64,000 nt of DNA from Macrostomum lignano. Lineage: Eukaryota. A program made the position numbers and the translations under genes. Position 1 is the stretch's first letter, and every line of letters begins with the position of its first letter. The notes beneath the pieces were generated by a model. That model did not search any database and was not told the DNA's origin. It was given only the letters and a program-made list of their open reading frames with translations. The DNA is taken from contig NIVC01001210.1 in the NCBI GenBank assembly GCA_002269645.1, positions 62,001-126,000 on the forward strand, written 5' to 3'. Positions 1-64,000 of the stretch are shown one piece after another.

Positions 1-118
1 AACTGATCATTAAATACAAGCAATTGAGTCAGAATTTATCAATTCTATATTTAGAAAACTTGGAACTTTATGTTTATTCAGTGTTTATTTAGTTTAGCTC
101 TAAGTAAAAATACATATT

Positions 119-902
119 GGCTCATTCCATATAAGATGGACATATTTGGAAAATAGAAAAAAGTCAATATTTTTGCTTGCCATTGCCTAATTAGCCTATT
201 TTTTTACCAAATGTTTATATTCTGCAATATATACAATCTAAGAATAAAGGAATGGTAAAATGTTGGATTAGTATGTTATCAATTGGCAAAAAGTCATTTT
301 TGTAAAAATTTGGACATTTTTCGAAGCAAAAGACATCATTAAGATTTTGTACCTTTTAAAAACAAATAGAAAGCTTTTGAAGGTTGAAACAAACTATAGA
401 TAAAGTATAGTACTTGCATCATCAGATAAAAGCATTGGTGACCAAATAATCTATTATATTTTTAATGTATTAGTACCTCAAAGTTACTGAATTGACAGAA
501 AAAAATATGTTACGACCATAATGTTACGACCATAAGGCTGCCTTTTCTTTTGTATCTTTGTTGCCTTTTGAGTTTATATATTCTAATAAAAGAGTATGAT
601 TTCTAAAGATGTTCTTAGTCAAATTTAAAAATGTATTGCAAAATATCAAAAATGAAAAATGTTATAAGACTTTTACCTTTTAGTTCCTATATGTCAAAAA
701 TCCTGTCGTTACGACCATAAGTGTCATTTAAGGTTTAATAGCATCTATACTAATGATGATATCTATATGAAACTCTATAAATATATTCTAGACAAAATAG
801 TCTTTCATTTAAAATATTGGTTTAGTATATTCTATTATTAGATTTCATTTTATAAGTAAAAATAACCTGTCATGTTACGACCATGCTTATATGGAATGAG
901 CC
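119..902. mobile_element. Non-autonomous DNA transposon (MITE), about 784 bp, superfamily unassigned
   Basis: Perfect 17-bp terminal inverted repeat: GGCTCATTCCATATAAG (119-135) and CTTATATGGAATGAGCC (886-902). Both sides are flanked by TATT (115-118, 903-906), a possible 4-bp TSD. The motif GTTACGACCAT recurs internally (near 508, 522, 708, 874). The interior is AT-rich and non-coding. Confidence 0.7.
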
Positions 903-1004
903 TATTAGTTAATATTTAAAACTTTTTTTGACAAATTTTTTATCTTTACTTTTTAGCAGTTTAGACCCTGTTTAGCAGTTGCTACTAAATAGGAAACAAC
1001 TTTA

Positions 1005-1115
1005 GGCAATCTTCCTCTTTCGTTCGTTTAATTATTTCCGGAATTATTTCGCCCTCTATTCAAGGGTGGTGGGGGGTGGGGGTTGGAATTAAACGAACGA
1101 AAGAGGAAAATTGCC
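1005..1115. mobile_element. 111-bp MITE with 29-bp TIRs and 8-bp TSD (GG termini; Merlin- or Mutator-like)
   Basis: GGCAATCTTCCTCTTTCGTTCGTTTAATT (1005-1033) matches the reverse complement of 1087-1115 at 28/29 positions. The direct repeat CAACTTTA lies at 997-1004 and 1116-1123. Confidence 0.8.
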
Positions 1116-2618
1116 CAACTTTAATATTCTATATTATGTTTACATTATTTACTTTGTTTACTATACCTACTATAATATAAGATAAAAAATTAAAGACATT
1201 GACTAGGCCTATAGTAAAAATAAGGGTCAGATATGATGATCACAATTGTGATTACAATTTGTGAATTCATGACCATTTTTTTACAATTGTGATTTCCTTG
1301 AAACCCATTTATGAGGTATGTGAATTTCTGCTTAGGCCTACTTTTTATTTAAATTATAGCTTTTTATTTGATTTACTGAAATAAAAAGGTAAACACAAAT
1401 GTACAAAACAGTAATAAATTTTACATTTGTTGACTTGACAGCATTATTAAGTAGAGGCCTATCTATGAGTATTATCTAATATAAAATGATTTTTTTCTTG
1501 TTTTGTTATTTTTAGGGCCTATTTTCTATACTTTTAACTTACAAGCTTGTAAAACATGTATGCATAATAAATAAAAGAGAAAGAAAAGACTATTGACAAT
1601 TTAATATCATCTTTTATAATAGCAATTATAACATAGTGTCCATTTTGGCATGAATTTGGCAGGAATATAGGTCTAATTCAGATTTTGTATAAATATATAA
1701 ATATAAATTCACAATCAATCATGCCTAACTTTAAAAAATTAAAAAAAATTTCATGCCTAACCAAAATTTTCTGCTTGTCAAACCTCTAATAAAAATAAGA
1801 AAAATATATATTCTTGTGTTGTCCCTTTGACCCTTCATAGATCTTAAGTCTTAAGCTTGCCTTTTATGATTAGGCCCTATGAATATTATTGCAAATGTTT
1901 TTATTAATATTTATTATTAGTAATTAAATTTAAAGTTATATTATATTAGATATAAACTAGGATGAAAATTTTATACAAAATCCTAAATGCAAAAAACTTA
2001 CACATTTTGTATGCCCATTATTAGCAAATTCCTGCAGTTGCATACACTTTTTATAAAAAAATCATTTGTAAAAAGAAAGCTGGAAATTAGGATGAATTAT
2101 TTAAAAAGGGTTGTATTCCACTTGTGACATGTAAAAACTATTTTTGCATATAAGAGGCAATTGGCTTCGCAAAAAGGTCCTTATGAGCATATAAACCAAA
2201 AAGTAACAATAATGATGTTCAAAATTTTATTTATTTTTATAGCATTTATAGATAATAAATAGTCCCTATGCAATTTTATCAAAGACCTAGAATTAATATA
2301 AGTCAATTTTTATAAATAGTTTATTAAAACATTTAGCAATGTTTAGTAGACCTAATAGTAATCACTATTATTAAATAATATACTATCCATTTTGATTTTA
2401 TTGTTTATTTGAAATCAAATGATTTATATATACAACATTTGGTCTGATTTTGAAAAAAAACTACTATTGTAAAGCTTTATATAATCTTGATTGATAATTC
2501 TGTCTATAATTGTATATTATCCTCCTGTTTATCATAAAATTTCTATGATATCCTTATATTACTCTATTACCACACATCAAAGTAGCAAAAAATAATGCTC
2601 TAGAATAAGTCTCTAAAA

Positions 2619-2990
2619 GAGTAAGCCTCCCTACTCATCTGCACTCTTGAGAGTAAGCCTCCCTACTCATCTGCACTCTTGAGAGTAAGCCTTCCTACTC
2701 AACTGCATTCTTGAGAGTAAGCCTCCCTACTCATCTGCACTCTAGGAGTAAGCCTCCCTACTCAACTGCACTCTAGGAGTAAGCCTCCCTACTCAACTGC
2801 ACTCTTGAGAGTAAGCCTTCCTACTCATCTGCACTCTTGATAGTAAGCCTCTCTACTCATCTGCACTCTTGAGAGTAAGCCTCGCCACTCATCTGCACTC
2901 TTGAGAGTAAGCCTCCCTACTCAACTGTATTCTTGAGAGTAAGCCTCCCTACTCATCTGCACTCTTGAGAGTAAGCCTCTCTACTCAATT
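2619..2990 (+). repeat. 32-bp minisatellite, about 11.5 copies, immediately upstream of MEMO1
   Basis: Unit GAGTAAGCCTCCCTACTCATCTGCACTCTTGA; period seen directly (2619, 2651, ...). Confidence 0.95.
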
Positions 2991-3084
2991 CAAGCAGATA
3001 TAAAAAGAACACAAATAGCTGCACACAGATCAGTTTAGCTACACCAAAATACCAAAAACAATCTGCTCATTCGCACTTCAGAGC

Positions 3085-4453
3085 ATGGCATTGCGCAGGG
3101 CAACTCACGCAGGCAGCTGGTACACTGACCGGCCAGACCAGCTGGACCAGCAGCTCACCAGTTGGCTGGCCGCTGCCGGACCCCGCGTCGGCGCCGCTCG
3201 GGCCATCGTGTCACCCCATGCCGGCTACCAATACTGCGGAGCCGTGGCCGGCTACGCCTACAAGCAGATCGACCCCGGCTCTATCAGCCGGGTCATCCTG
3301 CTCGGGCCCAGTCATCATTTCTCGTTGCGCGGCTGCGGCTTGTCTACCGCCGCCGAGTTTCAGACGCCTCTGGGCAACCTGCGGGCGGATCAGGCCACCA
3401 CTGCTGAGCTGCGGGCTACTGGCCAGTTCGAGATGGTGAGGAAGAGTTGAAGGCCTCTGTTTACTTCTTTACCTATTGAATTGTCCTCAGTTGACCTGGT
3501 CTTGACCCAAATTTATCCTTAGTTGACCCAGTCTTGACCCAAATTTATCCTCAGTTGGCCTAGTCTTGACCCAGATTTACCCTCAATGTACCTAGTCTTG
3601 ACCCAAAATTATCCTCAGTTGGCCTAGTCTTGACCCAAACTTATCCTCAGTTGATTTGGTCTTGACCCAAACTTATCCTTGGTCTTGACCCAAACTTATC
3701 CTCAGTTGACCTGGTCTTGACCCAACTTATCCTCAGTTGACCTGGTCTTGATCCAAATTTATCCTTAGTTGACCTGGTCTCGAAGTTGTCGCCAATTGAC
3801 CTGTGGTTAGCCCTGTTTATCCTGCTCAAATCTGTACTCAACCGACCCTACTAAAACTGCCATGTTCACTTAGTTCTCGTAACTTGACCTCGTTTGACCA
3901 GATCTGACCTCTGACCCCCAAATCTCAGGTGTCGCTAAACCGCGACGAGGCCGAGCACAGCCTGGAGATGCAGCTGCCCTTCCTGCTGGCCGCTATGCGC
4001 CCGAAATCGCCTCGAGACTTTTCGATCGTGCCAATCATGGTCGGCGCCATCGACCCGTCGGTTGAGGCCGCCTACGGCGCCGTGCTGGCCCCCTATCTGA
4101 ACGACCCGGCCACTCTATTCGTGGTGTCGTCCGACTTCTGCCACTGGGGCCGGCGATTCGAATACACGCACTACGACAAATCCGCTGGCCGGATCTGGCA
4201 GAGCATCGAACGGCTGGACCGGCAGGGCATGGAGGCCATTGAGACCGGCCGGCCGGACAGGTTCACCCAGTACCTGCAGCAGACTGGCAATACCATTTGC
4301 GGCCGCCACCCCATTGGCGTCATGATGTGCGCCGCCGCTCGCCACGGCTCCGGCCGATTTCGATTTCTCAATTACGCCCAATCGTCCAAGTGCAACGATT
4401 TCTCCGATTCGTCTGTCAGCTACGCTGCCGGGGGCTTGTTTGTTAACGCCTAG
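3085..4453 (+). CDS. MEMO1: MEMO1 (mediator of ErbB2-driven cell motility 1), 2 exons, 291 aa
   Basis: Exon 1 is 3085-3435 (donor ATG|GTGAGG); exon 2 is 3929-4453 (acceptor CTCAG|GTG); phase 0. Family motifs: RRATHAGSWY, PHAGYQYCG, LGPSHH, EHSLEMQLP, SSDFCHWG, GNTICGRHPI, YAQS, SSVSYAAG. Confidence 0.95.
3480..3790 (+). repeat. Degenerate ~32-bp tandem array in the MEMO1 intron
   Basis: Unit approximately TGACCTGGTCTTGACCCAAATTTATCCTCAGT, about 9 copies. Confidence 0.85.
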
Positions 4454-6984
4454 GGGCTGGCTGACCTTAAATGACCTTTAACAATTACCTTAAATGACAT
4501 TTGGTAATAGAGACGACAGCTGATTTACCTTCAATGACCCTAGATAAACTGAGCGACCTTAAATGACCTTTAGCAGTAGAAACAACCTTAGTGACCTTAA
4601 ATGACCTTCGGCGAGTTAAATGAGCTTGACCTTAAAATAACCTTTAACAACCACTTTAAATGACCTTTGGTAATAGACGACAGCTGGTTTACCCCACAGA
4701 TACTAAAGTAACTAGGTGGGCCACTCAGGCATATATACTTAGTAAAATAGCTTTCTACTTTCAGCTCAGTAGCAAAGAAGAATACGTAAGCTTCTTACGT
4801 ATTTTATAAAAATAAAGGCAGCTGAAATGCCTTTGATAAGTTTAGAAGCCCAAGCTTGCAGGCGTAAACAACTTGCTAATTGGTTCAGCAATAATGTACA
4901 TTAGCCAGTCCACTGAAATGTACATAGCAGCCTTAGGCTGAAAGTTCGAGAAGGCAATAAAAATTGGGGCTGGCAGGGGTGGTAGTGTGGAAAGGCGCGT
5001 AAGAGCCAATAAATTGAACCTTGGCTTTAAAAATACATTAAAATGCCTCTGTTTAACTTACTACTGAACTGAAAGTAGCTTACACGCAAATGTAAGCTAC
5101 TTTCTATGTAGAAAGTAGTTCTATGTACTTGCTATGTAGAAATACCTTGCTAAGTGACCTTAAATGACCTTTGGCAGTCGAAACAACCTGTTGTTTAACC
5201 TTAAATAACCTTTAGCGAACTGAGTCACCTTAACTAAATTTGGTAAGGACAGTCAGCTGATTGGCCTTGAAAACTTAAAGTTAACAAAAGTTTGTTAAAA
5301 TGACCCTTCTTGACAAACTAATCCATCTTAATCTTTGGTGTTACAAAGAACCTGTTGGTTGACCTTGAATGACTTAAATGGCTTGATCGGTAATACTGAT
5401 AATCTAGCTGTGCTACTTTTATCAGTAGAGCAGGTAGATAAAGTTTGTTGAAAGTGTCTAAATACCATGCACCTGACTATTCAATTTAATCGTCGTTTTC
5501 GATTTTAATTATCTGCTTTTGCACAGTGTGTTTCTATTTATCGGAGCATGAGCTCAATTTATTTACCGTTGCACTGGTAGAATTCAGCCTAATAACTGCC
5601 TAACATAAGTAGTGCTACTTTTATCAGTAGTCAGTAACACGATGATATTGATGCTACTTACTGTTTTATATTGATGCCTTTATACCCGACTGTGTGTTTT
5701 TCTAGCACTGAGTAGCATCACCGCAGTTGCAATCTGATCCGAGTCAAGTAATAAAACCCCAAGAGCAGTGTTGAGCTTTCAGTGGAAAATATCTTTCAAT
5801 ATTAACTGCTTGTTCGTGATTTATTATTATTGTTGTCTGCTAAATAACAGTATGGTTTAATCTGAGTTGTTGTCAGTCTTTAAATAAACATTTATTAGGT
5901 AATTAAATGTGCGTTTCTATGACTAATCTTTCCATAAAACTGTTTTGAATGATTTTTTGTTGTTTTTAACGTTAATTTTCAAGTACTGGCAGTTCGCCAC
6001 TCGCTACTTAAAGTAGCCAATTGTAGTGCACGCGTAAATTTAAAACTAGACGCCGCGCTTGAACAATATAATTATTACTAAGCTTATCTTATCTTATCTT
6101 ATCAATTACCGATAGGTTTTGCTTGTTTACGACCTTCAATACGCTCAGCTCAGTAATGCTGTGTGTTACTCTTTTACTGGATTGGTAGGCTTCCTCATTT
6201 AACACCAAATTCTCTCAATATCTCACCTTCTAGACTTTTGAGAAGGCACCGTAAGACTGCTAGACTAGAATCCAATGCTTCTAGTATATCCGGAAAAGTT
6301 TCTTCTATAACATTTTTTCTGGACAAATTTATTCTTGACAGTGTTTATCTGTGGTGAAGCCTCATTAAACTTGACTTTCCTAGCGAGCTCTTTGTTTCAT
6401 TTACGTGAATACTTTTTCTTTGTGTGTGTCTTTACAGCTTTGTTGTCCATGTAGTTCTGTAACCGTTTAATGACCGATAATTTGTTTAATTTATTAATAT
6501 CCGCAAAGTGCAATTTTTGTCGAATAATATTCAGGATTACAATAAAACAGTGACGTCATGCATAGGCCCGAATGCAAAGTGAATGCGAAATTCTCTTGTT
6601 TATATATTTGTTATCAAGTGAAAATACATAGTAGCCATCATTACTGTATTTGTGTTTTTCTCAACTATTCAATTTAGTTTATAATTGTTATTAAATTTGT
6701 TAGTCGTTTTTTCGGATTAGTGCTCTTAGATGCCATTTACCAAGCGATTGCGTCATCATTTAAGGCCTCCAGTTCATTCATTTCATCAAGTCTCTATCTT
6801 GTTGAAGGTCCTTAAAGTGCCAAAGCTACTTGAGACTGATAATAAGCAAGAAATTTATGCGTCATAGTTGCTACAGGTTTTAATCAAAGTTTGATATTTT
6901 TGTATCTCAAACAAATTGCTTGATCTTCCGACCCAGAAAAGACTCGGAAAAAACTTTTTATGCAAAAATTCTGTCCTTGCCGGA

Positions 6985-7125
6985 CTTGCCGGACCAAATT
7001 GTCTGCAATCGCGGTAACTTGCCGGACCAAATTGTCTGCAATCGCGGTAACTTGCCGGACCAAATTGTCTGCAATCGCGGTAACTTGCCGGACCAAATTG
7101 TCTGCAATCGGTAACTTGCCAGACC
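6985..7125 (+). repeat. 33-bp tandem repeat, about 4 copies
   Basis: Unit GCCGGACCAAATTGTCTGCAATCGCGGTAACTT; explains the repetitive ORFs at 6855-7184. Confidence 0.9.
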
Positions 7126-8016
7126 AGTCGACTAGACATAGTCAGACGTTGGGTACCTCCCATGTCCATGACGAGGGTCTCTAATAAAACCTAGGGTTCA
7201 TTCAGGATTTCTCGATTAGGATCGCATGGATCGCTCAGGCCTTTTCCTGTTTGTTTGTCTTTCGTCATGATCGGATGATAATATACTGATGACGCCAGTC
7301 TCAGTCTGACATTCAATGATCTGCAGCTTGGCCATTGCTCTTTGGAAGTGTCCCGACCATTTCATAATCATGGACAATGAAGTAAAAGGACGTCGGCGCT
7401 TTTATTCGACTGATCCGGCAACAAGATACCGATTTCAGACGTGATGTAGTGCAGATTGACAGCTTATTCAAAGAGTATAGGTACCTTTTAGAAAGATGTA
7501 ACATCCGAAGCGTAGGTTTACTGTATTTCGACATGTTTTAACCTTAACCTATCTTAATTAGGTTGAACGTAGAAGATGAAAGGCTCTTATATCTTAGTTG
7601 CCTGTACTTTTGTGAACAGACCCTTGGAGAACCGGAAATCCGGTCAACTTCTCTTTGTCAAAAATAATTGAAAACCTCATTTTGCCTGCTGAGCCTTGCA
7701 GCTCTGTCTGCTTGTGCCCGAGTGTGTAAAAATGATGAGAAAATGGATGGAAATCGTTACTATATGAAGTCATTTAGCTTGATTAATAACACTCAGCGCT
7801 AAGAGATCGTGCACGTTGCAGTGTGTGAGCTGATTTTTCAAAGTACGAAGTATATTTATATATTTCGCAGCCGTTCACGATTCATGCTCAGTAACTTTCA
7901 GAAGCCCCTTCGAGTCCCGCGCTTCTCTCGCCACTGCAACAGGATTTATAGATTTGGAAAGCTTGGGAATCGAGTCTATTTTAGGGGCGAGTCAAAGAGT
8001 CGAACTCGGGATCTTC

Positions 8017-8373
8017 TCAGGCCAGGCCGCCGCCGACTGACGGGCGGGGAAGCCGCGTTCGCTTGCAGTCGGCCATCATGAACTGGTAGTCAATGCAGCA
8101 CCTGTTGAAGGTCGGCCGGTGGAACAGTTGGGCCGACGAGCGGTCCCGCTTCCAGGAGCACAGCAGGCAGTTGGTGTACTCCTGGGTGCTCTCGCAGTAG
8201 CCCTCGATCGCCAGGTCCTCGGCGTCGACGAAGTCCACGGCGTTCATAGCCGAGACAGCGGGCGTCCGCGCCAGCGCCAGAAGCAGCGCGCAAAGGCAAC
8301 AGTTGGCAAACAGAAAAGTGTTCTGCAAGAGTTTGTTCACCGATTTACTTGGTGAGATGAAAGGCCGAAACAT
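8017..8373 (-). CDS. Small secreted six-cysteine peptide (neurohormone-like) precursor, about 118 aa
   Basis: In-frame ATGs at 8373 and 8406; the track start at 8610 is a GTG. Hydrophobic signal-like segment FLFANCCLCALLLALARTPAVSA, then a mature region with C-x8-C-x2-C-x19-CC-x9-C and KR sites. Strongly GC3-biased codons. TGA stop at 8019-8017. Confidence 0.65.
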   Translation of the reverse strand: MFRPFISPSKSVNKLLQNTFLFANCCLCALLLALARTPAVSAMNAVDFVDAEDLAIEGYCESTQEYTNCLLCSWKRDRSSAQLFHRPTFNRCCIDYQFMMADCKRTRLPRPSVGGGLA

Positions 8374-10554
8374 TACAAAGATACTGCAAAGTCCGTGACT
8401 TACCATCGCTGCAGCTCGGACTCGCTGTTGATATTTGATTTTTTTCGGAATTATTTTTTCTCTACAACGCGCAACGGAAACTGCCTTGTCGAAGCGGCCC
8501 GATTTCGCCCTTTTTATGCCTTTTTTTACGGGGCCGAGCCGGAGTTGGCGTCTTCGCAATGGCTCGCGTTTTTCAAGCACTGCTCGGACAGCTTCTGATT
8601 GGCTGGCCACGCAATCTGCTAGTTTAGAGCTGTGCTTGCAACAAGTCTAGATGTGCAGTTGAAAGGATGCTAATGTTGAAGTTGCATGTCGCGAGACTCT
8701 CTGAGACTCAACACCTTGAAAAGACGTAATACCTACAAAACATAATAAAAAGCAAAATGCTTGAAAGTTCAGAAGGTTAAATAGTCGAACGCATTGCCGC
8801 TCGGCCATCTGAGCTAACTAATGTCAGCTGCTGCCAAGAGTACTGAACTAACAATAAGCTGTATTTTTGTAGAAACTAGACTTTTTGTTATAAATTTTCC
8901 AAGAAACGCTATACAAGCCGTACAAGTACACGCCTGTCTACTTGGTGAATGAGCCTCCGCCAATATCCTTGAACGATAGACTAGCAGTCCAATTCTAATT
9001 AGTCATTTCGTCTTGAATTAATTGCGCAAAGACAGAAGCAGTTCCCTCGGCAACTGCATGTAGGCGTAGGCATGGGAGACTGACTGAAGAGCCGCACCAT
9101 CGACCAAAACGTAAATTGGGCATCGTCTGGCCGACCGGAAGTGCTAACCGGAATTGTGACGTACTTGAACATCGGACACCTGCTTTCAAGTAGCCCAACC
9201 CTTGTTGTTGAGAAAACTATCAGAAAATTTGTCTCATACCCAAATTCCATAACTGCCTAATTCAACAAAGAATGCAGATTCTTCTTAATTGAAAGCAGCT
9301 TTATTTTTAGGTGTTTTTTTCTCAGAAAATATGCAATGTTCGGGAGGACACAGGCAGGGTTACCCGCCTACAGACTGCTCTGCGGTGATTAAAGACTCCT
9401 GCTGTCATTCGGTAACCTAGCCTGTAATTATCACCTGCAATAACAGTTATCATAATTATCACAAATGGAAAGCTGAAACGCTCAAAATACAGCTGCGTTT
9501 TCTAAAAAAAATGTTTTGCATAGATTTGCCTTTTGGATAGCGCTGACTGGGGTTTCGTCATCGACAAACTCAGTGGAAAAAGCTCCACGACAAAGCAATG
9601 GATTGAAGAGACGGTTTTCCGCGGTTTCCAGAAGCATTTCGTGGAAACACAGACTTGCTTTATTAGTAATTCTGTTGATCATATGACAGATGTTATGAAT
9701 TTACGCGTCCTTCTAGTTTAGTTGACATCAGGTTAATTATCTTCTAGTTTTCGGTTCTATGTTGCCGGGGGGCATACGTTCATAATACTGCTAATGAGTC
9801 CTCCACGTAATCTTCAAGTTCACAATTTGCAATTGTGTGCCACGGAAAACAGGAAAATACTCAATCAACGACTGTCATGACATCCGATTTTCTGATTCGC
9901 CTGTTTCAAATCAAGCATATTTTCAGCCAGCGAATTATGCTCGTATTTGTTTCGAATATTTTATTCTAATTTTAACAATATTTCATACCAAATTGCATAT
10001 TTTTATCAGAAATTCGGGGCAATATGAGAGGCAAAATGAGAGAGGTATGAAAATGATTTCTTCGAATATTACACGACTTGCAGGCTTTTATGAGTAGTTT
10101 GAATATTGTTATTATTATTTTTCCTCTTATTATTGTTATTAAATGCACACGCCACGAGGGTGCTGATATTTTATTATATTATTAAGGCAAACAAATTAAT
10201 ACAGCGCAAGAAAAAAAGAAAAAGTAAATTAATAAAAATGGTTTTCGACGAACGGTAGTCAAAATATAATCTCGTACGCAAACAGAGAATTCGAGAATCG
10301 ACTGACCTTATTTTTTCGGTACTCGAGGCAAGTTTCAGTTGAAGAGCCCCTTGTTCCATCCAGCCAGAGAAATTACGAGTACTGAGATCCTGGCCCAACG
10401 CCTTCGCCGACATGGTCTTACAACCAGCGCTGAGGCAATTTTGGCCATTCCGCTGGCTCCTGAGCACATGCAAGCGTGCCAATACTGTACGCAGGCACGC
10501 ACTCACACAGGGTGTACAGCGGCCCTGACTTTATAATCGTCAGGCACGTACACT

Positions 10555-11765
10555 CTCTTCCCCTCTCAATGTACATTGCCCATCCAGAGCATGCCCACTC
10601 TCTGCCCCTCTCAATGTACATTGCCCACCCAGAGCATGCCCACTCTCTGCCCCTCTCAATGTACATTGCCCACCCAGAGCATGCCCACTCTCTGCCCCTC
10701 TCAATGTACATTGCCCACCCAGAGCATGCCCACTCTCTGCCCCTGTCAATGTACATTGCCTATCCAGAGCATGCCCACTCTCTGCCCCTCTCAATGTACA
10801 TTGCCTATCCAGAGCATGCCCACTCTCTGCCCCTCTCAATGTACATTGCCTTATCCAGAGCATGCCCACTCTCTGCCCCTCTCAATGTACATTGCCCACC
10901 CAGAGCATGCCCACTCTCTGCCCCTCTCAATGTACATTGCCCATCCAGAGCATGCCCACTCTCTGCCCCTCTCAATGTACATTGCCTATCCAGAGCATGC
11001 CCACTCACTGCCCCTCTCAATGTACATTGCCTTATCCAGAGCATGCCCACTCTCTGCCCCTCTCAATGTACATTGCCTTATCCAGAGCATGCCCACTCTC
11101 TGCCCCTCTCAATGTACATTGCCCACCCAGAGCATGCCCACTCTCTGCCCCTCTCAATGTACATTGCCCACCCAGAGCATGCCCACTCTCTGCCCCTCTC
11201 AATGTACATTGCCCACCCAGAGCATGCCCACTCTCTGCCCCTCTCAATGTACATTGCCCACCCAGAGCATGCCCACTCTCTGCCCCTGTCAATGTACATT
11301 GCCTATCCAGAGCATGCCCACTCTCTGCCCCTCTCAATGTACATTGCCTATCCAGAGCATGCCCACTCACTGCCCCTCTCAATGTACATTGCCTTATCCA
11401 GAGCATGCCCACTCTCTGCCCCTCTCAATGTACATTGCCTTATCCAGAGCATGCCCACTCTCTGCCCCTCTCAATGTACATTGCCCACCCAGAGCATGCC
11501 CACTCTCTGCCCCTCTCAATGTACATTGCCCACCCAGAGCATGCCCACTCTCTGCCCCTCTCAATGTACATTGCCCATCCAGAGCATGCCCACTCTCTGC
11601 CCCTCTCAATGTACATTGCCTATCCAGAGCATGCCCACTCTCTGCCCCTGTCAATGTACATTGCCTATCCAGAGCATGCCCACTCACTGCCCCTGTCAAT
11701 GTACATTGCCTATCCAGAGCATGCCCACTCTCTGCCCCTGTCAATGTTAATTGACATTGCCCATC
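10555..11765 (+). repeat. 45/46-bp minisatellite, about 26 copies
   Basis: Unit CAGAGCATGCCCACTCTCTGCCCCTCTCAATGTACATTGCCCACC with CCTATC/CTTATC variants; generates the long repetitive ORFs in the track. Confidence 0.97.
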
Positions 11766-12041
11766 CAGAGAATGCCCCGTCTCCTTTAGGCTTTTTTAGC
11801 CCTAAGCCAGGGAACGCTTGCACAAAGCTGGAAACAATGTACTTGTACATCATTTTAGACGGGGGCTAATAAAATTCTAAGGATGAGAAACGGACAGGTC
11901 AAAAGGCTTGATGACAATTTCTGCTTAATTTCCTGAGAGCTGTCATAGTTGAAGAGACTCACGAGAGATACTAAAAATAGCATAACAGAAGCATCGATCA
12001 GCAAAGAAAATTTTTGCTGCCCTATATCTGACTCCTATTGC

Positions 12042-12410
12042 TCAGTCGAGGCTGTCCATGCGGTACCAGTGAACAGCGGGGTCGTACACGAACAGGCTTG
12101 CCGCAGCTGGCTGCAGCTCCATACTGTCCAACCAGCGATAGATCGACTCTACTCGGTCAGTCGGCATCAGCTCGTTGTCCCGGATGTACTTCCGGACGCT
12201 GACGTAGGCTGGAGACGCGTCTGGATGCCGCCGATCGCAACTCCTGCCGTCTGGATCATCCAGAGTGGCCGACAAAAGCGAGCCGGTGCCGCGGCCGAAG
12301 AAAGCCATCGGAATTTGACGGCTAGCTGGGATGCGCGGCTTGGACTGCGATGCTGGATGAGGCTGCTGCTGTTGTTGCTGCTGGGGCCACAAGCCCACGT
12401 CCGTCAGACT
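12042..12410 (-). CDS. Probable terminal coding exon or small orphan protein of unknown function
   Basis: GC-rich open frame ending ...RVESIYRWLDSMELQPAAASLFVYDPAVHWYRMDSLD*, with coding-like codon usage. Candidate acceptor CTCTTCACCGCAG near 12410; includes a poly-Q run. No family recognised, and the 5' boundary is uncertain. Confidence 0.4.
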   Translation of the reverse strand, partial: SLTDVGLWPQQQQQQQPHPASQSKPRIPASRQIPMAFFGRGTGSLLSATLDDPDGRSCDRRHPDASPAYVSVRKYIRDNELMPTDRVESIYRWLDSMELQPAAASLFVYDPAVHWYRMDSLD

Positions 12411-14831
12411 GCGGTGAAGAGCAAGCATTGGAATGATAAGATAATCAATAATCAAGCATTTCAAGGTGGCTAGCAGATTGGTAACGGTTATAAATATCCA
12501 TGGGTTCGAAAATCGCCACATTAATTTGGAGTTCGTGAAGAGAGTCACATTGGTCCGTTTGATTCACCATAGCACGCATAGCCAGCCCCTGCGAACTCAC
12601 AAACCAACTTCACTTGTAAATAGTGAACACCCAAAATAGTCTGACAACAGTCTCAGATTTTCCCTTAAAGCGATGCAATTCAAACGACACCATTTATCAG
12701 GAAAAAATGGGAATCAGCTTATTCCCTCGACTTTTTGCGTTCTACGCTGCCTGTCCCTCTGAAATTTCTCCGTAGTCTCCAGACTGCACTGCACCGATTG
12801 ACCAAAAAGTCAATCAGCAATTGTCCGAGTGGACTTGCCAGCTTTCAGCCGGACGCCATCTCGGAGTCTGTCATTTGGCGGATTATCGCGAGCGCACGAG
12901 ACAGTTAAGCGATCCCTCATCGTCTTTTTCAATATATCCTATCATTTTTCACCATGGTTGTTGAGTAAAACGCTCTTTAGTATTACATCACTCTAACAAA
13001 GCCTACTTGAAGAAAACCTGTATAACTCCGAGTTTCGCACCCATGAGGACCAACACCCAGGGCACAGAGAAAGCCCGACAGTTGTGGGATGATGTCACTG
13101 AAGGTATTCCGTCAGGGTGCCCCACAGGTACTTGAACCGGATCCGTGAATTCCGCCTGAGAACAGCCGCATCATTTGAACTCGATCTCTGCTTCAGTCTG
13201 AAAATCGCGTTGTGCGAACTGCAACCGACTTCAAAGGGAGCACTTTAAGGTTTTTAACCGGTCTGCTTCTAGGCTATGCAGCTCTGTCTCGAAGAACGAT
13301 TATTAATATAACAGTCTTAGTCTGGGCTTAATTGGATTGATGGAGCTTTGAAGGAGAATCGCCAGCAACTGAATCGAGGGGCCCAGCCAGGGATTTCACG
13401 GGACAACTGTCACGCGCTCCGAAGGAACGCGAGGAATGCACTAGTGAGGACCAAAGAAGGAACATTGTCAGGGACTATAGACGACACGTTCTCAATTTAG
13501 CCATGCAACGAGCGATTTCTTTTCATCAACTGAAATAGAAATAGACATTCTAAAAATGCCATTTTTTCAGGCTCTACTCAATCATGCTCTGCTCTGCTCA
13601 GGCTCAGGCTCTGGTTCCTAAGGGACTCTCAATGACTCGCAAAAACTGGAACTGCAAGCTGCACAAGAGTCAATTAGTTAGAGCAGCTGAACTGATCTCG
13701 CATGGAGTGGCAGGACATTCTCTTTCAGGCAAGAAAGCGACGGATATTGAGCATCGGGTAATGAGCCCTTCTACGGAGGATAACTCACCTGCCGCCCAAC
13801 GCACCTGCGTTGCTTATCATGCCGAACTTGACCCCCAGAGGGTCGCTTCCTGTGCTCGTATCGGAGATTCGTATCGTAGCTTTCAACGCTGGATAAATAT
13901 AAATTGAGAAGACTAAAAGTTTGAGAGAGCCGGGTATATTAGATGGAAGTGAGGGAGAGGACACCCTGTGGCTAGCTATATAAGCCGAAACACCGTGGCC
14001 CTGTTTACGTAGATATACTTAGGCGGGGGTCTCAATTTGTTGTGTTTGGTCTACTCAACTTGCGCTCAACGGGGCATTCACTCTCTCCCCCTGTCTCTCT
14101 CTAAGTATCTGTGAGTTGGGCATCTTGCAGCAATTTTTTTCTGGCTGTTTTTTGCACTGCTCTTATTCTGCACTGTTCCATGTGCGCTGGCTAAAAACAA
14201 CTCAGGTGTAGTCAAGCTCAGCTTCTCATTCTCGTATCTTAAAGAATTAGAAGTCATATAAAGCGCATCAATCCGAGACGTATTAGAAATTGGGCACGTT
14301 TTATGATTATGAAACAGTTCTTGGCATCTACTAATCACATAAATCAACTGTAGCGTCAACAACTAGCCAACGTTTAGACTTGTTTTTTATGTCAAGACGT
14401 CTACAATTTGTTAAGGACAGTGAGCTATTTTACTTAAGCATTTTGCCAAGTTTTTAATCTGCAATATTCATTGTCTAGCAATTTGACGATCATTATTCAC
14501 ATTATTTATGCAGAACAATACATTAATACAAACAATGCGTTTTGTGCAGGATCGTCAAGCAGCATAACAATGCAAAGAATCAGCGGTCGCAGCACGTGAC
14601 AACGATTTGTCACGATTTGTCCTACCGGCGCTCGCCAGACTGTTAAATTGGCTGCTTCACAAACCCCCTTTTGAGCCATAGACAATGAAAAGAAAGTTTT
14701 AAGGGCTTTATTCTGCCTCAGGATTAAAGGCGCCAAGTCGACTTAGAAGATGTTTTATTATCTATGCAATAGTAGTCCTTGGCATTGAAAGAGTCTGCAT
14801 GTGAAAATCTGAAAAATCAAAACGGAATTGT

Positions 14832-17800
14832 TTAGACATAGAAGATGCCCTCGCAGGACGTCGGCCGAGCCATGTTGGAGCCAGCAGGACAGCCAAATGT
14901 CTGCGCGAACTCCGGCATTGTGGACAGGATGCCGTTTACCCTGGAATGGCGGGGAAGTGAGCGATTGAGTGAGCGACTGAGTGAGTTCTTAAGTTCGTGA
15001 GTTCGTGAGTGAGTTCTTGAGTGAATGAGTGAGTGAGTGAGTGAGTGAATGAGTGAGTGTATGAGTGAGTGAGTGAGTGAATGTGAGAGTGAATGAGTGA
15101 GTGAGTGAATGTGTGAGTGAATGAGTGAGTGAGTGAATGAGTGAGTGAGTGAGTTAGAGTGAGTGAGTGAGTGAGCGACTATCGAAAGCAGTAGAGTTTT
15201 TATTCCAGTTTCTCGAACATCGACTGAGTACGGTGATGCGATACCGTAGATGCTATACCATCAGACAGATAATATTCTTCGGAGCCACACTACTTTCAGT
15301 AGACATATCAGAGTTTTACTCATGCATATCTGCAATAGTAAAATACTGGTACACTTAATTTTGGCTCACAGAGTTTCCTCTGGCAGGGCGCGCAGCGTTT
15401 CAGCCTTTGTGACGGAGTAGTCCGGATTGCGACTGTAGCACTGGTTCTGCAATCAGGGGCAGGTGTTAAGGGACAGGTAGTGAGTACGGCTATTGAGGGA
15501 CAGGTATCGAGGGACAGGTATTGGGGGACAGGTATTGAGGGACAGGTATTCAGGGAGAGGTATTGAGGGACAGGTATTCAGGGACAGGTATTGAGGGACA
15601 GGTATTGAGGGACAGGTATGAGGGACAGGTATTGAGGGACAGGTATTGAGGGACAGGTATTGAGGGACAGGTATTGGGGGACAGGTATTGAGGGACAGGT
15701 ATTGAGGGACAGGTATTGAGGGACAGGTATTGAGGGACAGGTATTGAGGGACAGGTATTGAGGGACAGGTATTGAGGGACAGGTATTGAGGGACAGGTTT
15801 TGATGACAGGTATTGAGGGACAGGTATTGAGGGACAGGTATTGAGGGACAGGTATTGAGGGACAGGTATTGATGACAGGTATTGAGGGACAGGTATTGAG
15901 GGACAGGTATTGAGGGACAGGTATTGATGACAGGTATTGAGGGACAGGTATTGAGGGACAGGTATTGATGACAGGTATTGAGGGACAGGTATTCAGGGAG
16001 AGGTATTGAGGGACAGGTATTCAGGGACAGGTATTGAGGGACAGGTATTGATGACAGGTATGAGGGACAGGTATTGAGGGACAGGTATTGATGACAGGTA
16101 TTGAGGGACAGGTATTCAGGGAGAGGTATTGAGGGACAGGTATTGAGGGACAGGTATTGAGGGACAGGTATTGATGACAGGTATTGAGGGACAGGTATTG
16201 AGGGACAGGTATTGATGACAGGTATTGAGGGACAGGTATTCAGGGAGAGGTATTGAGGGACAGGTATTCAGGGACAGGTATTGAGGGACAGGTATTGATG
16301 ACAGGTATGAGGGACAGGTATTGAGGGACAGGTATTGATGACAGGTATTGAGGGACAGGTATTGAGGGACAGGTATTGATGACAGGTATTGAGGGACAGG
16401 TATTGAGGGACAGGTATTGATGACAGGTATTGAGGGACAGGTATTGATGACAGGTATTGAGGGACAGGTATTGAGGGACAGGTATTGAGGGACTTCAAAG
16501 GTAGTCTCTCAGACTTCTGAGAGAACAAAGGTAGAATTCACCTGCGCCCAGGCCAAGAAGAATGTCTGCCGTTGATTCCAGCTGGCCAGAGGCAGCGGCA
16601 ACTCGGTGTCACTTCTCAACCGCAGGTAGGTCCGAATCGACAGTCGAAGGCCGTCAGCAGCGGCAATGATGTTGCGTAGGTGGCGCACAAGTAAATTTTC
16701 AATGCTCACCTGGCAGGAAATGCAAACTGGATTTTGTAGGAATTTATTTTCTTAGAAGTTATTGCATTTTCATCTATAAGTAAAGTGATTATGCTTGATT
16801 CATTTCTCAGCATCCGAGTGAGCTACTTATTAGATGCTATGTTTGAGCAATGGTGTTACATTGACAGACTACCTCATTGTTTTCTCAATAGACTACCTCA
16901 TGGTTACCTCAATAGAATGCTTCATGGTTACCTCAATAGACTGCTTCATGGTTACCTCAATAGAATGCCTCATGGTTACCTCAATAGAATGCTTCATGGT
17001 TACCTCAATAGACTGCTTCATGGTTACCTCAATAGAATGCCTCATGGTTACCTGAATAGAGTGCTTCATGGTTACCTCAATAGAATGCTTCATGGTTACC
17101 TCAATAGAATGCTTCATGGTTACCTCAATAGAATGCTTCATGGTTACCTCAATAGAATGCTTCATGGTTACCTCAATAGAATGCTTCATGGTTACCTCAA
17201 TAGAATGATTCATGGTTACCTTAATAGAATGCCTCATGGTTACCTTAATAAACTTACGTATTTCGGGCCGCTCTGTGTCGCATAGGGCCCGGCCCGCATG
17301 GCTGAGAAGGTCCGGTTCAGACAGGAGGCCTTTTCTACGTAGCCCAGGTAGGTCTCCTGCCGCGACCACATCGGGTTCATGGCTCCGGTCTTGTCAAACA
17401 GCTGGCCTGCCACGGAAAAGGAAGGAAGGAAGGGTGTTCTTGTTTTCTACAGTTGAAATTGCGTTGATTGGCTGTTGAGGGACAGATGAATATGTGGTAG
17501 CCAATCAGAGTTCCCGACCATATTCTCGTCCCGATCGATATTACGCTCGTAAAATTTAACCGAGAAGGTAATATTCTACCAGGCTGTTTTAAAGATGAAT
17601 CCGAAATTCATCTTCAAAACAGCAACCTTCAACCTTCGATGGCCACTTGTGGTACTCTCAACGACCACTTGACGATACCGATCGATCAATGACAACTAAT
17701 GGTACCTGTCAATGAGCACCTCATGATACATTCAATGACACCTGATGGTACCTTCAATGACCATCTGATGGTATCTTCAATGACAACCTCACGGTTCCTT

Positions 17801-20800
17801 CGATGACCATCTGATGGTACCTTCGGTGACCAACTGATGGTACCTTCAATGACCACCTCATGGTAACGTCAATGACCACCTCGCGGTACCTTCGATGACC
17901 AACTGTTGGTACCCTCAACGACCACTTGATGATACCGATCAGACACCTAATTTTACCTGTCAATGAGCACCTCATGATACATTCAATGGCAGCCAGCACA
18001 TGTTACCTTCGATAACTACCTCATGGTACCTTCAATGACCGCCTCATGGTACCGGTCTATTTGCAAAACAAACAATTTCACTCACCGGTGGCGTCGATGG
18101 ACTTCACCAGTTCGGCGCTGATTTTCTCGCCAAGGGTGGCGAAGTTCACGTAATCCGGCAGGCCGCGACCGTAGTAGGGCCACTGCAGCGACCCGGCCGG
18201 GATGGTCAGGCGCACCAGCTGGTTATTCAAGTGCAGATTGGTGTCGTAGGTGGAGCCGTCCCATTCGCTGCGGTCCGGCTGCTTGCCAATACGGCTGCTC
18301 TGGTACTGCAGGTGAAAAGCTTGCCGATTGATGGCCAGCTGCAGTAAGTAGTCGTTGTCGCCGATGCTGAGCTGCTCGATAGGTTTGGTTAAGAGAGGTT
18401 TTTATATACGGAGAGAATGCTTTACAAAATGACTCGTGACTTTAAATTTCATTTTTCCAGTGGCAGATCAAATACCGTTTTGTAGAATGCGTCCAAATAT
18501 GAATCGGACACCTCTGTCTCCGAATATCCTATGAAATCTCTGATGCCGCCAACTTTCTCCTTAGCTTTGGACTTCTCTTCATTTGACAGCCAGGTGAGAC
18601 GATCAATAGACGAAGTCAGCTCATCCTGCAGGGCCTTGTACATGCTGTCGACCTGTAATGACCAGTATTCAGTATCTGACACAGGGTCTTCAGTGTCTTG
18701 ACACAGAACAATCTGTAGCTATCTAACACAGGGTCTTCAGTGTCTTTACACAGAACCATCTGTAGCTATCTGACACAGGGTTTTCAGTGTCTTGACACAG
18801 AACAATCTGTAGCTATCTAACACAGGGTCTTCAGTGTCTTTACACAGAACCATCTGTAGCTATCTGACACAGGGTTTTCAGTGTCTTGACACAGAACAAT
18901 CTGTAGCTATCTAACACAGGGTCTTCAGTGTCTTTACACAGAACCATCTGTAGCTATCTGACACAGGGTCTTCAGTGTCTTGACACAGAACCGTCTGTAG
19001 CTATCTGACACAGGGTCTTCAGTGTCTTGACACAGAACCGTCTGTAGCTATCTGACACAGGGTCTTCAGTGTCTTGACACAGAACCGTCTGTAGCTATCT
19101 GACACAGGGTCTTCAGTGTCTTGACACAGAACCGTCTGTAGCTATCTGACACAGGGTCTTCAGTGCGTGACACAGGCTATTACGAGTTACACAGGCTCGG
19201 AGAATTCCATGTTCCTTCCCAACTGCACTTGAGACAGCCAAAATAAACGTGTCTGCACTCACTTCTCCCTTGACAGAACTCGACAAGTGGTCAGCCACAA
19301 ACAGAGCGCTGACAGCGTGCCGCATCCAGTGACGCGTCTTTCTGTAGCAGTAGTCAAACCTGTTCTCAAACGCATACGCTTGCGTTGCAATCACCAATTG
19401 GAACTCGCGTTTGGCGTGAACGTAACCGCTGGACAGGTCTCCGACGTGACGACTGATGATGCGCCAGTTGATATAGTTACTCAGCTTCCTGTCGATGTAG
19501 ACAATGTTTCACTGGCTAGGATTCCAAATGATTTGATAATTACGAGTACTTAGGGTACTTTCAGTGGTCCTTGAACATACCTCTTCGACTGGGTTGGATC
19601 CGCCATCAGCTGGCGAATGTACTGGACCATCTTGACCAGGTAATCGGGGTCCTGTACAGCCACACTTGATGGTGCATTTGAGCCAAAGGCCGTCCTAAAG
19701 AAGTTGCTCCACTGGATTGGTTGGTAAGTGAAGTCCATGGTGCTGAGAGCTACAAGGTTGCTCGGATCCAGCGGCGGCTTCTCAGGACTCGCAGCATCCT
19801 GCGCAATCTGGAAGAAATGGTCATTTTTCTGGGCTGACTTTTTAGCAGTTAATGCATGCTTGGGACAAACTGAGCTGCAGTGGATCCATAGGTCAATAGA
19901 TTCATATGATGTTAGCTGGACTCGTGGATGAAAGCTGGTTTGGGTTCAAAATGATTTGCTGTCGGTATGCTGTGTTCAAAATGGTTTGATGAGTTCAAGA
20001 AGACTTTGAGTAGGTTCAAGAAGGTTTTGAGTGGGTTCAAGATGGCTTTGAGTAGATTCAAAGAGACGAGTGGATTCAAGATGGCTTATCAAGTCTTTCC
20101 TCCTCTTACCCTGGCCAGTTCCGTTTCAACCTCCATCACATCGACCACAAAGGTGTCCACCCGCGACAACGCTTCTGACTGGTCGAGCTTGCCGGGCTCA
20201 GTGTCAGCCTGCAGAAAGGCGGCCACGGTCCGAATGTAGGTGGAGTAGGCTTGCCGGTGCTTGGCGCTCGTCTCCTGTGGTTGCGTAGGCGATGATGAAT
20301 AGCGGTCACGTGATTAGGGGAATGGAGCTCTCAATTACTTAAGCGACGAGACGCCTGCTAAATAGAAATCACCTGCTTACATCGCTTGACAAGTAAGACG
20401 AAGTTCGCATTTCGATTCCACCGCGATTGATCTGAAAAAATATATTTGTACTTTAATTAAAAGTTACTCGGGCCGACAGGAAACAGGGGAGGATTGAAGA
20501 CTCAAAGAAGGGATAGAATAATAATAATAATTGATTACACCTGCCCCAATGGGCAGAGGTGCAACCGACAGCTCAGCCGCAGTTAGGCTGTTCACGGCTG
20601 TTCAGTCCAAGGACTGGGGTGAACTAATGTTGGCACCCATTTTACAGCTGGGTGAACTGAAGAAATGCAGAGTTAAGTGTTGCTCAAGGACACAAATTGC
20701 TCTGAGTGGGATCGAAAATTGAACCCCCGATCTTCAAGTCGTGAGTCCGACGCTCTAACCACTGGGCTACAACGAAGAAAGAGACAAAAAGGCTTAACCA

Positions 20801-21718
20801 CGGAGCAAGATAACGGTAGGGCCAAAGGAAGGAGAGATAGCGGCTCTGTATAGGCTCTTTAACACCGCCATCAAATCGCACGACTGACGCGAGAGGCACA
20901 ACAAAAGTATGTACAAGCCGACTAATCCCACAAAATAAGGGCTCATTTAATGGCAGTTCATCCCAGGAGCTCAAATGTCTCACCGAAATTGTGTACTTGT
21001 CATTGTCTAGGAAGTTCTCGGTCAACAAGTACTCAAAGAAGACATCGGCACCGTACTCCAAATAGGCCTGGGAGATCATCAAATTCAAGTCGAACTGATC
21101 GACACTCGACGCATTCAGCAGGTAGAGGTTGGACGACAGGAACTGGGCGAGGATGCCTCCCCGAAACCGCTCGGTGATCAAGTCGTTGGTGCAGATTTCA
21201 AATAGTTTCTTCACCTTGCGCTCGTAGGAATCGGTCGTGTTCCGTCTGACGGGGCTGCGCAGAATCTCTTCAAGCCGGTCCTCGTTCTCTCTGCTCAGCT
21301 CGCCGGGGATGGTCCTCTCCTGCACTCCCGGATTCAGGCGCATGATGTACGGCGCCAGGCCGCACGCGTAGCTGTAAAAGTCTTCGCACGGGCTCGCTGT
21401 TACGTTCGCCAGGGCCACGCTGGAGGCTGCGCGCAGCAGGCACGGCTGGCTCTGACAGGTATTGCCGAGTTCTATGCCTCCGCCGGCACCTCCGCCACCT
21501 CCTCCGTGAGTGGCCGCCAAGGTGATGATCAATATGAACATGACGAATGTGACGCCGACAAGTACATTCTCTAGCAGAGTGTGGTTGTTGGGATCCAGTT
21601 GGTACTTCACTCGCTGCCACAGGTCCCCGCTGTTGCCGCTGCCGGAGCCGCCGCCGCCGCTGCCGCCGCTGTTGCGGGAGGTGTCGAATTCGACATTGAT
21701 AGATTCCGCACTCGCCAT
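14832..21718 (-). CDS. Neprilysin/ECE-like M13-family type II membrane protein, predicted catalytically inactive; 11 exons, about 789 aa
   Basis: Exons: 21718-20984, 20431-20381, 20274-20110, 19807-19581, 19488-19263, 18652-18476, 18371-18086, 17406-17258, 16709-16542, 15446-15370, 14940-14832. All introns are GT-AG with consistent phases. N-terminal TM segment (VLVGVTFVMFILIITLAA). M13 motifs: PCEDFYSYACG, LSNYINWRII, IPAGSLQWPYY, QTFFLAWAQ, VNGILSTMPEFAQTFGCPAGSNM. Confidence 0.9.
14960..15178 (+). repeat. (GAGT)n/(GAAT) microsatellite in the last intron of the M13 gene
   Basis: Imperfect GAGT run seen directly. Confidence 0.95.
15490..16495 (+). repeat. 14-bp minisatellite (GAGGGACAGGTATT, with GATGACAGGTATT variants), about 70 copies, M13 intron 9
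   Basis: Tandem array seen directly; fills nearly the whole intron 16541-15447. Confidence 0.97.
16865..17250 (+). repeat. 24-bp minisatellite, about 16 copies, M13 intron 8
   Basis: Unit CATGGTTACCTCAATAGAATGCTT; begins right at the donor of exon 8. Confidence 0.95.
17620..18055 (+). repeat. Degenerate ~23-bp tandem array, M13 intron 7
   Basis: Unit approximately AATGACCACCTGATGGTACCTTC with many substitutions. Confidence 0.8.
18675..19170 (+). repeat. 47-bp minisatellite, about 10 copies, M13 intron 5
   Basis: Unit CTATCTGACACAGGGTCTTCAGTGTCTTGACACAGAACCGTCTGTAG. Confidence 0.95.
20520..20773 (-). mobile_element. tRNA-derived SINE, family 1 (CORE-like central domain), in M13 intron 1
   Basis: Minus strand: A-box TAGCCCAGTGG and B-box-like GGTTCAATTTTCGATCCC, then GTGTCCTTGAGCAACACTTAACTCTGCATTTCTTCAGTTCACCCAGCTGTAAAATGGG, and an (ATT)n tail. 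Homologous copies at ~26962-27168 and ~38957-39200. Confidence 0.8.
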
Positions 21719-22135
21719 GGTAGACCTGAGTTCGATGAGCGCGACTCGTTTGCCGATTTTATTTTATTCAACTCACCCCAATATAAACTCGTTCGCCTTC
21801 TCAATCTTCAGGAGCAGAGTTCGTTTCTGCTTATCTTTGGCCCGAATGAAGATTGAGCAGCTGCCCGCTTGCTGGCTTCTACCCGGGCGCAGATAAGGCG
21901 GGACTGAAGTTGGTCCCTCTGTGCCATTCTGCACCACAACTCCTCCTCAGCTCTCCATTATCAGCATTCGACAAAAAATACTTTCGATTCTCTAACCAGT
22001 TTTACGAGTATGTACACCAGTCCGTTAACGAAGTTACGCGATTTTATACCGAGAAAAAGTTCAAAAAATTTTCACTAGCTCCAACTAGCTCGTATGATAA
22101 TCGCGCATAGTGGAACAATTTGGAATCGTCAAGAC

Positions 22136-22391
22136 CAGGGTAGACAATCTCCGGCCCGCGGGCCACATGCGGCCCTTAAAGCCTCTCTATCCGGCCCATT
22201 CCGTGTCCTTTGAAACTTCGCAATGGCAATCCGGCCCGCCCAAGATGTGTCTCTTCTCAGCTCTCTTCGATCTCTAATCTCCTCTCTCCTTTCCTTTCCT
22301 CTCTTCTTGTCTCCCTTGTCTCCCTTCTCTACTGTTCTCTGCACTAGGTTCTCTCTATCTGGCCCTTGGGGTAAAAACTTGCCGACCCTTG
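22136..22391. mobile_element. hAT (Charlie-like) MITE, 256 bp
   Basis: 8-bp TSD GTCAAGAC at 22128-22135 and 22392-22399. Imperfect TIRs CAGGGTAGACAA / TTGCCGACCCTTG. Subterminal CGGCCCGCGGGCCACATGCGGCCC motif typical of Charlie-type hAT ends. Confidence 0.85.
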
Positions 22392-23104
22392 GTCAAGACG
22401 GAGTGCATGTGGGTTTTTAATGTGCACTTAACAGCATTCAAAACCATGACAATGCATTTAAAATTAACTAAGGTAACGGTTTCCGCACAGTGCCGAGAAT
22501 TTGCGATCAGACCTTTACGCTAAATAATACTGATCAAATAATGACAAGTCAAAACTTACATGTACTTATTAGTTCCCATTCGCTAGAGAGGTACAATGAA
22601 TTGACAGCAGATATTATGTGTATTTGAAGACAATAAAGTAAAGCTGAGAAGCTGAATATGCACAAGAAAACAAGATTTACCCAGTTTTTATACACAAGTG
22701 CCACTCCGCACATATCGTGAGTAGTCAATGAGACTATAACTTCTCATTCAAAATTCAACCCAGGAGTTACGCAACTACGCTGTGAGGAGCCTCCTTTTCA
22801 AAAAATTCAAAACAATTTCCAAATCAGACCTTACGCACGGCTTACTTGGTGTTTATGTAGATATTGATGCACGTTGAAAAAATGAACACCGAAAACCATT
22901 GTAAATATATACTTTCACCCAGACGCAATGGCAATTAGTTTTGGCCATTATGCCATAGTTGCTCCACAATGTACTTTTTACCCCATGTACAAATTTCATC
23001 ACGTGACTGCTTTCCCGTGTTTATTGTCTGTCCACCCTTAGTTGTCTTGCATTTGCGTGAAACAAGTGTGGAATAAAGACATCTGTGCTGGCATAATACA
23101 AGTA

Positions 23105-24135
23105 CAATGGTCGATTGTGTCTATGGCTTTAGGGTCAGACAATTGTATATTGTGTTTATATGGCTTTGGAGTCAGACAGTTGTATATTGTGTCTATGGCT
23201 TTGGAGTCAGACAGTTGTAGATTGTGTCTATATGGCTTTGGAGTCAGACAGTTGTAGATTGTGTCTATATGGCTTTGGAGTCAGACAGTTGTAGATTGTG
23301 TCTATATGGCTTTGGAGTCAGACAGTTGTAGATTGTGTCTATATGGCTTTGGAGTCAGACAGTTGTATATTGTGTCTATGGCTTTGGAGTCAGACAGTTG
23401 TAGATTGTGTCTATGGCTTTGGAGTCAGACAGTTGTAGATTGTGTCTATGGCTTTGGAGTCAGACAGTTGTAGATTGTGTCTATGGTTTTGGAGTCAGAC
23501 AGTTGTAGATTGTGTCTATGGCTTTGGAGTCAGACAGTTGTAGATTGTGTCTATGGCTTTGGAGTCAGACAGTTGTAGATTGTGTCTATGGCTTTGGAGT
23601 CAGACAGTTGTAGATTGTGTCTATGGCTTTGGAGTCAGACAGTTGTAGATTGTGTCTATGGCTTTGGAGTCAGACAGTTGTATATTGTGTCTATGGCTTT
23701 GGAGTCAGACAGTTGTAGATTGTGTCTATATGGCTTTGGAGTCAGACAGTTGTAGATTGTGTCTATATGGCTTTGGAGTCAGACAGTTGTAGATTGTGTC
23801 TATATGGCTTTGGAGTCAGACAGTTGTAGATTGTGTCTATATGGCTTTGGAGTCAGACAGTTGTATATTGTGTCTATGGCTTTGGAGTCAGACAGTTGTA
23901 GATTGTGTCTATGGCTTTGGAGTCAGACAATTGTATATTGTGTCTATGGCTTTGGAGTCAGACAATTGTAGATTGTGTCTATGGCTTTGGAGTCAGACAA
24001 TTGTAGATTGTGTCTATGGCTTTGGAGTCAGACAATTGTAGATTGTGTCTATGGCTTTGGAGTCAGACAATTGTAGATTGTGTCTATGGCTTTGGAGTCA
24101 GACAATTGTAGATTGTGTCTATGGCTTTGGAGTCA
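23105..24135 (+). repeat. 35/37-bp minisatellite, about 29 copies
   Basis: Unit CTATGGCTTTGGAGTCAGACAGTTGTAGATTGTGT. Confidence 0.97.
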
Positions 24136-24867
24136 TTGGAGTCGTCCTGGTGGTTCTAGTCGTCCCTGTGACTTTGTTTTCAGCTCAGTGTCTTTGTGTC
24201 GTAAATTTAATTGCAGCGATGAAACTATGGAAAAATAGTACTTTCAAACTTCCGTCAGGACCCACAAGGGGATACGCGCTCATAGTCAGTGACTTCTCAT
24301 GGCTAACACGCATCGCGAGTGAGTATCCACGTTTATTCATCTCGCATCCAGCCAAAATTTGCCACTCTATTTTGTCGCCAATGAATGCCTCCCCAGCTAA
24401 TGGGTTTCCTAAGCTTTCCTCTGGCGCACAGCGCATTTCAAACACAATGGAATTGTCGGAAAAGCAGCTTAAGACTCCTCATAGGCTTCTTTATTAATTA
24501 TTGAGGAATCCGCAGAAGCAAAAGGCGGAATGCGGAGCCCATCGGGAATAATTGAAGAGCAGCCAGGAGCTCTGGCGCAACTTACTCGTCTGGAAAGTAG
24601 GCATCGCCCCCCTCATTTGCTTTTGAAGCATTCTGGCTGTAGAGTAGCTGCCTCCACCTTATCCAAGGCCCTTTATTTCTTATTTACAGTTCTGGCGTCA
24701 TGACAACGGAAGATGTGGGAAGAAATTTCGTCAATTTCTGACTGGGAAACCACGACGCTTTTATTATTCTCGACAACAGATGCGAGAAGACTGTTTAAAA
24801 AGCAAGTTGGGCAGAGCTAGAGTCAGGAAGAGAGAAAACTTGCTGGCAACTTCAATACAGGCATCCG

Positions 24868-25905
24868 ATGGTTCAATCTAAAATGAAACTTAGCTGGAAT
24901 CCGGTTTGGATTCTGTTATTCGCTGCAGCTGCGGCTGCTGACGTCACAACTGTCCGCATGCGCTCCGAGCCGGTCTGCTCAGAGGCTGTCCGTAACAGCA
25001 GCGCCGCCATCGCTGCCGCACCCACCGGCTCGCCAACCGAACTTCGTGAGCTCTCCGGCATCAGCCACGCTCGTGTGTGCTCGGTGGAGTGCGCGGTCTG
25101 GCCGCAGTGCGCCGTCGCCATCTACTGGCCCGACAACCGGACCTGCTTGGTCGGCAACCTCGGAGCTTGGCAGCCTTGCCGTGTCCAACCGCTGGCGTGG
25201 ACCCGCACGCCGACCCCGCCGAAGTCTTTGCTGTCGCGACTGCTCGGACTGTACAATTTCCGGTTCGGTTTGGACAATCTGGTGGCGGAGCTGGCGCCCG
25301 GAACTGCTCTGCCTGCGGCGAAGCCCACGCCCTCGGCTAATTTTGTCTATGGCCGAGGTGTCCAGCTTGCTTCCTACATTTCTTACTTGGAGGTCAACCT
25401 GACGGGATTCGGGGGTCGACCGTTCAGCTCCACTGGTCAGGCCACTTTCTACGCCAGGGTTGTCCCCGACTTTTCAATCCCGTCGTCATCGATGGGCGTC
25501 ACTCTGCACACGATTCACAATAGCAGCTTCCTGCCTGACACGTTCAATCCGACTGGCAAGTGGTCTTTGGATGCATTTGCTGGCAGCACAAGCTTTGAAG
25601 CTCACGATCTTTCGCCGCTTGTCTATACAATGAGCCCGGGCTTCAATCAGACTTCGCCTGCCGGCACGGTGCACAGCTTCGCAGTGGTCTTCGACCCCGC
25701 CAACGGTGCCAGATTCTACCACAACGGAGCTTGGACACTCACGACGCTAACGACAGCAGCCGCGACCGCCCCCGCCTACGGCGAGGACGTCCTCCGAATC
25801 GGTCAAGATCAGTTTAAGCCATTCGGCGGCCTGTTCCTGTGCTACGCCGTGGCTGCTGACAATTTGACACTGACCGAGTTGCAGCAGCTGGATCAAGTCT
25901 GCTGA
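24868..25905 (+). CDS. Secreted protein with PAN/apple-like domain and LamG/concanavalin-A-like (pentraxin-like) domain, intronless, 345 aa
   Basis: Signal peptide (WNPVWILLFAAAAAA). PAN-like cysteine spacing CSVECAVWPQCAVAIYWPDNRTCLV. LamG-like strands HSFAVVFDPANGARFYHNG, LRIGQDQFKPFGG and NLTLTELQQL. Confidence 0.75.
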   Translation: MVQSKMKLSWNPVWILLFAAAAAADVTTVRMRSEPVCSEAVRNSSAAIAAAPTGSPTELRELSGISHARVCSVECAVWPQCAVAIYWPDNRTCLVGNLGAWQPCRVQPLAWTRTPTPPKSLLSRLLGLYNFRFGLDNLVAELAPGTALPAAKPTPSANFVYGRGVQLASYISYLEVNLTGFGGRPFSSTGQATFYARVVPDFSIPSSSMGVTLHTIHNSSFLPDTFNPTGKWSLDAFAGSTSFEAHDLSPLVYTMSPGFNQTSPAGTVHSFAVVFDPANGARFYHNGAWTLTTLTTAAATAPAYGEDVLRIGQDQFKPFGGLFLCYAVAADNLTLTELQQLDQVC

Positions 25906-26961
25906 GTCCCATGTAGCCTTGTTGCATGCTGATGCACTAAATACCGATAAAAGGCTATAATAGGGATGAAATACCTGTCCGAAATCCCGAGTCACCAGTA
26001 GTGCCGACCTGCGGCAATCACAAGAATCTAATTATACCAAAAACATCCGATACGAAGGGCAAAAATTTCAAATAACGTTTCAAATTTGATGTCAATGTTA
26101 TCAACAGTTTTAACCTGTCGATTTTGTTTAATCATCTTAGGCTAGTCTGTATTTTGTATAGCAGCAATCCCTATAGTTTTCTATTTTCGAGCTTTATTTT
26201 TACTGACTCTGAATTGAAAAGATAGCTTGTACATGTACTTATCACTATGTCTTTTTGTGCTTTTAGATACGCTTCGCTTTTTAGCGCAAAAATGTTTGCC
26301 TCTTGTCTTGGAGTAAAAAATTTCAGCAGTGCAACTTATCTGCGAGTTTTCATCCTTATTTCAGCAATTGATAAATACATAATCCTATTTTTATAACGCT
26401 TACTTTTGCGAGATATTACCACAAACCAAGGTCAAAGTCAGCTACGCAAAACATTTTGATAGAATAAGTGGTTCTTGTTTGCGCAATTTGTGAGGCTTTT
26501 ATACGACAGAAAGAAACTTACAGAACGTGACACAATTGTACCAAAGAAACACAAGTACAACAAAATGCAAACTAGGCTAAGATGACGTCCATGGCACGAC
26601 AAATTTCAATAGTTATTGTTGTTGTCGTTTGTTTGCTGGAATAAACTCGCTAGGCTGCACGCTAGGGACACTTTTGCAGTGCCTTGCGCTGAGGGAGTTG
26701 CGCATCTCCGATGGTCAATGGATAGTCGATGCCCAGCTCGCGGCGGAACGCAATGTTGCCAAACTGCATTTGGGCGGAGCGTGGACGAAGAGGTGCCTTC
26801 AAGATTTTCCTACGAGCCACTGGACCTGCTGGAGCCGACTCCCTTCGAAAGTGGAACCTGAAGTGTGATAGATCATAGATAACTTTGTCACCTAATAAAC
26901 TAGTTTCAACTTCAAAAAGTGTGATTCCGATTTTTATCAGAGTTTTTGGCGTCATTCTAGG

Positions 26962-27168
26962 TTATTTTTTATTACACCTGACCTAAGCATGAGCAGATGT
27001 GCAACCGACAGCTCAGCCGCAGCTATTGCGCGGCGCATCTGAAGGCTGCGTACGGCTGTTCAGTCCAAGGACTGGGGGGGGGGGTCGCCACACACAGACA
27101 CAAATTGCTCCGAGTGCAATCGAAAATCGAACCCCTGATCCTCAAGTCGTGAGTCCGACGCTCTAAGC
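26962..27168 (-). mobile_element. SINE family 1 copy, internally deleted
   Basis: Shares GTGCAACCGACAGCTCAGCCGCAG, GGCTGTTCAGTCCAAGGACTGGGG and TCAAGTCGTGAGTCCGACGCTCTAA with 20520-20773, but lacks most of the central domain. Confidence 0.8.
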
Positions 27169-27202
27169 CCTTTCACTTTTTCCTTTTGCTACTGAAAAAT
27201 CT

Positions 27203-27856
27203 TCACATTCGTGAACAGAAGAATTCAAGCGATAAAGCAAAACAGAACCTCATTGACAAGCGGACAACAACTCGCTGCTTTGCAGACCCAGTCGACGCGC
27301 GTCGTCTAGCTAGCCGCGAATTTCTGTCCGGCGGCAGCGCCAGCAGGTCGCTGGCCAAACGGTCCAAAATGCGGCGCGATTCTGCCAGACTCTTCACGAT
27401 CGCGAATCCAATTTTGCCAGGAGACGCGGGGTCTGCAGCGGTGGGATCAGTTGAGCCCGCTGAACGAGCTGTTTGCTTTTCGAGCTCGTCGGAGGAAGCC
27501 TCGTCCAGTGTAGAAATTACGTCGTTGTTATTCGCCGAGCAGACTTCGGTGCCACGGTTGAACAATGGCTTAGCGATTCGGCCGAGAATGCCAGAAAACT
27601 GTTTGGCAATCGAGTGAAATTCAACTCGCAGGCGGGCGACCTGCTGTTGCAACGATCTGCGCTGTCGATAGAGACGGCAACGACTTTGCGGCCCGCAGGA
27701 CGTCGTTGATGCCGCCGCAGCCGCAGTGACTGACACAGACTCTAATCGGCGACGGCATGCGTCGGTGGCGGTCAGCATGGCTGCTAAGCATTCGGCCATC
27801 GGCTCATTTTTATTTGGCTCTCCAGTGTCGGATGATATGATGGCGAACTGCATCAT
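27203..27856 (-). CDS. Orphan protein, about 217 aa, with a predicted coiled-coil segment; a second exon at ~26865-26662 is possible
   Basis: Good start context (CCGCCATGATG) in a GC-rich open frame. Heptad-like segment QRRSLQQQVARLRVEFHSIAKQF. A candidate acceptor (CACACTTCAG) and an open GC-rich frame lie beyond the SINE copy. No family recognised. Confidence 0.45.
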   Translation of the reverse strand: MMQFAIISSDTGEPNKNEPMAECLAAMLTATDACRRRLESVSVTAAAAASTTSCGPQSRCRLYRQRRSLQQQVARLRVEFHSIAKQFSGILGRIAKPLFNRGTEVCSANNNDVISTLDEASSDELEKQTARSAGSTDPTAADPASPGKIGFAIVKSLAESRRILDRLASDLLALPPDRNSRLARRRASTGSAKQRVVVRLSMRFCFALSLEFFCSRM

Positions 27857-28656
27857 GGCGGTTTAACATAAACCGGTGTCGGATTTGCCTCGATATTTAT
27901 GGTCTGAGCCTGATGCGCAACTTTTTATAGTTGCCGTTTTCAGCGCGCTGACTCAACCAGAGACAGTGGAACATTAGGCGGAATCTATTTTTAGTGCTAA
28001 AGGTTTTCTGTTCGCTTTCGACTTTTTTTACATCCTTTTTCTCCCGTTGCATTCGATTGGTCAGCAAGGACCATAGACAGCATGATTGCTTGCCCGTGTT
28101 CCTCTTTGTCAGATTTATGCACCTAAACTGACAATAGTCGTATTAATTCCTATTTTCTATGCAGTCTTGCGTCTGTTGGCCCCAATTAGGCCGTTCTAAT
28201 TTGTGCCTGTTGTGTGTATTTATAAATGTTTGTAATACTTTCACGATCGATAATTTAGGCCTCTCTGTGCACGTGGCGCACGAAGAGGTTCAGTTTTATT
28301 ACTTTTTAAATATAACCTGCCTTGCCTCTCTTATCTCTTACGAGCGTACCTTCTCTTATCTTCTCTTCTCTTATCTCTTATCTTCTCTTATCTCTCTCTC
28401 CTCTCGTTCTTCCCATTTTACAACCGATAATAAATTTCATTGTCCGCGTGTTGCTAAATAATAGGCTCTTCAAGTGTAGTTCATTCTTAGTTAATTTTTC
28501 CCACTAGCACTTGGACACTCGGAATGAAAGTACAGCTGAGCAGGAAAGCAACTGCGCAGAAATACGATAACTACGCTTTGCCGTTTAACCACAACCATAT
28601 CGCGTAGCACACATTGCCGCTACATCCAAAAGGGCGACAGTGGTTTTTAGCACATC

Positions 28657-28925
28657 TTGGAATCTCGGATTGGCTCTGCTCGTGCAATTAACGGCATTGA
28701 GGGCCAACCCCCAAGGCACAGGGAAGTGTACATGCCTAACGATAAATAAAGTTAGGGCCGCTGTACACTCCTGTGTGAGTGTGTGCCTGTGCGTATGACT
28801 GCGTACGTATCCGCGCGCTTGTGTGCCTGCTCAGGGGAGTCGGTGGAATGGAGGCAGTAATGCCTCTCGACGGTTGTGTGCCTATGTCGTTAAAAGTGCG
28901 CCAGGGTACATACAGTCCACTAGCT
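28657..28925 (+). mobile_element. SINE family 2 copy, 5'-truncated
   Basis: Homologous, in opposite orientation, to 32715-33047, 37548-37862 and 39695-40059 (e.g. GGCTCTGCTCGTGCAATT, GTTAGGGCCGCTGTACACTCC, GTATCCGCGCGCTTGTGTGCCTGC). Confidence 0.8.
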
Positions 28926-29961
28926 GTAATAAAATTTCAATAATTCTGAGCTTGATGGCAGATTTCTCTTTATCTACATTTGTTTTTGGTAACATGTACT
29001 TACCGATTTCAAGTGTATGTGTGATCATGCTTACATAGAAGACAATTCGTGAAAAACTTCCTCAATGTAAATAATCCCGAAACCACAGCTAACCATTGTG
29101 GCGCTGGCTTAACAATATCAGCTACTGTTTATTTAAAGTGAAAGAATAATCGAGCATCTGAAGCTGATCCCAATCGATAAAAATTGCAGAGCTATATAAT
29201 AGTGGAGTGGATAAAGCGAGCAATCACAGGCTATGCTGGAATGGGGTCGGAGATTCTTCAAATTGGCTAATTATACAGCAAAACGAACGCATATTGTGGC
29301 TTCCGGTATGCACTTACCATATATAGACAGTGAAAACAGATTAGGACAAATGTACTTTTAGTTACAAACCAAAGCATAAATTGAAACTTGAATAAACAAA
29401 ACAACGGTACAAACATCGAAAAACAAACAGCCATTTTTCAAAATAAAAAAATTTGCTTTTGTGCATAAACTAAAAATCCTTCAAATTAGAAACAATTGAT
29501 TTCTGGATGACGCAGATGACTTTTAAACAGCGGTTCCTTTAAAAATTTGTTTGAATGTTTGCTTGCTTGCAATGTTCCACAGTACAGAAGTACATTGTGA
29601 GCTGTCACATTCGGAGGCTCAGATGCACAAAAGAATCGCAAATACTTGTAAAATACATGTTTGACTGCCCTACTTTGAAGCATTCCGGGAGATAGAAGTA
29701 TTTAAACAAATTTCGGTCAAAAAAGAAGATACAGCAAATGAAAACTACGCTGGGAATCAAATTTTGTAAATAGACTGATAGCAGAGAAGCGGTTATTGCT
29801 CATAAGTTTGGATAAAAATAATTCCAGGGGTGGCACGCGCTTTTACTGGCTGAATGAATTTGCTTCCGTAAAATGTCAACCCAATTTCTAAATAAACCCA
29901 TTGCATACACGTGAATAGTTCACAGGTGTTGCAGTTGTCAGATGCTAACCTTCATACTTAT

Positions 29962-32900
29962 TCAGAAGTAGTCTGTCCTGGTCTTGTGGGTCTCCCTTTC
30001 GTAGGCCTGGTTTTCGTAGGTGCTCTGAAAAGGTGAGCAAAGTGCATAAAAAATAGATGCGCCTAAAGCTGTGAACTGCCGGTGCAACCCCCTATCACCC
30101 CTATCACGGCAGGGTGAACTGAAGTCCAGCAAAATCAGCTCACCGGGTGATGCGCGGAGTGCTGGGCCCTGGGTATCGATGCATCGCTCATTGCCATAGA
30201 CTGGGTGCCCTTGTACCTGCCACCGCTTTGACTTCTGCAAGCGCACGAGACGGGTAAAGTACGTAATTAGGGATAAAAATTGAAAATAAGAGTAATTAGA
30301 ATGCTTCTTCGTCTGGATAATTATGTGGAATAGTGGCACTAATGTATACACAGAGATAATGAAATGAAAAGTCAAGGAAGGACCATTTATTCACTAGGAA
30401 ATATATGCATTCTGGAGACGATATGCTAAGGATTAGAGCGGAGTATGTGTTAGAGCACTTGATCGGATGTCAATTTGAGTACACCCAGACGTGCTCAAGG
30501 ATGGTGGAGGTCTTATTGAAAGTCCTCTGTTGTACTCAATCGCTCTAAGTACGCTTCATCCACATGCAGGAGGGGGCCTCTGTAAGCATACTGAGTTGAC
30601 TCTGTCCACTGCTCACTTTTGCTCAGAAATTTCCTACATACTTTGCAATATTGCATTGACAGCAGAGCACTCACAACGGAAAAATATAAAGACAAACAAT
30701 AACTATAAAGTAATTATTGTGTACAGACTAATATATTCTAATACAAATGCACAAGATATCAAAGTCAGATTACCGCTGTAATAAAATCCAGTTCACCTTG
30801 AATTAAACTAATGCTAGGCAACACAATAGTTTTAAGAATTTTAACAGAAGGCTCGGTTGTGGTCAAGTTTGTTCAATAGCTTGGGTAACGAATGCAGAGT
30901 ACGATACACCGTAACCACAGTCTAATTAAACACAATCGGTGCAAACAGACGGAGGCGAGCCCGCAGCAGAGCCAAATCGAGGACTTACACAGGATTATCA
31001 GAGAAGTTGCTCTGATAGAAATCCGCTCTGTTCTTATCACTTCGATACCTTCAAAATTGCAATGATTGGTCTCGTTTTGGGAAGGATTTCGGCAAACGGA
31101 AATCATATATTTTTCTATTCTTAATTGCCTTTGCTATTCGACAGAATGCTTAGACTCGCTTCCAGGTGAAGTTAATCCGATTCGAATGCGTCATGCAAAT
31201 AATTTCCGCAATTTCCAGGCAATAATTAGAGGAATGGATCACTGGCTCATTGATCGGAATGGGGCACACGAACAGGTGTAAAATTTTACTTGCTTTCAGT
31301 CTTACTGGGACTGGCCCACCTTCTAAAGCAGATCGTCGGAGCTACATTGTTGTAAAAAGAGAAGAAGCGCAGAAGCAAGCCTTTTGCAATCCAGTGAGTT
31401 CTTGTAATTATGGTTGAAGCAATCGGCAGGACTCATTTCTATTCTACTATAGCAGGTTTGCACTGTGAAGCAAATGGAAAATGCAATTCACTAAGCTTTG
31501 TGAAGCAAATCAAAAGTAATTTCAGTTGTCTTAAACTCTTACATAAAATGTTAAAACAAAGAATATTGAGCTAGTTTTATGAGGCAAATTGCTTACCTGT
31601 ACGCTCAGCAGCCAACGTGGTGGTTCGCATCATTGTTACTTCTAGGCTATACTAATGACCACCCAGTGAGGTAAAGTGGACTAAAAGCAGATACTCACTT
31701 TCGCAGGAAGAAGACCAGCACCACAACAATGCAGATGAGTAGCAGGACGCCCAGTACAACTCCGACAATGATGGCGTTTCGCTGCATGCCTTCAATTTTG
31801 GTAATCGATGTGCAATTTTTTTGATATGTTGCTCTTCTTGAAATGATTTACTGGACTCATTCATGAGCTGTTTTAGCGGCTCAACTCACCCCAGTAGTGA
31901 TCGTCAAGCAGCTCGCAGTGGAAACCAGTGTATCCGGCCATGCACACGCATCTGTATGGGAACTGTTCGTTGGCCTGGTACTGGCACTTGCCCGAGTTCT
32001 TGCACCTGCCGGCCACGCACGGGTCTTCGCAAGGCATCGTTGTGACGTTCGTGCTGTAGGTGCCCTTGATGCAGCTGCATCTGAAGCTGCCGGGCAGATT
32101 GACGCACACCTTGTTGGAGTCGTTTCGGCACTTGGTGAGGCACTCGTCAATGTCGGTGCACACCTGGATTATCTTCGATGTCCCTGCGTAGCCGCTGTTA
32201 GTTCCAGTCTGAGTGTAGCCTGAGAACCGAAAGCAGTAAATACGAGTAGGTAAATTATATCTTGGCCTACAGAGGTCTGCACTATTAGCGTCCTCCATCT
32301 CAGGGAAGAAGGAACATTGTGTCAGAGTACCCTAATCGGGACTGTCAAAAGACTTTACCTGACTTGCACTGGCAGGTGTAGCCATTGGTTGTGTCAATGC
32401 AATCGTGGACAGCTGGCAGACAATCGTTAGTGCTATTGGAAAGGCATTCGTTCAGCGGACTCGCCACCACATCGAGACCGGATGACTTGCCTCCCGAGGT
32501 CACCGTTGCCGGCGTCTGCTCGGTTGCGTAGCTGGCTACGCCGGTGACCACCAAGCTGCCGTTTGTCATGCTGGATACGCGAAAGGTCGGCTTTCCTGAG
32601 CCGTCACTGGGAAGGCTCAGCTCCAGCTGAAAGTCGAGTTTAGGTTCAATAGATGGATAAACTGATATCTGTAACATACAATAGTAATATGCTAACCGAT
32701 CTAGCTATTTTTTTAGATTAGAGGAAGGACACTGTATGCACCCTGGCGCAATTTAAGCGACAGTGTCACACAACTGGCGAGAGGCACTACTGCCACTCCC
32801 CTAAGCAGGCACACAAGCGCGCGGATACATACACAGTCATACGTACAAGCACACACTCACACGGGAGTGTACAGCGGCCCTAACTTAGGCATGTACACTT

Positions 32901-35217
32901 CACTGTGCCTTGGGGGTTGGGCCTTCAAGGCCGTTAATTGCACGAGCAGAGCCAAGCCGAGATTCTAATTTAGCCCCAAATTAAATGTGACTGCACTTGG
33001 AATCGAGCCTGGGCCGCTGGCACATCAGAGCACCGCGCTTGGCCACTAATTTACCTTGTTGATTACTAAACCACTCACTCACCCGTTTCTCGATGATATC
33101 AGCCATCAAGAGGAACTCATCGCCGTCCGGATTCGAGTAGCCAGGCTTGTAGGTATATTCAGTGAAAGTTACTTTCACCTGAATAGCATAGGCGGCCGGG
33201 GTGCATTGTGTTGAATTGACTCGCTTGTAGCCAAACTTGCACTTGCACAAACTTGTGCCCATCAGACTCTTGCAGTCGGTGGTGGCCGAGTCGCAGCCAG
33301 AGGTGCCCGCTCTGCACTCGTCCACGTCAACGCACGCATTGCTTGCGTTGCGCGCGTAGCCCGTTCTGCAGCCGCACGTTGGCTCGTTGGTTGTGTTGCT
33401 CACCGTGCAGATCACGTTGTTGCCAGAGGGGCACACGGTAGGGTACTGGTCACGGCGACCGCAATAGTCGATGGCTGAAAATCAATTAAGAATTTGTCTA
33501 AAACCGACTATTTCCACGGAAGAAAGATTCAAGACAGAAATAAGATAACGCAGAGTGTCTTTCAGCTTTGAATATAAGATAAAAAACAAACCACTATTCT
33601 TATTTTTGTAAAACTGACCCTCGTTCGTAGTTTAGGCAGAGACTATGAATAGAAAAATCTGTTCATCGAAATTCACTTTTATTTATCTTTACAGGGGGTA
33701 GCAAATGAAATATTCGACAAATAGCTCATATCTGGCTCAGGTGCCTACTAAACAACACACTAAACTGTACTCACGGGTGCAAACTTTGGCAGCGTTGAGC
33801 TCGTAGTGCTGCTTGCAGGTGCAGTTATAACCAGGACTCAACTCGGCACAAACTCCGCCAGTGCCGCACGGATTCGAGGAGCAGTATGTCGTACCTGAAA
33901 CAGAAGGTTTTTCCAATGCCAGCACCACTAGTAGACACTGCATCGATACCACAGTTTAATAACTGGCAAGCTTCAAGCAGACTCACCGTTGCAAGTTTTC
34001 TTGTCGGAGTTTAAAGCCTGCGGCGGAGGGCACTGGCATGTGTCCGCACCGCTAACATTGGAGCACAGGCTCGGGTACGAGCATGCACTAGGATTTGTGC
34101 AGTTGGCAGTCGCTGGGCAGGTAGGCATCGGACTAAAGCCATCGAAACAGGAGCAGGAAAAGCTACCGGGAATGTTGGTGCAGTTCTGAGCGCAGCGGCT
34201 CAGGCCCGGGTTGAGGCACTCGTTCACGTCGACGCAAGTCTTAGCGGGAGAGGCGATGAAGCCGCTTGCGCAGTTACAGTAGTAGGAACCGGGAGTGTTT
34301 ACGCATGTTCCGTTCTGACAGATGGTAGGATTGTCAGAGCATTCGTTGATATCCACGCATTGACCTGATGATGGTTGGAGCGAGTAGCCAGAGCTGCAGT
34401 TGCAGATGTAGCTGCCCTCCGTGTTGTTGCACACGCGGTTCTGGCTGGTGTCGCAGTAGCCTAACAAATTGCACTCGTCGATGTCTGAATGAAAGTGGAA
34501 TAAATTATGGCAATAGTTTCAATGGAAATAATAGTTAAATTACTAAATTTTCGGTTCCAATAAATAATTAATTTTATACAACTTTCGATAAATTCGATAC
34601 CCTCGTAGATAAAACGCACCGAGGCAAGCAGTTTTATTTGTACTGCTCGGATAGTCGTATCCGCCGGCGCAGACGCACTGGTACAGCAGGTCGCTGGTCT
34701 GCAGCGCCGGGTCGACGCTCCGGCAGGATTTATAGGGGGCGCCGGTGCAAACGCTTGACGAGCACCGGTCTACGTAAGAGCAAACGGCCAGTTTTGTATC
34801 TGTCACTTCGCTAGCGGCGTAGTTGCTCGGGCAAGCGCTGCATTCGGTTGGCACAGAGCTGTTACAGGTGTGACAGTCTAGCTGGCAGGTTGCCATGCTG
34901 CAGTTTGCAGCATAGTAGTTGGCATTGCACTTGCAGGCTGACAGGTAGATTTTGTCTGCAAGGAATAAATTGTTGCGCATGACTGACTGACTGACTGACT
35001 GACTGACTGACTGACTGACTGACTGACTGACTGACTGACTGACTGACTGACTGACTGACTGACTGACTGACTGACTGACTGACTGACTGACTGACTGACT
35101 GACTGACTGACTGACTGACTGACTGACTGACTGACTGACTGACTGACTGACTGACTGACTGACTGACTGACTGACTGACTGACTGACTGACTGACTGACT
35201 GACTGACTGACTGACTG

Positions 35218-35302
<85 letters not shown>

Positions 35303-38300
35303 TTAATTAATTAACTAATGAACAGTGATTCTATTACGTCCTAGCCAGTATTTTCATCTGATCGAAGTCCCATTGCATTTAGCTCTAAATAATTATTGAA
35401 AACCCTAACCCAAAGTCTGCCTCAACCATTCGCCCACACTGACCTCGCCTGAAGCTCGCCCCTGCCGGACTGGTCAAATAGCTGAAATCTTCCACGGAGT
35501 TCGCACATACTCCGGAAACTCCAGCAGTTCGAGTCAACCGGACGCTCAGCTGCACTAGGCTGGCGCACCCGGTCGAGGCCGAGACGCTAACAACAATGGC
35601 AGTGGCGTTGGCTCCGCTGGGGGAGGCCCACACCAGAGATCCGTTCTGGTTCACCGTTAGGTCGGACGGACCGGAAACTTTATCAAACACGGCACTACTT
35701 GGTGCCGTGCCGTTGAGCAGTGTCGTCAGATTGACCTGGTAGAGAGTTCCCTCAGTTGCAGATATCTGCGTTTTGGCTGAGTCCCACTGAAGCATCGACG
35801 AGCTGCAGCCGGTATAGTCGGCAATGGATTGAGCCGTTGTACTCAGCGAGTCGAGGTAGGCGGTGGCGCAGGCGGCGCCGCAGTCGGCGAACTCCATCAG
35901 GCAGTTTTGGTAAGCGGTCGAGTTGACTGGCTGAGTGGCTGCGCAAGTCTGCAGTTAAAGTTAAAATGCGTATCACAGAAATAGCTCGAAGTACCGGTTC
36001 GCACGCTCGAGCTGGCTCACCTGATTCGCTGCGGCGTAAGTCGTGCCGTTCCCAGCGAATACTGCCTGCACCATCTGAGTCTGATTCCAGTCAGCTGACC
36101 AGTACAGAGCGGACCAGCTGGCCTGAGCTGTTGGAGCTGTTGTAGGGAACCTGAACAGGCTATCTGCTGCCGCGACTTTCCCTTGGGTTGGTAGAAATTG
36201 GATAACTGGATCAGAATTGATTGGACTGATCGGCAAAGTGCTCATTGAAAGGTTGCAATAATATTCACGTGCTAATTGCTATTCTTCATCACTCACAGTC
36301 CTCCATCGCAGTGCTGACGTTGGAGACTGTGCCGTTTGAAAACGCAATGTCGTTAGCCGCATTGTCGTCGTAGAGGCCCAGCAGACCGGATGTCTTGTTG
36401 AAATATTTCTCTTTGTCCAGGTACACCGACACTGACAGTCCATTTGTGCCGCTTTTAGCCTACGGAGTAACGGTTTGCGACCATTTTACCCAGCATTGAT
36501 ACTTAATTTATAATGCTGTAAGCTATAATATGATCCCACAGCTATGCACTGTTGCATTAAACAGCTTCTCAATTACTTCAGTCGTTAAGCTCTCGTGTTT
36601 AAGTTGTAAAAGCATTGATTGCCATGCTGAACTGAACCAAACACATGCTTTCTAAATCTCGCTACACAAATCTTGTGCTTTTAATATAATTTACATGTAC
36701 TCACAGTGATCCAGGTTGAGCTACCAGCAACGTAGAGAGTCAGAGAGGTATTTGTACCAGTGAAAATGACTGAAAATCCAATGTTGTAATCATTAATTAA
36801 TTTAGTTAACATATTTTGGGTAGGGAATGTTTCCAAAACCAATTTAACAAATGGCTCACGGTCGCTTGTAGACGGCACAACCATGGCATTCGGGGTGCCG
36901 TTACTCGCTACATTGAAGCTGCTGCTGGACCCGCTGTAAGTCAGATAGTTGACCATGATCTGCTGATTGGACTGTACCCAGTGAAACTGCAATCGAAATG
37001 AGCGTTCTTCATTTCAGTAAGCCGGCTTGGAAATTTTCACGAAAGTTTACTTAATTTTTTATCTTTTTTATTTAGCCCCAGATTATTGTGTTGCTGCACA
37101 CGGGATCGAGTCACAGGTCCTGACACCTTGTACATCAGTGTTGGTGTGATCTTATAGTCATTTTGATGGCTGTGTGAACGAGCCTTTACACTTTCTATTC
37201 AGTGGTGGCAGCTTATAGAGCGGACTGCAATAGGATTGAGCATAATTTTCCCGGCAAAGGCATCCATTCTAAAATATACTCTAAGTTTTCACTGACCTCC
37301 GTTGACACGTTGACTGTGCCAGTGAACTGCACTGCGACTCCTGTGATGCCGGCAGTCCTATTCTCTCTGGGGTTGGTGTCCTCCAGCCGCACCTGCACGC
37401 TCAACGGGCTGGCCGTTTTCACCAGCCAGAAGTCGCCAACGAAGAGAAATCTGCTCAGCTGACCGTCGAATGAGCGCAGCTCGCCCGACCCCATGGCGAG
37501 GCCTGTGGGAAACATGGGTGCGAGTTTTATTAATTCAATCTTTTTGTTAGAGGCAGGGGACTGTGTGCACCCTGGAGCACTTTAAGCGACATTGTCACAC
37601 AACCAGCGAGAGGCATTACTGCCCCATTCCACCGACTCCCCTGACTCCCCTGCGTACGTATCCCCGACTCCCCTGCGGGGATACGTACGCAGTCATACAC
37701 ACAGGCACACACTCACACGGGAGTGTACAGCGGCCCTAACTTAGGCATGTACACTTCACTGTGCCTTGGGGTTGGCCTTCAAGGGCGTTAATTGCGCGAG
37801 CAGAGCCCAGCAAAGATTCGAGTTTAGCCTGGGTCGCCGGCACATCAGAGCGCTGCTCAATACCTTACGCCAACCCCCCCCCCAGTGTGAGATAGAGATA
37901 AATTTCAACTTATCATGTTCGCAACTCTCATTCCATGGACTTCTTCATTACCTTTTGTACCATTACGAAACTCAGAACTAGTAGGTTAAAATTCTATTGA
38001 AAATGTTGATGCATTGAGCTGACGGAGATCGGTTTGCATACAGGCACAAGTTGACCCGATACCAGTAATATAGCTTAAATAACTGACAGCAACCGCACTA
38101 TGCCGCTCACCTGCAGCTGATGGGGCCTGGTAGTTGACGCTGGTCGGCGTTGCAAACTTTTCGTAATATTTGTCGCAGAGATTCGGCACCCGGTCGCAGC
38201 AGTACTCATACAGCTTGCCTCCGATGCTCATATCGCCAGCGTTCACTGTGACATTCGAGTACGAACTCATCGGATTGAGACCGCCTGTGGAGTTGTCATA

Positions 38301-41300
38301 GGAGCAGGTGATCTGAGTAGCGTTCGGCAGCTTGGACAGAATCAGATTGAAGGAAGTTGGCTGGCCGGCCACTCGGCTGAAGCGCGGGTCCTTGGCGGCC
38401 TGGCTGAACGAACGGGGACACCAGCCAAGAACGGCGGAGGAAATTCCCGGCTGCAGTGCTCGGTCGGCCTCGGCCAAGCAGAGCTTCCGGTAGTTGGGAG
38501 TCGATCCCGTGTACAGCACGGTTAGCCTGGCTGTTGCTGTTGCTGTGGGAAAATAAGTTGGAATGCATGCGAGACTATAGTGGTAGCCTGTGAGTCGCTT
38601 GATGTACTTTGCACGTCCCTCTCGCTCTCGCAGCATCCTGATCTTCTATCAGCCCCTTTTTTCTATACTTTGGCCATCGTTTCTTTCTCTCTACCCTCTC
38701 TCAGTTCATGTCAGGTCAGGTGCTTAGCAGCTTGCTAGAGTGAGAGTAGAGACACGAAAGGGTGAGGAAGCAGGCTTAGATGACGCTGGATGACAGAACG
38801 ATGTTTAATTAAAACACGTGCAAGTCCTCAGCCCGGACAACTGAATTAAAAGGAAGACACACTCGATTTTCCTAGAAATGAGCTAGAGCCGGAAAAAGGC
38901 ATATTTCAATTACTAGTGCATTCGTCGTCTAGTAGAGCATACTAAACGCAACAAACGGGGGTTGCAGCCCAGTGGTTAGAGAGTCGGACTAACAACGGAA
39001 AGGTCGGGGATTCGATTCTCGACCCACTTGGAACAATTTGTGTCCTTGAGCAAGACGCTTAACTTTGCATTGCTTCAGTTCACCCAGCTGTAAAATAGGT
39101 GCCAGCATTAGCTGGGGTAATTGAGGGTGGGTGTGGCGACCCCCCAGTCCTTCAGTTCACCCCCCAGTACTTAGCCTTCAGATGCGCCGCGCAATCGGTG
39201 GGTTGATCCTAGTGGAACTAATAGATTCCAAACCCCCAAGAAAGTGCCCCTTATTTACCATTTCCAAACATCATTGGCTTCAAGCTCGCCGCCATGCTGC
39301 TGCTTCTCTTATCGGCCAGCAGGTTTGCCGCGCCATTGGTTGCCGCTCGGCTGCCAATCAGAGTGGGCAGCCAATCAAAATAGTCCCTTAGCGTGTTGGT
39401 AGACGAGTAGAGGCTCACGGCGGCTGTCACAGTTTCCAAGTCGGTGAACAGGATAAGTTGAAAGGAAATCTGAAAAGCATTGTTTTTAGGACCAGAGGTT
39501 AGTCTACCACTGTCAGCCTGGCGCATTCAGCAGGTTGTGCGTTAGTAAAGTAGCGCTAATTAGCCCTCATTCTGATTCAATACTAATGCAAAGCACGTAT
39601 TAATTAAAAAGACCCAACGCTCAATTAACTGTTTATGATAATTTGTTTAAGCTAAAGGTCTAATTTTCGATTATTATTCCCTCTATTCGACAGTTAGAGC
39701 AGAAGAACGCTGCACTCGCAGGGGCTGTGTGCACCCTGGACCTTAAGCGACATAGGCACACAACCGGCGAGAGGCATTACTGCCCATTCCACCGACTCCC
39801 CTGAGCAGGCACACAAGCGCGCGGATACGTACGCAGTCATACACACAGGCACACACTCACAAGGGAGTGTACATTGGCCCTAACTTTATCATGTACACTT
39901 CACTGTGCCTTGGGGGGCTGGCCCTCAAGGCCGAAAATTGCACGAGCAGAGCCAAGCCGAGATTCCAATTCAGCCCCAAATCAATGTGACTGCACTTGGA
40001 ATCGAGCCTGGGCCGCTGGCACATCAGAGCGCTGCGCTGGACCATTGGGCTACGGCCCCCTTCCTGAGCACATACATACTGATATTCTAGATTGGCGTCC
40101 TTCCACTCAAGCTGTCCTTGCTTCTAGACTTTCCTGAAGCATACCCTCAGCCAAATACCATTGCATAGCTTTGGCCAGCGGCGGAGGGGACATCAGCTTC
40201 CAGGTGAAGACAATCGCCGACGTGGCGTTGCCGAGCTCGGCAACCGAAGATCGGATTTTCTGCAGCGCAGCGTCGCCGCTCACCGAGCCGACCAGCTTGT
40301 AGGACACCTCGGATGTGCTGTTGAACGAACCCACGGACTTTCGGAAATCGAAGCTCGTCGCGAACGGAGCCACAAAGGCCGGGGCCCAGCTGTTCTTGAG
40401 CAGGTCGACTCGAGTGGTGCAAAAGTCCGAGTTGAAGGTGACGTAGCCGTTGGAGCAGAGCTGCATTGAGCAGTAGGGGGGGGGGGCGAGGGGGTGAGAC
40501 TGGATTGCTGGCCAAATTGTTGAGAAGCCCCCTGCTTTCTGCATCCACAATGTCTGAGCAAATATTTACAAAGAGGAAAGAAGTTTCTTATAATGCATGA
40601 ATCAATTTTAGCATAAAAAAATTGCGCACTACTCGCCCCATCGTGCATTTGAGTCCTCAGCCTTGCCAAATATTTACTTCGTTCGAGATTCGTGCCGTCT
40701 TACTGGCCTGGCAACAGCTCGTAGAAGAAGGCTAATACAAAGTCAAAAAGGCGGCTACACCCAAAATTCCAGAAATTGTGAAAAGCCAAAAAGTGAACGT
40801 TATAAGAAGTTATAAAAGAAACCCTGGAAAAACTTTTTGAATGAATATTTAATTCTTACCGATGGCGATGGGGAATGGATCAGATTGCTGGGGCTCATAA
40901 TCATGGGATAACAATTCGATAATAATTATAAGCGACAGGTGTCAATTTTAAAACTTAATTCGTTTCATAAGTCGATGTCCGATCTCAACGTTTTCTAATG
41001 TTTCTGCTTTTTGAACAAGTTTGTCACTGGTAGATTTAATCACGAAATTGGCCCCTAATGCAGCAAAGATGAGTGAGGGAACATAAAATTATGTTCAAAA
41101 TAGCCAGTTCAAAATTGCAATGTATAAGTCTTACAAAAACTTGAGTTGCCAGCTCTGAGTTGCCTAGCGGAATTCCACCTTTAAAACTGGCATTTCCTGT
41201 CAGATCAATCTTCACGGATGCCACAAACATCGAATTGTTTGATGATAGACCCGTTGGAGACGCTGGTGCGAGCAGAGTCACCTCTGAAAGCGATTGGGAA

Positions 41301-41838
41301 TTGCTGTAAATCTAATGTTAGTATCTTGACTGAGTACCACTGCATTCTCTGTTTGCTCTTTGTCAGGTTATTCAGCTGCCAAATCCATGCATACGCTCTA
41401 GAAATTGTACATGTGGGTAACTCCACTGACAGTGTACAGGCTGATGTCAAGGACCACTAGCAGCATATCAGGACGCTACACTCAAAGATCGTGCAATTTT
41501 TTAAAGGCCAATTTCTTGGAAAAGAAAATAGGAAAAAATAGGCAGGAAATTTGCCTCCAAAATACACGATCTTTGTTTGTAGCGTCCTGATATTACTGCT
41601 AGTGGTCCTTGGCTGATGTCCCGTAGAGACATTCAATGTCCAAGCAGGGCAGCCGTCTCCACTCACGCTCGCATCTGTCTCCCTCCAAGCCGACAGTCCT
41701 GTCCGTAGGGCAGGTGCAAACTCCTGTTGCTTCGGTGCAGCTTGCTGAATTGCCGCAGTTGGACAGGCTGCAGTTGAAACCAGCCGCTCTGGTTGCCAGT
41801 GGCAACAAAAGTAACAATAGCATCGACTTAGTCGTCAT
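29962..41838 (-). CDS. MUC4/SUSD2-like type I membrane protein: signal peptide-EGF-(SEA-like)-NIDO-AMOP-VWD-multiple EGF/cbEGF-SEA-EGF-TM-tail
   Basis: Exons: 41838-41667, 41283-41135, small exons near 40.7-40.9 kb (unresolved), ~40460-40159 (NIDO: LCSNGYVTF, IVFTW), ~39469-39259, 38542-38111 (AMOP: YEYCC...CDKYYEK), 37502-37297, 36986-36705, 36459-36297 (VWD: TSGLLGLYDDN), 36181-36021, 35948-35444, 34937-34620, 34484-33987 (DIDEC/DINEC/DVNEC), 33894-33775, 33474-33083, 32668-32359 (SEA: MTNGSLVV), 32219-31890, 31789-31699 (TM), 30234-30144, 30024-29962 (tail STYENQAY...DYF*). Phases are consistent from 38542 to the stop. Confidence 0.85.
32715..33047 (-). mobile_element. SINE family 2 copy, intronic
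   Basis: B-box-like GGCTCGATTCC followed by the family-2 body; near-identical blocks to 39695-40059. Confidence 0.8.
34981..35316 (+). repeat. Compound microsatellite (GACT)60(AACT)20(AATT)3, intronic
   Basis: GACT at 34981-35220, AACT at 35221-35300, AATT at 35301-35312. Confidence 0.97.
37548..37862 (-). mobile_element. SINE family 2 copy, intronic, rearranged
   Basis: Shares body blocks with the other three copies; has an internal deletion near the head and a local duplication of GACTCCCCTG. Confidence 0.75.
38957..39200 (+). mobile_element. SINE family 1 copy
   Basis: Head GCAGCCCAGTGGTTAGAGAGTCGGACT...GGATTCGATTCTCGACCC, then TTTGTGTCCTTGAGCAAGACGCTTAACTTTGCATTGCTTCAGTTCACCCAGCTGTAAAATAGG. 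Confidence 0.8.
39695..40059 (-). mobile_element. SINE family 2, apparently full length (about 365 bp), tRNA-derived head
   Basis: Minus-strand 5' end GGGGCCGTAGCCCAATGGTCCAGCGCAGCGCTCTGATGTGCCAGCGGCCCAGGCTCGATTCCAAG, with A-box TAGCCCAATGG and B-box-like GGCTCGATTCC. Confidence 0.8.
41448..41611. mobile_element. hAT-type MITE, 164 bp, in intron 1 of the MUC4-like gene
   Basis: About 48-bp imperfect TIRs beginning CAAGGACCACTAGCAG...ATATCAGGACGCTACA. 8-bp TSD GCTGATGT at 41440-41447 and 41612-41619. Confidence 0.85.
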
Positions 41839-42576
41839 CGCATCGAAGCGGACTGTGCGTTGCATGACGGTCTTGTTGGCGTCCTGCCTTTGTTCCGCTC
41901 GGAGGGAAGGCAGCACAGGCGGGTCTCGGTGCGGATACTTGAGGTGGCGATCGCAGGGGCGGTGCCGGGGCGGTGGCGCGAGCGCTTGTTCGATCCCAGA
42001 GGGGGTGGCGGTGTTTGCCGAATCGATTTCTGCAAGGTCCGATCGGGTTTCGATCCTGGCCAGTGCTAGCAGAGCCTGGGAGGGCAGCGGCTGCTTGTCT
42101 GGGAGGGCTTAAAAACTGATCGCTGGGGGGGGGGGGGGGGGGCGAGAGCAGCAGCTGCGGTCCGGCTCTGCCTTACCTTTGAGCAAATTCTCCCTGCTTT
42201 AATCTCTTTCTCTCTCACTGGTCTATTTCTAGCCTATACTCAGTAGCTCGTATTGTTCTCGCCAAAGTCGCCGCTTGCGTCTTCAATCGGAGATTTGGGA
42301 TCTCGGAATGAAAGCGGGAGAGCAAAGGACGAAGAGAGAAAGAGCGAGAAACGGTGCGGCCTGCCTTTTCTAGCCCCGGCCACGACCCTCCTCAGTCAAC
42401 AATCTCTCTCCAACCTCTCCGCCCTACCCCCCAGGTGAGGAGATCCGCCATACGGAGAGAGAGAGAGAGCAAACAGCCGCCCCAAAGTGCTCGGCTGCCC
42501 TCCCAGAGCAGCCTGAGTCCGCGCTGATGCTAAATTTAGCAGCAGTTCCGCTCCCCTCAATGCCCAATGGGAGAGA

Positions 42577-42843
42577 GCGCGTCGACAGGCTGCACTAAAC
42601 GACGGACAAGCTTGTCGACTGCGCGTCGGCAGGCTGCACTAAACGACGGACAAGCTTGTCGACTGCGCGTCGGCAGGCTGCACTAAACGACGGACAAGCT
42701 TGTCGACTGCGCGTCGGCAGACTGCACTAAACGACGGACAAGCTTGTCGACTGCGCGTCGGCAGGCTGCACTAAACGACGGACAAGCTTGTCGACTGCGC
42801 GTCGGCAGGCTACACTAAACGACGGACAAGCTTGTCGACTGCA
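42577..42843 (+). repeat. 44-bp CpG-rich tandem repeat, 6 copies, with a palindromic core
   Basis: Unit GCGCGTCGGCAGGCTGCACTAAACGACGGACAAGCTTGTCGACT; contains the 12-bp palindrome GACAAGCTTGTC. Confidence 0.95.
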
Positions 42844-43318
42844 GTTTTAGGATTTGCAAATTGAGAACCCCGCCCAGAGTGAGCAGTGGGAGAGAATTTA
42901 GTATTACTAGTCGTCTTTCACTGCTTTTCATATTTTATTTCATTTCGCATAACTTCGAGCAAAAAAATAGCAAAAATGTGCTCCGTTGACGCCTCAGATT
43001 AAGTTCTTACCTTCGTTGCAAAACTCCACACTTTCCGACCCACCTATTTTTCATTACCAATAATTTACGGTTGATTACAATATGCTAATGGCCTCCTTCC
43101 AGGTCCTGTGCAACCGATTCAGGCGTAGTAGCCTAAATTAATTAGCCAGGAGGAATGGCTAGGAGGTCTCAGCCCGGCTTCATACTGATTTCTGAATTTA
43201 AAAAAGCGTTTGTTAGTGCCGCCGCACAACTGTTCCAATTAAGTTGGGAACTCAAATTGGCCGCCTAGAAAAAATTGCATTGTGCAAATCTTAAACTCGC
43301 CACCCACTAAACAACATA

Positions 43319-44208
43319 GTTAGCAACCCATTATATTCATTGATGTGTTGGCTAGATTAGCAATCCATTCTATTCCAATTGATTTGTGATTGGCTAGATT
43401 AGCAATCCATTCTATTCCAATTGATTTGCGATTGGCTAGATTAGCAATCCATTCTATTCATTGATTAGTGTTGGCTAGATTAGCAATCCATTCTATTCCA
43501 ATTGATTTGTGATTGGCTAGATTAGCAACCCATTATATTCATTGATGTGTTGGCTAGATTAGCAACCCATTATATTCATTGATGTGTTGGCTAGATTAGC
43601 AACCCATTATATTCATTGATGTGTTGGCTAGATTAGCAATCCATTCTATTTTAATTGATTTGCGATTGGCTAGATTAGCAATCCATTCTATTCATTGATT
43701 AGTGTTGGCTAGATTAGCAATCCATTCTATTCCAATTGATTTGTGATTGGCTAGATTAGCAATCCATTCTATTCCAATTGATTTGTGATTGGCTAGATTA
43801 GCAATCCATTCTATTCATTGATTAGTGTTGGCTAGATTAGCAATCCATTCTATTCCAATTGATTAGTGTTGGCTAGATTAGCAATCCATTCTATCCCAAT
43901 TGATTTGTGATTGGCTAGATTAGCAATCCATTCTATTCATTGATTAGTGTAGGCTAGATTAGCAATCCATTCTATTCCAATTGATTTGTGATTGGCTAGA
44001 TTAGCAATCCATTCTATTCCAATTGATTTGTGATTGGCTAGATTAGCAATCCATTCTATTCCTTCATTAATGCAGGCTAGATTAGCAATCCATTCTGTTC
44101 CTTCATTGATGTAGGCTAGATTAGCAATCCATTCTGTTCCTTCATTGATGTAGGCTAGATTAGCAATCCATTCTATTCCTTCATTGATGAAGGCTAGATT
44201 AGCAATCC
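43319..44208 (+). repeat. Variant minisatellite with a constant core and 33-42-bp units
   Basis: Core GGCTAGATTAGCAA(T/C)CCATT followed by a few recurring linker types. Confidence 0.95.
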
Positions 44209-44614
44209 AATATACTAAAAATTCCAATCTATTTTCTGATTAATATTGGCTGGACAATATAAAATAACTCATTCAACCCCATATCCCGTCTATCCACTTC
44301 CGTGAACACTGTCCCAGCAGCAATTTCATTAGCATTGAGCAGTCATTCTGTTTGTACACCCTGGGCTGTGTGCTGGCCATCCAAACATCCCTGTTTGTCC
44401 CCACGGCCTTGCAAATCCCATCCCAGCTACCTTCCTGGGAACGGAAGCAAAAGTGTGCGCTCGTATTTCCAAATCGAAAGCAGAATTTCTCTCACAGAGC
44501 ATACTATGCGCGCACATGGGCACATGCTTTCTTAAGCCTTGTGCAAACAGTTCCGTCGGCTGATGAGGACAAACTTTATACCAGGATATTCAGCTCGTAC
44601 CTGGCTGTTTCTTT

Positions 44615-44881
<267 letters not shown>

Positions 44882-45714
44882 AATATACAAAACAGTTTTT
44901 ATCTAGCAATGTAACGGTAGTTACTGCCAATAGTTAGTTTTTGATTTTCGCTACTTCTTCTTCCCAAACGTGTTTCGTGTTTCCGAATTCTTTCTTGTGT
45001 TTTTTTCAGAGCTTTATTGCACAGATTTTCCTACTAAATATTGTCCCCGTGAGCAGCTGTTGCTCAGCTATTTTTTGCTGCGACGGGAAAACAGTTCTGA
45101 ATTGGGAAATACGATATAACTCTGACTGGGGCGAACTTATGAAAAATTAGGAAGCAGAAAGAGTGCAAAGGCTGAGAGCTCAGTGGGTGGTTCCACGCTG
45201 CACTGATTGCTATTTTTAGTGCCAGTTCCCCACCCCGGGCATCCACTCAAGCCCCCTTGATCGATATCAAATGCAACAATTGGCAAAATTTGATCGATTT
45301 TGGCAACCCCCCCCACCCCAACCTCCCCTGCTGACCACAGCGGGAGAGTCCAGCTAATGGCATGACAGGGCAAGCGCGCAAACGTTGACGACACGCTTAG
45401 ACTTAAACTTAAACACAGTATAAAAAAGTTAGAGAGAGAGGAAGAAGTTCTGCTGTAGCTCAACACTCCGCTATCTGAATTGAATTACAGAGTGCATGAC
45501 CAGACATAAATGAAAGAAATATTAATATTGTTGTGAAATAATAAGATAACTGCTCAGGGACGCTAGACACTATTACTGGGTTGGATTAGTCAGAATTAAG
45601 CTGCGTAATTTATTCTGTCATTATTTCTGCCCCGCTAGATAGTTTCCCACACGATATGCTATTTGAAGTCAGAAATCTGCGAAATAGATGGAAATCTGCG
45701 AAATAGATGGAGCA

Positions 45715-46415
45715 GTCTGACTCCTTCTTGAGCCACCTATCTTCTTCCTGACCCCACCTGTCTTCTTCCTGACCCCACCTGTCTATCTGACTTCTTCCTG
45801 ACCCCACCTGTCTATCTGACTTCTTCCTGACCCCACCTGTCTATCTGACTTCTTCCTGACCCCACCTGTCTATCTGACTTCTTCCTGACCCAACTGTCTA
45901 TCTGACACCTTCTAAACCCCACCTGGGTCTATCTGACTCCTTCCCGACCCCACCTGTGTCTATCTGACTCCTTCCTGACCCCATCTGTCTATCTGACCTC
46001 TTTCCTAACCCCACCTGCGTCTATCTGACTCCTTCCTGACCCCATCTGTCTATCTGACCTCTTTCCTAACCCCACCTGCGTCTATCTGACTCCTTCCTGA
46101 CCCCACTTGTGTCTATCTGACTCCTTTCTGACCCCACTTGTGTCTATCTGACTCCTTCCTGACCCACCTGTCTATCTGACTTGTTTCTGACCCACTTGTG
46201 TCTATCTGACTCCTTCCTGACCCCATCTGTCTATCTGACCTCTTTCCTAACCCCACCTGCGTCTATCTGACTCCTTCCTGGCCCCACTTGTGTCTATCTG
46301 ACTCCTTTCTGACCCCACTTATCTCTATCTGACTCCTTCCTGACCCACCTGTCTATCTGACTTGTTTCTGACCCACTTGTGTCTATCTGACTCCTTCCTG
46401 ACCCCACCTGTCTCT
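45715..46415 (+). repeat. ~29-31-bp pyrimidine-rich minisatellite
   Basis: Unit approximately CCCCACCTGTCTATCTGACTTCTTCCTGA with several variants. Confidence 0.92.
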
Positions 46416-48399
46416 TCCGGAAGAGGCAGTCAAAAACCAATGCAGATTGAGTCCACATTAGTATTTGCTCCAAGACACAGCCATGCAAAATAAGTACGAA
46501 AGGCATGGGTGCAGACAGATTAAAAAGGAACACGGAAAAGAAACTTGAGCCTTAAATATACGATCGTTTCCATGGCAACCAGAGAACTTAAGAGAGAGAG
46601 ATTGAGAGAGACAGAGACAGTAACTGCGAGTGCTCATAAAAAGCTCTTGAAAGCTAAACCTAACAAAAGTGGGCATTGTGTTCTTTTTAGCTTGGAACAG
46701 TCCGCGATAGCGTGCTTAATCCTTCCTAAAATTTCGGCTTGAGGAGCGCAGCCTGTTGCTAAAAATAGCAACACTTTATTCAATTAAATTCTTTTTTCTT
46801 GAAAAGTTGAAAAATAATTCAGAGCTCACGCGCTACATGCTACTCAGTAGATTCAGTCAGTAGGATGTCTAGCATATTGTATTTACAGTTAGATTCCTCT
46901 CGATTGATCCTGCCAAAACAATCGCTAATGGATTGGAGGTGGCAATTCAATTTCTGTCTGACCGAGTGCGGGGGTCTGTGGGAATCAACTTTGCCCGTAG
47001 GTCAGGCATTGACAGACCCCCATCTTGTTTCCCAATCGACCTCAATTCCCCATCTGCTCTCCTGGCCAAGAACTCCGGCAAAGATGGAGCGAGCGACTGA
47101 CATGCAGTTTGGCTCATAATTAGATTCTCCCCCAACTCATTGCTTGCTGTGTCTCCGAGCTGTGCAAACGCGGCTGGACGTTGACTCAACCAAATTCTGT
47201 TGACGGCGAACTGCATGATGAACCTTTCTAGGAAACCTTAAGGCAAAGAGAATTTTCAATTCAAAAACTTAATCAATCCGTTATGATGAGCTCTTTCTAC
47301 GGGAGAACCCTTCTAACTTAAATTACAAGCTTTTTCTCATTGGGAGCAGGCCATGTGTTTTTAGATGCCCGCGTCACTATAAGGACTGCAGAGGACACCA
47401 TGGCTCTAATAGGTTCTGTCGGTGGACCTCTTAGAGACCGGAAACTGATCCTAGACTGGTTTCAAATTTTAAAAGGTTCGAATGTATTACCTATGAAGGT
47501 CTCTTGTGATGAAGCTGTACTAAAAAACGGGTCAACTTCAACTCCAGGTCTTTAGGCGACCCCCGCTAAATGACTGATGTTGTAAAACCGTTAGGCTTAC
47601 GATTAAAAAGATCACAATTGCAGGTCAGACGCTTCTATTGGATAGAACCTGCTAGAGTGCTCCCACAGTTAAATTCATATCGAACGGAAGTAAGCAGTTA
47701 TAAACTCGAGCTTGCCATCTCACGATCAGTCCATCAAAAATTCCCTCATCTTTGCCGCCATTGTGTCCAGACTCAAACAGGAGTGAGTACAGTATTTGCT
47801 CACTGAGAAATTCGAAATGCTGGGGCTGAGCAAACAATTAAAACTAATGAGAGCTTCCGGTGTGTGGCGGCAGAGAAATTTGGGAAATTGCGGCAGTTAT
47901 ACAGGCACTGGGCGGGCAGAGTTTAATGGACAATTTGAGTAGAACTAGAGATCCCGAATCCGGGTAAGCCGCTTGTTTCACATAATTGCTGCCCCAATTT
48001 TTATCTGTGCTCAGCATCCCCCGAGCTTTCAAACCCCCTCCATCCCAGCCCATCCTCAGCCCCGCAGCTGCCCCTCCGCCCGGCTTCATGACAAATGGAT
48101 TTTTGAGGAGCTTTGAGGAGCGCCCGGTGAGTGAAGAGGGGGGAGGGTGGGTTCGGCAACAGAGCCTTGGAAATGCATTGGGACGGTTGAACTGTTTGGG
48201 GAACCATTTTCCCCATGATGAAGCTGCTCAATAGCTTCAGTCTCAATGTGCTCCATCACACTTAATAGTCGTTTGGACTTCTGGTCTATAAATGGATATG
48301 AAATTGAGGGGGATAAATTTATTGTTGGGAATCGGCTTTAATGCTTTATTTCAGTGCTTTTCTGAAATATTCTGAGAGCAATATGATTGTCAGAAAAAT

Positions 48400-50182
48400 G
48401 ACAGACAGACACTAAAATAGACAGGCATACATTAAAATAGACAGGCAGACGGACACAAGTCACATGGACATAAGACACTAAGACTCAAAGACACAGGCAC
48501 TAAGACAATAAGACACTAAGACACAGACAATAAGACAATAAGACAATAAGACAACAAGACACTAAGACAACAAGACACTAAGACACAGACAATAAGACAC
48601 TAAGACACTATGACAATAAAACACTAAGACACTAAGACAATAAGACACTAAGACACAGACAATAAGACACTAAGACACAGACAATAAGACACTAAGACAC
48701 TATGACAATAATACACTAAGACACAGACAATAATACACTAAGACACAGACAATAATACACTAAGACACTATGACAATAAAACACTAAGACACAGACAATA
48801 AGACACTAAGACACTATGACAATAAAACACTAAGACACAGACAATAAGACACTAAGACACTATGACAATAATACACTAAGACACTATGACAATAAGACAC
48901 TAAGACACTATGACAATAATACACTAAGACACTAAGACAATAAGACACTAAGACACAGACAATAATACACTAAGACACTATGACAATAAGACACAAAGAC
49001 ACAGACAATAAGACACTAAGACACTATGACAATAATACACTAAGACACAGACAATAAGACACTAAGACACAGACAATAATACACTAAGACACTATGACAA
49101 TAATACACTAAGACACAGACAATAAGACACTAAGACACAGACAATAATACACAAAGACACAGACAATAAGACACTCAGACACTAAGACAATAAAACACTC
49201 AGACAATAAGACAATAAGACAACAAGACACTAAGACAACAAGACACTAAGACACAGACAATAAGACACTAAGACACAGACAATAATACACTAAGACACTA
49301 TGACAATAATACACTAAGACACAGACAATAAGACACTAAGACACAGACTATAAAACACTAAGACACAGACAATAAGACACTAAGACACAGACAATAAAAC
49401 ACTAAGACACAGACAATAAGACACTAAGACACAGACAATAAGACACTAAGACACAGACAATAAGACACTAAGACACTATGACAATAATACACTAAGACAC
49501 AGACAATAATACACTAAGACACAGACAATAAGACACTAAGACACAGACAATAAGACACTAAGACACAGACAATAATACACTAAGACACTATGACAATAAG
49601 ACACAAAGACACAGACAATAAGACACTAAGACACAGACAATAATACACTAAGACACAGACAATAAGACACTAAGACACAGACAATAATACACTAAGACAC
49701 TATGACAATAATACACTAAGACACAGACAATAAGACACTAAGACACAGACAATAATACACTAAGACACAGACAATAAGACACTCAGACACTAAGACAATA
49801 AAACACTCAGACACTAAGACAATAAAACACTAAGACACAGACAATAAGACACTAAGACACAGACAATAAGACACTAAGACACAGACAATAAAACACTAAG
49901 ACACAGACAATAAGACACTAAGACACAGACAATAAGACACTAAGACACAGACAATAAGACACTAAGACACAGACAATAATACACTAAGACACAGACAATA
50001 ATACACTAAGACACAGACAATAAGACACTAAGACACAGACAATAAGACACTAAGACACAGACAATAAAACACCAAGACACAGACAATAATACACTAAGAC
50101 ACAGACAATAAGACACTAAGACACAGACAATAATACACTAAGACACAGACAATAATACACTAAGACACAGGCACTAAGACCT
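48400..50182 (+). repeat. About 1.75-kb compound satellite built from AGACACT/AGACAC/AGACAATA blocks
   Basis: Dominant unit AGACACTAAGACACAGACAATA (22 bp) with shuffled sub-blocks. Confidence 0.97.
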
Positions 50183-51157
50183 AATGAAACGAAGCACCAG
50201 TTCTGACTTTGACAATGACGTCGCCAGACGGTTTCTACAACCGACCCAGCTATCCGGTCGATGCCAGTCCATTGTCATCAACAACCGGGCCGCAGCCACG
50301 GCTAATTGGATCCATAATGTTCAGACGGCCAGAAGCAAAGATCACAGCAGACCATCGGTTACTTAGCCGTTCCATCCGAGCTCGATTGGTCCCCGGCCAG
50401 GAACAGGCAAAGCGACTTTTCCGCCATGTCGCGGCGCCCGTGTTCAGCCCGGCCGGGCTATTGAACGCTAATTAAAAGCCGCAGATCTGCCTGACTGGCA
50501 GGAGGCCGGTGGTGGGGGGTTGGTCTGGCTGGCGGACAAACGATTGCCGGAAATGAAACGGCACCCGGCACAGAAACATTCAGCCAGACAGACAGGCGGA
50601 CAGATAGATGGATAGAGGAGGCGAATCAGCGATGGAGAAAGAAATGGGCCCGCCAGATGCCAGCAGAGCCACATGCGGAACACAAACACCATGGGGGGCT
50701 GGGGTGCTTATCCTTCCGTTCAGGTGGGCCGCTGGGATTCCCAGTGCAGCTTTCTCTTTTCTCTCCAACTCTGCGCGGCCCGAAAATGCCCAGCGGATGA
50801 TGAGATGGCGCAGCGAAGTGTCCCACCGCAGCTGCTGATGATGCATGCATCGGTGTGGACAAGTGGGATAATTGGGTGGTGGGGTAGGGTGATTCCGGTG
50901 CCGGCTTGGAGGGACAACAGTTGATTGGCAGGTCCAAGAGCTGCCAGTTGGAGCAAATTTTGAGTGGGACATTTTCAGCCTTTTAAGGTAGATGCTGGTA
51001 AATCTAAAGTTTTGAATAGCTTTTATTTCAAGCCAGCTGGCAGATTTTCTTGTGTCAGATTGTTGGAAAATTGCAGAATTGAGGCTTCAATCCTCGCCCT
51101 GATGCTGCACCACGGTAGCAGACAGGGTTGGGTGAGCGTTGGTTCAGTCACTTCCGA

Positions 51158-51580
51158 GTACCGAGCAGTCTAACCCAGGGGTGACCGATTACCGAGCAGT
51201 CTAACCCAGGGGTGACCGAGTACCGAGCAGTCTAACCCAGGGGTGACCGAGTACCGAGTACCGAGCAGTCTAACCCAGGGGTGACCGATTACCGAGCAGT
51301 CTAACCCAGGGGTGACCGAGTACCGAGTACCGAGCAGTCTAACCCAGGGGTGACCGATTACCGAGCAGTCTAACCCAGGGGTGACCGAGTACCGAGCAGT
51401 CTAACCCAGGGGTGACCGAGTACCGAGTACCGAGCAGTCTAACCCAGGGGTGACCGATTACCGAGCAGTCTAACCCAGGGGTGACCGAGTACCGAGCAGT
51501 CTAACCCAGGGGTGACCGATTACCGAGCAGTCTAACCCAGGGGTGACCGAGTACCGAGTACCGAGTACTGAGTACCGAGC
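51158..51580 (+). repeat. 31-bp minisatellite with 7-nt TACCGAG expansions
   Basis: Unit TACCGAGCAGTCTAACCCAGGGGTGACCGA(G/T), about 11-12 copies. Confidence 0.95.
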
Positions 51581-53799
51581 TATGAGCTATGCTGCTTGTT
51601 TTTTAATCTTCAACTTCACGGGAAAAATCACTTTTTGAAATTAGATTTCCTGCCTTTTCTAGAGATAAAATCATGAATATATTTCTTTCAAAGTCTCAAT
51701 AATCCTGTCGACATCAAAACTTGACATTGTTGGTTATAATTACTGGCCTAATGCTCGTCGAAACTCCATTATAATCGAGCACCGAGTACTCGCCCAGCCC
51801 TAGAAATTTGCCAAAATTTGCGTTGGTAAAACGAATGGTTTGATGAATGATTAGGAGGCTTTGTACTCAACAGTTGCGTCAATCCAGACTTGCTGACCCT
51901 GCTGAGCAAACTCACATAAACTCGATTTCACGGCTGGCCGAGGGTCAATTCGTGCCAGTCAAAGTACCCGAATTCTTGAAAAAAGATGGTCTTGCCATTT
52001 TGTTATAGGTGAATTTTCCGGACGACAGCTATCCAAATAAACAATCACGAATAAATTGTACCAAATTTACACGCATTTTTAAGCTGCATGCTAGTACATG
52101 TGTATGTTACCTATTCTGCAGGATGAGTGCGGAATCGAACTCAGGACCTTTTGGCGCGAGAGCCAGACGCATTAAAGCTTCGCAGCTCATCCCAGTAGGT
52201 AAATTGGACTTGGATTTCTGTTAAAGTAGATTTATTTGGCCAGAAGTGATTGAAAATGAGCTTTTTGCATTAGAGCTGTTAGAGCCGTAAAACGGTGAGG
52301 ATTTCCCATTCGAACCACATCTTTCGGTCTATTCTTATCTCCTGTTTCTCTCAAATTGCAATGAAGGTACTGTGCAAGAAGGGAAGAGTCCATTTGGTTC
52401 ATTAATTACCGGTCCCTTTACGAAGGGCCGAGGCGGGCAGTGGGAAGGCGACGGGTCGGGCGCGGGGCAGCGAGAGGGGATTTTCTCCCTCACAGATTTC
52501 GCGCTGCGTTTGTTGGCACGCTGAGTCAGACACACTAACACGCATCCCTCAGCGTCTCGCACAATGATCTCTACCCTGCTGCTCCCCTGATTGACAAGAT
52601 ATTGGGCAGGGCTGAGACACACCAGGATTTTTTGGGGATGTATAGCCAGCCATACATGCAGTCCCAGGCGAGGTTCTCGTTGGCAATCTCATTACTCGTA
52701 CAGTGTATTCCTGTGGGCCGTCGGAGCAGTATCTGGACCACCTACGCCCCTTCATTCTTAGCTCACAATTCGTTTTGTACGACCCATGCTACTATACCGG
52801 TATGAAGATCTCATATACAAGCTTATCAATGCGAATACAGTTCTGTGCTTACCCATACTTAAGTACTTTCTGCGGTAAAGAAATCCTTCGTCGATATAGA
52901 TGGCGCGGAGGACTTGCATTGAGACATACAGTAGCATTCGGTTCGCTCGCTATCGCCCGTGTTTGTCTCTGTTCATCAGAGCCAATAGTTTCGAAAGCAG
53001 CGAAAGCCGGGACTCAGAGAGGCTCTAATGAATAGAAAATAGAAAGAGAGAGAGGGAGGAGAAGGAAAGGCCGTGCTTGAGCCGGAGAATCAGCGGCAGG
53101 CGGGGCGCTGTCCCACGGGAAATTATAAAATTGTCTCAGCCCAGAGTCCTAAACCAAAGCGCATAGCGGTGAGCACCTCGTCATGAGCATGCATCGGAAG
53201 ACGGCTGCTGCTGTTCTCAAGCGCCTCTCTGACGCGAATGTGGATGGCAAACCTCGACATGCGGAGCAGATGATTTCAGTCTGAAGTGCTGATTTCGTCT
53301 AACTGAGTGATTCTGAAAAGGCTTTCAATCCTCGGTGGGACCTGCTGAGGTTATCAAAATCACGTGTTCCACGGACATAGAGCTGAGCAAACTCAGTCAC
53401 TCAAACCAGTAGCTGTCAAGTTCAGATGAGGAAACTCGCATGTTGATCGTCAATATGATTTTTGAAGCTATTCATTCTTCCATTTTGTGTCTTGTTCCCA
53501 CGAGTAGCAGTGCACTTGACTTGTGGTGTGCGGTCGATGCAGCGTTTTAAGTACTTTTATAATTAAATAGCAAACACATGATATTTTGCTGTTACATCTT
53601 GCTCTTTGAATCTTGCTCTTGCACACAGAATTAAATCAAGAGAACCACGAAAACGAATGTCTGACTCCCAAGGTCCAATATTTCTGCAAATATAAGTATA
53701 ACAGATATTAAATCCAAGAGACAGAATTTGTGGTGGCTGGCCCAGATGACCCTTCGTTTTGGTCTTAAGGAGAGAGAAAAATTGGGAAAATAATGAATC

Positions 53800-54480
53800 T
53801 GGAGCCAGATAGGAAGATGTTGAGGTCACGGATGTTAATATTGGTTGAGAGTGTCGGCGGAATATGGTTCAAGAGGGACATTTTAACGGCCACCAGGGGA
53901 ATGATGATGCAGGACACTGCACAGCGCACAAGCATTTGCACTCGCAGCATCCTCTCGGACAGGCAGCAGCAGTTGTCTTCCCGCGGATCCGGGAGCTGAC
54001 GCGGGGCTTGGAAAAAGCACCAAGGTGCCGGAATTGGGTAACTAGCTTTTCAACTCCAACCAGTGGTCAAACTGTTCCCGACAAGGAAAACAATTCGAAA
54101 AGAGATATGCCCCGGAAGTTCATGACTTCGGGTCAAACTGGAGCAAGAAAGCACCGTCCGTACGACCCCTCGAACAAATTTGGAGTGAAAATGAGGCCTT
54201 GAAATCGCTTGAGCTTCGTGCTAAGCTTTAGACTGAGTTTTCCAAATCCTCAATTGATGGTGGGAGACTCTGCTCTGCAATATCAATGAAGCTGTTAGAG
54301 CAATAATGTTTGAGATGCAATTTCCATGTCCACAATTAAATCGATTGTAGTGCGACAGCTCATGTGGGTCAAGCAGCCGCACTGTTGACTCAGCTTTATG
54401 CGCTTGCCGCGAAATGTATGCAAACATGTAGGGTTGGCCAGTCCTAAAATGAAATCCCATCAAGGGATTTTGCAAAACCA
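53800..54480 (-). pseudogene. Possible highly degenerate non-LTR (LINE) reverse-transcriptase remnant
   Basis: Fragmentary minus-strand frames loosely resemble RT motifs in the expected order (MGFHFRTGQ; YMFAYI; NCISNIIAL; VEKLVTQFRHLGAF; SRIRGKTTAAA). No intact YADD motif was seen. Confidence 0.25.
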
Positions 54481-54756
54481 AAGCAAGCCGAGAGTAGACA
54501 ATCAGCTAGCCAAGGCCCAGCAGCCAATGGCAGCATCGCAAGGCCCCAGTCTGACTTTAGCAACCACTGCTATCCAGAGGCCACACACAACCTCCCCGAA
54601 ATTCCTCTACCCAACCTGCCCATCGTGACACTTCAAATTTCCGTTTTAAACTTAGATTCAAGTTTCTAGACTGCAGAGAAGCAAGGGAGTGATTACTCTA
54701 CAGGAAGATTCCCGCGACAAAGCCGGGAAGGGAAGCAAGCATAATAAAAGAAAACA

Positions 54757-57700
54757 ATGCATCAAGCGGCTTTAATTTCTGTTTTATTTTTTTTCATTGC
54801 TGTTTCGGCCGGCCAGCCACCCCAGACTGTGACGCTGGAGGTGGACGAGGAGACTCCAGTGAACCAAGTGATCGGAAACCTGAAAAGTCGGTTCAGCCTA
54901 CCGGATGGCAGTCGTTTCGGGATCAGCTTTCCGACGGAGGAAATCCGTCGCTTGTTTCAGCTAGACGCAGGTACCGGAGAGATTCGAACCCGCGATCGTC
55001 TGGACCGAGAAGTCCTGTGCTCGGGCAGCAAGCTGAATATTTGCGAGCGCAGATTTAACGCCGAGGTCCACCGGAGCGACAACAACGAGAACGAGATCTA
55101 TTCAGTCCACATCAACATCCGCGACGTGAATGACCGACGGCCGACCTTCCACCCGAAAGACAAGCCGTTCCGCATCAGCATCGCTGAGTCGGACAACCCG
55201 CCGAGCCACTACTCACTGCCAGCCGCAGAAGACTTGGACTCCACTGGGCACGACACTATCACATACAATCTGGAGTTCAGTGGCGAGGCCGGGCGATACT
55301 TCCGTCTGGTAACTGTGCCTCGTGGAGGCCGAACTGTTCCCAGGCTAGAGCTTCATCAATCTCTGGACCGAGAGACAAAAGGCTCTTACAAAATGGCGCT
55401 GGTAGCAGCCGACGCACAGTTCCCCGAGGAACAAGACCGTTCAGATATCCTGGTTCAGGTACTCGACGCCAATGACAATCGTCCAGAGTTTCGGCTCTCC
55501 AGCACAACGCTGATAGTTTCTGAGTGCAGTGAATTGCATAGGCCGCTACTGCAGCTTGATGCAACGGATGCAGATGAGGACAAGCGGCACAGATTCAGCA
55601 TTGCCAGCACAGCCAGCCCGGAGGTTGGTCGCTCATTCTACATCTCTGGCAATCAGCTAAAGCAGAATCGCTCGTTGGATTACGAAACCATGGGAGCCAA
55701 GGTTCTCTACGTTCCATTGGTAGTTAAGGATTTCGGAGGGCTCAAGTCAGAAACGGACATCGAAGTTCGCGTCTCAGATTGTAACGACAACTATCCGAAC
55801 GTGAGCATAAAATTAATTGACGCAACAGTACTCGAGAATGACTCTACAGACAAGCTGATCGCCCGAGTAAAGGTTCGAGATGAGGACGCAGGCGAGAACG
55901 GAACAGTTGATTGTTTGGTGGCCGAGCCGATGAATCGATATTTCGAGCTGACGCAAAGAATTTCCGACGGGCCACATCAAACATTTTATCAGCTACGTAA
56001 GTTGCATGGCACTCAGCTGGACAGGGAAGGCTCCGGTTCAGGGATTGAGAAAGGCAGCGACACCGTCCGTTTAGAGCTGGTTTGCCAGGACCGAGGCAAG
56101 CCAACGCCGCGAGAGACTCGACGCCCTGTTACGGTGCGTATAATAGACGAGAACGACAACCGACCCGAATTCGAGCTAAAAAGCTATCGTTTTCACATCC
56201 AAGAGAATCATCCAGAAGGCACCTTCGTTGGGCGAGTAGCTGCAAACGATCAGGATGCCGGCGAAAACAGCCGGCTCAGCTTCCGACTGGACGCGATTGG
56301 TGAACAATTCTTCAGCCTCAACCCGCGACCGCCGTTTGCAGCTGAGTTGCACACTCGGCTGGCATTCGACCGTGAGACACGCGACACTTACGCGTTTGCG
56401 ATGACTGTCGAGGACAACGGGGCCAAGGTCCGACTGACTTCCACGGTGTCCGTGGAGGTCCTTATCGACGATGAGGATGATTCGGCACCGGTTTTCTCTC
56501 AGAAGGAGTACGCATTCCGAGTTATAGAAGACTTTGGCCAAAACAGCAGCGACAGAATGATTGGGATCGTGGAGGCCACGGACGCAGATGTTGGGTACAA
56601 CGGCGAAATACACTACGAAGTTGAGCGTCGGTCACAGCCAGGCGACGGCGTCTTCTTCCATTTCCGCGGAAACCGGCTCTACGCTCGGGGCAACCTGGAC
56701 AGGGAGAGGCGCGAAGTTGTCAATCTGGATTTGCTAGCACTGAACAGAGGTCCCAGGCAGCACAAGGGCGTGGCACACGCCAGTGTGACGCTTCTAGATG
56801 TGAACGACAACGCGCCCCAACTGGTTGGAACCAGACGCACCTACAACCTGTCTGATAGCAGCCCGGCTGGAACGGAGGTTGGACATGATAGTAGATGGTT
56901 TCTAAGCAGAATATTTTTATTGCGTTCAGCTCTCAATCTGGATGCGTATTAGTATGATTACAGTAATTTTTAGCAGTAGTTAAAAGTTCAGCCATATCCT
57001 CCTTAACAGGTACTGCGCTTAGCCAGCGTTGACCGCGATGCGGGAGAGAACGGCTCGGTGACTTACAGATTAGTGGGTCCGGACTACGGCCACTTCAGCG
57101 TCGATTCTACGCATGGCATTGTAACGCTGACCAACGGTCTGCTCAAATTGCCACCGCAACCGCTGCAGACGGATCTAAACCAGCCGCATCAACCACCTGG
57201 TTCAGACAGGTTCTTCCGGCTGGTCGTTCGAGCTACTGATCGAGGCCGGCCTTCAATGAGCAGTCCTGAGGAGAGCCTCTTTGTCAGCGTTCTCTCTGGC
57301 AAGCTGTTCAACCAAGGCGGGGACAGAACGGGAAGCGACGGGGATAGCGGTCGCGCCGGGAGCAGCGATCGCTCGCGAAAAACAGCTGGAGACGCGGACA
57401 AACACTTCTTTATCTTGCTTTGCCTGGCAGCTGTGGTCTTCGTTATCTTCCTGCTGTTGTTAGCAGTTCTCATTTACGTTCATCGGAAGGGTAAGTCCAG
57501 TTTATTTAGATGAATTTCCATCATCCCTACTCCATTGATGATTTTTTCTGTCTTATTGCTCGTCGACTTTCTCCAAACCTTTCATGTAGGCGGTAGTGGA
57601 TCAGCAACCCGAGAAAGTCATGGCGTCTGGTACGACAAGGCAAATGCTGATGCGGTAAGTTAGAGCAATACTACGCTCGTACAAGATTTGTGAGTGCTTT

Positions 57701-59037
57701 TCTGAACTGATAACTATAAGTAAATATGAGTCATTAGCATCATCAGTGAAATATAAAAATCTTGTTTAGAAAATGAATTCTTTAATCGTAAAAAATTCGA
57801 CACCTGCCCTCGTAACCATCGAAATCCACTCCCGCAACCACCAGAATTCACTCCTGCAACCACCAGAATTCACTCCTGCAACCACCAGAATTCACTCCCG
57901 CAACCACCAGAATTCACTCCTGCAACCACCAGAATTCACTCCTGCAACCACCAGAATTCACTCCTGCAACCACCAGAATTCACTCCTGCAACCACCAGAA
58001 TTCACTCCTGCAACCACCAGAATTCACTCCTGCAACCACCAGAATTCACTCCCGCAACCACCAGAATTCACTCCCGCAACCACCAGAATTCACTCCTGCA
58101 ACCACCAGAATTCACTCCTGCAACCACCAGAATTCACTCCTGCAACCACCAGAATTCACTCCTGCAACCACCAGAATTCACTCCTGCAACCACCAGAATT
58201 CACTCCCGCAACCACCAGAATTCACTCCTGCAACCACCAGAATTCACTCCCGCAACCACCAGAATTCACTCCTGCAACCACCAGAATTCACTCCCGCAAC
58301 CACCAGAATTCACTCCTGCAACCACCAGAATTCACTCCCGCAACCACCAAAATTCACTCCAGCAACCGCTACTCAGCCAGTAAAAACTCTACCCTAATTG
58401 ACGTCCCCAAGTGAAACCGAACTCCAAACATCTTTAGGCCGACGACGCTGCTGACTGCAGCGAGTTTCGCTTCCCAGACATCGTCAAAGCTGTTGGATCC
58501 GACGTGTCGCCGCTGCCACCACCGTCGCCGCCGCCGGCGCTGCCATCTCACAGCTGCCGTTCCGGTGGCTCGGCCACTCTAGTTATTGACAACGCCAGGG
58601 CGCGCAGCCCAGGTCGCATGCTGCGCGACAAGTTCCCAAGCTTCGGCTACCTCGCCGACTACCCGTCAAGCGAACAGGCCTCAGGTAGTCAGCAGGCGCA
58701 GCAGCAGAAGCATCAACGCCGGCACCAGTTCCAGATGCTCACCATGCGCAGCTGCAACGGCTACGAGTCGTTCCAGCAGCAGCAGCCTCGCCCACCCAGA
58801 GGCCGAGGCCTCGGCTCCGACAGGTTGCCGCGTAAAGTCTACGGCGCAAGCGAAGGCAGCGACGTCCTGGACGACGCGGGAGTGCACGGCGCCGCAGTTC
58901 GGGAAAATCGGTACGCCGGACTGAGCGAAGGAGCGCTGCCCGATCCGAAAGCCGGATATGCCGTGCTGACGGGCGCAGAGCTGGTGGTCAATCCAGCAGT
59001 GTGCAGGACGCCCTACATGACGTCGAGCTTTGTCTGA
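54757..59037 (+). CDS. Protocadherin, 7 cadherin repeats + TM + cytoplasmic tail; 4 exons, about 1088 aa
   Basis: Exons: 54757-56877, 57010-57490, 57590-57654, 58438-59037; GT-AG with consistent phases. Signal peptide present. EC1 has DREVLC...C. DxNDxxP-type linkers: DVNDRRP, DANDNRP, DCNDNYP, DENDNRP, DEDDSAP, DVNDNAP. TM segment FFILLCLAAVVFVIFLLLLAVLIYV. C-terminus ...TSSFV. Confidence 0.93.
57826..58362 (+). repeat. 22-bp minisatellite, about 24 copies, protocadherin intron 3
   Basis: Unit CAACCACCAGAATTCACTCC(T/C)G. Confidence 0.97.
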
Positions 59038-60598
59038 CTCAGAGTCGGCCAAGGAAGCATTGCTCTCAGTTGCCAAGACAGTTTTTAGACGAATTCTTAG
59101 CTCATAATTCAGACCTATTTACAGAAACATGATACAAAACTGTAAAATCATCTTCTTGCAAAATTCTAAATGGATCAATCATTCTATGAGTTGTCTTTTC
59201 TACGTAATAAATCATTTTTGTGACCCCTTAGTGTACAATTTGTACACAAATCAAAGCCGAATGTATAATTTGCGGCAACATCCTGGGTGAAAAATACCAC
59301 TAAATATAGCTCATTCAAGAGTACTTTTATAAAATTGAGTTCGCTTAAAATGGATTTCTAGTGCTCTCAGCAACAGAAATCTTTTAACCATTGCATTCCA
59401 CTCCAGGTCACCTTACATGTACATGTATTGCTATCTATCGCGATCCACTCCTTCGGCGATAGGCCTATCGCAGTGCAAGAGAACGGATCTGATGACTGCC
59501 AAAACACCCATCATATGCGCTGCATTCATGCTTGTCCTGTCTACAATCAGTCCGAATCGAGATAGTAACCAGATTTACTTCCACCTAGCCTTTGAACTGT
59601 ATTTCACATTTGTTACCTGTTTGCATTAGCTCGGCTCTCTAGGCGAGGAGTTCAGATGAGCATCGGGAAAATGCGTTTGATCGATTTTTGTTTGTCGCAT
59701 CCCGCCCGCTTTGAGGGCCTCTCCAAAAGCTTTTCCAAAGCGAGTCGGTTGAGAGTCTATTGAGCTGTGTTAGAAGCCGCTGCTGTAACTTAACGGGTTC
59801 ATTGTTTGAGCTGCGCACATTCAGCAGGTAATTCACAGGTGTGAATAGCGTGATTAGCCGCTTGGCTAAAGTCTGGGGGGGGGGGTTATAGTTGGCTTCC
59901 GCGTGTTGGAACAGCAAGCAGGGAAGCTGATTGACAATTCATACGGGAGGTGTCCACTTTGGCAGGCGCTGGGGTACCGCAGCTGCCCCGCCCAGAATGG
60001 AGAGAGAGAGAGAGAAACTGGGCTCCTCATTTCTGCGACGACCTCAGCAGCCTGCCTGGCCCCAATCCGCATCCCAAGCACTACACAACCCCCCCCCAGT
60101 TCCAAACAGCTGCAGCTCTTCACTCAGCCTGGCCAGTCAAATGCGCTAGTTGACGAGAAAAATTAACTGCATTGCCAGCTTCCTCGACTCCAGCAGCACC
60201 GCGCTCTGCTGCCTCACTGCGCAGAACCCCTCCCCCCCCCACACGCACGCGCGGATGCCGAGAGACAATTGATGAGGAGAGCAGTGCTGAAAATCCGCTT
60301 TGAGGCCTCCCTGTTTAGCCCCCTTTCTCTGGGCCAATTCACGAAAGCGCTGAATTTTCACACTTTTCACAAAAGACTGACTGTGGCGGGCCCGTCATTC
60401 AAACAGCAGTTTAGCATGCAAGGCGCGCGAGAACAATGAAGAGTGACAGGTGACAAGTTAACTGAAAAGTCAAAAGCTAAAATAAAAACCGTTACAATTT
60501 CAACAGTCCCCAAGGCTTAGTGATTTTACTTGGTTTCGAAGTCAAATTCCGTTCTTTTTTATCGGGTCGACTGGCAGATAGTAGAAAACTGCTTTATA

Positions 60599-60979
60599 GT
60601 GACGAAGTGGGGTTGCTGTCAGCGGTCAGTGGTCAGGAAGTTAGGATCGCTCCTATTGGCTGTAGAACTTCAAGCCAATCAGAATCGGCTCGTGACGGAG
60701 TGGGGTTGCTGTCAGCGGTCAGTGGTCAGGAAGTTAGGATCGCTCCTATTGGCTGTAGAACTTCAAGCCAATCAGAATCGGCTCGTGACGGAGTGGGGTT
60801 GCTGTCAGTGGTCAGGAAGTTAGGATCGCTCCGATTGGCTGTAGAACTTCAAGCCAATCAGAATCGGCTCGTGACGGAGTGGGGTTGCTGTCAGTGGTCA
60901 GGAAGTTAGGATCGCTCCTATTGGCTGTAGAACTTCAAGCCAATCAGAATCGGCTCGTGAAGGAGTGGGGTTGCTGTCA
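60599..60979 (+). repeat. 93/86-bp tandem repeat, about 4.3 copies
   Basis: Units start at 60599, 60692, 60785, 60871 and 60957; each contains ATTGGCTGTAGAACTTCAAGCCAAT. Confidence 0.95.
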
Positions 60980-61652
60980 AGGCAAAAAACAATGTAGTCG
61001 CAGAAACTTCACAACCTTGACTTCAAATTAGTCAGTATTCAAAACAGAACAGCTAGCAATGAAAAAGCAACTTTCAATTGTTATTAATCCCCGCCAGAAC
61101 CTTGCAAAGCCGGAAGCAATTTCTAAATCATCTCTGTCGCCGTTCTAAGCTCATCGTTAACCCTGAAATCTTGTCCGGGAAAGAAACGAAAAAAGGCCCC
61201 CTTTGATTTGCATAAATCCGCAACAGGGAGGATTTTCTGAGCCTAGCCGGAAAAAATGAGGGCATTTTCTTCTAGGAAACAGCTGCGGTCGCACCTGACC
61301 TCGCATACGGATTTTTTATCTTGAAGACTCTGAGATCCATCCCTAGAGCGCCTGTTGGGAAGATCAAGCTAGATCCCCTCATGATGCCGGGACCCGTGTA
61401 GGCTGGGGTTGTCAACCGCCAGTGCGGGGGTGAGGCTCAACTTGCTGAGCAGTCTGGCGCACAAAATTCTCAAATAAACTGATCCAAAAATGGGAAACTG
61501 TCGCTGCGATGTGGCAGTCCTTGCTCTCCATCAAAATTTGGATATCCCTATTCCCCTCGATCCCACGAGTATTCATATCCTGACTAATGAATTTACGATG
61601 CAATAAACTCCTCACAGCGGGGAGGGCTGCTAGGGGAGAGCTGTGAGAGGAA

Positions 61653-61684
<32 letters not shown>

Positions 61685-62848
61685 ACACACACAGAGAGAC
61701 AGACAGACAGACAATCTGACAAACAAGACAGGAACTTCATATTGAGACACAAGGCACAGGTCAATAATGACCATCCAATTTTGTTTCATTATAAAGCACC
61801 TGGCCGGATCAGCTTTCTTCTCTCTCAGCTCCAATTTATTGCCGTCCACCTGGTGCGATTTTACGATTTCAGCCTTTTTACAGCTTTGTTATTTTGGTAT
61901 TTTTTCACACTACGATAAGTAGGCAGGGCGAGTAAATAAATATTTGACCCCCCCCCCTTTGGAAACAGGATAACTGTAATAAAATGGGTTAAAAAGCCTG
62001 CTTTATGGCGTGATTGCAAAATCATTGTTCACCAAGTTATATTTGTACTTTTATGCCAAAGCCAACGCATCCGCTATCTTTGTGCATGGATCATTTTAGG
62101 GACACTCGCACCGGACCAGTTTTGAAAGGCTGATACTTTTATGGCGTGATAAAGTGTGTAAAAAACTGCAAGATCTTCTAACTACTGTCAGTAGCACATG
62201 TGCAAAAACCTAGCTATACTCAGTCAACAACATAAAAAAATTCGGCACCTATGAGAGTGCGCAGTAAATTCTAGCTCAGTGTTGACTTTTGAGTGACGCA
62301 ACTTGTGTCGCAGAGTTGGGCTGGGCGAGGAGGGATCGGGATGAGTGGAGGACGACTGTTCAATGTTGCCGAGTATATGTGTAGGCTTTTAAAACAGGAA
62401 AAAGCAAGTCGATAATACGAGCAAAGGCCGTGACAGGAGCCGAGCCACTGGAGACAGATTGAGCTGCTGACGTGCATAATTTTGCTACTCAAACCTGCGA
62501 AACTTGAGTTGAGACGGCATAAAACCAAAGCAGAGCTTTTCCATGTCTATCTCCCACAGTCTCTCGAGTGGTTCGAGTCCAATCGAGCTGTTGAGAGTTT
62601 CTCTGCCCTTCACTGCAGCTCCCGCCGCCCCAGGAGAGTGACAGAGGCGCTGCTGTCAACTCGCGAGAGAGAAATATGGCAATAGTAATGCAACCGACAG
62701 TGAGTGCCAACTTAGAAAACGGGCAGTGGAGAGGTAAGGAGAGACTGAGAAAGAGATAGCATATAAATTGCCACCCCCATCAGCTGGCAATAGAGAGAGC
62801 TAGTTTGAAAGCATTGCACTGGGCTAAAAAAACCAGCTGCCAGCAATC

Positions 62849-63693
62849 ATGAGCAAGAAGAAGTCGTCAAAGCGCGAGCAGTCGAGAAATCCGGACGATG
62901 TGATGAGCTCGCTGACTCAGGAGCAGATTCACGAGTACTATGAGGCCTTCTGCATGTACGATCACGATGGCAGCGGCACCATCGACACTTCGGAGCTGGC
63001 CATCATCATGACGTCCATGGGACAGAACGTCACCGAAGATGAGCTCGAGAAGCTGGTGCACGAAGTGGACGCCGATGGTAAGAGAGCTGGATTCCAACTG
63101 AGCTAGATTCCAACTGAGCTAGATTCCAACTGAGCTAGATTCCAACTGAGCTAGATTCCAACTGAGCTAGATTCCAACTGAGCTAGATTCCAACTGAGCT
63201 AGATTCCAACTGAGCTAGATTCCAACTGAGCTAGATTCCAACTGAGCTAGATTCCAACTGAGCTAGATTCCAACTGAGCTAGATTCCAACTGAGCTAGAT
63301 TCCAACTGAGCTAGATTCCAACTGAGCTAGATTCCAACTGAGCTAGATTCCAACTGAGCTGGATTCCAACTGAGCTAGATTCCAACTGAGCTGGATTCCA
63401 ACTAGCTAGATTCCAACTGAGCTAGATTCCAACTGAGCTGGATTCCACCTGAGCTGGATTCCGACCATGCTGCATGGGATTTCTACTCTTAGTCCCTAAT
63501 TATATCGTGCTCCACTATCAAGCAAAATGAACTCAAAATTCTATATTGCAGGCAGCGGCACGATAGACTTCCCAGAGTTCGTCTCTCTAATGGTCAACCA
63601 CATCAACAAGCCGGTCACAAAAGAAGAGATCAAAAGTGCTTTTATGGTATTCGACATTGACAACAAAGGCTACATACCATCTGAGGAGCTCAG
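62849..63693 (+). CDS. Calmodulin-/troponin-C-like EF-hand protein, 5' partial (continues beyond the window)
   Basis: Exon 62849-63077 (donor G|GTAAG) and exon 63552-63693 (acceptor TTGCAG|GC; donor AG|GTTGGT). LTQEQIHEYYEAF helix; EF loops DHDGSGTIDTSE, DADGSGTIDFPE and DIDNKGYIPSEE. Confidence 0.88.
63085..63462 (+). repeat. 16-bp minisatellite, about 23 copies, filling intron 1 of the calmodulin-like gene
   Basis: Unit GAGCTAGATTCCAACT; starts a few bases after the donor. Confidence 0.97.
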
Positions 63694-64000
63694 GTTGGTT
63701 ACCGTGGATGTTTTTTTAACAGTAGGAATACCAAGCCATTTTTCGCCCGCCGAACTACCGAGGGGGGGGGGGATTCTCCGCCCCCCCCTTTGACAATTTT
63801 TTTGCTGCGCCGGAACGGGGCAATGCAGGCACACAAAATTCGAGAACACGGGCTAACTTTTTGTTGCGCACCTTCTCAAACAAGAATCAAGTCGCCAGCC
63901 CTCCGGGCCGTCGAGATATTCGACGATTCTGCCAGAAGGTCGGATTAATCCCATAAGCGCTAGTGTATTAAGTACACCCCTGTGCGTCAATCAGCACTGC

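Follow-up and report, generated by a model that had tools for sequence, protein, structure and literature searches.

Drosophila and nematodes provide well-documented examples of catalytically dead relatives of neprilysin. To our knowledge, biological roles have been assigned to only a few of them, such as Goe, Frma and Nepl15, and Goe is the only membrane-bound non-peptidase member of the M13 family that has been studied functionally. Goe is an M13 homologue that acts at the cell surface in cell-cell signalling, independently of peptidase activity (PMC4242634, PMC11266112). The Drosophila neprilysin-like (Nepl) proteins are expressed, conserved and predicted to be catalytically inactive (PMC8223033, PMC2259306, PMC7822871), and the neprilysin-like class is defined by M13 similarity with at least one of the HExxH, ENIAD, NAY/FY and CxxW motifs missing (PMC8223033). 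Inactive M13 paralogs are known in other animals (PMC2259306, PMC8223033, PMC4242634), as the initial annotation of the locus described here correctly remarked.

We analyzed a 64-kb stretch of DNA (the window) that is 100% identical to NIVC01001210.1 (GCA_002269645.1) and contains Mlig020054.g1, a gene of the free-living flatworm Macrostomum lignano. The product is probably a type II, non-catalytic M13 protein of the cell surface that belongs to an old degenerate clade, with binding of a novel ligand or partner protein as its most likely function.

The gene occupies positions 21718–14832 of the minus strand, to which all exon coordinates below refer. It has 11 exons, all with AG/GT boundaries, and 10 GT-AG introns; the spliced coding sequence of 2370 nt has an open frame and encodes 789 amino acids. 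This model is the same as GenBank PAA70713.1 (P0006), apart from an additional 20-nt 5' coding exon in the GenBank version, ATGGGAACTAATAAGTACAT (22560–22579), which adds MGTNKYMST from a putative upstream ATG. It is uncertain whether translation starts there; in a related transcript (L001) the first Met is the equivalent of position 21718, and an in-frame TAA is located 6 nt upstream of that Met. Exon 1 (20984–21718) encodes the cytoplasmic tail, the transmembrane anchor (21577–21509), a Gly-rich stalk and the beginning of the M13_N domain, and includes the conserved start ATG at 21718. Exon 2 (20381–20431) has only 51 nt, with GT-AG boundaries that are also kept in a second genomic copy (g2), and exon 3 (20110–20274) encodes a subfamily-specific FVxDV...ETELA segment. 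For exon 4 (19581–19807), one public model (P0001, as compared with P0006) uses another acceptor, located 9 nt further downstream (19798), and so lacks IAQ. Exon 5 (19263–19488) carries the subfamily signature GDLSSGYVHAKREF (19442–19401), the top-conserved stretch across three lineages of the Macrostomum clade, and is followed by exon 6 (18476–18652). A tRNA-like stretch in intron 1 had no match by ARAGORN or Rfam.

Comparison with Pfam and neprilysin, which the initial annotation had proposed, matched both M13 domains, Peptidase_M13_N (5.6e-59, 200.9 bits; gathering cut-off 32) and Peptidase_M13 (1.3e-25, 90.7 bits; gathering cut-off 24.5). The best solved relative was neprilysin (phmmer 4.5e-49, residues 87–783), and identity to human neprilysin (MME), ECE-1 and ECEL1 was 22–24% across the whole ectodomain. 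In the AlphaFold model (pLDDT 74, pTM 0.73) the protein has the two-domain neprilysin/ECE fold, with target-normalized Foldseek TM scores of 0.78 for neprilysin, 0.80 for ECE-1 and 0.83 for PepO. Residues 46–74 form the sole hydrophobic segment (Kyte-Doolittle above 1.6), and by analogy with the family a type II membrane topology with a single N-terminal anchor is predicted. A cytoplasmic tail of ~45 residues leads into one transmembrane helix, after which a glycine-rich stalk carries the complete two-domain M13 ectodomain. Ten Cys residues align with the neprilysin pairs C56/61, 79/734, 87/694, 142/410 and 620/746, five of its six disulfides; only C233-C241, a mammal-specific pair (PMC2259306), is absent.

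The catalytic motifs are degenerate throughout. Exon 7 (18086–18371) contains remnants of two of them, TNLHL for NAFY (18242–18228) and AELVK for HExxH (18116–18102). AELVK aligns with neprilysin HEITH, with His583 replaced by Ala, His587 replaced by Lys and the catalytic Glu584 kept; the equivalent of Asp590 is kept as well, and both acidic residues are invariant across the Macrostomum clade. NLHL aligns with NAFY (paralogs read ALSM and ALTM), with Ala543 changed to Leu; Asn542 is kept in this protein and absent from its paralogs. A subfamily-specific AGPY insertion (17293–17258) is found in exon 8 (17258–17406). The GENIADNGG remnant RNIIAAADG (16676–16650) lies in exon 9 (16542–16709), where ENIAD is read as NIIAA, the third zinc ligand Glu646 being replaced by Asn and Asp650 by Ala. 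The Glu of SIENLL was considered as a stand-in for Glu646 and rejected, since MAFFT puts RNIIAA on ENIAD; that register is also contradicted by paralogs that have no Glu there (DLNPVV, DINPII). In exon 10 (15370–15446), the DxHSP remnant LRALP (15395–15381) has Ala in place of the transition-state His711. The substrate-binding Arg717 is replaced by Leu within TLVNG, which straddles the junction with exon 11 (14832–14940), and the latter exon further contains the C-terminal CxxW remnant CEGIFYV (14855–14835), in which CEGIF (CxxxF) has Phe for Trp, and a stop codon ending at 14832. The phmmer alignment suggested retention of Arg102, but a larger alignment with MAFFT did not bear this out, and we make no claim about it.

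Thus, none of the three zinc ligands is present, and two deeper relatives likewise have none of the three and no transition-state His. Degeneration of all four motifs (HExxH, ENIAD, NAY/FY and CxxW) together with strong M13 similarity fits the class of non-peptidase M13 homologues, a kind of protein that is already known; the clade to which this one belongs is apparently undescribed. The initial annotation had described an intact 11-exon frame, a retained anchor with structural cysteines, AELVK at precisely the codons given above, and the readings RNIIAAADG, TNLHL and LRALP. All were borne out, by the splice sites, the 789-residue translation and the match to PAA70713.1, by residues 46–74 and the 10 Cys, and by the alignment, which adds that the catalytic Glu is kept.

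The closest relatives form a clade of 28 sequences separate from canonical M13 proteins, with a bootstrap value of 97 (82 with catalytic columns masked) in a neighbor-joining tree of 126 sequences built with a simple distance correction. Besides the flatworm, it includes annelids, molluscs, a brachiopod, a nemertean, a rotifer and amphioxus (among them Owenia, Lingula, Patella, Haliotis, Aplysia, Physella, Tubulanus, Seison and Branchiostoma), with no arthropods among members whose organism was identified. These relatives carry automatic database names such as endothelin-converting enzyme homolog or ECE-like 1, and are 25–31% (HMMER) or 23–31% (trimmed tree columns) identical to the Mlig020054.g1 protein, with E-values from 1e-97 to 1e-45. 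Identity of 27.9% to clade members exceeds the 23.5% seen with canonical M13 proteins, which argues against long-branch attraction. Several residues (D295, F313, D316, R402, S421, Y424, H426, R429, Y654 and N765, P0006 numbering) are shared within the clade and absent from canonical M13 proteins; all are present in the Mlig020054.g1 protein. The C-terminal aromatic residue of the clade is F or Y, not W. Outside the Macrostomum clade, each of the 21 full-length members had an N-terminal transmembrane segment, as did the Macrostomum-clade proteins. Only 2 of the 27 other members kept all three zinc ligands, and the losses vary, His587 being kept in 15 and His583 in 6, whereas no sampled member has His711, the NAFY motif, Trp693 or the CxxW Trp. 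The AELxK form is restricted to the Macrostomum clade. A word-indexed homolog search with a 23-sequence clade profile matched three Macrostomum proteins only, and no experimental study of the clade relatives was found in the literature.

It is quite possible, although we propose it tentatively, that these proteins represent an undescribed membrane-anchored M13-like clade older than the protostome-deuterostome split, with an early loss of efficient catalysis and a conserved non-proteolytic function at the cell surface. The zinc ligands would then have been shed piecemeal, with the new signature (LSxDYxHAxREF, FVxDV, AGPY) conserved. If this is true, a shared non-proteolytic surface function would have been overlooked, since databases call the proteins endothelin-converting enzyme homologs.

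We considered whether the protein could still be an enzyme, through an alternative exon, migrated metal ligands or other chemistry involving the retained Glu. The invariance of the Glu584 and Asp590 equivalents in the Macrostomum clade is compatible with this, and some pseudoenzymes are reported to have relocated catalytic residues (PMC10211241). However, the changes at His583, His587 and Glu646 leave no zinc ligand, in addition to the loss of His711 and Arg717. Translation of the entire window in all six frames revealed no other HExxH or ENIAD-like exon, no HE..H string occurred in any frame between positions 14000 and 23000, and a profile of the canonical HExxH region matched the window only once, at the AELVK of exon 7. 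An exon with an intact HExxH, which the initial annotation had named as evidence against its own reading, is therefore not present in the window, and we regard remaining enzymatic activity as very improbable. A decaying or unitary pseudogene whose open frame is a recent accident is likewise very improbable. Every catalytic motif is degenerate and the highly duplicated DV1 genome of M. lignano contains redundant copies (PMC5730564), as a pseudogene would have it, but the frame is open over 11 exons and splice sites are intact in two genomic copies, g2 being itself intact with splice sites identical to those of g1. Between the two copies there are 16 synonymous and 9 non-synonymous changes, a shallow comparison of only 25 differing codons, which corresponds to a dN/dS of 0.17 (binomial p = 1.6e-5 against neutrality); the ratio was kept to this pair because synonymous sites would be saturated against the 43–55% identical relatives. 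Mlig020054.g1 evolves under purifying selection. Identical substitutions also occur in two full-length proteins that read AELIK, the paralog Mlig014428 (P0008, 43% identical) and a transcript-derived homolog from another species (P0002, 44% identical), which again speaks against a pseudogene. A related intronless transcript contig is present in another species, and the segment with the vestigial HExxH helix is in the 97th percentile of three-lineage conservation. The GenBank gene model derives from RNA-seq transcript assemblies (PMC5730564), so that, judging by how the annotation was built, the gene is presumably expressed; Mlig020054, Mlig014428 and Mlig004184 gave no match in the full text of articles or in supplementary data of M. 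lignano papers, and no expression table listing the gene was found. A dN/dS near 1, which the initial annotation had linked to decay, was not seen, and its view of a maintained non-catalytic ectoprotein is supported by the absent ligands, the ratio of 0.17 and the RNA-seq-derived model.

A further explanation is that the ancestral cleft still binds substrates of active M13 peptidases, protecting or sequestering them, as has been proposed for Drosophila Nepl15 and PHEX (PMC7822871, PMC8223033). Besides this precedent, the fold and closed two-domain architecture that appear to be kept in the model, the strong conservation of the active-site helix within the clade, and the presence of Glu584, Asp590 and, in Mlig020054.g1, Asn542 would be consistent with such a decoy. 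However, backbone-binding residues are gone (Ala543 and Arg717 are both Leu) and Asn542 is not conserved in paralogs. In addition, alignment to neprilysin residues, the basis of our statements about the cavity and the S1' pocket, suggests that the hydrophobic S1' pocket has been replaced by a polar and charged one (Ile558 to Ser, Met579 to Glu, Val580 to Lys, Val692 to Asn and Trp693 to Gln). In Nepl15, by contrast, Arg717 is kept and the S1' pocket is hydrophobic (PMC7822871). We consider a decoy unlikely: the non-catalytic ectoprotein of the initial annotation stands, and its suggestion of a decoy is weakened by the replacement of the substrate-binding residues and the pocket. Binding of a novel ligand or partner protein is the most likely function because the groove appears remodelled to a polar and charged one while the vestigial helix and LSxxYVHAKREF stay conserved; this clade-specific signature and the helix are among the best-conserved segments. 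Presumably no longer capable of zinc peptidase action, the protein would bind rather than cleave at the cell surface, possibly as a receptor, co-receptor or signalling modulator resembling Drosophila Goe, and sequestration of classical neprilysin substrates would be less likely. The gene would belong to an old clade of degenerate, transmembrane-anchored M13 homologs in Spiralia and amphioxus.

Mlig020054.g1 is a clear case of a dead M13 protein under selection in an organism with established transgenesis. Judging by their residues, many lophotrochozoan and amphioxus proteins automatically named endothelin-converting enzymes are unlikely to have peptidase activity, which would affect peptidase inventories and inferences on neuropeptide turnover in those phyla. 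The multi-phylum clade, if real, would also provide natural examples of successive steps in the decay of an active site, for studying how a peptidase fold is repurposed.

Among known systems, Goe (Nepl2, CG9634) is similar in that it, too, is an M13 homologue of type II transmembrane topology, and its large ectodomain has neither HExxH nor ExxxD (PMC4242634, PMC11266112). The substitutions differ, with EAxxD and V in Goe versus AELVK and N in the Mlig020054.g1 protein, as does the cytoplasmic domain (129 versus ~45 residues); Goe has a germline and EGFR role that is not known to extend to the flatworm protein. The Drosophila Nepl proteins, for example Nepl15, and the inactive expansions of Bland et al. 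2008 share M13 similarity with the loss of at least one of the four motifs (PMC8223033, PMC2259306, PMC7822871). However, most Nepl proteins are secreted and have signal peptides, whereas Mlig020054.g1 and its clade have a transmembrane anchor, and the Drosophila expansions are lineage-specific while this clade spans several phyla. Neprilysin, ECE-1 and ECEL1 have in common with the flatworm protein the two-domain fold (TM 0.78–0.80 in the model), type II topology and five disulfides, but all catalytic and substrate-binding determinants other than Glu584, Asp590 and Asn542 have been replaced in the latter. Unlike canonical M13 proteins, it also has an extra AGPY hairpin before the ENIAD helix, and CxxxF in place of CxxW. 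The closest match is with the ECE-named relatives from Owenia to Branchiostoma, which have the signature residues and the N-terminal transmembrane segment in common with it, all without His711 and Trp693 and most without zinc ligands.

We identified Mlig020054.g1 as a gene for a TM-anchored ectoprotein that has the M13 fold but no zinc site and is under purifying selection. The window matched NIVC01001210.1 with 100% identity across 12 kb; this contig belongs to GCA_002269645.1, the Mlig_3_7 assembly of Macrostomum lignano, a free-living flatworm. Hand splicing of the 14500-22000 region (minus strand) gave an open frame over 11 exons, as claimed in the initial annotation; all exons have AG/GT borders, and the frame is 2370 nt (789 codons) long, starting with ATG 21718 and closing with a stop codon whose last base is 14832. 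This model agreed with PAA70713.1 (BOX15_Mlig020054g1) except for one 20-nt upstream exon of the GenBank model (22579-22560, minus strand), whose own ATG is in frame with the main ORF and adds MGTNKYMST. A related transcript from another species (L001) starts with the Met equivalent to 21718, preceded at 6 nt by a stop codon in frame; thus, the true conserved start is probably ATG 21718, as first chosen, and the extension at 22560-22579 may be 5' UTR. Trans-splicing, which is frequent in M. lignano (PMC5730564), could determine where the 5' end really lies. The GenBank annotation derives from RNA-seq transcripts that were assembled with genome guidance and filtered by expression (PMC5730564), so the junctions and expression of the gene have indirect transcript support. 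Two acceptor AGs, 9 nt apart, were present at the start of exon 4 (19798-19807, minus strand): GenBank models contain IAQ (ELARIAQDAAS), whereas UniProt A0A1I8GIA4 does not (ELARDAAS). Residues found in homologs at this position (LANITR) favour the upstream acceptor.

Minisatellite arrays largely filled six of the ten introns (14956-15175, 15455-16493, 16884-17250, 17686-18053, 18673-19175 and 19974-20062), with periods of 4, 14, 24, 23, 47 and 21/42 bp, consistent with the report that simple and tandem repeats make up 15% of this genome. The biggest, 75 copies of AGGGACAGGTATTG, covered 1 kb. Large tandem arrays were also found across the window (23104-24135, 10551-11747, 43320-44209, 45758-46413, 48467-50184, 57823-58367 and 63084-63462); one of about 1 kb with 35-bp units lies directly upstream of the gene, and the 1.7-kb array of 22-bp units at 48467-50184 accounts for the strong AT skew there. 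A tRNA-resembling stretch in intron 1 (about 20700-20790, minus strand; GCCCAGTGGTTAGAGCG...GGTTCAATTTTCGATCCC), which was matched by neither ARAGORN nor Rfam, may be a tRNA-derived SINE fragment. The neighbouring genes, at about 32579-29962, 27856-26662, 13991-12042 and 8481-8017 (1-2618, 4724-5918, 18589-20538 and 24099-24563 of L002, the sequence with the neighbouring annotations), are all on the minus strand, as is the M13 gene. The upstream neighbour is a calcium-binding EGF-repeat protein of 1373 aa and the others, small proteins of 267, 189 and 127 aa, had no Pfam match; no functional link with the M13 gene was evident.

The protein matched Peptidase_M13_N (5.6e-59) and Peptidase_M13 (1.3e-25) in Pfam and aligned end to end with crystallised neprilysin (4.5e-49) and ECE-1. 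An AlphaFold model based on a 10-sequence alignment (mean pLDDT 74, pTM 0.73) superposed on neprilysin, ECE-1 and bacterial PepO with TM scores of 0.78-0.83. The TM anchor and structural cysteines noted initially were both present: residues 46-74 form the sole hydrophobic segment, the ectodomain has four N-glycosylation sequons, and the ten cysteines correspond by alignment to five of the six neprilysin disulfides, the absent pair being specific to mammalian neprilysin (PMC2259306).

Independent phmmer and MAFFT alignments agreed on the active-site assignments. HEITH (H583, E584, H587) is replaced by AELVK (18116-18102, minus strand), in which His583 is changed to Ala and His587 to Lys; ENIAD (E646, D650) reads NIIAA, with Glu646 changed to Asn and Asp650 to Ala; NAFY (N542-Y545) reads NLHL; and His711 is Ala. 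These motif readings and coordinates were exact in the initial annotation, and the catalytic loss is wider than it stated: Arg717 is Leu, the C-terminal CxxW reads CEGIF, and the S1' pocket is altered at Ile558 (Ser), Met579 (Glu), Val580 (Lys), Val692 (Asn) and Trp693 (Gln). The catalytic Glu of HExxH and Asp590 are retained. When the entire 64-kb window was translated in six frames, a canonical HExxH-region profile matched exons 7 and 8 only and an ENIAD-region profile had zero matches; no HE..H string occurred in any frame of 14000-23000. A hidden catalytic exon is thus ruled out within the window. The window contains no second M13 gene. Judged from sequence, all tests of M13 homology were positive and all tests of catalytic competence negative. 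At codon 612, just before the dead HExxH, the second genomic copy (g2) has the canonical M13 Gly of xIGHExxH (EKIGAELVK) and g1 has Ser (EKISAELVK).

This second copy, Mlig020054.g2 (PAA81376.1, contig NIVC01000535.1), has the same 11 exons with intact splice sites. Of the 25 codons in which the coding sequences differ, 16 have synonymous and 9 have non-synonymous changes, giving dN 0.005, dS 0.030 and dN/dS 0.17. This is a shallow comparison of 25 substitutions; it departs from neutral expectation (binomial test, p=1.6e-5). AELIK occupied the HExxH position both in Mlig014428, a far older paralog (43% identity), and in a full-length protein from an intronless 2.5-kb contig of run SRR30276804 (44% identity to the Mlig020054.g1 protein and 55% to Mlig014428); both lack Glu646, His711 and Arg717. 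Across these three lineages, the 21-residue segment around the vestigial HExxH helix was 57% invariant, compared to 34% overall (97th percentile). Together, these observations indicate that the gene is maintained and not decaying, as initially proposed, and that the dead active-site helix itself is under constraint. The g2 gene is 1.5 kb shorter and the g1/g2 alignment breaks at the intron arrays, which suggests that array length explains much of the size difference. Two older M. lignano predictions (P0019 and P0036) contained Mlig014428 fragments fused to unrelated or frameshifted sequence and appear to be artefacts from the annotation of an earlier assembly.

Searched exhaustively with HMMER, 1.84 billion representative proteins yielded 6047 M13 homologs. 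Catalytic motifs were degenerate in almost all of the top ~30 (E 1e-97 to 1e-45, 25-31% identity), and proteins with canonical HExxH/ENIAD ranked lower. Cluster look-ups assigned the top matches to an annelid (Owenia), gastropods (Patella, Nucella, Haliotis, Aplysia, Physella, Littorina and Gigantopelta), a brachiopod (Lingula), a nemertean (Tubulanus), a rotifer (Seison) and two species of the cephalochordate Branchiostoma, and included a third M. lignano paralog, Mlig004184; most were automatically named 'endothelin-converting enzyme homolog'. In a distance-based (neighbour-joining) tree of 126 sequences, 28 grouped with the Macrostomum proteins with 97% bootstrap, or 82% with all catalytic-motif columns masked. 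The query was 27.9% identical to clade proteins versus 23.5% to canonical M13, the opposite of what would be expected under long-branch attraction alone. The clade has conserved residues of its own (an LSxDYxHAxREF signature, FVxDV and an AGPY insertion) and its own changes (VN for RI/VxG, and C-terminal F or Y for W). An N-terminal TM segment was present in all 21 full-length members outside the Macrostomum clade and in the three Macrostomum-clade proteins tested. Among 27 members outside the Macrostomum clade, none kept His711 or Trp693, while His587 was kept in 15, Glu646 in 8, His583 in 6, and all three zinc ligands in 2. We infer from this pattern that efficient catalysis was probably lost early and that the zinc site then decayed piecemeal. 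The more distant Mlig004184.g1/g2 (P0057/P0170) read HEIYQ at the HExxH position; with them, M. lignano has at least three clade lineages, each with duplicated copies.

It is likely that Mlig020054.g1 encodes a maintained, non-catalytic M13 surface protein, and to this extent the initial interpretation stands. Such a protein would work through binding, not cleavage. The peptide-binding decoy also suggested initially is disfavoured: classical substrate sequestration has already been proposed for Drosophila Nepl15 (PMC7822871), but with Arg717 changed to Leu and the hydrophobic S1' pocket to Glu, Lys, Asn and Gln, this role appears improbable even for a maintained non-catalytic surface protein. 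The same replacements speak for a protein that recognises some other ligand or partner on the cell surface; if the protein is indeed maintained and non-catalytic, such a role has a roughly even chance of being the right one.

Inactive M13 paralogs in other animals, mentioned in the initial annotation, are well documented: in Drosophila, inactivity is predicted for 21 of 28 M13 genes (PMC8223033), and conserved non-peptidase expansions were reported by Bland et al. (PMC2259306). Inactive M13 homologs are therefore established knowledge, to which Mlig020054.g1 adds one more case. In literature of incomplete coverage, we found no report on this gene, on M. lignano M13 pseudo-peptidases or on a multi-phylum degenerate clade. 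A specialist would find the dead gene itself unsurprising; at the level of the clade, the observation offers a useful lead pending a proper phylogeny. A 2024 pseudopeptidase review gave Goe as its only M13 example (PMC11266112). Drosophila Nepl15 keeps Arg717 and the hydrophobic S1' pocket (PMC7822871), both of which the Mlig020054.g1 protein lacks. In function, the nearest precedent is Gone early (Goe) of Drosophila, a non-peptidase M13 protein of type II topology that is located on germ-cell membranes and modulates signalling (PMC4242634, PMC11266112).
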